Shown in pieces: positions 1 through 64,000 of a stretch of 64,000 nt of DNA (the stretch's first letter is position 1; each line of letters begins with the position of its first letter). The position numbers were made by a program, and so were the translations under genes. The notes under the pieces are model-generated. The model saw nothing but the letters and a program-made list of their open reading frames with translations, was not told the origin of the DNA and searched no databases. The stretch is from Antedon mediterranea (Eukaryota > Animalia > Echinodermata), in contig NC_092679.1 of assembly GCF_964355755.1 (NCBI RefSeq), positions 16,599,432 through 16,663,431 on the forward strand, given 5' to 3'.

Positions 1-1577
1 GTATAAAAAATATTGCTGATCGTTGTTATGCCAACACTTAACAATTCTCAGAGGATTACGATAAATGTATTAAGTGCATTCAGTTATTTCACATCATATA
101 ATATTTATTAAATGGGAATATTTATTATGAATATACGAATATGTGCATACAGCTAACTAATTAACATATTGTTTCTGTAGAATTTCCACATTGTCTATTA
201 TTGTATTGTAAACCTAGAATCATCTAATCTAAAGACCAATACATCCGCCCACGCGAGTTATGTGTGGAAATTGACATTATAATATTTGCTGATATTTAAA
301 ATTAAAACGTAATTATAATCTGTGTAGCAGTATTGGTGAAAGAATTAGTGCATTACAGTATAACTATATAAAACAACATTATACTATTTTAAACACTTTT
401 TTGCTGTCATGTCAATGTTTTATACAAGGGCAATTCTATGGTAACTAATTGACATTCTGACACAAATGTAGAGTAAAGCCTAAATTGTATTTTTTGTTGT
501 ACCAAAGAATGTAGCCACACTGTACATACTCTAACTCCTCTATCCAATTAAACCATTTAAAGGAGGGTACTGTACTATAGCTCCGGGTATAAAATTTCTC
601 CTGTTTATTATAAAATATAAATGTTGGCAACAGATTAGAATAATCCCTACATATTTTCCGTAAGCAGTAAAGAGAAGGAACATCATGACATAAAACAATG
701 GTGCTGCAGGACTTCTTATCTTAAAGCATTACAGTATATTAAAAATTGACTTTACTAAAAATACTTAACTGTTATTTAATTACGGGAAATATCTCACAAG
801 AATAATTGGTGAATAAGGCCACAGTCCTGTACTTATTGAAACTTCTTTCATTTGTGTAGTAATCTCATTAATCAGAAATACTGTATTCCACCAATTTCAG
901 TTAATATTGCACTACAATGTTTTGCTAAATCAACACCTCATATTTACACTACATGTCATTTGTTTGTTGTTCCTGCCTATGTATTGTATGTAGTTTATTC
1001 CAAAACTTATGGCTTCCTACCAAGAAAAACACACATCAATTGTATTGAGAAATTGAATACTCTTCTGTACTGTTAGTATTTGAATACCAATACATTTCTA
1101 TGTGAATACACTCTCAGATAACACTTTACATTACTGCACTATTCACAAAATTCTTCAATAGTATTTAATCTATTGTTTAACATCCTTTTTAGAAAATCTG
1201 TTATCATTATGTCTATACAAATATTAAATTCAGACTATTGACAAATTAGTATAATACAGTAGTGTGGGGTTTGTGTAATCTACCATTTTGTATTTTTAAA
1301 GGAAGTAAATTGTTGATAAGTTAGATCTTTTCCATGGTATAAAATAAAAATATTTTTATAAAGTATAGTTAAATTCTGTGTACTGTACGTTATGATTCCT
1401 GTCTTCATAGTTTTTAAGAGGTTTATTTTTATTCGACCACTATATTATTAATAATGATAAAATAATAAGGATACGACATTTATATAGCGCTATTTCGTTA
1501 AGATCAGAGCGCTTTGAATGGATCTAGACTCTGAGCAGGAAATAGGGTAACAACCCATTAATGACAACAAAAATAAC

Positions 1578-1893
1578 AAACAATATTTAACACCTAAGCT
1601 TTTTATTTTAGGTACAGTACTACTCTCGATACATAATAATAAAATCTAGAGGGTATAGTATTTAATAGGGTATAATATTATTATAAAATTGACCTCCTGT
1701 ACTGTATGTACAGTATGGGAAATGTTTTTCAACATTAAACAATATTTAACACCCAAGCTTTTTATTTTAGGTACAGTACTTCTCTTGATACATTTTTCCA
1801 TTTTATAAAAATAAAATCTAGAGGGTATAGTATTTTACAGTGTACAGTTGTTTTTATAAAATTGACCTACTGTACAGTATGGGAAATGTTTTT
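1578..1893. repeat. Tandem duplication of a ~155 bp AT-rich unit (2 copies)
   Basis: AAACAATATTTAACACC(T/C)AAGCTTTTTATTT..GGTACAGTAC..AAAATCTAGAGGGTATAGTATTT..AAATTGACCT..CAGTATGGGAAATGTTTTT occurs from ~1578 and again from ~1737. Confidence 0.85.
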
Positions 1894-2290
1894 TAACAAT
1901 GAGCTGTTTGGATGGGTCAGGGATGAGTCAATAACATCTACCAGGTGAGCTCAATTCTACTTCATAAATTTATATGAGTCATCCGGCTCTGTTAAATTCA
2001 ATCTTTATAATTTTGTCTTCTAGGACGCAGAACAATCAGTGACATTAAGGGAAATCATCAACACATGCTGAACCACTGTTGCTTAGCGGATTGATATAAA
2101 AGATGTCTTGAAACAAAACCAAGAAAAAAAATCTGTTGATTGCGCACCAGTTGTTGTTTTGAATCTTGATTGATTGTAGCAAGTGTGTTCTGTACTATTG
2201 TGAAAAACACACTTGAATTTTATTGAAAATTATTACCATTATGTAAGAACGTATTTTGTAAAAGTTTGAAGTATACTCCAAAGCGTTGTT

Positions 2291-5200
2291 ATGGGGAACA
2301 ATGCTACATCGATACCTGGACAAGGTCGAGATAGGTCCAAGCATCGAACAGTAAACTTTGACATGGACCGTGAACATAGTGCCACTCTATTCCCACGAGA
2401 TTCGTCTGTTCGTGGCGATGAGGTCCTTGAACCGAGGCATGCCACAATGCCCGTGAAAGTAGAGAAGGAAAAGAAGAAGAAAACAAGTTTAGCAACGATA
2501 AAGAAAAAGCTAGTGGGTAAAAAGAGACACACAAAGTCACTTGATTATGCTCGTGCAGTCAAAGACATGCTGTCGTCGTGGAATATACGTGATGTTAAAG
2601 CGCTAGTTGATGAATATGAATCCCTAGCAATTTTAAAACAAATGTCAATTCAAACGACATTGGCTCGACCGAAAACGCTTTCCTTAAGCCAGAATTTAAG
2701 CCATCTTTACGCGTGTCAGCATTGTGCTGACGTAGACTTGATTTTTCTGGGAACCGTGTTCCCGGCACACCGAGCGATTCTTTCTGTACGGTGTCGGTAT
2801 TTTCGCGAAGTTTTAGCAAAATTTCCCGGCTACTGCAACAGTATTCCAATCAATCAGTTGCCAGGCGTGGACGTTACCATGTTTTCGGTGTTGTTGAAAT
2901 ATTTGTACACCGGAGAAATTGACACTCACGACCCACGATTAGAAAGCCTTGATGTGTTGATACAATTAGGAGATAAATTTGGTACACCAAATATTTTAGA
3001 ACAAGATTTTAAATACTTATTAGATACGGGTGAATTTGCAGATGCTATTGTAGTATTTGCGTCGGATTCACAATCAAAACAAAGTGAACAAATGCCAGTA
3101 AGTGCCAGCAGATCCAGCAGAAACACATTCCTCTGTCACAAAGCCATCTTGTCCGCAAGGTCGCCATTCTTCCGCAACCTCTTGCAAAGGAAGCACAGAG
3201 AATCGGAAGAGAGGAGAGAAAACGAAATGCCAAAAAGGACCAAAATTGTACTGGACGCTAATGTAATTCCTAAAAAGTATGCCCATGTGTTATTAAACGC
3301 AATTTATTTAGACACTTTGGATTTGTCGTTGATTAAAGACGATGGGCTTGAGAGCAGTTTAGGTGAAGCTCAAGCTATGGTTCTTGGTAGAAAACCAGTT
3401 TCGCGGATTGATCAAGCTATGGAGTGCTATCAGATAGCGCAGTTTCTTGATATGACATCCATGGCACAAGGTAGGTCAGAAACAGAATCTCAGCTTCTTT
3501 TCAAAGCTGAAATCAAGGTCCATCCTTGTATAATTTATAATATAAAGAAATCCAATATGCTGAAAATAACTCTACTTGAATGTGATGTGGAGAATGTGAT
3601 CGAAAAACGCTCTATTGAGTTTTCACAAGGAAGTTGGTAAAAAAAAACACACCTAGGCTATTAAAAGTTGCCCCATCTCAAACGGTGCAAGTTTTAGTCA
3701 AGTTGTTTAGGAGGAGTTCAAGTAACAAATTTTGAGTTGCTACAGTAGTGATTTTAGATTTCTGTTAAATTACAATAATGCCTGTAAAAGGGGTAAATAT
3801 CTCATTAACTGCAGTGTAAATTGGTTAATATTTAATGCTGTGTTTACAATAAACCGATCATTTGAACTATAAATTACCTACATTTTAGGGAAAGTATTAT
3901 TGCACTGACGGACAGTACAATATCTTCCTGTTTCCATATGAAATTAAGCAAGCATTAACAATTTATTGTAGAAAAACAGCTTGCTTCATTAACCAGTAAT
4001 AAGTTCACTAGTAGCACATCCGTGTACTGTACATTAATGGAATTACTTTTCTGATTATGAATTTGTTATTGCTATTTTTAAAATGCAAAAGCTAGAAATG
4101 ATATTAAAATATTGTGCAGTGATTAGAACTGCTTCTTGGAAAAATGATTCCTCTCAAGAATTAGAATAATAAAATTTGTATCAAAAACATTTCTCTCTGA
4201 AATTATTAATTTCTAAATTCATATTCGTAGTTCACCATTGTTTCAACAACGTACAAATATTCAGAATTAACATTGTAGAATAAGCATTTAGCCATTTTCC
4301 CGTTCTTACAATAATAAATGCATACTACATACTGTACATACTAAAGGTTATTTATTAAATAAAGTAACAACTATATTTCACTCTCTACAGTAGATTTTAT
4401 TTGAAACTGAAATTTGTTTGTGACAATCTTTTTAAATGGTCCCTTTGCCAAAAAGGGAAAAAGTCAGATTATAAATTATTCAAGTATATTTCCTTCTTAC
4501 TGGGAAAAAATGTTTTAGAAAACATCATTGAATTGTAGTAAAAATAGCCACGAAGAAGGATTTAGTGTTTTCCAAAAGCTTGGCACTGCTTTCTGGCTGT
4601 TTTATACCCAACTGTTTTTTTTAAAACTTTATTTGTATCTTCATTGAGATCCTGCCAGTGATTTCATTCATTCATATTTTCATTTATTTATTCGACATCA
4701 TCATGTCCTGGCACCCCAAAAGCAACAGAGTCCATCATCATGTCCTGGCACCCCAAAAGCAACAGAGTCCATCATCATGTCCTGGCACCCCAAAAGCAAC
4801 AGAGTCACCATAACATGAAATGCCTGGGGCCACAGAAGAACTTATAAAATTAAAAATCAAAATAGTTCAAAATACATTTAGCATTTTTTTTCAGTAATTT
4901 ACCTTTGGATTAACACATTTTTTGTATATGTTATCTGTCTTCTATAGCCTGTGAAGATGTAATAGCAGAGAGTATCAGCACTGAAAACATAATTACTATT
5001 TTGAGTTGGAGCTGTCAACCTCACGGTTCAAGCTGGGTGCATAGACAAGCCATGCATTACATGAAAGAAGAGTTTCTGTCAATTATGAATTCTTCCACAT
5101 TGTGTGACATCACAAAGGGTGATTTGCTAGCTGCCCTTAAATCAGACTTTTTGCAGGTGATTGGTGTTATTCAAATTTTCATTTCGTCTCTTAAACTCCG

Positions 5201-6256
5201 TGTACACTATAACAAATGTGATGTGCCCATATGATGATGATGTCATATCACTACCATTTTTGGGCATATCACTACCAAATTTGGGCACATCACAATTTTT
5301 TTCAAACTAGTTTGATAGTGTAGACAGAGCTTAATAAGATTATGTCATGTATAATGATTCAAAATGTTGTCTTGGTGCAGAAAATATACCCTATTGCTGA
5401 TATATCTTCAGCCATTAGGCTTTGGTTGTCAGAGGTCTAAACTCACTTCATCTAGTAGTTCAGATTTAAGACAAGTCCCATATATGGACTTGATGATGTT
5501 ATATCACTACCATATTTTGGCACATCACACTTTTTTGTCAAACTAGTTTGACCATATATTGTATTGTTGGTTGTCGTCTGCTCCTCTAGAATTAACTAAA
5601 ACTGTGTGAGAAAGCTAGTGAGGAAGCATGTCCCAATGGCACTAATGGCACTGTATGTGCACAATGATAACATAACGTAACCAGTTCCTAAGTTGTTTCA
5701 AATTGAAAGCTCCCTACAGTAGCCCAATAATACAATTTAATTTATTATATTTTCTAGGCAAGCGAACTTGAAGTATTAAAAGCGGTGGTCAAATGGGGGG
5801 AACAGCAACTTGTCAAGAAAATGGAAGAACGAGGTAAATAATCAAATTAATTAAAAGCTAATAATACAGACAGGCCTTCTAAATATAAAAAATCTATTAG
5901 TACTAGATCTCAATACATGGAAGTTAAAATCCTAGCTTTGTCTTTGTACCAGTATTATGGTCAAAACAGGGCCACTTCCTCAATACCTTATTCAGACATG
6001 TAAAACAATTAAGATTGAAATGCGACACCCAATTGCACCTATTTATAATGCAAAACCTTATGTAAAAGTTATAGGATAAGTAGTCTAATAGAAGACCTTA
6101 CTGAATATGAAAGTTAAATGATAACTATTCTATATTACTTTTATTGAATGTTGCAATGAAATTCTATAGTAATCGATCACATGGAATTGCTGTGCACTGA
6201 TTGGCCGAGTTCACTGACACTAAAATTGTCATTCATGTACAAATGGTTCCTTCCGG

Positions 6257-6310
<54 letters not shown>

Positions 6311-9300
6311 CATACTGTAAATTATAGAAACAGTGCTCAGCTACCCTACATTTTTTTATTTTCCATTTTAATTTTCGCATTCAATTTTTTACCAGTAAGG
6401 TATTATTAATGCATTGTCATAAATGTGAAATATGTGAAAAAAAAATTGCTTTTCTTGATAACTTTACAATAGAAAATCTTTTTTTGATATATCTACTTGT
6501 ATTTTTTTATTTTCAGAACCTAATGTAGTCAGCAACACGCAGCACAGCCTAAGTCGTAAAGGTATTAAACGGCGTGACTTGGACAACATGGAACTACGAG
6601 AGATTCTCAGTGACATCATACCATATGTACGAGTACAGCACATCATTCCACGTAATCATGACATTCTGAACAGCGCCATCAAGCGTGGACTAATCCCAAT
6701 GTTACCGTCCCACATGGTTGATGGGGAAGAACCATTGTCTGTGAATTACTGGGTGAAAGGCAAATCAAGAAGACGGTATCCAAGGCCTAGGCTTTTCAGC
6801 CCTTATATGGAAGAAGCAAAGGTAAATGTCAATGAGGAAATAACCTGTGACTTGTAGCCTACTGGGCTGAATTGCCCACACGTATGGACGACACATATCA
6901 CAACTTTCTTCTTCCCTAAGGATCCCTTCGTGTCGAGTGCTGCCACCAAACGGTGCTTATTCGTCTGTCCACAAAAACGGGCTGAATAGATTAGTATACC
7001 CGGGTAACTCCCTACTCTTCTGAAAGATGTACTCGTGCAAACGAACCAGATGTGTACACTGAACCTCCAGTTTTAAGTCCTTATCTGAGAAGACTTGTTC
7101 TACCACCAGAACAATGGTCGAGAAGTGTCTTAAACCTGTGCCGATTTTGTAGCTATGGTTTGCCGTGCCCCTGCCTTAACCGATACTCAACTGGGCAAAA
7201 TAAAGCTGGTTTTCCACTATTGAAAGTGAATCGCAAGTGTTCATTAATTCGCATGCACATTTTCACTTTTGTGACATGGAAAAATGTTTGTGAGAATATA
7301 TTTATGATTTATTTATATACCTGAGCTTGTATAGACATTGTATTAGGCAGTTCATCTACCTAATCTGAATGATTTTCTATTTTAGACAATGCTAGAAGAG
7401 CAAATGGCAGCAGAGATGGAGCTGGTACGTTTACGCATGATACGCATGTCGCACGTACCGGATACGCTCTATATGTTGGATGATACAAAGTACTCTCCAA
7501 ACCAGCGAGGGCAGTGTGCATCATACCCACCATCAGTTGTTACAAATAACTTACCAGGTATGACATCATAATGAGAGTGTGTCAAGAAAAAAATAGATGT
7601 TTTTATTTCTGTGCCGCCCTCTATCTGTGTAAACTATTGTTTTTGCCACATAAGCTTAGAGGTGACTGAACGACAAATTGACTTTCAAGCAATTCATTTT
7701 TTTACAATTGAAATATATCCCATGATGCCTACTACATCCTTGTTTGTCAAATATTCTGCCGTACTTGTATTACATTAGGGATTACTAACCTCCGGATGGT
7801 ATTCGCAAATTGCGGATATATCATGATTTTAACTTCCATTTGTCAGATGGTCAAAGGTTAATCTAGAACATTGACATTCTTTGTTAATGCTGTAGAAATG
7901 TTCTGCTTTGACCTTGCTGCTGTTTATATGAAGTCTGATATACATTGTAGTTTAATGTTTATTCTTGATAACTGTTCTAGATCCTGATAAATATCTGAAA
8001 ATATCAATGATGATTAATATCAGGTCTGAGAATTAACACTTGTCTGGCTGAGTGTTAGCCCAGCTGATAAATCTTTAATTAGGCGGCTTCTGTCTAGGAC
8101 TGTGACAAATCGTTAATTATTAGACCGGTCTTCTACCAGGATTTGAAACAGCTAGGGATTTATTTGAAAAATAATTTAGGCATTATGATAATAAAATCTT
8201 TTTTTTTCAATTTTACCATTTATGGAATATTTGGTAATGATCTAGTCACATGAAGTTAAGCATACACTTTACATGCATAATATATCTTAAAACAAATTTA
8301 AACACAGTGTTTAATATAAGGGACAGTACACTATGTAGCATAACTTTCAACTATTAAATAGATATTCTACCATAACTTGATGATGAAATTATGCTTCTTA
8401 CGCGTTTCAAACCTGTGACAGGGCTTTTATACAATACAACACTTAATTTTTAGATTTCTATACATGGGTTTATAAGGTTTGCTTAATAATGGGGATATAA
8501 AATTGTGACAATACTGCTACATCTAAATCTGTCCAAAATATGTGCTGAAATTTATATCCTACAGTAAATACATGAAAAAATAGTGATAATATGATGTGGT
8601 GGAGATACATGTCATTGTATAAATTGCTTTTCCAAAATGATCTAGTAATTTGGTAAATGGTTGTGATTGTGTTTGGTAGTACATCAGCCGTACCCACATT
8701 TGACCATTCCAGGGTTGGATGTTGAATCATTTAGATTGGGGTCATGGCCTAAAACTTATGCAGACAGGGTCTTACAGTAGAGCTTGTGGGTTAAGTAAAC
8801 AATCTTTTACTCACTAATGTAGACCGTAACCTTTACACATAATACGATTTGGTTGTTTAAACAAACTATTGGATTCATTCAAATTGATTTTTAGTTTGAC
8901 ATGTAGGATAAATATAGATTGTATTTATTTGTTCTTTTATAGTGTGTTCGCATTCAGTAGTTTTGTATTACTTTATTGTCCCCCAAAAACATGAAAATGA
9001 AAATTAATAAAATCAGATTTTGTATTGGCCATTTTGTAAGTTTAATAAAGTTAATATCTTCTGCAGAAAAAAAAATGGAATAAAATAATATTTTCACAAA
9101 AAATTGTTAACTTCCACAAAAAAAACAAAAAACTGTTTTTTATGTTTATCCAAAGAAAGCGGTCTTTAATTGGCGGCATCTTTGATGGAAGAAAACCTAC
9201 ATTTACAAATAAACTTGTATTTTTCAGTACCTGATAACTCGACGGTAACAGCAATGTTACAACGTGAAAAAGAGCTGAGAAGATGCAACCTTACGCAGCG

Positions 9301-10687
9301 AGCATTTGCTCTTGCGCATACTGATAGTGCAGCCGTTTCACGTGAGATTCGGACAAGGGTAGTCCGTGAATTTGGCCTGCCCGACGAGTCGGTTGAAATA
9401 TTTCAAAGTATACCAGAACACTATGGCGAGGATTGTGGACGTGACGACGAAGAAGAAATGTTCGGACGAGTGTGGGATGTTCAACATGGCTCACAAGATG
9501 GCGCTGTTACTCCTACACCAGATCCACCTGAGGTACAGTGTATATTCATTTACGTATATTTAAAATACTCTAATACCATAAATGATAATTATATTAGGTA
9601 GAATGTACGATTGTTCCAGTTATATTTATGTTTATAGAACCCCTATTAAAAGGAAACACCTTTTTGACCCTAAATATTTGTATTGTTAAAACATATATTG
9701 CCCCTTGTTAGTTTTATATAGTTTATTTCTAGAATTTGAAAATGCAATGTATGTTTTTGTGGTTTCTTTTTTTTTCATTGTTATGGATTAGTCTGGTAAA
9801 AATATGCTTTTCTACTTAATGTAAAGTTCTCTAAAGATATACCATACCTGGGGATAAAGGAAAAATGTTTTAACAAAAGCACATTGTGCAATACATATGT
9901 ACCACTTAGCTGTACAGCACATTATTGGAAATAACCTTTGCAACTTGTAATGTTGTTGACAGGAACTAAATGTATGATTGACAGCAAATAGGATGTTGTG
10001 GCTTTAAAATTATTTTATTATGTCATGGAGAGAATTAGTTGTCCTTGGCTCACAATTCACTCTAGCAAACTAGTAATTTTTGCCAGTAGATTGTTTTTTA
10101 ATTGGTATGGATAAGTGTATATAATTATAAAAAAATAAATTAATTTCTATAGCCCTAGAATATTTGTTCCAAATAAAGCGCAATATTTTGACAAAATAAT
10201 TTCTCTTTTTAATTATCATTTTATTTATTCATTGTAGTGGAGCTGTAGCTTGGTGGTTAACATTCTTTCTGACCTAGTGTCAGGGTTATAACTCACGACT
10301 CTTTCAATTCCACTCCCTAAGCCTCAAATGAGACTTTATTTATAAGCACGATAAATTATAAAATAGTTTATGCATCCTGTAATTGGCAAGTTACTCGATG
10401 CTGGATGTGTATGAAATAAAAAAAAATGTTGTTAACTAAAGATGGTTGTCTCTATTGACTCTGTTTAGGTTGCCGCTGCTGCACAAGTTGTACCCATGCT
10501 CAGCGACATCATGCCAGACATTGCAATTCCATCAAGTCCTGACATCACAATAGCTACAGCTCCATCAGTCAATCAAATGTTATTGCAGGAACCAGAACTT
10601 GGAGATGGCCACTTTTCACGTAGGAAAAAATCAAGTAATAAGCCAGGCCATAGCAGACGTGATACTAATGCATGTACAGACGTGTAA
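2291..10687 (+). CDS. BTBD7: BTB/POZ domain-containing protein 7 (two BTB domains plus BACK), about 821 aa
   Basis: Exons 2291-3470, 4948-5156, 5758-5833, 6517-6821, 7386-7557, 9228-9532, 10469-10687, all GT-AG, total 2466 nt in frame. Motifs FPAHRAILSVRC, CHKAILSARSPFF, CEDVIAESIS, PHGSSWVHRQA, SDFLQASE, PRLFSPY, VPDTLYM and MPDIA match BTBD7 as recalled. N-terminus MGNNATS fits a myristoylation motif. A splice acceptor at 2023 suggests an upstream 5' UTR exon. Confidence 0.93.
4696..4806. repeat. Minisatellite, 37 bp x 3
   Basis: CATCATCATGTCCTGGCACCCCAAAAGCAACAGAGTC starts at 4696, 4733 and 4770. Confidence 0.95.
5193..5332. mobile_element. High-copy ~150 bp MITE family with TIR AAGCTCTGTCTACACTATCAAAC (representative copy)
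   Basis: Same TIR and internal GTGATGTGCCCAAATATGGTAGTGATATG core at approx. 5193, 5470, 13838, 17651, 18753, 23005, 24707, 30062, 33867, 38440, 45183, 47657, 51920, 53520, 56175, 59064 and 59975; intact ends usually flanked by TA. Confidence 0.9.
6259..6302. repeat. (AT)n microsatellite
   Basis: About 22 AT units read directly. Confidence 0.97.
6940..7195 (-). mobile_element. tRNA-derived SINE with a Meta-domain-like body, degraded
   Basis: Shares AGTCCTTATC(T/C)GAGAAGA..GTTCTACCACCAGAAC and AAAGATGTACT with the copy at 33105-33490; the minus-strand GATAAGGAC..GAGTAGGG pattern recalls the MetaSINE domain. Confidence 0.6.
10240..10426 (+). mobile_element. tRNA-derived SINE with A-rich tail (same family as 57031-57243), internally deleted
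   Basis: AGCTGTAGCTTGGTGGTTAAC head, ACTCTTTCAA(T/C)TCCACTCCCTAAG body, CATCCTGTAATTGG..TGGATG(T/C)GTATGA plus A-run tail shared with 57031-57243. Confidence 0.75.
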
Positions 10688-11030
10688 CATGTTGTGTTTA
10701 CATATAACTTTCATTTGTAGTGTAAAAGTTAATTATTAGATTATACAGATGCACAGTTTGGTGGTTAAACATACTTGCCTTCCATTATCAGGGTTTTAGG
10801 TTCAAATATAAAACTCTCACCCCACTGCAATGCTTTGTAAAACAAAGGTATGCAATTAGTGGGTTTGTCAGCTACTAAAACGAGGCCTAGAAAAAGGTTT
10901 TGCATAACAATAGCAATTCTTTTTTTTTTCTTTTATATTTTTTTATTTTCCAAAAACAATAAAACCTTAAAAAAACCAATAAAAAATCCTGATTGTTTAA
11001 AATACATACCTTTCAATATTATTTTAATTA

Positions 11031-11470
11031 CTGTAGAACCTCTGTTGGGACACTCCTATTAAGGGACTCCCCTAATAAGCAACACCCCTACTAAGGGACC
11101 CCTTTACAAAGGGACACCTCTATTGAGGGACCCCTCTATTGAGGGACCCCTCTATTGAAGGACCCCTAATAAAGGGACCCCTATTAAGGGACTCTCCTAT
11201 TAAGGGACTCCCCTAATAAGCAACACCCCTACTAAGGGACCCCTTTACCAAGGGACACCTCTATTGAAGGACCCCTAATAAAGGGACTCCTATTAAGGGA
11301 CTCCCCTATTAAGCAACACCCCTATTAAGGAACATCCCTATTAAGCAACATCCTTCATAAATAACCCCCTATTAAGGGATTCCCTATTAATTATTCTATT
11401 AAGGGACACTTCTATTAAGAAACACTTCTATTAAGAAACACCGCTTTTAAAAGACACCCGTATTAATAGG
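11031..11470. repeat. Minisatellite of ~16-17 bp units (CCCCTATTAAGGGACAC-like) derived from a pogo/Tigger-like MITE end
   Basis: Starts TA|CTGTAGAACC followed by more than 20 variants of CCTATTAAGGGAC(A/T)C. The same unit occurs in 1-2 copies behind CAGTAGAACC-type termini at ~14335-14535, ~25547-25850 and ~46374-46570. Confidence 0.85.
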
Positions 11471-12863
11471 GGTGCATATTTTAGAATTAAAAAAAATGTA
11501 CTTTTTGAAAGTAGCTTAAATAACGGTTTTATATTTTTCTTTACTACTTTTAGATATATTATGTGTGTGTGTTATAAATATATTACATATATCTATTTTT
11601 GTATCCCTTTCTCTCATAAAAGAATGTAAAAATGCTGCTGTATTGTGAATGTGTACCTTTGTGTAATTATTATATTATAGAAGGAAAATATACAAAAATC
11701 TTATTATTTAAAAGGCAGACTCTAGACTGCTGCTGGAAAATGTTTTGAATATTTTTTTTAATGGATATTGTAAGTTGTGGTTGGAGAAAAAATATGTTTA
11801 TAATAAATTAATTACAGAAAAGAGATATTTTTGGTCTGAACCATGATATCAGATTTCTAGGGAAATTTGAGAATGTTATTTTATGTATAGGAAGGACTTA
11901 CCATGTCTAGCACAATCTTCCTATTTCTTGTTGTTTGTTTTGATAAAGTAGACCACTGTACATTGCATTTTGATATGCTAACATTTAAAACAATTTTCAG
12001 GCATGTAATAAAATTCAGCATTTTTAATACAAGAAATAAAAATATTAAATATTTTAAGAACATTAATATAAATCTGTATACGTAAAGTAAAATATTGTTG
12101 ATGTAGATATGATTTTTAACGACTATGTTATAGAAAAGAAAAGTATATTTACATAGATTCTAGCTACTTTATTGTATATCATAAATTAATTAATTATTAT
12201 GAAAAATATTATGAAATAATAATTGAAATTTAGTTGCTTGTAATTGGTGCATTTTTTGGTAGTTAATTTTGAATCGTTTTAATATTAAATTATTTATAGT
12301 ATTTGTGCATGGGTATAGAATAAATGTTATATATTCATATTTACATAATCACCTTAATTTGCATAGAATATGGTACATATAGTGGAACCCATCTTTTTTG
12401 GACACACCTGACACATTGTGGAGTCCTCGTAGGTGTCCCCTTAATATGGGTTCTACTCTGTCTATTTTTCTATTTTAATATTTTTAATTTTAAACATGTA
12501 TATCATGTACAGTATATAATTTAATTAAATATTATTATATTGATTGATTTATTGAAACAATTTTAATCTATTTAATCTCAGTAAATCATTTTATTATTAT
12601 GTGACGTCATATTATGCTAAATAATCATGATTTTAAAATATTTCTCTGTGAAATTTTAATATTTGGTTTAATAATCCTAATTGATAATAAAACCAATTTA
12701 TTTCTATATTAGTTGATATACATCATCTTGATAGACTGAAAATATTCAGTTTTGTCTTAGCCGATATTTTCCTTTCATATTTACTCTGTAAAGTGTTTTT
12801 ATTCTGTAGCGATAGCATTTGTACAGTGCAAACTTTTTCTCCTTATGTTTAATAAACAATTAA

Positions 12864-13410
12864 AGATGTATTGTCCCTTGAAACACAAAAAAATGAAGGT
12901 CAAAATATTCTAAATTTAAAGTGGCCATATCAATGTAATATTAAAGTTATTCACTTTAAGTCGAAAATTTGAGCCAAAAACAACAAATTTACGTAATTAA
13001 CAGGTAAATTAGTTTGATTACATTTCATCTGGAAAATCGTCATGAGCGAAAGTAAACAAAGATTTCAAACCATGAGTACGCATTATGCATATGCTAAATT
13101 AGGATTGTTTACAACTCGTCACGGTTAAGAGGGTATTTTCACACAGATCATGAGGAAGTTTTATTATTATGCATACAGAGTAGCCAAACAAGCGCGTTTC
13201 ATTATGGGATATGTTTTGATTGAAAACTTTGACTGGAAGTCAAAGTTATTTTTTAAACAAAAAAACGTCTGTATTTCAGTTAATTTTTTTTTTTTCCGAA
13301 AAATTTTTGGTGATAGTTAATAACTATTATGATACTTCAAAATGACCCACCTTTTTTCGAAATCTATTATTTTTTATTTTTTTGGAATTAGTCAAAGGGA
13401 CAATACATCT
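12864..13410. mobile_element. Kolobok-like non-autonomous DNA transposon
   Basis: TTAA on both sides (12860-63, 13411-14); TIRs AGATGTATTGTCCCTT / AAGGGACAATACATCT; RR..YY termini with a TTAA target are the Kolobok signature. Confidence 0.85.
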
Positions 13411-15699
13411 TTAAGTTTGGGAATTTCTTGGTGTTAAAAAGGAAACCCACTATAGAAACCACATTGCAGAAATGTGATTGTGGTAAAATACTTTCTACAC
13501 CAGAGTTACGGGTTCAAGTCCCATTAGGATGTATAGACCAGTGGTATTGTCCACCAATTATACTTAAGTGAGATATTCCTTACATACTATATATACAAAC
13601 ATTTCATAAATCAACAAAATATTATTAATAATGTATTTACAAGAAAAAAATACTTGTCACGTAAAACCCATGGGCAAAACAAAATCACATACATAGTTTT
13701 TCACCCAAGTCAATAAATAAGGATTTTCCTAAAGTTGTGTTCACATTACAGTAGAATTTTTTGCTTGCCGTCTGTGTGAATAAGTGTGAACATGGCCACA
13801 GGTTTTTTGAAGAATAATTTAGCTTGCTCTGAGTCTAAAGCTCTGTCTACATTATCAAACTAGTTTGACAAAAAAGTGTGTTATGACATGTCCATATATG
13901 GGCACATCACATTTCATTGTCACATAAAGTTTTATAGTGTAGACAAGGCTTAAGACCCCCATTCATGTTTGTATTGATCTAAAAGTAATATTTTAAGTAT
14001 AATCAGTATGATGTCAAATGAAAGGATTGGTACATTTCAACTTGACTATGTGCCCATACACTGTATATTGTATAATAAAATATACTGTAGGATTTATAAC
14101 ATTACTACAAATTATCTTCAATACACACATTTATGAATTTTATACAATTTTCTGTATTACACATTTCTGATTTTATATAGTATATAATATATCTTTTAAT
14201 GCTACTGACATTTCTCTTTATATGCAGATGACGAGTGTATGTTATTTTCTGCTATTTTCTCCTCTGTCATTGTTTTTATTTATTTAAGATTATATTGTAC
14301 AGAATATACATGTTGTAATAGTCAAAAAACTTTGCAGTAGAACCCCTTCTTTGAGACACTCCTATTAAGGGAACACTTTCCTGTGAAATGAACAAGGGGA
14401 AATATATTATGTTATAACACTATAACCTATTCAGGGGACACTCCTATTAAGGGGACACGTTCTTGTGAAATGAACATGGGGAAATTTAAGTTTTAAGAGA
14501 ACACTTTGTTGAGTCCTGAAGGTGGTTTTACTGTTTACTGGTCCGACTCAAATTATAAAGTTCTCGGAATGTATTTTAGATGGTATGAAAGAATTGTAAA
14601 GGTTTCTAAGAAGATTTCCTATTTTCAGGAAGTGAGGTTTTGTTTAATCTACAGTATTACTGCTTCCACACCTATCAACCACTAGAAATTTCTAGATATG
14701 TGGAGACGAGTATGTCTGTAGGTATACATATTTGATTGTTTGGCCTTTAGATCACTGGTGCAAATCCTTGAATAAGGGAATTCCCCCAAACATGTTTTTT
14801 TAAAGATCTACCTCTCCCAATCCAAATATTTTCGGCAGCCACAGCCCCATACATGAACAAAATTATTTATGTCCTTTTAAACTTTGTTTGGCTCCTCGCG
14901 AATTCATTGGTGGGTTTCCCCTGCCCCTAGTTTTCAAAAAGTAATCTGTGTCGATGCATTGGAGAACTCTTATGAACTAAATAATAATACAATGTTGTTT
15001 TAATCTAGTATGTTGAAAATGTAGTATAATAAATTGAATTAGTTGAATTTTAATGATTTAAATTATAGATTCAGTCTTAATGGATTGAATTTAAGTGTAA
15101 TAGATTGCTTTTATGAAAGCTCATTCAGTCAAAAAAGATTGAAACCGTGTGTATTATTAAATCTATAGTTTACTTTTCTCTAGTATGTTGTGTACAGCAC
15201 TTTATAATATTTTAGTGCCATAGTTTTGCTACGGTGTTTATTGCTATCCCCCCGATTACCTTAGTTTTCAGTGCTATAGTATGCTATTCTATATCAATTG
15301 TATTTATACATCTGTCTCATTATATATTCATAAATGGTGTATTTGCCAAAGAATGTGAATAATATGTAATACACAGTGCCTAGTAACATAGTTTGTTTTT
15401 TTTTAATGAGTAAAACAAGCATGATTTGTATTCATTTGTAAGTCAGATGCCAGAGTTGTTAACCAACAGCCGTTTGAATTACCATACATTTAGATTGAAA
15501 ATATCATCATCATCACTTTAATATTCATAATCACAATTAACATACAGATGTAGCCTTGGTTATGGTTAAATAGTACCCATTTGACTCAAAAGATATATAT
15601 TGCAATACATTGATTTGAATAATTTAATAAAATTGAAATTTCCACTACAGTATAGAAGGGTAGGTAATTATGGAAAAAATCGTTTGACATAACATTTTT

Positions 15700-15790
15700 G
15701 GTTAAATTACGTCATCGACTGCCTCGTTTTCGGGATCGACTGACTTTTTTTAATCACAACACGCATCAGAGAGCAGCCATATTATACTTC
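15700..15790 (+). promoter_or_regulatory. Probable HIF-alpha proximal promoter with CRE/ATF-like TTACGTCA and YY1-like GCCATATT
   Basis: Local rise in CpG density 290-380 bp upstream of the ATG; AAATTACGTCAT at 15704-15715; GCAGCCATATT at ~15773-15783. TSS position is inferred. Confidence 0.45.
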
Positions 15791-15880
15791 TACGCCACCA
15801 GTAAACGTTAACAATAGAAATCGAACTTTAGGCAACCGATTACATCTGTTTTTATGCTGTGATTGATTGGAACTTTTTCT

Positions 15881-15914
15881 TCTACATTCCTTAGCAGTGT
15901 TCTAAGACTGTAGG
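15881..15914 (+). promoter_or_regulatory. Iron-responsive element (IRE), EPAS1/HIF-2alpha type, in the putative 5' UTR of HIF-alpha
   Basis: UCUACAUU-C-CUUAG-CAGUGU-UCUAAG-ACUGUAGG: CAGUGU loop (15895-15900), unpaired C (15889) followed by a 5-nt upper-stem strand, one extra 3' nucleotide, and lower stem CUACAUU/ACUGUAG with a single mismatch. 165 nt upstream of the ATG, sense strand. Confidence 0.85.
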
Positions 15915-16078
15915 TACATATAGTGTTATTATTGTTACTTGTGAAGTGTTTATAAGAAGATAATTCGCCCCTGTGTTCAAGGCGCACCACGTTTGTTCTC
16001 GTCACTTCTTGAAAACTCAGACAGGCGGCGAACCTTCGCCTTCGCCCGCCAAGTAATTTTTGAGATAGATCAGGAAGA

Positions 16079-19000
16079 ATGGCTAGCACTAACACACTAT
16101 GTAATGAACTATCCCGGAATATAAATACAATGCAACCTCCTGCAAAACCAAAGAGACGGTAAGCACATTGTTTTACTAGAATACATTAGGCTAGTAATAA
16201 TTTGTACACAACTATAAATTTGGTTAATAAATATGATATTAAAATTATTATTAATTAAATAAATAATACTAATAGGGTAGGCTAGCTAGGCCTAGGCCTA
16301 TGTCGATATAAATGATGATGTGTAATAAATATTGATTGTCATAAATGAACATGTTGGTCTTTTTAGTTAGTATAGCGCTAGATACTGTAAAGTAAGTTGA
16401 GTAAACTGAAGATGATTTTTATTCTACTAGCTACTACTATCTAGCCTAAAAGGGCTACAACAGGTATTTATACAATTATTAATATCATTGTATAAATATT
16501 AATTATGTAAATGGGTGTTGAACTGGCAAGATTATGGAAGGTGATGAGCTGAAAGCATGAGATAGTCAAATGGGAAAAATAAAAATTCACATGTGTAGAG
16601 AGTAAAAATCTCAATACTAAATAGGGATAACGATGTAAAATTAAAAGTTAATATTTTTCTTGAAACAAATTATACATTGCCTGTTAGTATTTTGTATCAA
16701 TATTATAATAAAGAAAGAATTATGAAAATATGACTTGTAGTTTTCGAAATATAGGGTTTAAAACATCGCCGAAAATGATCGTTTTTAGCCACGAACGATG
16801 TAAACAAATCGCGCTCTCAGGCGACAATTGTATGAACTCGTCATTTTTCGTAAAAATAATTATATAAAATCACTGGTTTTAAGTAACAGATCTTCTATAT
16901 CAACATTGTAAAATTCAATAAAATATGATATTACTTGTTTATTATATAAAAAAGAGTGTTTATTTAACCTCATTCAAAGAATTTCAATGCATTATTTTCC
17001 CGTGTAATTGGACAGGCCTGAGAGGTGCTTCATTTGTCCAATGTGTGTCATACTGTACCTTACCATAATGCAACCCCTGCATCAAATAAGTGACTTACTA
17101 CAGTAGAGGTGACCATGATGCAACGATTTTGATAAGCATGCATTTTGACAATTTTGTTTCGTGATAAAGTATGGTGGATGGTAAAGGGACATTGACACAC
17201 CATTGTTAATTGATGTGATGTACTGTACCTTTATTTTTATTTTTTTTTACTCCTCCATCAGTAATTATTTGTAAATGATGCATCCATGACGCACCTCTCC
17301 CTGCAATCGTATACTGTAGTTGGTCAAACAATTAACAAGTTTATTAGTTAGATTCACCTGGCTATGCTTACAGTACAATATTGCTCTGTGATATGAACAC
17401 ATATTTAATCCATTTTGAACCAATTTTATCCTAATTTAGAAATTCAGAAAAACGGAAAGAAAAATCTAGAAATGCAGCCCGGTGTCGACGAGGTAAAGAA
17501 ACAGAAATATATTACGAGCTTGCTCGCCAACTTCCCCTGCCGTCAAACGTTTGCCAACACCTCGACAAAGCTGGAATCATGAGACTATGTATCAGTTATA
17601 TAAGAACAAGACAGCTTATTCCAGATACCATTGGGGGTAAGTACAATGTAATGTCTACAACACTATCAAATTAGTTTGACAAAAAAAGTGTCATGTGCCC
17701 AAATATGGTAGTGATAATACATAATCATGTCTACAGTATATGGGCACATCATATCTTTTTGTCAGAGTTTTAACAACAAGTAGAAATTCTGTTAATTCTA
17801 TAGATTACTACAGTAAGTTATTTAATGGATTCAAAATGTTATTGCCCTACTTTGGTTTTTTTTGCTTTTATTTTAATATTCTGTTTTTGTTTTTCTCATG
17901 GTTACACTACTTTAAATGTCTATCCTTGTATGGTGAATTTGTTTTGCTGTTGTTCGTTTTGATTTTAAACAAAATACTGTTTGTAGGACAAATTTATTTT
18001 TGTAATATGACCATTATAAGAAAACTCTACATAGGCAAATACTGTATTAAAAAGATGTATTGTCTCCCAACAGATTACTTTAAAAAAAGACATTAAATAG
18101 GCCATTTGCAGTTTTAATATTAGTTAATCACTTTTGTAGAAAGCTGAAAATTAGCGTTTTTACTAAAAAAGATAAAAATAAAATAAATGGTAAATTCAAC
18201 CAAAAAATCAATTGAATTCCAGTCTATTTACAGTTTTTCAGGTAAATAATTTTGTTTTTGATCCAATTTTAGATGTAAGTGAACTTCAAAATGCTGTACA
18301 GTATATACAGTAGAACAAAAACAATTTCAACAAAGGTTTTCAGGGGAACAGTATATCTTTAAGTTTGGCAATCTCTCATACTCATATAAACTAGTGTGAT
18401 GACATACAGTACATCAATTATCCTAAGGGTTTGGGCAATTTTTCATAGTGAATTATTATTCTTTCTTTGAATTGGATTGTTATAAAAAAACTGAAGGATA
18501 TGAGATAATGTACAGTGAGCATATTTGCCAATTGCATCTTACTGTATGACACAATTACAACCTACCTGTATGGTTGAAGGAAAATATCTGCCAGTGGTAT
18601 ACTGATACTAATAGTCATTAATACTATTGAGAGTCAATAGATTAGGGCACGGACTTTGCAAAATGACCACCATATCCGACATTCAAAAATATTATTTACA
18701 GTAGTACTGGATATAAAAATATTATTTACTGTACCTACAGTACGGTAGACTAAAAGCTCTGTCTACACTATCAAACTTTATGTAACAACAAATTTCATGA
18801 AATGATGACGTCATATCCTTACCATATTTAAGTACCGTATATCACTACCTTATTTGGGCCGAGGAATATCACACTCTTTGTCACTTTTCTGAAAAATCCT
18901 AAAATCAATGTTTTGATGCAATATTCTTATTTATCAAGTATCATCAGTATACAGTAATTTTACTATAAACTGCATGTCAAATGTATTTCCAAAAAAGGAA

Positions 19001-22000
19001 TTTTTATTTCTTTCTATTCTTGTGAATGCTCTATTCTACAGTAATAATAATTTTATTTGACTTATCTGCAGAGCTTTGAAGTAATTGTGTAAAACACTGC
19101 CAAAATATCTTTAACTTTCATTTTAAATTTTTTTTTGGGTTGCAACAACAGTCATGTCAGTCATTTTCTCAAAGATAAGAAATCTACCATAAAAAAAAAA
19201 ATATCATCATTATTATAGACCTCCCAGTTCCAAAGCATGTGTGCATTTTTGTCAAAACGTTGTGAATGGGTGGAAAGAACTTTATAGACAGTTAAAAAGT
19301 AGGTAGTTGACCTATGACCCAATACTCTCTATCTTTACTTGATGAATCATACTGTACCATACAGTATATTGAATATTATATATTATAAATAAAGCAAGTC
19401 AGATATTGGTTAGAATTTGCTTAATGGCACTGGTATGGCATAAAACTGTAAATTTGCAATTTTATACATTTTCTCCTTTACTATCATTTGAGCAAATAAC
19501 CAATTTTAAATAACTTTTTGAACAAATTATCCCCAATTTATTAAAAGAAACAATTACAAATTTCCGATTCAATTACAATCCATTTAACCGTTATTTTCGG
19601 ACTACCTTTTTACTGGTTATTGACGTCTGTCCTGTTTTTGCTGCCAAGTAATTAAGTGTGTAAATTTATTCGCAGTCCTTTTTTTTGCAGCAGAAACCAG
19701 TCCCTTGATAAATTATATGTCAACGTCCTTAGTGGAGGAGGTAATAAAATATACTCAATATTTTAATGATGTATTGCAAATATGTTTATCTAAATATTAG
19801 AAATGTGTATGAGAAACAAGGAGAATGATTCAAAGGCTGTGCTAGACACATTAATGGATGATTTATATATCAAGTCACTGGATGGCTTTCTTTATGTCCT
19901 GTCACAAGAAGGTGATATTGTTTACCTGTCTGAAAATGTGTGCCAGTATCTTGGGTTGACGCAGGTAATATATATTTTTATTAACTTAAACCATTTATTA
20001 AATTTAAATTAAATTAAATATCATTTATTATTGTGTCAAAAAATGTTCTGGGTCGATTATAGCTTGGTATGCCATCATGGTAACTAATTTCAGCGAAATC
20101 GGCAAGTTGATCTCTGTGGGTTGCCATCATTTTTCTTGCATTTTGTATCGGGTAGCCCAACTCATTTCATGGTATTGAAACCCTCGTAAATTTTAAACAA
20201 TGTACCTGATCAAAATATTCTTAACAACATTATTCTAACGGTATGGTAATTTAGAATTGTAAATCAATAGCTCTATTTTCTACTTCCAATTATTTCCCCT
20301 TGTCATTGCAACTATGGGTACGGTAGTACTTTTAAGTTTCTTTTTTTTAGAGTATATCATTAATTTGCAGAAGTTTCCTAATATTTAGTTATGGAATTTT
20401 TCCACGTAAAAACAAAGCCAAGCGAATATTACTAGATCTGCGAAACCCTGGTTTGACAAATAAATTGAGTTGATTGGCTATTAAAGAAACTGGTCAAATC
20501 GCTAACTCATTTTAACGTTGTTGTTCCTAGTGGGAACCAAGCTTTAAAGTTAGCTCCCGTGAATTGTATACAGTAGTTGGCTTATGTGAACCAGGCCTTA
20601 ATACAAATTTAGTTGTATGTGTGGTGAACTTTACCAGACTATATTACACTACAGTATATTTTCAACATTAAAGGATGACAATGTACAGTAACCCATTCTG
20701 GATTACAGTATATAGTCTGCTAGTGTGAACCAGTCCTTAATAATAATTTAGTTGTACAGTATGTCTGGTGAACTTTACAATACCAGACTATATTATACTA
20801 TATGTCTTAACACTTTGACTGCCAGATGTTTTTCCAGTTAGAAACTGCCACCGCCAGCGTTTTTAGCCCAATTCGATGTTTTTATTAAAGCTGATTGAAA
20901 CTATGTATGTGATCTAATTTACATGTAATTTAGACTAAAATAATCATAAAGATTTTAGCTTTACAATGGTACCAAGAACGATTTTCAAATCGCAATATGT
21001 CATTCGTAATAGTAAAATGAAAGTAACCCACTTTTTGAGTTTTTCATAGTTTCGCGGAAGAAAGTCGAGATATTCGCGATTTTGTGCAAGACATTACAAT
21101 ATGAAAATATCGCCCGGTGAGATCAACAAACAACAAAAAAGTTACTTACACGGCACCGATAGGCCTATAAAAACAAGTTATCACTCTTGAAAAATGTATT
21201 ACATTTATAAATCATAAATCTTACATCAATGTTTCGCCAAAATCCACATAGTAAAGACACCAGGCCTGTTTAACTAGGCCTAAAGTTGGTCCGGAACCGT
21301 TTTACGACTAGGCCTAGTCCTACTAGCCTAGCTAGTAAACTGATGATAATATTCATACCATTTATAAACAAGTTTGTTGCGTGAAAAGTGAAAAACCAAA
21401 ACAATTAGGGTATACGTACAATAATAATATATAAATAAATATATATTGAAAATGACTCCATTATTTTTTATTCAGATAACAAACAAACATGCCAATCCAC
21501 AAAAACCTTTGTAATGCTTCGGCGGCATAGCTAGCGCGCGACCGATACACAATGCGCCAAACCATTGCTGTACGCGCTACTGTGATGCTCGGTGTATGTT
21601 ATTTCGACAGGTACCATTTTGACAATCGTTCGTAACCAGATTAGTTACTTTCAAAAAGTAAAATATTAACGGTCAAGAGCGAATATAGTGTCCATATTTA
21701 TAGTATATACCAATAATTAACCTATCTACCGGATTTCGTAAAAAAACGCGAAACACAAAGATCTTCGTGTTTGGCAGTCAAGCGTTGTGTTTCCAGATTT
21801 GTTTGGTAGTCAAGCGTTGTGTTTCCAGATTTGTTTGGCAGTCAAAGTGTTATGGACTGACAATGTAACCCGTTATGGATTATAGTCTACTTGCTAGTGT
21901 GAACCAGGCCTTAATAATAATAGTTGTACAGTATGTCTGGTGAACTTTACAATACCAGACTATATTATACTAAATATGTCCTAACATTAATGGACTGACA

Positions 22001-25000
22001 ATGTAACTTATCTTTAATGTATGGCCTTTCTGTGAACTGTTATCTGTAACTAGGGCATTATCCAAGTATCTTGCTTTCCAATCATACAACTTAAAATCTT
22101 GGCACTATAATAATGACTCACCGCATGAGATTCTTATAAAAAAAAACCACTGCAAGTAGAACTAGTGATGTCTTAATCCACTAACAAGTGAATAGACATT
22201 GTGCGGGCATGTTCTAGAAAAATAATTATTCCACGCTTATTACAAATCACAAAATATCCTTGTTGTTATTATAATATAACAATAACTTATGGTAATCAAT
22301 TATTTTATGTTCCATATTAATTGTCAATACAACAATTGGTTTAAACAAATTTGTTGCTGGTTCAAATTCCCATTGGATTATTTGTTTGATTTATTACATT
22401 GATATGATAACAATGATAACAATATTAATGTTACAGTATATAAAGGTATTCAGTTCAAAATGAAAAACAGAAAGTGTGAAAGGAGATCAAGTTGAGTAGT
22501 ACCTGTAGCTTGGTGGTTATTACATGTTTGCCTTCCAAATCCTAAAGCCCGGCGCACACTAGAGCTTTCGGCTGAGCCAACTGGCACGAGTAACACTTGG
22601 CTCACTAAAAATTTGCCGCAAACTATGTTCGCGTTCTATCGGACGCACACTAAACGCCTTCAGTACGCGATTTTCTGATTGGATAATTACTTTAACTACG
22701 CTATACAGCACGCGCTGAAATATCATAATAAATCAGAACATGTCATGCGCAGTGGAATTTTTTAGTGAGCAGGAAGCTCACGTTCGGCGCACACTTGAGG
22801 AAAATGGCACGCGTGGCAATAAATATTAAACACGATAGATATTTTCCTCAGCGGCATGCGTGGCCGATTCCTCACGAAATCCCCGGCGCACACTGTGAGG
22901 CAAGTGCTACTCGTGGCAGTTGGCTCAGCCGGAAGCTCTAGTGTGCGCCGGGCTTTAGGTCCACAAGGTTCAATCCTGATCTACCTGTACAGTGCTAGGA
23001 TTATAAAGCTCTGTCTACACTATCAAACTTTATTGGCCAAAAAAATTAGATGTGCCAAAATATGGTATGACATCATCATGTCCATATATGGGCACAAAGA
23101 TTTGATAGTGTAGACAAGGCTTACAGTACGGTAACTCACAAGTCTAACGCCCGTATTCTTAAACCGGACTTTAGTCGTAGTTCGAAGTTCGACTTGGAAA
23201 AGTCGTAGTTCGAGCTATTACTTCAAATTCGATTCAAAAACGAAGTAGTCGAAGTTTGCAGTTCGACTTAATGAAGTCGAGCTTTTAGTCGAGTTGCACA
23301 CGTCTGGGTAACAAAGGCTATACATTGGCCAATGACAAGAGAGTATTTGAGGAGCAGACGAAATTTTGCGCATTGATATCACTTTCCATTTCTTACAACA
23401 CTTTTTACGCATCAGGACTATATACATAAAAAATAATTTTAATCGTTAATTATTAGAACAATATCAGTATTAATGTAACAGTGAAGTATATTTGATTAAC
23501 AACAAATAAAATCTTAAAAATACATTTAGGAACCATGGCGGTACGATAACTTTTATATTTTCTAGGCCCCCAACAAAGTATGATCGCCACGAACCACGCA
23601 CTTCATAGCGTGACAAGAAAGCGCTAGGCCCCCTAAACATTCCATCGCGTGGTGAATTGCCGCATCTCCCATTGTCGCTATGGCGTGACGTAGCTCAAGT
23701 CGGAATTGCGCGAAGAAAATAATGTAATTTGTATACAGTTGTAAATAAAGATGATTTTCATTATTATAATTTATACCAATGTATATTTAATTAAGCTAAT
23801 ATAAATATAGATATTTCATTCTTCAATATCTGGCCAATATAACAACTCAATGACTGTTACGTTTTTTATAAACATCGTTTAAAAACCATTTAGTCGACCA
23901 TTTAGTCTACCCCCTCCAGGACTAAAAAAATCAATCAAAATCCGTCTCGATTTAGTCGAGGTTGGCCTGATTTAGTCGGTGATTTAGTTGAAGTTCGGTT
24001 TATGAATTAAAATGACGTCATTTTTTTAGTTTTAGCTCGAACTACGACTAAAGTCCGGTTTAAGAATACGGGCGTAAGCCTCAAATGACATTTTTTAGAT
24101 GATTATAGAACATTACTATAGTTAATAGTTTAACTGGTCCATATCTACTACAAGCTTTGCTTTCTTGGTACTACTGTAGTTATCTATCTTTACCATGGAT
24201 TTTATAAAATTAGAAATAAAGATACACAAACTACAGAGTCAAGATTATTGAATGATTGTCTGTTTCAAGATTATCCAGTCAGGCTGAGGTTCTATAATAA
24301 AACAGACCTTGTTATTTTCAGATAATGTGTCCGGTTTATTTCAAATTTGAATGATTTATATCTTTACATGAAATAAACAAAATTTGAGTTATAACTTGAA
24401 AATTAAAATGGTTTTGCACATACCAAAGATAAACAACAGACTACCATTATACTATACAAATGATGAATGAATGACTTTTAAACAGAAAATATTCTCTCTT
24501 AATTCTATAATATAATATAAAACATTCATACTTGTTTTATAACGGTGCCAACACACGACGTACGGTTCTGTACCTAACTACAGTACTGTTCTAAAATTAA
24601 ATCAATTCTATTTTGATTTGAATGTTGAATGATAGGATCATAGAAATATGGCGCTCGGAATTTCATCATGGAGTACTTTAGACCTGTTCGAGCAAGGCAT
24701 ACTCTAAAGGCCTGTCTACACTATCAAACTAGGTGCAATGTGCCTAAATATGGTAGTGATATATTCCCAAATATGGTAGTGAAACACCCTTATGTCCATA
24801 TATGGGCATATCACATTTTTTTTGTCACATAAAGTTTGATAGTGTAGACAATGTATAATGTAATAATATGGATCTACAGTAAATACAGACAGGTGATACA
24901 AAATCAACCAATCAAATAATGCAAGGAGGATGCACTTGGGTGTGTGCTATCTAGATGAGACATTTGTTGATTTCTATCAAAGAAAACTTTAGTATTTGAA

Positions 25001-28000
25001 TAGACTCAATATTCAATGTGTGCGGATCATGATCTGTAGCTACAAATAGATTAGGGTGGATGTTGAATTGAGTGATGTGTGTAGGTGGAAAGATACTAAA
25101 CATAAAAACCTCACAGAGGTGGGTAGACATAGGACTAGACTATGAGGTATTTAATAAAAAGGTGAAGATTACAATACGATTTATATTGAGTAGAAGAAGA
25201 ATTTCACACTTGATCGTCATAAGCCAAATATAATTTGGATATCTCAGATTCCTACCATATTGTCCATTAGCAGGTTTTTTACAGTATCTAGGCCAGTTTA
25301 TATCTTGTATTCACACTAGGATAAAAAAACTTGGCAAATTAAGCTTTGGCTGTATATCTTGGAAAGGTGTCATCGTTCTTGACACAGTTCTAAATCCTGA
25401 ATATTACTATTGTTCACATGTTTCCTTATAGTCTTCGTTGTTGGTATTAGGAAAGATATGGGTTGAGGAGGTAGTTGTTAGGAATTTGTGGGAAGTGAAA
25501 TGCCCTATGTACTGTCATGTACAGTCATAAAAAGCACATAATTTTACAGTAAAGTCCCTATTAAGAGAACATCTTTGGACCAGTGTGTCCCATAGGGATG
25601 TTCACTAAATAAAAAAAGCATATATTTATACAGTAAAGCTCCCTATTAAGTGTACACATTCGGACCAGTGTGTGTCCTTAATAGGGCTACCCACTGAATA
25701 GGGGTTGACCATATAGTTTTAAAATATATATATTGGTACAGGAAAAGTTCTTCCCATTATAAATAGGGTGTCTCCTGAATAATTAGTGGGTGACAATAGC
25801 TTTCGTAAGGGAAAGATTTCCTTGTCCCAAAGGAGAGATTCTACTGTAGTTGATTATTAAAGAAGCATATGTAAATTTAACTTTTTTTTCTCTAAGCTAA
25901 CAACCAGCCATCTCTGGATATGAGGAAACCGGGTCTGGTACATGATAAAGCTATAACTGTATATTTCAAACTTAATAAATGTTGTGTATTTCAATTTGAT
26001 CAGGTTGAATTGATGGGCCAAAGTATTTATGAGTACACACATCCATGTGATCATGATGAGATTCGTGAACAATTAGCCGATAAGCAAGGATCAACATCGG
26101 CTTCAAGAGATCATCACAGCTTCCTCCTTCGTCTGAAATGCACTCTGACCGACAAAGGCAAAACAGTTAATCTGAAGTCGGCAGTCTACAAAGTAAGTGT
26201 ATGAAGTGATCGCTTAACAGTGGCGGAACCAGGAATTTGAAATAAAGGGAAAGGGTGTGAGTTGGGTATTGGCCTAAACATGGTAAAAATAAAGTGCTGA
26301 ACAGAGCCTACTCTGTCTTATCTTTTTCTTTGTAAATTTCAAAAGTTTTGCTGGGCCTCCTTGGACCCACTTACGGTTATTACAAATATACAGTGTGCCC
26401 TTCGAATAAGTGCCAATTCCAACATTGATTTACTATTAGGTGCTATATAAAACGGCCATTACTTGAAAATCAAAACTATTGAAGTACAGGATAATATGAT
26501 GCTTTTACTTATTTAGGCTCTCCAGTGCACTGCTCACAAAGAGTGGATTGAGACCATCAATTTGTCAACATCTGCAAAAACGTTATATCTTGTTGTCGTG
26601 GCATGTCCTATTCCACACCCATCCAACATTGAACATCCGCTGGACAGTAAAACATTTGTTTCCAGACACAACCTTGACATGACATTCACAGATTGTGATG
26701 AAAGGTAAGTTTTGACTAAAGAGGTATTAACAAATTTTTTTTCTTCAGGAATATGGTAGAAAAAAAGGATCCTCTTTTGTTAACAGCACTTTGATCCAAC
26801 CTAATATCCATGCCTATGGGCTTCTTTGCTCAGGCACCAGAGATCTGGAACCAACTTCCTCGTTCCATCCATTACAATCCATCCCCTTTTCAATTCAAAT
26901 CTCTCCTGAAAACTCACCTATTTCAATAGTTATTCTTTTCATGTTATGCTGTGAGATTCGGTAAAGAGCGCTTTATAAATGTTTGATATTATTAGAAGAA
27001 GAGGAGTAATTTTACAAACTGTTAGTAACCTGTATTCTGTCCTCATTGTACAGCCGTCTCATGGTCTGTTAATTTTCTGTCTTTTTGTCTACCATCTTGA
27101 AATGAAACTATGCTAGGGTGAACTTGTTGCTGTTTCTGTCGTCTGAACATGGCTAGCCGATTCTCGGTACTGTATCTATTTCCGAAGTATCATAGAATTA
27201 TTTGGCAATACAACATCACATGTGTTTCACATGTGATGCTGTATTACCAAATATTCCTGTGTGTGATATCTCGGAAATAGATTTATGTGGAGATAGAGCA
27301 CTGGGAATCTGGTGACACGGCTTTAAACTGAAATAGTTTCATACGTCTTGAGATTTGATAATGAACACGTTGCTATGGGCATCTTTTTTTGTATTCTGTT
27401 TATTTTATGTGTCCAATATTCAACAGCGATTAAGAATTGGCAGTTCAATGGAATAAAAGAAACTCTGGTTGTGACGTACTCAACCTTGGTTCAGTCATGC
27501 CATGAGCTGTTCATGTGACTCATAAGCATTCTGTTAAATGTTAGTCCCTAGTGAAAAAACTTTACTGCAGTGACAGGTGATGAATTGGCCTACTTCAGCT
27601 AAATCTATAGCAGTTTGTTAGACTTTGACATAATAACTCTGCTTGATCAGTGAAAAATTTAAGGCCCTATAATTAATGTGTATCAGGCATGTAGGATTGA
27701 TTTAAAGACCTATTGAACACCCTTATGTGTTCAACAAATTGTCCCCATGAGAGATGTAATTATGTGTGATATATACTGCATTGTCTAACAGTTACAGTAT
27801 ATGAAATTTCAATGTGGACAATGTTTGACTTCTTTCTGCAGAATGTATGTAGTGGCATATTTAGAGAACAATTAATGTAAATTTACACTCTCGCGAAAAG
27901 TTGGGAGGGCCCTTGGCCTATAGCCACGGAACAATAATTAAAGATGTTCAGCTTTTAATAACGTATCTTTACGCCACAAAAGCCTGATCACAATGTATTT

Positions 28001-31000
28001 CTTGGACTTTCAAATGTGTAGACTGTTTTCTATAGTCTACTCGACCAATATTGAAAACTGAAAAACAGAAACTCTTCCAAATACAGAGGTCCAAAAGGTG
28101 TTTTGTACCAATAAAAATGCATTCGGAATGCCAGACTTTGCAGAAAACCAGACATATTAGACAAACCCAAGAGTTTTTTGTATTGGCAGAGTTGTATATA
28201 AAATACTTATTTTCATAATCATGCTATATGGTGTAAACATCAATTAGTATTTATCTTTTCATCAGGCGCCTCTTAACTTTTATGGCTTTTAATTTGATTG
28301 ATTTTCTGTATTTAAAAGATGCCTTGTTGTTTTGCGTTTTTGTCCATCTCTTATTGTGTTATTGTATTTGCTGAAATAAATAGTATTATTGTTAATTTCA
28401 GAATTGAGGAGCTGTTAGGATACAATGTATCACAAGTGGAAGGTCATTCCTTTTACAAATTCATCCATGCAGGTGATAACCAAGTTGTAGAGAAGAATTT
28501 AAAGAATTGTAAGTACGCCATTCTTCAAAGTCTTCTTCACTATTGTATGGCCGATCACAGCAGAACTCGTAAAACTGCTTTCTATTGTATTGTTTTTTAA
28601 TATTATTTATATTTTTGTTTTGAGGAGCCTATTCACTACAAGCTATGCTTTTATTTATGCTCCTCCACTTTATATAAGTTATTAGTAAAGTGAAATAAAT
28701 GAAATGAAATGGTGCTGTTGACCTCCCCATTTACATACATGGTACCCCTTGGTCTAAAGGAAGTTCAGATGAGAAAGTTTATAAAAGAAAAATTCTGAAG
28801 AAAACTTTATTATTATTATCAATATGAAGCATTCAAATATAATTAGTTTATTTCAATGTAAATACTCATTGTGTTACATTACTTATTAATTTACATTAAA
28901 GATTTAATGTCTCCCAGAAAAAATAATTTGTTGAATATGCCATTTAAATGTCACATAATAGTTATCCACTTTAAACAAAAAATTTATTTATGTGAAAAAA
29001 CTGTAATTTGAAGCAAAAAATAGTCAAACTGGCTGCCAGCCAATGGGCTTTTTTGTTGAATTTACCATTTATTTTGTCATTTTATATGAGAAAACATTAT
29101 TTTTTTAATGTTTTTTTTGACAGAAGTGATTAACTTTATTAAAACTACAAAATAACCTATTCAAAGTCTGATTTAATTAATCTTCATTTTCATTTTTTTG
29201 GGGGACAATGCATCTTTAAAAAATCTTTACCTCTGAGTTTTTTTTTTCACAAAGCCATAAGTAAAAAATAAATGACATCATTGAGGACTGTTTCATAAAA
29301 TTGAAAGTTTTTGAATGAGAAGTGTGTGAATAAGACGATTTGGAAACTATGCAGTCCGATTTCGTTTCCGTCTAATGTTTTTGATACTTTCAAACAGACA
29401 TGGGGTAATTCTATCACCTCATCATTTAAATTTGAAGGTGATGAATGAATTATTTTGGAACGCTAGTATGTAACCATCTGCCGCTACTATTAAACCTGTT
29501 TTATTTATTGCTATTAATTGTTACCTGGATTTTTTCGTGATAACAAAGAGAATTAACCCCCCTAAAGCATATTATATTAAACATACCAAAGTGCGGATCA
29601 AGACCTCCTTTATAAACATTTTCACTAACACCTGCGGTTTTGTTTACAGTATATGCCAAAGGACAATCTGTGATTGGTCGATATCGGTTTCTGGCTAAAG
29701 TTGGTGGCTATGCATGGATGAGCACAGAAGCAACAATCATATACCATAACAAGTCGTGCAAACCGCAGTGCATTGTGTGTATCCATTATATGATAAGGTA
29801 TAAAATTTTTTAAAACCTCGGGGGTTCAATAACTGTGTGAAAATGATGAGAATTTGTCATTGTTCAACATCCTTTTGTACACATCATAAAGTATTACAAT
29901 GCAAATCCTTTAAAAGCAATGCTTACAATAAGCTGATTAGAAAACTTGTTTTTCCATTTTTGGTATGATATAAAACTTGACCTATATGAAATTGGTGAAA
30001 CGTCAGCAGTTGTATAGAAATAAAATGGTTGACAGTGTAAAAGGCAGGACAATGCAAGTCTAAAGCCTTGTCTACACTATCAAACTTTATGTGACAAAAA
30101 GTGTGATGTGCTCAAATATGATAGTGATATGCCCAAACGTTGTAGTGATATGACATCATCGTGTCCATATGGGCGCATCACATTTTTTGTCACATACAGT
30201 TTGATAGTGTAGACAGTGCTTAAGTGTAAAAAGGCATTATCAGTTTTTCTTTTTTTTTTATCATTTAACAAATAATCTTAACAAATGATAACCATACAAA
30301 TTAATATTTTTTCAGTGATGTAGAAAAAGAGGAGGAGATTGTGTCATTACAACAAGAAGTTGAAAATTCAAAGACAAAACCAACAGCAAGCAAACAAACT
30401 AATGAAAGTCCCTTTTTGTACTGGAGTCCACACCAGAACAAGACGAGTACGTACTAATATTATTAGCATGTGTCATATCTTCTTTCATAATTGTTTGTAG
30501 AGTTTGCAGATGGGCTGGCAATTTCTTTCTTTTCCCTTATTTACCCCAAAAGGAGTTGGATAGCCGAGTGGTTAGGACACTTGACTGTCATACAGATAGA
30601 CTCGGGTTCTATTCCCGACAACTCCCAGTCCACTCAACTGTATATGAGTACCTGGTTGAAAATACTAGGGAGAAAAAAGGCGGCGTGGAAAGGAACTGGC
30701 CACCGTACCACATAATGCCGAGGCTTAGTACAATGAGCTCCTAACAGCTTATTCCCCTACGTTAAATGAATACGGGACTCACCTTTACCCTTTTTTACCC
30801 CAAAATAAGTCAAAAACATTGTAAACATAAATTAAAATATAATACAGTCAACTCTCCCAATACCGGACTCTCCCAAAACCGGAATTCACGAAAAACCGGA
30901 CTTTTTTGGAGGGCCCAATTTGTCCCTATTCTAAATGTACTGTAATTTAATCCGGACAAATTATGAAGTACAAAACACGAAAATTAGCGTCTGAAAACCG

Positions 31001-34000
31001 GACTGACAGTTAAAAAACTCCAAATATTTACGAAAACAACGTAACATCGTCGTCGCTGACTCGGATTCAATACATTCACAATGTACAAAAGCTTTTAACC
31101 ATACCCTCACCATGCATGAAGTGCGCGACGTTTCGCGGTACGATCAAATAATGTTGCCATGGAGCACTACACTGTGATTGACAGGTCAGTTCATTGTTAA
31201 CCCACGAGGCGGCAATTGTTGCGTATCGAACTGCGGTGGGCTTTTTCACATCGAAGCGCTACGTCTTAATGTCTATTGTTTTTAACAGGGAGTTGTTAAC
31301 AACTCCCTGTTTTTTAGCATATGAATTGTTTTTTAATAAAGTTCAATTTACATTCCACTTTGTGTCTTTGTTTTGTTTAAATTATTGTTAAATTCACAAT
31401 TGCAATAGGACTTTAAAAAGGAATGTTTCACTAAAAATGTGCATCATTATAAATTTGGAAATCATTATGGCAAAACGTAAACAGAATGAACTTGACTTAA
31501 CTAGTGTTAATAAACTTTGAAATGTTACCAATTAATTATTGTGTCATTATTGCTTGGCTCGTTTACCTAATCAATTTTCATCATTGCTATCAAATTACGT
31601 CAAAATAAAGGAGCTTAAAAAACATGTGGTCTAGGTGTGGGCGTTTTTATTTGATTATGACACCTCTGCACATGCGCATCACTCAAAGCCCTTCACCCAT
31701 GCTGCTGCTGCTGCTAGCTAGCTCACGAAAAACAATAAACAGACCGAAATTATGTTCACCGTACGTACGTAGGCCTTTTTGCCGTTAAAAACACATTGAG
31801 AAACAATAATTTACTATTGTAACATGTTTTATTGGTACAGTAAATAATGTAACTTTTAAAAAAGGTAAATTGAATTAGGCCCTAGCTTAATATTAATAAA
31901 GTAGGCCTAGGCCTATCAGTTTATTTAAGTAAAACTAGATTGACACAATCATAGCCTAGGCCTTCCCTACGCTAGGAGACAGTACCGGGCAGCATTCGGA
32001 CCGATGATTCAAAGCATTTTCAGTGACAACGTGATGACTTTAAAAATATGTTTTCAGGAAACCGGACTTTCGAAAAACCGGAAAATATATGCCTGCCCAA
32101 GGGTGTCCGGTATTGGGAGAGTTGACTGTATATCAATGGAAGGGCTAAAAAATAGTCAAAACTAAGTTCAGCCCCTAAACACTGAGGACTAAATAGTTAA
32201 TAAATAAATAATTAAGCGCAACCTTTCTAAACTCAATATACTTTTCTTTTCTTTCAGAACCATAGACTAACATAATACTTGAGATAAGATAGTTAAGAAA
32301 TGACTTAAGTTAAAAAGCGAGGCTTTATTATGAAACCTCTCTTTTTATCTCATGAAATAGATTTTGTCGTAGATTTCAGAAAAAAAATACATAAAAATAA
32401 TTATTATCTTGGGTTATATTCAAAATCATTGACTTAAAGCATGCAATGTTAAGATTATTCTAAGCAATTTGATAAATCAGAACCCAGGTGTGTATAACCC
32501 ATCTTAATATAATACTGTCTGAGTGGCTGAACTATTGCTTGTCAAGTTTGCATTTAAGTTATTAATAGAAAACAACTTTGTTTAACATGAGGAATCTGGA
32601 TTTGCGGTTAACAGATTAGAATTTAGTACGAGTGACCACTCCTAGTGTTGCATTCAAACTAAAAAAGAAACCAATGTGAATCGAATGTTATTGTAAAAAA
32701 AACATTCTTGTGTCTGAACAGGTGCTATGAGGTTTCATGCATGCTTTTTACTTACCCTTGATGCTGTGTGGTTTTCTGTGTGTTTACACTCATTAAAACG
32801 ACATGTTTTATGTATGGCTTTTTCACCTGTACCACACTGTATGTAAAATGTAAGTCCTAGTGTATATAAAAAAAATGTTGATAACAATTTTTGTTTTCTT
32901 ACTACAGTTGAGTTGGATCCTAATGAACTAGATTCACTGGCGCCCACACCTGGGGAAGAATTTGTGCCACTTTTCAGTTCAGCGATGAAAGGTTTGTGAT
33001 TTTTTTAAAATTTCAACTTCCCACTAAGATGTAAATTAGTGAGAGATGGTGGTAAAACCTCTAAAACAGTCAAGTCACATTTGTATTATTATTTATTTAT
33101 ACTGAAGGGGCTGTGTGTGACAGTGGCTTTGTGAGTGAACTAGTACACCAGGGTAAACACTACTCGTCTCAAAAGATGTACTAGGTTTTTAAAGTGTACG
33201 TGAGCTAGATGTGTATACTGTTTAGTCCTTATCCGAGAAGAATCGTTCTACCACCAGAACCATGGAGCGAGTGAGCCTTGAACCATGGAGCGAGTGAGCC
33301 TTGAACCATGGAGCGAGTGAGCCTTGAACCATGGAGCGAGTGAGCCTTGAACCATGGAGCGAGTGAGCCTTGAACCATGGAGCGAGTGAGCCTTGAACCA
33401 TGGAGCGAGTGAGCCTCGAACCATGGAGCGAGTGAGCCTCGAACCCTTGTTGATGTTATGGCTATACAGTTACAGTTCCATTCAGCCACTTACTCGCTTC
33501 TTAATGGAATATTAAGATTATTGATACAGATGGTATGCTGTATTTTGGAGTTTTCCTTTGGTCATTAAGCAAATATTGTTGTATGTGGAGATACAGCACT
33601 GAGAATCTGGTAATTATCACCGTAGCTAACATAACATAATAATACAATCATTACTTAACTTTCGTTTATAGATGGTGAGACGTGTTTAAGCAGAGAAGGA
33701 TCTGTAAACTACTCCGATATGATGGATGGTCTTGGTGATAACTTTATGGACTTCAATCCATTTGCTCCTATGGATTTTGAGAGTGAAGACAAACAGATGT
33801 CACCACAGGTAACATAATATTCTTCACATAACTACAGTGACAATGACAATACCAAGTGAAGTGATTAAGCTCTGTCTACACTATCAAACTAGTTTGACAT
33901 AAAAAGTGTTTTATGCCCAAATATGGTAGTGATATGGCCAAATATGATTATGATATGCCCAAATATAGTAGTGATATGACATCATCATGTCCATATATGG

Positions 34001-37000
34001 GTACAGAGCTTTAATTACAAAGGTTTCTTATATTACATTTTATGTTTTCCTTGTATAACAGGAAGTAAACATTGACCAGGACCAAACTGATATCCTTCCT
34101 AAGAAAGACCAGATTGTGTCAACAGAACAATACATATCAATTGAGGTGAGCCACCGGATTTATTTAAGCTAATTAATCATTATTGCAGTATTCTATGTAT
34201 CGCAACCACAAACGTTTTTTTTTCATGCACTTCCTGGAAGGAGACATACATTTTCCTTTATAGATAATTTTTCTGTTTTAGCTAAATTGAGATTTAACAG
34301 AGCGGTCTAGCGCATTTTAACCCAAAAAACCCTTATATACCCATGCCATTTCTAATAATAATAAATGAACATTTCTATAGCCCCGATATCCTCCACTCAA
34401 GCGGCACCCATGGTTCATATAATGTTACATACTGAAAACTATTAGGGGTAAAATTACATAGATTGTACCTCTTGAAGTACTACTGAGTTATAACACGGTA
34501 TCGACTCAGATGTATAAGATAGTTTTAACTGTTCACTCAAGCACTTAACCTGGTCGTATGGTAGCTATAGCATTGCATAAAAAGAGTTAAATTAAGTATG
34601 TGTAAACACAGCTGTAAGTGACATGGTAGCTATAGCGTTGCATAAAAAGTGTTAAATTTAGTATGTGTAAACACAGCTATAGTGACATGGCAGCTTAAGC
34701 GTTGCATAAAAAGAGTTAAATTTAGTATGTGGAAACACAGCTATAAGTGACATGGCAGCTTAAGCGTTGCATAAAAAGAGTTAAATTTAGTATGTGGAAA
34801 CACAGCTATAAGTTAAGTTGGGTGAAAGTGGATGAGGTAAACTGTAACCGGAGGGTGTTTTTTATTTTACCCAGCCAAAGAGTCCAAATACCATACAAAA
34901 ATACAATACATACTCCAAGCAGACACTTGGCTCAATAGTAATGCTTACTCTTGCCAAGAGGAATTGGCAGGCATATACCTAGACCTAGGGATTGTCATTA
35001 GAAAATTGAAACCCTGTATCTGATTTGTAATAGGATTCAAACATGGATGAGCTTGGCATGAATGCGCCTCTAATTCTAGATGAAGAATGTCAGTTTACCA
35101 CCGACATGTTGACAGACTTGGATGGAGTATGTTGGAACAGTTGGAAGGAGGTTAATCCATTTTCTCTTCCTATGACGTAAGTCTCCCATTCCCACAATTT
35201 ATTTATTTTTTAATTTTTTTCCAAACACAAAATAATACCCAGCCAAAGAGCCCAAATACGGACTTGGATGAAGTATGTTGGAACATTTGTAAGCCTGTTA
35301 TCTGTTTTCTCTTCGTACAGTATGACGTAATATAAGTCTGCCATTTCTCCCACCCCTATAATTGCAAACAAAATAATTCAATGACATTATCACCACTAGT
35401 AGTGTAGTTGTAACTCGGTGGATAACATGCATACATGTGTAACTGTGCTATAATCCTTGCTTGAGTATAATTTATGCTAAGCTTAGACACATGATTTGAA
35501 ATGCAATCCAAGTATAATTCAACCCCCTAATTTACTCCATATTCATACCCAGGCCTCATTGTCATGTGCAGTAGCTTATCCACCACCAAAATTCTGAGAC
35601 ACAGTCAACAGTTCTTCTTCCCCATCTCTTCTCTGTAACTACCTGCCTAATTTATATCAGTACCTTCATTTAACAAGTAACCCATCTTTTTCTGTTACAA
35701 AATAAAGATTTATTATTAACCTGCCTTTTTAGTTTACATTAATTTAACATAATTTCTTCCACCTTTTTGTACCTTTAGGGCATTCATGTTTTAGATATAC
35801 AGTTATTTATCAAGTGAAAATTATTTGTTATTTTATTGCAGGGGGTCTGTTGAAGACACTGTTTGTGAGAGAGCTAATATCATGCCTGATACGCCATATA
35901 TTGACCGTTTGAATACTTCTTTGAGTAAAATGACTGGTTTAAGTCGGAGCATGCCAAACATGTCGGTTGGTCCTGCAAGTACAAAGAACGATGACTTTTC
36001 AAGACCAATTCCAACTCCTGATATTGCCACCAACCAGATGTTCTCACCAGATAACTGTCTTGGGATCCAACAGAACATAAGTGATCAAAGAAATATTCCT
36101 CCAGATATATTGCAGGAACTACCAGGATACAATGGAATACAGGCATCACAAACAGCACCCAGACAAATGACTATGCAAGAATTGCAGATACTATCGCCAA
36201 CACCACAGATGGAATCACAAATCTCACCCCAGCCATTGTTGATGTTATCACAGATATCACCATCACATACGTTATCACAGGTCTCCTCACAATCACCACA
36301 GATGCCATCAAAAATATTTCAGACCACACCACCACACATGTTGCTGAAAACATCAAAGCCACAATCATCTTTGACATCACCACAAATGTCACCGGTCTTA
36401 AGACAACTGCCATCAGAAGGCTCACCACTAATTTCTCAGATCTCAACAGGGCAGGTTTCACCAGTGCCGATCATGTCACCAATTATCTCGCAACAAGGGT
36501 CTCCAATCATCTCACAACAAGGGTCACAGATCGTTCCTCCGTCGGTACTCTCTACATCAACATCCGGAATGATGCTGTCGTTTCCTTATTTTCTGTTGAA
36601 CTATCAATCGGAAAAAAGACCTTGCCCGGATCGGAAAGCAAGCGCGAACCTACCACAATCAGACTTAAGAATACTGAAGCGCAAAATTAGCATTGATGCT
36701 AACCCAATACAAGCTAAATTGTTCGCAAAAGCAGCTAAAAATAAAGAGACATTGGTGAAAAAAGAACGGGAACCAAATAAAAGGAATTGTCCTATTGGTG
36801 AGTATTGTGTTTTGTATTCAAATTGTATTATAATGGTTACCCTATGTTTGAGAAGAAGTCGGTTAAAAATTAATTAATTAATTAAGTTTGTCCCTTGAAA
36901 CACAAAAAATGGAAAAAAAAATATTCTAAATTTAAATTGGCCATATCAAAGTAATATTAAAGTTATTCACTTTAAGTCGAAAATTCGAGCCAAAAACAAC

Positions 37001-38836
37001 AATTTTACGTAATTAACAGGTAAATTAATTAGATTACATTTCATCTGGGAAATCGTCGCAAGCGAAAGTAAATAAAGATTGCAAACCATGAGTATGCATT
37101 ATGCATGATGCTAATTAGGATTGTTTACAACTTGTCACGGTTGAGAAGGTGTTTTCACACAGATCGCAAGGAAGTTTTACATACAGAGTAGCCAAATAAG
37201 TGCGTTGCATTATGAGATATGTTTTGATTGAAAACTTTGACTGGAAGTCAAAGTTATTTTTTGAACAAAAAAACTGTATTTTGGTTAAATTATTTTTTTT
37301 TTCCACTAATTTTTTGTGAAAGTTAATAACTATTATGATACTTCAAAATGACCCACTTTTTTTCAAAATTAAAAAAAAAATTTTTTTTGGAATTAGTCAA
37401 AGGGACAATACATCTTTAAATAATAATAATGATAATAATAATAATATTCGTTCTTATAAAGCGCTTATTGCAGAATGCTTCTAAGCTTTATTTTTTTTTC
37501 ACATATGTAAAGCATAGTAAAGTTGTGTCTTGATTTATTCCGGTTACCCATTTTATATACTTGGGTGGAGAGAGGCAAATGTAAGTAAAGTATCTTAAAG
37601 GATACAAGCAATGCAGCGAGAGTTGGATTCACAATCAGTAATGCAACGTCCAACACACTGTGCCAAACACACTTACAAATAATAATAAATGTTTCTGTTT
37701 ATTTTTTTAGATAAACAAACTGTGAGTACAGTAGACTTGAACGCATGGGCAGATATTCGTAACCAATCAGAGTACAGCACAGTCGGTAGCAATCTTACTC
37801 ATTCAAAGCTGTTACAACAAGTAGCCATGAAAGCGGTATGTGAGGAAAATGTTACTCTCTTTTTTTTTTCACTTTTTAAGCTAATTTTGTATTAACATGA
37901 CATAAATAAGTTTGTAGTCTCTGCTAAAACAAGGCCATCGCAATCTCAAGTTAGTGTTTACCAACCACCCGACCAACCAACCGGTTGTGAGGAAAATGTT
38001 ACTCTCTTTTTTTTCTTCACTTTTTAAGCTAATTTTGTATTAACATGACTTAAATAAATTTGTAGTCTCTGCTAAAACAAGGCCATCGCAATCTCAAGTT
38101 AGTGTTTACCGACCGCCCGACCAACCAACCGACATAGTGAGCTGTAGAGTCACGTTGCATGTGACTGAAAACACTAATACTGCTCCAAAATCTAAAATAA
38201 ATAAATAAAAGGGCTCCAAAAATTACTCATGCATGCAAATTTAATACATTTAATAAATAATAACCAAATAAAAAAAAAGGCCAGCATTAGATTTGATTGA
38301 ATTTCTGAATTTTTGGGCTCTGCCACAACAATTGGTTTAGGTTGATTTTGTTCATGAAATAATATCAACTCGGGTGTCAATACCAATATGGTGTGCATTC
38401 TGGTGTGAGTTTTGGTAGGCGATGTGAAGGGTATTGAGCGCTGTCTACACTATCAAACTTTATGTGATAAAAAAAATGTGATGTGAGCATTGGGCACATC
38501 ACAGACTAGTTTGGTAGTGTAGACAGAGCTTTAGAGATGTGCTAAAATACTATCAGTGTTTTCATTATGATTTATTTATTTTGACAGTAATAAACAATTT
38601 ATTTTTTACTTCTGATATGATAGAATGAATCATCAAAGAACACTCCACGTTCACCACCTCCATCATTGTTCAGCACAATGTCGATTGCGAGCCTCATCAG
38701 CTCGTCTTCTCAGCTTGACTCCATACCGCTGATCAACCAATACGATGCCGAGGTAAACGCACCTATCACCTCCTCCTGTCTGCTCCAAGGGGATGAACTT
38801 CTCAAAGCTCTTGACCAATCAAAAGGGGACAATTAA
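16079..38836 (+). CDS. HIF1A: Hypoxia-inducible factor alpha subunit (bHLH-PAS; invertebrate pro-ortholog of HIF1A/EPAS1), about 981 aa
   Basis: Exons 16079-16158, 17440-17636, 19801-19964, 26004-26192, 26517-26704, 28402-28508, 29650-29797, 30316-30446, 32908-32991, 33672-33808, 34062-34145, 35034-35176, 35842-36797, 37711-37835, 38624-38836 (2946 nt, frame consistent). b[36 protein letters not shown]; [36 protein letters not shown]; [29 protein letters not shown]; [13 protein letters not shown]; CODD-like LGMNAPLI; [27 protein letters not shown] second in-frame ATG lies at 16130. Confidence 0.95.
18053..18358. mobile_element. Kolobok-like MITE (short family), degraded
   Basis: AGATGTATTGTCTCCC at left and GGGGAACAGTATATCT|TTAA at right; related copies at 28900-29215, ~8975-9170 and ~52535-52810. 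Confidence 0.6.
20586..22010. repeat. Tandem ~140 bp repeat (3 copies) interrupted by a DNA transposon
   Basis: GTGAACCAG(G/T)CCTTAATA..AGTTGTA..TGGTGAACTTTAC..CCAGACTATATTA at ~20586, ~20725 and ~21899. Confidence 0.85.
20811..21849. mobile_element. piggyBac-like non-autonomous element (~1.04 kb)
   Basis: TTAA|CACTTTGACTGCCA at left and TGGCAGTCAAAGTG|TTAT at right (14 bp perfect TIR); 31 bp subterminal repeats at the right end; no transposase ORF. Confidence 0.75.
22545..22955. mobile_element. Palindromic MITE inserted in a tRNA-SINE head
   Basis: TA|AAGCCCGGCGCACACTAGAGCTT..GGCTGAGCCAACTG and its inverse ..AGCTCTAGTGTGCGCCGGGCTT|TA; removal restores CCTTCCAAATCCTAGGTCCACAAGGTTCAATCCTGA, matching the SINE at 57031. 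Confidence 0.9.
23148..24074. mobile_element. PIF/Harbinger-like non-autonomous element
   Basis: TAA target duplication (23145-47, 24075-77); about 38 bp perfect TIR CGCCCGTATTCTTAAACCGGACTTTAGTCGTAGTTCGA; subterminal TAGTCG repeats. Confidence 0.88.
26800..26995 (+). mobile_element. 3' end of a CR1/L2-type LINE
   Basis: 26834-26929 translates [31 protein letters not shown], the WNxLP..FK..LKTHLF C-terminal motif of L2/CR1 ORF2, followed by an L2-like tail GTAAAGAGCGCTTTATAAAT. Confidence 0.75.
28900..29215. mobile_element. Kolobok-like MITE
   Basis: TTAA|AGATTTAATGTCTCCCA ... GGGGGACAATGCATCT|TTAA. Confidence 0.65.
30557..30795 (+). mobile_element. tRNA-derived SINE with a Nin/Deu-like body
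   Basis: A box TAGCCGAGTGG, B-box-like GGTTCTATTCCC, body GTCCACTCAACTGTATATGAGTACCTGG..AAGGCGGCGTGGAAAGGAACTGGCCACC, tail GGGACTCACCTTTACC. Domain assignment is from recall. Confidence 0.75.
30845..32128 (+). mobile_element. pogo/Tigger-like (Tc1/mariner superfamily) internally deleted DNA transposon
   Basis: TA duplication (30843-44, 32129-30); 24 bp perfect TIR CAGTCAACTCTCCCAATACCGGAC; subterminal AAACCGGA repeats; residual transposase-like start [11 protein letters not shown] at ~31467. Confidence 0.88.
33105..33490 (-). mobile_element. tRNA-derived SINE (Meta-like) containing an internal minisatellite
   Basis: Minus strand: A box TGGCTGAATGG, B box GGTTCGAGGC, then GGTTCTGGTGGTAGAACG..CTTCTCGGATAAGGAC body shared with 6940-7195. 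Confidence 0.7.
33257..33445. repeat. Minisatellite, 23 bp x 8
   Basis: GAACCATGGAGCGAGTGAGCCT(T/C) repeated with period 23 from 33257. Confidence 0.97.
34558..34813. repeat. Minisatellite, ~65 bp x 4
   Basis: ATGG(T/C)AGCT..AGC(A/G)TTGCATAAAAAG(A/T)GTTAAATT..GTATGTG(T/G)AAACACAGCT at 34558, 34623, 34687 and 34752. Confidence 0.95.
36888..37415. mobile_element. Second copy of the Kolobok-like element at 12864-13410
   Basis: Co-linear high similarity over ~530 bp; right TIR AAGGGACAATACATCT|TTAA intact, left TIR truncated. Confidence 0.9.
37421..37670 (-). mobile_element. tRNA-derived SINE with CORE-like body and (TAT)n tail
   Basis: Aligns with the copy at 50126-50432 (CCGGTTACCCATTTTATATAC..GGGTGGAGA..GGCAAATGTAAGTAAAGT). 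Confidence 0.8.
37839..38131. repeat. Tandem duplication of ~147 bp beginning at the HIF-alpha exon 14 donor
   Basis: TGTGAGGAAAATGTTACTCTCTTT..GTAGTCTCTGCTAAAACAAGGCCATCGCAATCTCAAGTTAGTGTTTACC..CCGACCAACCAACCG at 37839 and 37986. Confidence 0.92.
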
Positions 38837-40359
38837 TATATCATCATTAGTACATGTTCGATCAAGCTACTTAAATTGTTGCGTACATTTATGCGTATCT
38901 AGCAGCTTTATGCACCAAGCACTTTTCCAGTTATTGATAGTTGTTTACCAACGTATTCTTTTAATCAAAGTATGTCAGTGGTTTAATTAAGGGTTAATTG
39001 AATTAACACTCCTAACAATATTTGTTTAGTCTAACTTTGTATAAAGTATTAAGTCAACCATGCATTTAAGATGCTAAGTCTGAATAAAATGTTTTTACTT
39101 CATAAAGTTACGTTATAAGTGGAGAAGTTGTGGAAATAATTGAGTAGGTTATAGATACTAAATAAGTGTAATGATAATTGCTATATTCATAATCAAAAGT
39201 TTAGTATTTCATTATGTGATGCAAAGTTAAGTTTGCTTTTTGCTTGAATTTTCAAGAACATTCTTTTTTCATGAATAATCTTGCTTACTAACACAGTTCA
39301 TGTATGAGAAATCACTGAATGATGTACTGTATATACAGGTAACACAGCACTCACTAAATCTCACTAAAAACAAAACAAGCATTTAGGTAATTAAGTAAGT
39401 GTAGTAAGTCTCTGTATTCGTAAGCTATATTTTATGAAAAATCTTGTATAACGGAGAAACTAATGAATATAAATAATAACATGGCGTTTTATAGCTCCGT
39501 GGTAATATTACATACTTTAAAATAATAATTAGTTATTAACTAGATTTATTGGTGTTTGACTTTGTGCACATTTTTTATTGTGTGATACAGTATTTCACTG
39601 TTTGCTTATTCGACAATCAAATAATGTTTATGATTTTATTTCATATAATTAAAAGTGTAAATATGATTGCTATATTCATAAGTGTTTATTATTTTTATGT
39701 GATAGAAAAAATTAAGGAGTTGATTTGCTTGAGGCAGGATTTTTTAAGAATATGCTCGCCTCCAAAACAGATTTTTAGAAATTGCAATGTCTCTGTGAGA
39801 TTTAGTTAGTATATTTTTAGTATCTTCTGTATATGACGTTTTAGTATAACATTTGCATATGATGGTGGTGGGGTGCTGGCCTTCCAAAACCATTGACTTT
39901 GGTTCAAATCATGTATATCATTTGAAAGTTTTATTAAAGTAAAACAGGAAAAAAAAATATATACTATTTTAGAGTGACACTTATCTGAAATAAGAGGGAG
40001 GTAATAAATAGTTAATAAATGCTTTTAGTTTATGAAAAAGAAAATCTATATTTTTCAAATATGTTATACATAAATTGATATATTTACAATATAGAACTAA
40101 TACATTTTAATTTGTAGCTGATTTGTGTTTATCACAATCTATTTCAAGCCCATAGCCAGGAGGGTTTGGAGGGTCAAATGCACCTTTCCAACTAGCCCTT
40201 TTTCAAAGGAGGTGTTAGAAATAATAATCCTAGCCTAGCTCATCAGTAGTAGTAGGCCCTCCACCCATGGCTGATCCAGTGGGGTAGCACTAGACGCCCA
40301 TTCTCCCCTTTTGGACAGCAACTACTACTTTTTGATATCTGATTTTAACTATTGATAGA

Positions 40360-41220
40360 AAGATTAAACGAGTACTTACCTTAAGTATGAAGTTTAGTCT
40401 CCATTTCATGAAGTAATGGTAGTTGGTAGAGATTCTAACTGGTATCCCTTGATAATATTAAGCACAATCTGATCAGAAGTGTATTTATTCCACTCTGAAT
40501 CATAGTTTCTTATCTGTCCCCCAATAAACTGATTGGGATTTAAGTATATACTTACCTCGTTAGTTATTTCTTTTCTTGTGTTGACAAAGGAGCTTTGGAC
40601 TTTGTGAACGGTTTCTTGTGGCTTGTCCGCTCCTGAGAGGTTGTCGTAAAAAAAAACCCTAGAGTATCCAATGCCTCTAGCTCCTTCATAAGGGTTAAAC
40701 CGCCAAGTGCCTCTACCTCTGTTAACGACTCTTCCGCTGAATTGAGATTTTCTCTTTTATGTCATTGACTCTTTTTGCCAAATCATCTCCAAATAGCAAT
40801 GTGGAGACCGGTATGGATGACTTACACAGCGCCTGCTTGTATTTTTCATCTAATTCAGGTTTTAAATTCTCACGTCTGATTAGACTTAGTTCAAAGTTGG
40901 TGTATGCCATCAATGCTATTATAGCTTCCTTTGTTGAGGAAGGTTCATTTTCTTGTTGGTTCACCATGGCCGAACTAGCCCCACCATGCTTCTCTTTACG
41001 TTGTATTTTCAAGTCCGATGACTTTGATGCAGCTGAAATATTATCCCATATTATAGGGTTAACCTTTGGTACTACCAAGTTTTCTAGGATGGCTGGTGGT
41101 GGTTATTTATCAATTGTATCATTAATTTGTTCATCTTCCAATTTCTCAGAAATCAGTAAACTAACAGTTTGAGCCAATTCTTTGTTAATATTTGACCCTG
41201 TGGGTCTGGTCGCCTTAAAT
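40360..41220 (-). mobile_element. DIRS-like tyrosine-recombinase retrotransposon fragment (gag/ORF1)
   Basis: ORF 40722-41078(-) VPKVNPIIW..SSDLKIQ..NFELSLIRRENLKPEL..LCKSSIPVSTLLFGDDLAKRVNDI matches the pattern of invertebrate DIRS ORF1 as recalled; terminal-like AGATTAAACGAGTACTTACC at ~40361; no RT or YR ORF seen. Confidence 0.75.
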
Positions 41221-42754
41221 CTTTTTGATATCTGATTTTAAATATTGATATCATGTTATTGTTATGTTATATGTTATTTCCGTCATTAAAAAAATCTTGG
41301 ATCTGCCTCTGTCTGTCACCCCTCTTACAACAATCCTGGCTACAATCTTGGTACCATCATAGAGATAGCATGTTATAATGAACTAATATCTATTACTACC
41401 TGTGTATGTGAGATGTTATAGTGAACCTATATCTAGTACTATGGTGTCTCTTAGATATGAAGTTATGTGATAGTCACACAATTGCAAATCATATCATTAT
41501 TGCTTATTATATTTCATATTTGAAATTTTCTATGTGTATCCAGCTTCAATGCAGTAATGCATAATTTGTTAAGAATTTGGTGTAGGTCTATTACTAGAGA
41601 GCTAACTTTGGTTATATTGTTTCACTTAAGTGAAAATAGTAAGGTAAAAATAACTAATAAATAGTTAAAAAATATATATGTTTAAGTTGATTCACAATCC
41701 TACAAATATTGTTTTTGTTGTTGTAAGGTACTGTAAGTATTCTGTTCTATTTAATAGGTTATGTTTTCAAATCATATTCATATTTGATAACACAGAGGCG
41801 CATGAACAATTTTTATGCTGGAGTGTTAAAGTGACAATATTGTGAAAGTTTTAAGGATAACAAATTAAAAACTATGATATTGACCTTCCATTTTGGAAGA
41901 TCTTTACCCTTCTGACTACCAACTTTCCTTGTTTGTTATGTACATAACGTAAAATATGATTAATTTGAGTCTGAGAAAACATAATTTCTATTTATATTTT
42001 ATATGCAAATGACAATAATTGGAAGTAATTTTCCACTGATGAATGAATGGGTTATCTTGGGGCGGTCAAGTTTTTTTCAGAAAGAAAGTCTTTCTCTAAT
42101 CAAATCTTTCATCTAAAATTTTAAAAAGTATATTTTTTTTTTAATGTGGACATATGAAAGGGTAATATTGAGCAGATCTGTGCTGTTTCCTGTATTTAGC
42201 GAGTTCTTTAAGACGCTGCTGCTTTGTATGCATGCTTGATAATACAAAATTAAATGCTACCAACATAGTTGGCTATTTGTAGCAATATTATATGAATATA
42301 TATTCATTATATACAATAAAGTTTGCAAGGTGCATGTAAATAGTTGTTGCTAAATTTCTTTTTTTGCATTCCTTAAAAATCAATCAATATTTAATTAATT
42401 AAATACATAAACCTATATAATATTCATTAATTATACAAATTAATGAATATACAAATTAATTATGCAAATTAATGAATGTGCAATGAACATTTAATTAATT
42501 AACTTGCACACTGAGGTCATATTTCCTTTACATATTGATTTGTTATTAGCTTATATACTTCTTATTGATTAAAATAATTTGTAACAGTTATAATAATCTT
42601 TAGAATTCTATATAAAAAATGTATATTAAAAACAGTTTGTACGATGATTACTTCAATTTATAGGACGTGGTTTCAGCTTTATAGCCTGCTGCAATAAAAG
42701 AAAAATCGATATTCTTTTCATGCTATACTTTCTGAAGACATTTCACGTCTTATC

Positions 42755-42791
42755 AAATTACGTCATGAATATTCATTAGTTACCCAACAAC
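42755..42791 (+). promoter_or_regulatory. Probable RGS22-like promoter with CRE-like TTACGTCA and X-box-like GTTACCCAACAAC
   Basis: Motifs read directly about 160-190 bp upstream of the inferred ATG at 42948; the X-box match is imperfect. Confidence 0.35.
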
Positions 42792-42947
42792 CATCAACAC
42801 AATGCTGTCGTCTGCTTCTGTGCTTGTGAAGAAAACAGTGACACACGATCTTGAAGTTCCGAATTCTTATGTTTATTTATTTATGTTTACGTTCTTAAAT
42901 AACCTACAACGATGCTTGGTAGGTGGTGCATGTAATATACAAACGAT

Positions 42948-45900
42948 ATGAAAGGTAAGAGATATTTGATTACTTGTTTATCATCTCAATTTCTTAAAGG
43001 GTTTTTGAGATGACTACTTGAGCCCAGCTAACTAAGTTCACCTGCTGAGAAGCCTGGTAACGAAGGATAAGCCTTTCTTCCCCCTGTGTGTAAGTGGGAT
43101 GTAAGTGTGTAGCCTGGTTCAAGCCTACGGTTTTGGTATATAGATTATTAATAGATAAGTAGGACCTACTAGGTCCTTGGTGTAGTTAGGCCTACTTCGA
43201 TTAAAAAAAAATACAATATTAAAATTTATGAGTTTAAATAAAATGCAATTTATTTATTCTGAATATTCAAGGTGGCCAGTCAAAAAAGAGTCTTAAAAAA
43301 AGTAAGAATACGATACATAAAATCCATCAAATTAATAGAATTAAAAATTTTTTTCAAGCAGTTAAATAGTGTACAGCATTTTCTTAATAATAAGCATAAA
43401 TACAATATCAATTAAAGAATCTGTATGATATCAATTTAATTATTGACGGATAATACTTTAGAAGTGAATGTTAATATTATAATTTTACTACAATAAAGGA
43501 TTTAATAGATCCGCCAAGTTGCTTGTAAAATGTAAAATCAGTCACTGAAACCACTTTGTACACACTAAATACAAAAGCATACCAATTTGTTTAAATATGC
43601 CTGTTGCATGTGAGAAATAGAAATTATACATGTCATACTTCACTTGTTATGCTTTACCTTGGAAACGTAAGATAATAGTAAAATATCGTTTAAGTGTTTT
43701 AGTATGTTTGTATAGTTTTGCACTTGTTTGTTTAAATCCTTATCAGCATGGTAGTTTGGTCCACACAACAGTAGAGTCTTACTGTTAGTATGTGTTGTAC
43801 ATTAAGTACATACTTACCGTTTAAAGTATGAAATGCTTGAAATATAACCATTTTTACAATGATTGAATATACTATTGAAGATGATCAGAAGTTTCTTGCT
43901 TGTAAGCTTTTCTTTTATTTCATAATCATATATCAATTTCTTTACTAGCATTTAGTTATTTTGTAATAGTACTGTATATGTATAATTGCTTGGTTAACAG
44001 CCAATCAGCCTTAAACTATACTGTATCTATAAGCAATTGAGGTTTAAAAGGTTTCAACCCTATTTCTATTTCACTCAAGTTTGAATGGTGATTATTTGGT
44101 ATTGGCTAGAAATGTAAATAATTTTGTATGGAACTTTGGTATGGAAGTATACAGTATATGCTACTGTATGTCTGTGTCACGTCAATACAGTGTTGGTACG
44201 GTACAGACGAGTGCAACCACTATTTTGAGCAATGTCCGACTGATTTCAATTAATTACTATTTCTATTTTTTTTTTTACAGTAATTGAAGTCAATAAAGAA
44301 AACTTTGATGCCCTGTTGGCATACGATGATGTCTTTCTGGATTACTTTAATGCTTTCCTCCAACTACCAGTTAGTACATAATATGGTTTTACTCTATAAA
44401 TACTTTTATAATTAGTTAGTTGTTAGTTTGTTCTCTAGAAAAGAGTCTTGACATTAGTATAATCCCATGCTATAATCCCACGACCTACCTTAAACTAAAT
44501 TCAGACTGTTGTAAATCTACTCCAGAGTCCAATGCAATCAGAGCAAGCTTGATTAGGTGTTAGAAAAATTGTTGTTGCACGTGACCAAGCCTCTGTTACC
44601 CTCTGGGCTGTTAGCATTGTTTTGCCAGGGGAGAGGCGGAGGCCTGGGACGGGTGAACAACATTGGTGTTGATCCTTTTTGATTAATCCAAATATGTTCT
44701 AATAATATTAATATTGTTAAAAAAACAATCAAGTGGGGTGGGGGCACCTGTGGGTAATTCTCATAAGGGAGGGGGAAGTGCCCTTTTTTGGGAAAAAAGA
44801 ACCCCCTGTGAAAATCCTGGTTACAGGCTTGATCAGAGTATAGTTTTACCTGCCCAAATTACCAGGCCCCCAGGGACCATACTCTTGTCATAGGGGTTAT
44901 TATATGTACACAATAAGGTACAGTAGACAATGCAAACAGTTTTGTTTATTTTCACAGGCATTCCCACAGCCATTGTATTACAACCGTTTGACTGGATCAT
45001 TCCAGGAGGTTGAAGATGCACCCACTGAAAGGTCACTACCAACCAATGAGCAACCACCTGCTCAGTTGGCACCTATTGACGAGGAGTTGGATAGGATTAT
45101 GGAATGGGCTATCAACGAGAGGCTACCACTTTTTATGAGGTAAATTTGCTGCTCCTTGAAGGGAAGAATGAATGAGGCAGCTAAAGCTCTACCTACACTA
45201 TCAAACTTTATGTGACAAAAAAAATGTGATGTGCCCATATATGATATCACTACCATATTAGGGCATATCGCTACCATATTTGACTAGTTTGATAGTGTAG
45301 ACAGAGCTTTTAAAATATAAAATCAGGTGTTAAGTTTGAGAACTTTTAAAAAAGATCTCAAACTTCACACCTGCATATGGCATTAAAATATGAACACAAA
45401 AAGTTAAAATACAAAGATGCAAGATAATTTGAAATTATCTCTTCTTACGTGTGTTTCACATTTTATTCAGAACAAGACTATTCCTCGAGTACAAGCTATG
45501 TAAATTACTTCTACGACCGCTTGACAACCGTAGCAGTGCCATAAGTCGACAAAGTAGTACTGGAGTACAGGGATACAGTCGTCAAACAACCAGTTATGCT
45601 ACATCCAGTTTGATACAAAGTGCTGTTCCAAGTGTGTATGACAATGAAAGCAATCTCAGCTGGCCTGATCTGGATCATACCGGTTTATTTAAGTATCTTC
45701 GACCAGGCAGTAGATGTCAAAGCTTACCTGCTACATTAGGACTTGGTGCGTTGATAATAATATATGGCATTTATAAGGCGCTCTTCCAAAAAAAAAAGAC
45801 CAGAGCGCCGCGTTAAATACTGAAATGATAAATCTTAAAATTACAATCATTAAAACTTACGATAAAAATTATTAGGCTTAAAATTGCGCAATATCTTAGG

Positions 45901-48900
45901 CAGATCTTATAGAAGGGTGTTTATAGATGCATCAATTTGGATTAAATATATCATCCATGGAAAATATATTTTTTGATTTTGATCACTTTTATTTTTTAAG
46001 GTCAGTACCATCATGGATATATGTCTTCCACGTCTGGTGCAAGAGAAGATGTCTGGCATAGCAGTAATGTAACGCCTAGCAACGAAGTAAAACCATCTCA
46101 AATTAGAAACTTTACCCAGAATATTACAGTTGGTAATGACTTTAAAGAAGGTTACGAGTCTCACAGTCCAAGTAAGTAGTTATGAGAACAATCAATCTTT
46201 ATTCTCATATAATGTATACAATAACATGTGAAAAGGAGCAAAAAAAAAAAAAAAAAAATAGCTTTCACTAATTTGGCACAAATATAAATTAGTCAATAGA
46301 TTGATTGAAAATAAAAAACTTAAAAAAATGATTAAACAAGAGATTTGAAAATGGCAACTTGAATTTAGATAATCAGTAGAATGCCTAGTAAGGGGACACC
46401 TTCAGGATCGAACAAAGTATCCCTTCAATAGGGTTGTTTCCTGAATAGGGGTTGTCCTGCCGCTGTAGTGTTAAAACATATATTTTCCCTACTTTGTTTT
46501 ATTAGAAAGTGCCATATTATTATTAGTTTTGTCTTCTGAATAAGGGTGTCCCAAAATGAGGGATTCTATTGTAATAAGTAAAGTTTTTTTGTCTGTAGGT
46601 AAAAAGAGTTCATTAAAAAGTCCAGGCTTGAAGACAAGTGTGTTGAAAAAGCATGCAACAATTCAGATACCACACAGTACAGAGGAAGAAGACACAGATG
46701 ATGATGATGATAGCTACCAGGAACCAGTACAAAAACGGTTTGTAATTCAAGGCTTTTTGTATTTGTGTATATTCTGAACAGATATTGCCTACTTAGAGAT
46801 GAAATATAAGGGAATGATCATTTTCTTGAGGGAATACATGTTTCATATATATTCATACTGAACAGATTGGTATCGGAGATATATCCTGCCAGAAACCCAG
46901 TGTGGATTTCGTGAAAACTGCAGCACAAATGATATGATTTTTCCTGTGCATCAAATACAAGAAAAGTGTATAGAGCGGAATACACACCAGATAAAATTGT
47001 TTTACACATGTATTTTATATATCGTTTTTTTAAAAAACATCACTGTCAAATATTGTGACTCGTCCATCGTCATCAAACTTGCTGTACACAGACATGCTAT
47101 GAAATTACTTTACATGCAAATAATGTGAAATAGATAAAAGAGTGAGTAGCAAATATTAGGATTAAAGGTTATTATTAACACATTTAAATAATTACTATCT
47201 TTATAGAGTAATGTCAGCACCTTTGAAAAAAGAAGATATTAACCTACTGTCCCCTAACCAGTCCACATATGGTGAGTTCATACAGGAGGTGATTGAAGAC
47301 GATGATGATCAACCTAGCTTGATTGAATACGATGATGAAGATCTGATCACCTATGAGAGAACAGAATCTGAACTGCTTCAAATAGTAGGCAAACATCATA
47401 TAACATTCCAACAACTCAAAGAAGAAATGCTGGGAGGAGTAAGTACTAACATTTCTTTTTTACATTTTTTTTATACACGTGATTGAAAATCCAAATATGG
47501 AGAAATTCTGTCTAAAACCATGTCAGTTTTGTATGATCCTTTGCCCGGATTGGTCCTTGCATTGTGGTCAAGTGAGAACCAAGATATATTGACCAAAATA
47601 AATTGAATTAAGATGTGTTTTTTCTGGCCTTGGATTAGCCCTACTGCTATAATGTAAAGCTCTGTCTACACTATCAAACTAGTTTGATAAAAAAAGTATA
47701 CAGTAGTGATATGCCCAAATATTGTAGTGATATGACATCATCATATCTATATATGGGCACATCACATTTTGTTGTCATGTAAACTTTGATAGTGTAGACA
47801 AAGCTTATTCTCCAAGCCTGTATCCACCTTTTTGCAGATGTGCCCTTTTCAAACTAGAGGCCCTAGCAGTGGAAATAATAGTAACAGGCCTAACTAGCCT
47901 AGCTCATGATGATTTTTCCTCCTTTTTGGAAAATTTCCTTTTGAAACATACTGACATGGTTCACTTGCAGTCGTTAGTAACCATTATATATATATACTGT
48001 CTAATTAAATGTAATTATATTTACAGATGTTCGGTATGGATATGTTCAAGTCTTTCCTTGTTGGTACAGCTGGAGAGAATTTACTTAATTTCTGGTTGGA
48101 CTGTGAACAATATCGTGACAATGTACAAGCATTGGGGAACACAGAAACCGTCATTACAAGATACAGACTATTTAGGTATGACTTCATATTACATTTTATA
48201 AAGACATTTCTTTTCTAATTTGAAAGTGGTACGGTGATACTGTAAACACATCATTAAATTTCGGAAAAATACCGCAAACATCACTTTATTAATAGAGAGA
48301 TTTTGATTTGTGACGAACAAGCTACAGTATGTCATGTAGGTTCATTGTGCACATGCAGAGATAATGAGATGTATGTCCTTGCACCCCACCTTGACACAGA
48401 CTTGATGGTTTCTAGTTGTTCTAGTCGTCACAAATCTAAAAGCTCCTAATGAAGAAACCTTCTTTAACATTCTTAGTAAGGAAACAGGGTTTTGATTAAT
48501 TGTTAATTAATCCTGCAGAGATATTCAAGACAAATATAAATTTAAACTGACCAAAGATGCACAGGAACAGATTCAGATTGCACAGGGTAACGAGGGATTC
48601 AGTGAATCAGTTTACACAAGGACACAGTATGATGTATTGAGAAGGTTACGAATGTACTGGCTCCCACGCTTTCTTATACACCAAGAAAGAATTGCATATT
48701 ACACGTATGTTTCTCAAATGTTATTTATGAATATTTATTTTTATTAATATTATATATTATATATATATTTTTAATATGAAACTTAATTTTTTCCTATTGC
48801 TTTTTTCAAAATAATAGTGTAAAAAAATCCATAAAATTGTTAAAAAAATATGTGGTAATATTTTAATTGTTTGTTTATTTCTTCTTTATATACTGTACCC

Positions 48901-51900
48901 CAGCACACTGCTGGGAGACTATCCCATACTCTCTACCAAGTTCTTAATACATAAACCATAGTGTGAGGAAATTATATTAAAGTACTGTATCTTGCCTAGG
49001 ATCCAAGCAGCAGGCAACAGGTCTTAAACCCATGCCTCTCACATACTCGGTGATGTAGTCACAAGAAATGGTGGTTCGGTTTTCGCAAGAAAAGGGAACA
49101 ATCTCTGTTCAAGCCTCTGGGTTGTCAAAGGCCTCTGTGAATAAGTGGTCAGGTTGAAACCTTGCAAACTGGTGTCTCTACGGCCATGATACTACTACTG
49201 CAGTCCAAGATACATACATTTACATATGGTTTTTATTTTGCATTTCTCTAAACAGACCTGAAAAATTTCAAGAATTGCATGATAAAATGCAAGAGGAGAA
49301 TTATAAGAAATATAAAGTATCATTCTTGCCCTCGATCTCTCTTGTAAACTCTCTGCCAGTCCGCCCTGGATCTTGCTATCGTCTAGCTTCAACTGTCAAA
49401 GACTGGAGTACTATTTCTAAAGCTGGGCGAACTGTGCAGGATGAGGTGCAGCCAGGCCAAGTTGAGGACTTATCACCTAGGAGCATAGTAAGACCAATGT
49501 CAGCAAGATTCAAGATTGGCCTAGAAAATGATCGAGAAGCTGGACGGCCATTCCAGAAATACCTTGAAAGGTGGGTGATAATGAATATGCCTTAAAAAAA
49601 ATTGCCTTTATTTTATTCATCATTGTAATATACTGTGCAAAAGTGTAATAATTAAATTTCTCTTCTTTTAGCAGAAATGCACAAACATTTAATAAATGAT
49701 CATTTGATTTGATTTGATTTGATTGATTATTTGCACACTACAGACTATTTCATGAAAGTTATTCATAGAATACATTTTTCAATTCCTTTTTTTAATTTTA
49801 GACAAAGTGACGTAAGATTATTAGCCAACTTACTGTTTTTGCAAGATGTCACTGACTATGGAGAAGCGGAGGAAAGATCAGCTGATAGATTACTTAGGAT
49901 GAGTCAAGCCTGGCTTATCTTCAACAAGTACATCATTGACGGCTCAGTGTGGGATTTAGGTAGGCTTAAGTCGTGAATGTTGAGTGGTGACTGATATGTC
50001 ACTCAGGGATATTAGGTCTATACATCTACTGCCCTATTTACAATAATTTTCAATCATGGGGATATAGGATGACCCACTAGATTTTGTTATAAATTTTTTA
50101 GTATAATTTGGAGGTGATATAAAAATAATAATAATAATTACCATATTTGTAGCATCCCTTTTTATGAATAATCATGCTCAAAGGCGCTTTACATTATTAC
50201 CCCGGTTATTTTTTGCATCAAAATGTATGGAAACATATTCCCATAATGCAGCTAGTAATCAACGCAAAGTTGTGTCTTGATCTAACCGGTTACCCATTTT
50301 ATATACCTGGGTGGAGAAAGGCAAATGTAAGTAAAGTGTCTTGCCTAAGGATACAAGCAATGCGGCGAGAGTTGGATTCGAACCACAGTCTCACAATCAG
50401 TAATCCAACGTCCAACACTGCGCCACACAGAGTGAATGTTAAAGGCATGTAATTGTACCGTAATATTAAGTAGTTTGTTTTATTACTTAATATTTACTAA
50501 AATACAGTATATGATTTAAAAAAAGGTAAAAACGAATTAATTTTACAATTTTTTTTAGATTTGAATTCTTCTGAACGGAATAAACTCCATCACAAACTTC
50601 TGACAGCCAGTGATTTTGTTGCGGTGAAAGCCTTTGAGAAGATTAAAGAAAAAGTGATGAAAAAATTACACCGGGAATGGCTCCGATATCTTCATCAAGA
50701 TCTCAAGACATTTTTAGAGTAATTATCACTTAAATTATTGTTATGTCCATTACACTGTTTTTTTCTTTAATAATGAAAACGTTCTTAACCTTTTCTTTTA
50801 TTTGCAATTTTGACATCTGTTTTTCTTTTTAATTTAAAGAAAATAAGAAACTTATTAAAATCTTCATTAAGCCGCCATCAGTTGTATAACTTTAATTTTT
50901 AACGTCATTTTTTTCAGATGTAGAGCAAGACAAGAAGATTTGCTAACTCAATCACGTAGTTCGAGTGATAATTCAACCAGTTCACCAGATGAGTTCACAG
51001 GAAAGACACCATTAAAACCAATAAAACCAAGGGACAGAAGAACACATAAGACAAATAGGTACGGTAGTAGTCACATTTGTTATTTAATATTCAATATCAC
51101 CAATAAAACCAGGGGACAGAAGAACACATAAGACAAATAGGTACAGTAGTAGTCACATTTGTTATTTAATATTCAATATCACCAATAAAACCAGGGGACA
51201 GAAGAACACATAAGACAAATAGGTACGGTAGTAGTCACATTTGTTATTTAATATTCAATATCACCAATAAAACCAGGGGACAGAAGAACACATAAGACAA
51301 ATAGGTACGGTAGTAGTCACATTTGTTATTTAATATTCAATATCACCAATAAAACCAGGGGACAGAAGAACACATAAGACAAATAGGTACGGTAGTAGTC
51401 ACATTTGTTATTTAATATTCAATATCACCAATAAAACCAGGGGACAGAAGAACACATAAGACAAATAGGTACGGTAGTAGTCACATTTGTTATTAAATAT
51501 TCAATATCACCAATAAAACCAGAGGACAGAAGAACACATAAGACAAATAGGTACGGTAGTAGTCACATTTGTTATTTAATATTCAATATCACCAATAAAA
51601 CCAGGGGACAGAAGAACACATAAGACAAATAGGTACGGTAGTAGTCACATTTGTTATTTAATATTCAATATCACCAATAAAACCAGGGGACAGAAGAATA
51701 CATAAGACAAATAGGTACGGTAGTAGTCACATTTGTTATTTAATATTCAATATCACCTATTGTAATTTCATAATCTTGTAATGTGAAACTATATAAAAAT
51801 ATCTTGTAGATGGAGGGTTAAGGATGAAAATTGTTGTTATAAGCTTCTCCTTCATAGTTACAGGCTTGTTTCTCAACTTAATCCTTTGTTTAACCTCTAT

Positions 51901-54900
51901 GTGATACACATGATAGACTTAAGCTCTGTCTATACTATTAAACTTTATGTGACAAAAAAATTTGATTTGTCCATATATGGATGTGATGATGTCATATCAC
52001 TACCATGGGCACACCAAACTAGTTTGATAGAGTAGACAGAGCTTTATACATTCTGTAGTTTATGTATCTTAATTGAATATATACAACAATATAGTTTAGA
52101 ATTACTTAATGCTAACAGTTTTTCATCTTGTATTTTCAATATCCATTCTAATATTTGTTCATTTCCTAAACTATACTTTTGCTTTGTATGCATTCATTAG
52201 CTTGACTGACATAGATGTCAATGAAAAATGTGAAGAGACTGACCTTGATACCAGGTGACATACCCATCATGATTTGCTTTATCAATATTATTCTTGTCTT
52301 GTTTCTATATATTCTTGGTTCTATTATATTTAGTTATGTATATTCATAACGTTAATTAACGTATGTAGTATGTCTATTTAAATTGATACTGTAGAGGCAT
52401 AAAAATAGGTGTTAGATTTATAAACATTCACAATTAGGGTCATATCCAGATTTCAGTTTTAACCTTTAAACTTTGCTTTTGGCTGAATCTTCTTGTTTAA
52501 ACATTTTAACCTACTCTACAATATTGTTGAAAATAAATTGTTCCCCAAAAACATGAAAAAGATTAAGTAAAAAATACTTTGAATAGTTTTATTAAAGTTA
52601 ATCACTCTCATAGAAAAAAAAAATGTTTTCACTTAAAAAGATGGTTAAATCCAATTAAAAACCCATTCCAGTAAATTTGAAAAATTACATTTTTTTTTTT
52701 TTTTCAATCTAATTTTTGGTCAAAGTGAATAACTATTATGTGGCATTAAATTTGCATATTCAACAAAATATAAAAAAAAACTATTATTTTTTCTGGGACA
52801 ATAAATTGTATTATTTATCAATATCTCATAATCTTATTTTAGTTTTATTTGATTTATATGTGTGTTTATTGATTTATAATACTTTAGCTATCCAAACAAA
52901 AAGTCTAAACAGAGAGGCAAAAAAGTTGAGCTGAGTCCAGAAGAAAAGAAAAAGGCCGCAGAGAGAAGGAAAAGGCAGAAAGCTGAACAAAAGAAATTAG
53001 TAAGAAAAGTGAAAGCAAGAGAGAAAAGCCAGAAAAAGAAAATAAGAAATGATGTAAAAGGAAGCGTTAAATTCAAGACACCCCAGGATGAAAAGAAGGA
53101 AAAAGAAAAGAAAGCAGAAGAAGTACAAAACACGATGGAAGAGTTATCAAAAGATGTAACATTTAAAAAGGTTTCGAGAAACAAATCGTAAGTCAAATTG
53201 GTATTTGTTATCTTAAAAATCTACAGGACTTATGGAAAGAAGTGGATTGAAATTATTATAGGAATATTGGAGAAGGGTCTAAAAAACGTAAATTGTGTAT
53301 ACAGTTTCTGCTGTGTTCTCATCTTTTGCTTTGATTACTTCCTCCCATATTATAATACTACTGTAGATACTCCGGCTTATGGCCGTTTTAGCCGTCTAAA
53401 CAATATTTTACAATGTGCCTATACTGTACCCTTTGAACATAAATCTACCCTTAGAAATTCTTCCTAAGATACCTAGGCTAGGCTTAAGTGGGATAATGAT
53501 GATGAATTTGTTGATTTTTAATCTGCCAAAAAAAGTGTGATGTTCCCAAATGTGGTAGTGATATGACATCACATTTTTTATCACATGAAGTTTGATAGTG
53601 TAGACAAAGCTTTTGAATATTCTGTATCACAAATGTGACAAAGTTAGATTCATTGGATAGACATTTTTATATTACAGATTAATGGGCTTATTCAAGTCAT
53701 ACCTGCAAGATGCTGAGAATCGTGAACGAGTCAATGAGTTTAATATGTTTATTGATACTGATGTCTATATAAGGCTTCCAGAATCTCACGGAGAAAAGAA
53801 AATAAGTCAAGGAAGAATGGTCATGTCTAGCTACTTTGATCCAGCCTCTAAACGGTATGTTTAAAGATATATATCTATATATATTCGATTGCAGACTTTA
53901 AGTATTTGTTTCTCTGTGGAGTATTTAGTTAACAATATGTTAAATTTATAGTTCTGGTCCTCAATCTTAACTGGAAACTGAAGAATTTTGGATTAAGTTT
54001 TAGTACACAACAAACAAAGCTTCTGTCAATCATTATCATTTAATAAAAATAAACAAATATTCTGTTTAGAACAGAGGTTTCCCAAGCAAATACACCATAC
54101 TGTATATTAATGTACGCCATTCATTTTAATTCTGGTGACGTGTTTGTTTAGGTTTGTTTCACTCCCACAAGATGTGACAGAGAAGCTGTCTTCAGAAGGC
54201 AATAAACCAACAGTGAAGACGCTAGAACTTGCCCAGAAATCTGTCCTACCAAAGCTTGAGAACAGTTTCCATGTATTTTGGAGTGTAAGTACAAAATTTT
54301 AAAGTGAGGTGCCACTTAACCACGTAACTGTCATGTACAAAAGTCATTCTATACATACTCATTTGTTCAGAATGGTTTTACTGCTGTGTCATCTTGAAAA
54401 CTGTTAAGCATCCTATTCAATTGCACTGATCAATCCTGACTGTTCTCCCAGAGTGGCTAGTGTACAACTCCCAAGACAGTTAACAAACCATCTGGTAGTG
54501 TAGGCTTGGTGGTCTAGAGGTTTGAACACCAGGCAAATGTTCTAGAGGTCATGGGTTCGAATCCCACCTGAGAATTACTTATTCTCAATGTACTGTACTT
54601 GGTATTAAGTACTAAATTATGTTTAGATTAGAACCAACATCTGACCAATTATTCAACTCCGTTCTGCAAAGATACTCCTCATGGAGTCGTAAATTACAAA
54701 TATCATCCAATTAACAAACCAATATACAAAATAACCATCACTCACCTACCATTTGATGATGCTGCCCATAAAAGCTACCACCTCCTACATGGATTGTTTA
54801 TTGTTATCATAAGCGCATTCACATTTCCTTTTCATTTGCAATCATTTCTCCACTCATTTCTAGGCTCATGTCAATTCACTTGAAGAGCAGGGAATTTTCA

Positions 54901-57900
54901 TTGGTGGAGACCTATCCAAGGCTGAGTTAGCCATGAGGTCTGAAAGCTCACAAAGCTTAATGGTAGCCTGGAAAAAGAAACGAAAAATGGGACGAGGCAC
55001 AGTAAGTTAATAGACCCTCTCAAATACAGTGTTCATTCTGCAGGCTATGGGAGTCATTTTACAAGCCCCCATTCGCCTGCTGTGCGGTGTCTTAATTTCA
55101 CTGTCTGCCATGCTGGCTAGGCTGATCGTACCTTTTTTAGATAAGATTTAACAGTAAAATACTGCTTGTTCAGTGTGCAATTCAGACTAATCTTGTATTG
55201 CAAAGAGCGCCACTGCCATCATGTTCCACGTCTTGTGAATGATAATAAAAGATCATACATGCCAACATCTGAAAAAAAACAAAACGGGAGGTGGTGTTGT
55301 TTTAGCTCAAAACGCCCTTTATCTATTTTCGAGAATGTAAGAAGTGCAGTGTGTGACGTCATAAGCGGTATCCCGTGGTGGCTATGTGAGGGGAATCCTT
55401 TCTGTAAAAAAAAAATTATGACTGCAGATGCTCGTACAATGGCTTAAATATGTAAATTTGCTCGTATGTAAGCCTTTTTGTTGTATTTTAATGTAGAAAA
55501 TATGTACATAAACATTCAGATGTCTTTGTAATCCAGGAGAAAAGATGCCAAAACAGGAGAACAATGTTAGGCTGGGAGACAAGTCTAAAATATGGGAGTC
55601 TCCAAGCCTAAACGGGAGTGTTGGCATGTATGAAAGATACGGACTAAATAACTTTTGTTACTCTACACATATTTAATCATCTCTTAACATATCGCCCTCA
55701 GTTGAGACTTACACGATATTTTAACAATAAGCATATACATAAATTTGCTTTTCATTTGCATATTTTGTTATCAATCATGTTTTCTTATAGCAATCTGGAC
55801 AGCATATGCCATCACCTCAAGACAAAAATGAATTCATATCATTCCTAATGCAACTCTCTCGTGGACTGCCACCTTTGAAGATGATGCACTTCCATCGATA
55901 CCTCATTGAACACGGTGAGCGAGACGGTTTTCCGCTCATGGCAAATGATCTACGGTTCTACATGGAGGCGCAACGATTCAAGGATGCGTACAACGGGGAC
56001 ACAGAGTTGATGATGTTGAAGAGGAAAGTTGAGGTTATTCAGGATTGCTTTTTTGAATCAGCTACTGGAGCAACTGGTGTCCAGGTATAAAACACCTCTA
56101 ACCTGTCTAAAAAGTAGTAGTAGTGTAGGCCTGTAACAGTAAAACAAACAAAAATTATAAATGCTTGTCTTCCTAAAGCTATATCTATACAATCAAACTT
56201 TATGTGACAAAAAAATGTGATGTGATGTCTATATATGGACATGATGATGTCATATCACTACCATATTTGGACATATCTCTACCCTATTGGTAGTTTGACA
56301 GTTTATGTGTTGTAAATTGAGTTTACAGCAACATTGCTGGTGTTTTGATCCTATAATTATCTTTATACAATCAATTACTAAAACTAGATGTAATTATTTA
56401 TGCATTTGAGTAAATTTAAAGTACAGGTATAGTGTAAATTAATAAATAAAACATATAAAAAACTTTCAGATTGATGTGAGCCAAGAATTAGCAACAAAGG
56501 TTATCAAAATGATAGATAACTTTCTAAAGGATCGTGGGAAAGATCCACATCCTGGTAACTTGTTTGAGGAATGTCAACATGCCGTCTTCAAGGAACTCTT
56601 ACCCTATTGGGCTGGATTTAATCGACGTTACACAGGATCACTTTTAGAAAACAGAGTACCAGGTAAGAATTTTATGAATGTTCATGCTAAGCTTGGTTCC
56701 TAGCGACGCAACGTAACGCAATCAAGCAACATAAGAAAATGCCCTTCTAATAATTGTGTTTGCCCCTGCCTGTGTGAAATTAAACCTGCGATGTTTGCAG
56801 CACTATTGCATCGTCGGTTCCCACTTGTGATTACGCAATACAGCACTTTGCGTCAATACGTCGCTGCATTGCGTTCTAGTGGTAAACCACACGTTGAAGT
56901 TTTCCTGCAGGTATAAAGTTTCTAGTGTCTACTATAGAATATAAAACTTTGCAACAACCTTGATAATAATCCCTACTTATTTTTCGTCTTTGGTAAAGGA
57001 GAATTTCATTGAGGTACCTTTAATTTATCTGTAGCTGTAGATTAGTGGTTAACGTGCTTGCCTTCCAATCCCTGGGTCCAGGGTTCAATCCTGACTTAGT
57101 GCCAGGGTTGTTACTTGCGACTCTTTCAACTCCACTCCCTAAGAGACTGTTTATAAGCACAATCAATTATGAAATAAAATAGTTTATCCATCCTGTAATT
57201 GGAAAGTTCTCACTGTTGGATGCGTATGATATAAAAAAAAAAACTCCTGTAGAAATGACAGATAACAGATTCCCAAAGTATTTTTTCACAATTATGGATG
57301 ATTTAAAGAAAAAGAATAATAAATTATTATAAACTATTTTCTATTTTGCTCATTTGTTAAGCAACCAAAATGGAGCGTTTAACACGAGAACGTCTGAAGA
57401 AATTCATAGAGATGGACACACCCCAGAAAGACTTCTCTCTACCAGCCATTGCAGCACCTCAAAGTCGAAGTGGAGGAACTTGTATCTCTTTCACGATTAG
57501 TGATGGCATACAGTGGAAGGTACATTATTTTAATATGAAAAAGACTCCTTTTACACTTAAAATTTAGTCCTGGGCCGCTCCAGAGTTGGGTCAAGATTTA
57601 ATTATTCTGATCCAGCGTGTTTACATTCATTTATTGTACTTTATTTTCTCAAGCCCACAGTCAGCCTATCGTAAGTGTAAAGGGGTCTAAATTATCTGTT
57701 TTAGTATGCTCCTGAGAGATGAAAAAGTATTAAGTAGTTTTATGTATTAAACAATGATATAAAATTATATATCATTTGAGCTGATATATCCTCCATACTT
57801 GGAAGATGGTCACATGGTATAGCATAGTTAGGAACAAATAATTTACACAGTATTAACATCTAAATTTACATACTGTATGCAAATTGTTAAAACAATTTAA

Positions 57901-58110
57901 ATTTTGCAGGTGTATGAATATGCAGATGGAGCCAGCTCACATGATGGAGGGGCGTCACCTGCCAATCTGAGTCATATAGCAGGTTCGATAGAATCCATCA
58001 ATACATCCGGAACCAATGAGAAGCAAGGACGTAGAAATCGTACTGGCAGTATCCTCGGAGAAGTCAGGTCAAGAATTGCTGGCTCACAAAAGGTTAATGT
58101 GTCCTCATAG
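42948..58110 (+). CDS. RGS22: Regulator of G-protein signaling 22-like protein (multiple divergent RGS-homology domains), about 1283 aa
   Basis: Exons 42948-42954, 44281-44369, 44958-45139, 45471-45745, 46001-46171, 46599-46737, 47207-47438, 48027-48175, 48519-48704, 49256-49570, 49802-49959, 50559-50718, 50918-51058, 52201-52254, 52888-53187, 53678-53854, 54152-54284, 54864-55001, 55791-56084, 56470-56662, 57362-57519, 57910-58110 (3852 nt, frame consistent). ENFDALLAYDDVFLDYFNAFLQLP, ERLPLF..FLEYKLCKL, FKSFLVGTAGENLLNFWLDCE, VFKELLPYWAGF and ISFTISDGIQW resemble RGS22. Could be a paralog; the 7 nt first exon is the least certain. Confidence 0.8.
50126..50432 (-). mobile_element. Full-length tRNA-derived SINE with CORE-like body and L2-type tail
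   Basis: Minus strand: A box TGGCGCAGTG, B box GGTTCGAATCC, TCCTTAGGCAAGACACTTTAC body, GTAAAGCGCCTTTGAG and (TAT)n tail. Confidence 0.85.
51017..51757 (+). repeat. Minisatellite, 82 bp x 9, spanning an exon end and its 5' splice site
   Basis: ACAAATAG|GTAC(G/A)G donors at 51059, 51141, 51223, 51305, 51387, 51469, 51551, 51633 and 51715. Confidence 0.97.
57031..57243 (+). mobile_element. tRNA(Gly-like)-derived SINE with poly(A) tail
   Basis: TAGATTAGTGGTTAAC A box, TTGCCTTCCAATC anticodon-arm-like segment, GGTTCAATCC B box, A-run at 3' end; other copies at 10240 and ~22500. Confidence 0.8.
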
Positions 58111-58427
58111 TTTTCATATTACCGTATATGTTTAGTAGATGCCAGTATATTGTTAAATATACACAAGGCGTCTACTGCAAATTGAAACGTATGAAGACAC
58201 CACATGTGTTTTTAATGTATACACCAATTTCAAAGTTTTATTAGTATAGGTGTATTGCCATGAGTTTCTCAAAGAAAATTACTCTTCCAAGGCCAATTTG
58301 AGCTGCCGGCAAAAAAAAGTTGGAAAGGCTCATATCATGTTCTAATAATAGGTGATTCGTTCAGGCATAACATATTCACAAGATGCTCTTCAGTGGAGTT
58401 CCAACTGCAGGAGAAGGATGATTAGAA

Positions 58428-58621
58428 CAGTGGTGTAATGGCTATGAGTGGTCACTGGCTAAACTTAGGGGCCTCAGAGCTTATTGGGCCCTGAGCAGTG
58501 CCCTGAAGAAAAAACAGACATTGAAATATGTCGAAAAAGGCTAAAAACATCTGAGGCCTCCAGCGTTGGAGGGCCACTTAGAGTTCCTAAACCAGGGGCC
58601 TCAAACTGTGTTACGCCACTG
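58428..58621. mobile_element. hAT-like MITE downstream of the RGS22-like stop codon
   Basis: TIRs CAGTGGTGTAA / TTACGCCACTG; 8 bp flanks GATTAGAA and GATTTGAA (one mismatch). Confidence 0.75.
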
Positions 58622-59974
58622 GATTTGAACTCATGATTATCAGGCAATCAAAAGAACACTACCTACAAACTACACTAAAAAAACACCAAGCAGTATTCTC
58701 TTGAAGAATAATACTGCAAAAGAGACTAAAAAGTGTGAAATAGTCTTAATTGAAATTAGCATAAGCACTGCTTAAGGAAGAAGACACATTGTGCAAACGG
58801 CTGAATTTATTGCTGAATTAATGGATGCAGTCAAATCTAGTCTGAAGTGATGGAGAGGTGGTTAAATCTTCCGTTTTCTATACGTTATGTGTACTGTAAT
58901 TGTTTAATAATCTTCACACTTTTGGAGGTTTAAATCAAACAGAAAAGTTTTGTGCGCTAGTATTTATTATAAAGTGTCCAAGGCATAACTGCATGATGTG
59001 CATTTTCCAGGAATAAAATTCTATTTTTTTTAAAGGAGTTTATATCTTCAGGGAAACAATTTAAAGCTCTGTCTACACTATAAAACTTTGACAAAAAATG
59101 TGATGTGCCCATACTGTATTATGATGTCATATCACTAAAATATATTTATCACTACCATGTTTGGGCACATCACACTTTTTAGATAGAGCTTTAGTCTCAT
59201 GGCTTCCATTTTGGTGGATAATTGTCACTTTTGATTTCACTTTTAAACCATGACTAAAACTTCCAATTTATGTTTATTATTGCCTCTCTGTGTGAATAAC
59301 ACTGTGCTGCTAACTAATGGTATATTGCTATTTTTATAAAGTGCAATTTATTTTTACCAAAACGTGTTAAAATTATTCTTAATCTTTTTATATTATTATT
59401 ATTCTTATATATTCTGCATGGTAAAATGCTCAATACAAATATTGCGCAATTATGCTAGATTAAATTACACAATTACAAACTTAAGTAAAGTATTAGAAGC
59501 TAAATTATGGATATTTTAATAACAATTTATGAGGCTTATTAATTCTGAATGATGTGCTAAGCTTTGTATATAAATCACAATTATTGTATGAAATGAATTT
59601 GACTAAAAATAAAGTATTTATTTATAAATGTTTGTGTGTTTTGGTATCGTACAACTAAATAAGTTATCATTTGAAACCATATTATAAATGGATGGATCTC
59701 AACCACGGAATATTACAGTACTTTTTCGTTCAGCAACTGTGGGGAATTACAACAGGGACATTTGGTATTGTACATTAATTAGTTCCTATTCATCCCATTG
59801 GGACATAAGGTTGTGGTTTCCATATACAAAATGATTAGCACCAGGGGCTGAAATGGACCAGGACCTCGGGGTAATCCTTACTCTTTCCAAAAGGTCCACT
59901 AGTTTATTGTAAGTGGACCAGCACTATAGTGCCTTGAACCTGTGCCAATATTGTGGCTATGAAATGCAGTTTTT

Positions 59975-60236
59975 AGCTCTGTCTACACTATCAAACTAGT
60001 TTGACAAAAAAAAAGTGTGATGTGTCCATATATGGCAGTGATATGCCACATCACATTTTCTTATCACATTTTCTTTTGATAGTGTGACAGAGCTTTAGGA
60101 AGACAATCATTTAGAAATTCTTTTTTTTCGCTGTAGGCCCACACTACTACTACTTTTTAGACAGGTTATAAGGGTTTCATACCTGGACACCAGTTGCTCC
60201 AGTAGCCGATTCAAAAAAGCAATCCTGAATAACCTG
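59975..60236 (-). repeat. Inverted partial duplicate of RGS22-like exon 19 3' end plus following intron and MITE
   Basis: Reverse complement reads AGGTTATTCAGGATTGCTTTTTTGAATCGGCTACTGGAGCAACTGGTGTCCAG|GTATG..AACCTGTCTAAAAAGTAGTAGTAGTGT..TTGTCTTCCTAAAGCT, matching 56032-56180. Confidence 0.92.
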
Positions 60237-60411
60237 CAACTCAATTTATTCAATATTGTACCTATTCAATTATATATTCTTTTATTTTTTTAGATTAGAA
60301 ATGTTTGTAGAAGTCGTGATAGTAACTAAAGATTTGAAAGTTGTTTTTAATGTTTATTTGCACATTTAATTTCATTCTAAACACAATAATTGTTATTGTA
60401 TATTATATATA

Positions 60412-63109
60412 TTAGAGTATTTGAAATAGTTCCTTATCAAAGTATTTCCAAATGAAATTCGTAACAAATGACGTTGCAGTAGCACCAGAGGTTAAATGTT
60501 GAACAGCTTCATGCTCGAGATGGGTCACATAAAGGTCAGAGGTGGTATGATATATCAATCCATTTTTAAAAGGTTGACCATTCCTAATGGAAATAGAAAA
60601 GTGTCACCAATAAAAAAAATAATGAAAAATCATAAAATAATTTGTGCAAGATAAAATACATACATGATTAAAATGTCATATTTATGTTTGTTGAACTATT
60701 AACAATTGTTCATGTGGGTATATGCGGCTAACCACAGTTTTACTCTATAGGCCAACCTACAAATTTGGGTCATTCGTTTATGCCTGAAATAGCATGGTGA
60801 ATATAGATATTTTGAGATCCATAACTCTTTATTAAAAAATGACACCGCTTACATGTTGTATACCTCCATGGATACTAACATTACAAAAAGAAATGGTTGG
60901 TACAGTACGGAGGAGTGTGCCCAATAAAGGACATGGTTGACAGATTATTCTATCATTATATACGGATTTTTTAGGAAACTTTACTCTATTCAAATCATAG
61001 CTCTCCATGGAAACACCGGCTATTGTCGGTTTATCCAGGTAAGCTATAGGCACGAAATAGACTACCTGTTGTGTGAAATTGTTAAATTGACACAAATTTC
61101 TTGGTAGCTAGTTGAAAAAGACAATGTTTGAATGCCAATTGGTTCTTCTTCTAATCTGCAATTGTAGAACAGCCTATTACCTGTTTCTGTGAAACAATTT
61201 TAAGATTTTATTAAAATTGATAATTATATATAATATGAAGGGCACTGATAAAGGGCTTATGTTTACCCGAATGCTTTATCTGACTGTTAATTGTTTTGAT
61301 TTAGCCTTTTGCTTATCCAGCCACTGATATCCACACTATTGCTATTTTTTTCAGTAATTTGCCTTTGGATTTACATATACATAATATATTATATACTGTA
61401 CCTGTATATATATATATTTATATATATTTTTGGATATGATGCGTAAAGATTTTTTCAGCAAATGTTTATTTATTGACAAAACAACTATGTATTTTATATT
61501 TTTTGTATTTTGTATTAATATTTGTCCTCAGTGAGGAAAATCGGATTAGGCCCTCCACGGACCCACGGCAGCCAGCAGTGCAGCGCCTACCAGATTAGGC
61601 AATGAGAGTAAAGCATCTTGCCTAAGGATGCAATTAGTATGGTACAGATAACCTCGAACCCATGCCTATCTCATGCTAGTCCGATATTACCATTACACCA
61701 TCACTCACCAGTATATACAGCACCCGCCACGATTTCTATACGGTCTCCCATCCAGAACGCAACCGGGCCCAACGTTGCTTAACTTCGGTGATCTGACGAG
61801 AACCGGTGTTTCAACGCAGTATGGCCCCGTATATGTCTAGAAACTACCCTACTACTATGCCAAGTGCTCAAAGTTGTGTCAGTTGGTCTTATGCAACACT
61901 AACAGTTTGTCAAGGCCTTATTTGACAGTACCTGTACACTCGTCTGTATTCTGTATTTCTATCCTCCATTTTTCAAGTGCATTGTATTCATTATCACCAG
62001 TGTTCACCACCAATTGTAAACCTGAAAATATATATATTTTTTTAAAACAATTTCCGTGTACAAAACTGACATTTAAAAACATTACAAGAGTTTTTAAATT
62101 AGCTACTTAAAAAATGATGTTACAGGATTGTGGTGGTTTAGTTGCTGGAAACTTACTTGTTCTTTTTAGAATCTGTTCTTTCTCAATTTTCGATGTTCTA
62201 ACAAATTCTTGCTCATTGCGTTCCAATTTCTTTAGACAGGTCTTGTCAAATCTAAAAAATTATTTTGCCAATTGAATATGGTTGAAGGAATTTACAATGT
62301 GACCACAAAAATAATTGTTTGCACAATGTAAATGTCAGTTCTTTATAAACGCTATATTGCATCATGCAATGTGCAAGCTTCACTAACTTTTTAGAAAATC
62401 GACCGGCTCATAAGTATTATGAAAAACCTTATTCACATGCGCCAAGAAGCTTCTGAGAAATAGTGTGATGAAAGAAAAACAAAATATAGTTACTGCAGTA
62501 TATGCAGTAAAATAATTGTGTACATGGTCGATCCTCGATTTTTACAAATTTGTTGTTAATAATGTTATATTATTGCTTTAAGACATAATACTTTATGTTA
62601 TTTTCTTACACTTACTGTGAGTCTTTACTAAGCTTGTTTCTGGCAGTGGAAGTGACACACTTTTTATTGCTGGTGATGTCATCTTCCGTCAATTTTTCTT
62701 TGGATGTTTGGCAGAATCGTTCCATGTCCTGAAGCTAGAACAATTTTATTTGTAAAAACAATGGAAAATGGGAGAATATTGATACTAGGCCTAGTATAAA
62801 CACATTTTCAAAATTCCTTCGGAAACTAATTTGCATATTTAAATTAAACACGTGCCCATTATACTGTAGGCCCAGCTAGTGGTGCCTATTGACAGTACTT
62901 TCCTGCCTCATGTGGCTTGCTCCCTGCCTGCCTCTCTCTGGTTCGGGTGTAGAGGTAGGCCTAATCTAGTATAGTATAGGCCTAGTTAGTATAATTAATA
63001 TGTCTAGGCTGCCGTTTTTTAAATGACTAATTCTCAATTTTTTACCAACCTTTTTTAAGTTACTTCCAAGAGTATGAAGTGTATTTTGTAATGTTTGTAA
63101 TTCTGCCAT
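60412..63109 (-). CDS. Six-exon gene, about 218 aa, N-terminal coiled coil plus C-terminal globular domain; tentatively SPC25/SPC24-like kinetochore RWD protein
   Basis: Minus-strand exons 63109-63050, 62734-62616, 62251-62157, 62021-61932, 61186-61066, 60583-60412, all GT-AG with matching phases (657 nt, no internal stop): MAELQTLQNTLHTLGSNLKKLQDMERF..RLFYNCRLEEEPIGIQTLSF..NGQPFKNGLIYHTTSDLYV..SFVTNFIWKYFDKELFQIL*. Gene structure is well supported; function is a weak pattern match. Confidence 0.7.
61490..61833 (-). mobile_element. Composite 5S rRNA plus tRNA-headed SINE (SINE3-like)
   Basis: Minus strand: near full-length 5S-like segment 61833-61714 (GGCCATAC..CGTTGAAACACCGGTTCTCGTCAGATCACCGAAGTTAAGCAACG..GGGCCCGGTT..TGGATGGGAGACCG..GGGTGCTGTA), then TGGTGTAATGG / GGTTCGAGG tRNA boxes, TCCTTAGGCAAGATGCTTTAC body and an A-rich tail. 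Confidence 0.85.
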
Positions 63110-63296
63110 ATTTACGGATTGGGCTTTTTTTTATACAATAAAAATACACGAAATTTCTCTCCTTTTTTCAATTCCCCCACACAAAACACATTTTGTTTTG
63201 TTTATATTACCGCCCTCTACCGATTGTCGATTGTCTCGAAAAAAACTACTACCACCAGCATCGCGACGCGACAAACGATGAGAGACCAAAACTAAG
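63110..63296. promoter_or_regulatory. Compact bidirectional promoter
   Basis: Only 187 bp between the divergent ATGs at 63109(-) and 63297(+); CpG-enriched. Confidence 0.65.
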
Positions 63297-63946
63297 ATGC
63301 CTAGCAAAAAGAAGAAATTTAATGCCCGATTTCCCCCAGTAAGTGTAGTTTTCAGAAGTTTATAAACTGTGCCTTATATTTATGTTGACGGTTAGTTAGT
63401 TCTCTAGACCTAACATATAATATAATAACTAAAGTGGACACCCTAAGCTAGGCCCAGCCCGAGGCCTCATCATAAATAATAAGGTGGGCCTGTCTCCCCA
63501 GCCTTGATGGATGGGTTGAGTGGCTTCCACCTGAAGTAGCCTAGACCAGGGAGTTGTTATTAGACAACTCCCTGCATAGACTAAGCCTAGCTTATGATGA
63601 ATTGATCAACATCTTATTACCAATGACAATGTTGCATTCGTATTATACAATTGATAATTAACATACAATAATGTTGCCATAAAACATTTACAATTAAAGT
63701 TATGTTATATATAGGCCTATATGAATATGATGACAGCCTAAAAAAGGAGCCCTAGATAGATACATTACTAGGCCTATAGGCTATATATAGTTAAAAGTTA
63801 AAATAGGCCTAGTAGTAGTACAGCCGAATAGTCCAAATAGGTGGGATGTATGTATTTTTTATTCTTTTTTTAGGCAAGGATAAAGAAAATAATGCAGACA
63901 GATGAAGATATAGGGAAGGTATCACAAGCAGTTCCAGTTTTAATAT
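63297..63946 (+). CDS. DRAP1: Dr1-associated corepressor / NC2 alpha, exons 1-2 (continues beyond window)
   Basis: Exon 63297-63338 MPSKKKKFNARFPP and exon 63874-63946 ARIKKIMQTDEDIGKVSQAVPVLI, near-identical to the known DRAP1 N-terminal histone fold. Confidence 0.95.
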
Positions 63947-63955
63947 GTATCCTTT
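63947..63955 (+). other. U12-type (minor spliceosome) 5' splice site
   Basis: GTATCCTTT exactly where DRAP1 homology breaks off. Confidence 0.88.
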
Positions 63956-64000
63956 TCTATTAAAAATAAAATCAAATCTCTAAAATCATCCTAAAGTTGA

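Follow-up and report, generated by a model that had tools for sequence, protein, structure and literature searches.

In mice, IRP1 represses the translation of HIF2alpha through an iron-responsive element (IRE) of the EPAS1 mRNA, and both iron and hypoxia turn IRP1 into its cluster-bound form, by which translation is released (PMC4112806). Iron deficiency also stabilises the HIF protein, and the literature explains the HIF-2alpha IRE as a means of matching both erythropoietin output and iron absorption to the available iron (PMC4112806). Conservation of IRP1, including the residues that contact the IRE, extends as far as sponges (PMC7034838). Invertebrates possess one HIF-alpha, and the vertebrate paralogues derive from genome duplications (PMC5470732). 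Our reference for comparisons was Table S1 of PMC8466369, which contains 38 classic IREs and in which matches were counted by hand; all five EPAS1 rows of this table come from jawed vertebrates. In the literature searched, where subscription papers were mostly beyond reach and a prior mention is possible, EPAS1-type IREs were found described for vertebrates only. For an invertebrate HIF/SIM-like transcript, the sponge “HIFa/SIM-like 3” mRNA, S5 Table of PMC7034838 gives one SIREs-predicted IRE in the 5' region. It differs from the element described below, being rated as low quality, with a non-canonical loop (class 15) and an upper-stem mismatch, and being located ~1.6 kb before the CDS with no likeness to the EPAS1 IRE. 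This prediction is not a prior report of the crinoid element.

The sequence of the window (the whole 64-kb stretch of Antedon mediterranea DNA that was analysed) contains a transcribed EPAS1-type IRE candidate, located in the leader of a crinoid HIF-alpha gene and likely orthologous to the vertebrate element. A preliminary description of this DNA had placed a hairpin at 15881-15914 of the + strand, and its letters were found there exactly as written. The hairpin consists of the following elements:

15881..15914, + strand: candidate EPAS1-type IRE hairpin, recognised from its sequence, its fold, a SIREs-type scan and the hand comparison with Table S1 of PMC8466369
15887/15908: U x C mismatch of the lower stem, followed by the U7-A pair
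15889: bulged C8 (C15889), left unpaired by both the centroid structure and the SIREs-type scan
15890-15894 with 15901-15906: upper stem of five pairs, with one extra 3' base
15895-15900: loop, CAGUGU

All five structural IRE features set out in Volz 2021 (PMC8466369) are present in the crinoid hairpin. At the sequence level, C15895 and G15899 provide the C14-G18 cross-loop pair, the recognition triplet A15-G16-U17 occupies 15896-15898, position 19, where U or C is the rule, is U15900, and the upper helix has five pairs with one 3' bulge, as is allowed in EPAS1 and DMT1. The hairpin sits on the sense strand, in the 5' UTR of a spliced contig (one contig) and 5' of the ATG. The SIREs rules were re-implemented for the two canonical loops (rules from PMC2896125) and, as the preliminary description had suggested checking, they picked out the hairpin as a canonical-type match, with the bulge n20b:C, one G.U, no mismatch and 5/6 lower-stem pairs. 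As for the extra 3' base that the same description had equated with the human one, one such base is present as in human, but it is not the U annotated as bulged there. In crinoid, zebrafish and Xenopus, A12 needs this very U as its partner, hence the unpaired base would be the adjoining C (n20b) or the loop-adjacent U. Judging from the six sequences compared, the U that is annotated as a bulge in the EPAS1 IRE would be a paired base in fish, frog and crinoid.

The gene downstream of the hairpin was then identified from its coding segments:

16080..38833, + strand: crinoid HIF-alpha coding span, 14 tblastn segments of protein P0001 at 86-100% identity
17440..17636, + strand: exon 2, encoding the bHLH domain (Pfam bHLH_HIF1A), 100% identical to the Antedon mediterranea protein P0001 (981 aa)

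This 981-aa protein comprises a bHLH domain, two PAS domains and a C-terminal transactivation domain, with PF23171, PF00989, PF08447, PF14598 and PF08778 above the Pfam cut-off. In a midpoint-rooted tree of 35 rows covering the N-terminal 400 residues, P0001 and the HIF-alphas of sea urchin, sea cucumber and hemichordate form a group (99/94) that is separate from the vertebrate HIF1A/EPAS1 clade (97/88), a placement that fits an origin before the vertebrate duplications. The NPAS/trachealess rows adjoin the vertebrates on a very long branch, a placement treated as an artefact. Both its domains and its grouping with HIF-alpha make the host gene a member of this family. A short, interspersed, MITE-like high-copy repeat with inverted ends is found at 13825-13953, 17660-17760, 18741-18792, 22993-23124 and 24694-24858, that is in at least 5 copies around and within the HIF-alpha gene, and has very high depth in all four runs. 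Two further elements in HIF-alpha introns, 22541-22959 and 23141-24081, carry long inverted repeats at their ends (65 nt at 94% and 45 nt at 96%, respectively) and are likely non-autonomous DNA transposons. The upstream neighbour is a BTB-domain gene (2270-about 15275, + strand, Pfam PF00651), which we take to be BTBD7-like. A contig of run X1 at 14429-15275 is probably the 3' UTR of this gene and ends ~490 nt before the HIF-alpha contig.

The structure of the 5' end of the HIF-alpha transcript is given by one X1 contig of 1269 nt, together with motifs of the genomic sequence:

15707..15769, + strand: putative core promoter, read by eye
15765..16158, + strand: HIF-alpha exon 1, with a ~315-nt 5' leader and the first 26 codons, from the X1 contig
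15854..15862, + strand: minimal uORF Met-Leu-stop, the only ATG of the leader, 18 nt before the hairpin
16080, + strand: start ATG, with A at -3 and G at +4
16159..17439, + strand: intron 1, GT..AG, 1281 nt

The contig is unbroken over 15765-16157, joins 17439/17440 across GT..AG and continues past exon 2 into letters matching exon 3. Unique X1 cover is absent from intron 1 and from ~15275-15765, two regions that run X2 covers without any joint. X1 was taken as RNA from the GT..AG joint and the missing intron cover, in this single contig. Since the spliced contig spans the hairpin, the latter belongs to spliced exon 1, where it occupies contig positions 116-150, i.e., 116 nt from the contig 5' end. 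The preliminary description had considered that its reading would fail if transcription started downstream of the hairpin or if the hairpin was spliced out, and neither is seen in the one RNA contig. The distance of 165 nt that it gave from hairpin to ATG is correct, and the ATG at 16080 starts P0001, whose residues 1-27 map to exon 1. A second in-frame ATG lies near 16131 in exon 1, and a start there would give an N-terminus as long as in other HIF-alphas. Within the putative core promoter, we take TTACGTCA at 15707-15714 to be CRE-like and TCAG at 15766-15769 to be initiator-like; the contig 5' end coincides with this TCAG and is the end of an assembled sequence rather than a mapped cap site. 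The uORF could modulate scanning into the IRE. The runs show no variants of the hairpin among them, an uninformative result in that exon 1 variants are sparse. As a separate observation, tandem AG acceptors and a pyrimidine tract can be read in the hairpin 5' arm (15873-15897), and a GT resembling a donor comes after the hairpin (15914-15919). An isoform devoid of the IRE is conceivable, and the X1 contig shows no such joint.

Comparison with the EPAS1 rows carries most of the argument. The human EPAS1 IRE quoted in the preliminary description is that of NM_001430.5 70-104 in Table S1 of PMC8466369, and the match of 25/30 claimed for it was reproduced by hand count. By the same count, the 30-nt crinoid core matches Xenopus at 25/30, Takifugu and Latimeria at 26/30 and zebrafish at 27/30, and is thus closer to zebrafish, coelacanth and pufferfish than to human. 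Over 35 aligned columns, hand counts give 26-28 matches with the EPAS1 IREs and ~10-19 with the other IRE classes, each taken from one representative (FTH1, TFRC b and c, ALAS2, SDHB, ACO2, FPN1, DMT1 and CDC14A, with FTL left out). The crinoid hairpin has the loop, the C8 bulge, the five-pair spacing and the sense-strand UTR location in common with the classic IREs (FTH1, FTL, TFRC, ALAS2, SDHB, ACO2, FPN1, DMT1, CDC14A; RF00037, RF02253), whereas its stem sequences are unrelated to theirs (~10-19/35, hand count).

With the EPAS1 IRE it shares C8, the CAGUGU loop, the one extra 3' base of the upper stem and, at the top of the lower stem, a mismatched base that faces a C. The shared position of this mismatch had been reported in the preliminary description, as had the compensatory C-G to U-A change, which is indeed seen on both sides of the upper stem relative to the Table S1 rows. 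Only three core positions differ from zebrafish, namely the two members of this C-G to U-A upper-stem pair and the base at the lower-stem mismatch, where the crinoid has U for A. A12 and U20 of the crinoid hairpin already occur in zebrafish, whose IRE is arranged in the same way with respect to G.U and bulge. The pair at the base of the lower stem, just beyond the core, is G-C or G.U in vertebrates and C-G in the crinoid, both sides having changed. All differences between the crinoid hairpin and EPAS1 IREs preserve the structure, the one at the mismatch falling on an unpaired position. The upper stem is weaker than that of the human element, with three weaker pairs. The distance to the mRNA 5' end is also similar and both elements lie upstream of a HIF-alpha ORF: the hairpin occupies 116-150 of the X1 contig and vertebrate EPAS1 IREs range from 70-104 (human NM_001430.5) to 146-180, with zebrafish NM_001039806.2 at 112-146. 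Further differences from the EPAS1 IRE are that the crinoid host is a non-vertebrate, pre-duplication HIF-alpha and that a competing fold is predicted in the crinoid leader.

Chance was evaluated in several ways. The hairpin is the only SIREs-type canonical match in the 64-kb window on both strands (128 kb). Shuffled windows gave 0.28 SIREs-type matches per strand, i.e., ~0.0014 per 315-nt leader, and none of 60 shuffles gave a match without mismatch and with an equally good lower stem. The probability of finding a 25/30 match to human anywhere in the window by chance is ~1e-6. The best other match reached 19/30 among 818,050 control 30-mers, drawn from both strands of the window and of 76 related loci (the best 80 of 221 stretches). 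Moreover, given an IRE, the identity to human of 8/11 free 5'-arm positions has a p of ~0.001-0.008. A degenerate pattern covering the crinoid and vertebrate IREs had 0 matches in 596 Gb of prokaryote genomes, and is therefore specific; the match of the same pattern in the window itself is circular and was left out of the evidence. Taken with the core identity of 25-27/30, the 26-28/35 columns against ~10-19/35 for other classes and the best control of 19/30, these sequence comparisons make it very probable that the crinoid hairpin and the vertebrate EPAS1 IRE share common descent. The element would then date to the deuterostome ancestor.

The distribution in other animals was analysed through a protein-based scan, in which 76 loci represent the best 80 of 221 HIF-related metagenome stretches. 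A bHLH match was present in 63 of the 76 loci from these best 80 of 221 stretches, most of them being short genomic pieces without exon 1. The EPAS1-type element was found in 0/76 loci (best 80 of 221 stretches), none of which gives an invertebrate deuterostome leader. Three SIREs-type matches upstream of a bHLH were found in this set (best 80 of 221), two in locus L022 and one in L066, and none is EPAS1-like. No IRE was found in the leaders of 14 mRNA-like contigs from other animals (108-473 nt, possibly incomplete), and the eight of them that were included in the tree all fell elsewhere than with the deuterostomes. Likewise, a pattern of non-vertebrate variants, which excluded the vertebrate C-G pair, had 0 matches in metagenome contigs. 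The preliminary description had dated the control of HIF to before the vertebrate duplications and had spoken of invertebrates. The presence of the element on a pre-duplication HIF-alpha in a crinoid fits such a date, but the claim has to be narrowed to deuterostomes, given the 0/76 other loci (best 80 of 221). The evidence supports “deuterostome” and not “invertebrate” at large, with conservation apparent from sequence comparison with vertebrates alone.

Folding and covariance searches bear on the activity of the element. The preliminary description had proposed the Rfam IRE models as a check, and here the hairpin falls short: scored on the crinoid sequence alone, it obtains 15.5 bits with RF02253 (IRE_II) against a gathering score of 30 bits, with an E of 6 in 316 nt. 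The IRE_II alignment is full-length, with the extra base as an insertion, and an Rfam search of 4 kb gave no IRE match. Folded alone, the hairpin adopts the stem-loop given above, with an MFE of -6.8 kcal/mol, a stability that is unremarkable (z -1.1; 31/200 shuffles fold as well). The strict hexaloop form (G13.U20, C bulged) has -1.3 vs -6.3 kcal/mol for the seven-base-loop form. Weak IRP1 binding was described for IREs with unstable upper stems in a yeast three-hybrid preprint (10.1101/524991). In the leader context, ViennaRNA predicts the IRE pairs with a probability of only 1-15%, because a competing hairpin is favoured:

15894..15935, + strand: predicted competing hairpin (ViennaRNA), in which sequence downstream of the IRE would pair with its loop and 3' arm

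In five contexts, this hairpin is predicted to be favoured over the IRE fold by 1.9-3.3 kcal/mol, and when the simulated temperature is lowered to 15 C, one upper-stem pair reaches a probability of no more than 0.17. The predicted gap of 2-3 kcal/mol is no larger than the model's error or than what a protein that drives refolding could overcome. The energy of the cross-loop motif is absent from the model of ViennaRNA. This C14-G18 motif contributes 1-3 kcal/mol, and the ferritin IRE binds IRP1 at about 30 pM (PMC8466369), an affinity that is enough to shift such a folding equilibrium.

Cap-distal IREs repress less. The crinoid hairpin could be homologous to the EPAS1 IRE and yet weak or inactive, being mostly sequestered, too cap-distal or kept for another protein or function. 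We consider this explanation unlikely. The competing hairpin favoured by 2-3 kcal/mol would agree with it, as would the three upper-stem pairs weaker than in human and the 116 nt from the contig 5' end, cap distance being of importance for IREs (PMC8466369). However, 27/30 positions, with compensatory changes among the rest, would not have survived in a dead element from the echinoderm-chordate split onwards, G.U and bulge are arranged alike in the zebrafish IRE, and the cross-loop motif (1-3 kcal/mol) and the ~30 pM affinity of IRP1 could shift the equilibrium.

An independent origin of a functional IRE in crinoids, in which case the iron-HIF link would not be ancestral, appears quite improbable. 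Convergence was proposed for some IREs (PMC3708341, citing Piccinelli and Samuelsson), and among the 83 IRE-like rows of Table S2, of which only the closest-looking one was counted, an unrelated human IRE-like sequence reaches about 21/34 with the crinoid (hand count). A different, ferritin-like hairpin was also found upstream of a mite HIF-alpha, in locus L022, whose HIF-alpha has 88% identity to proteins of Sarcoptes and Blomia in the bHLH exon:

8273-8306 of L022, + strand: candidate IRE-like hairpin with C8, a CAGUGU loop, one 3' C bulge and an extended lower stem

A putative ATG is located ~210 nt downstream of this hairpin, in a first exon that would join the bHLH exon in frame. The hairpin is the sole mismatch-free one with a good lower stem among 12 SIREs-type matches in 695 kb (best 80 of 221), although it was picked after the fact, and its Rfam IRE_I score of 16.7 bits is below 34. 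Its stem is unlike that of the EPAS1 IRE; around its loop, by eye, 13 bases in a row are those of the Penaeus ferritin row of Table S2. It is a possible independent IRE on HIF-alpha. Against an independent origin in crinoids, IRP recognition fixes only C8 and the loop and leaves the stems free to differ among classes (10-19/35), so that convergence leaves unexplained why the stem letters recur together with the lower-stem mismatch and the extra 3' base, a rare feature.

Still less probable is that the IRE likeness is incidental, arising by chance or from a splice signal in which the 5' arm serves as a pyrimidine tract and AG acceptor. The stretch 15873-15897 does resemble a 3' splice site, and behind the hairpin comes a donor-like GT, but the X1 contig reads through, with no joint and no loose end among those listed, contigs being known to drop rare transcript forms. 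Furthermore, a chance match has a probability of ~1e-6 per window, and a splice signal leaves the 3' arm unexplained. Finally, the insertion of an EPAS1 fragment through an assembly artefact or vertebrate contamination, suggested only by the high identity to fish sequences, is largely refuted and scarcely credible, as no difference appears in a contig covering 14429-16222 from a DNA-like, seemingly independent run, crinoid exons 2 and 3 follow the hairpin in a spliced contig that comes from another study, and the hairpin carries changes absent from all five vertebrate rows.

The reading that we favour, and regard as rather probable, is that the crinoid hairpin is an EPAS1-type IRE, inherited from the common ancestor of echinoderms and chordates, through which IRP1 damps HIF-alpha translation when iron is low. 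The preliminary description had combined an EPAS1-type IRE with iron/IRP control of HIF: sequence, structure and position in a spliced leader agree with the first, while the control by IRP is what we infer. By analogy with the mouse system, binding of IRP1 and translational control in the crinoid are reasonably probable. Under low iron, cluster-free IRP1 would bind the C8 bulge and the AGU loop and damp HIF-alpha translation. When iron is plentiful, or when hypoxia stabilises the 4Fe-4S cluster, IRP1 would act as an aconitase and HIF-alpha synthesis would be released. Such damping would offset the stabilisation of HIF that iron shortage causes via the iron-dependent prolyl hydroxylases. The repression is probably partial in the crinoid, because the hairpin is >100 nt from the apparent cap and its upper stem is weaker than the human one.

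On balance, it is rather probable that iron-sensing repression has acted on HIF-alpha translation through one IRE since the deuterostome ancestor, kept in crinoids and EPAS1 and lost from the other vertebrate paralogues. The wider proposal, in which such repression is ancient and also recurrent in animal oxygen sensing, a ferritin-type IRE having been recruited independently in mites, is improbable as a whole. The mechanism itself is already known, and what would be new is the age and origin of the translational link between iron and HIF. An orthologous element in a crinoid implies that this switch is older than HIF-2alpha itself and than erythropoietin-driven erythropoiesis. Therefore, its first role was likely at the level of the cell, keeping an iron shortage, by which the prolyl hydroxylases are inactivated, from being read as hypoxia. 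The EPAS1 IRE would become an ancestral feature of HIF-alpha retained by one paralogue.
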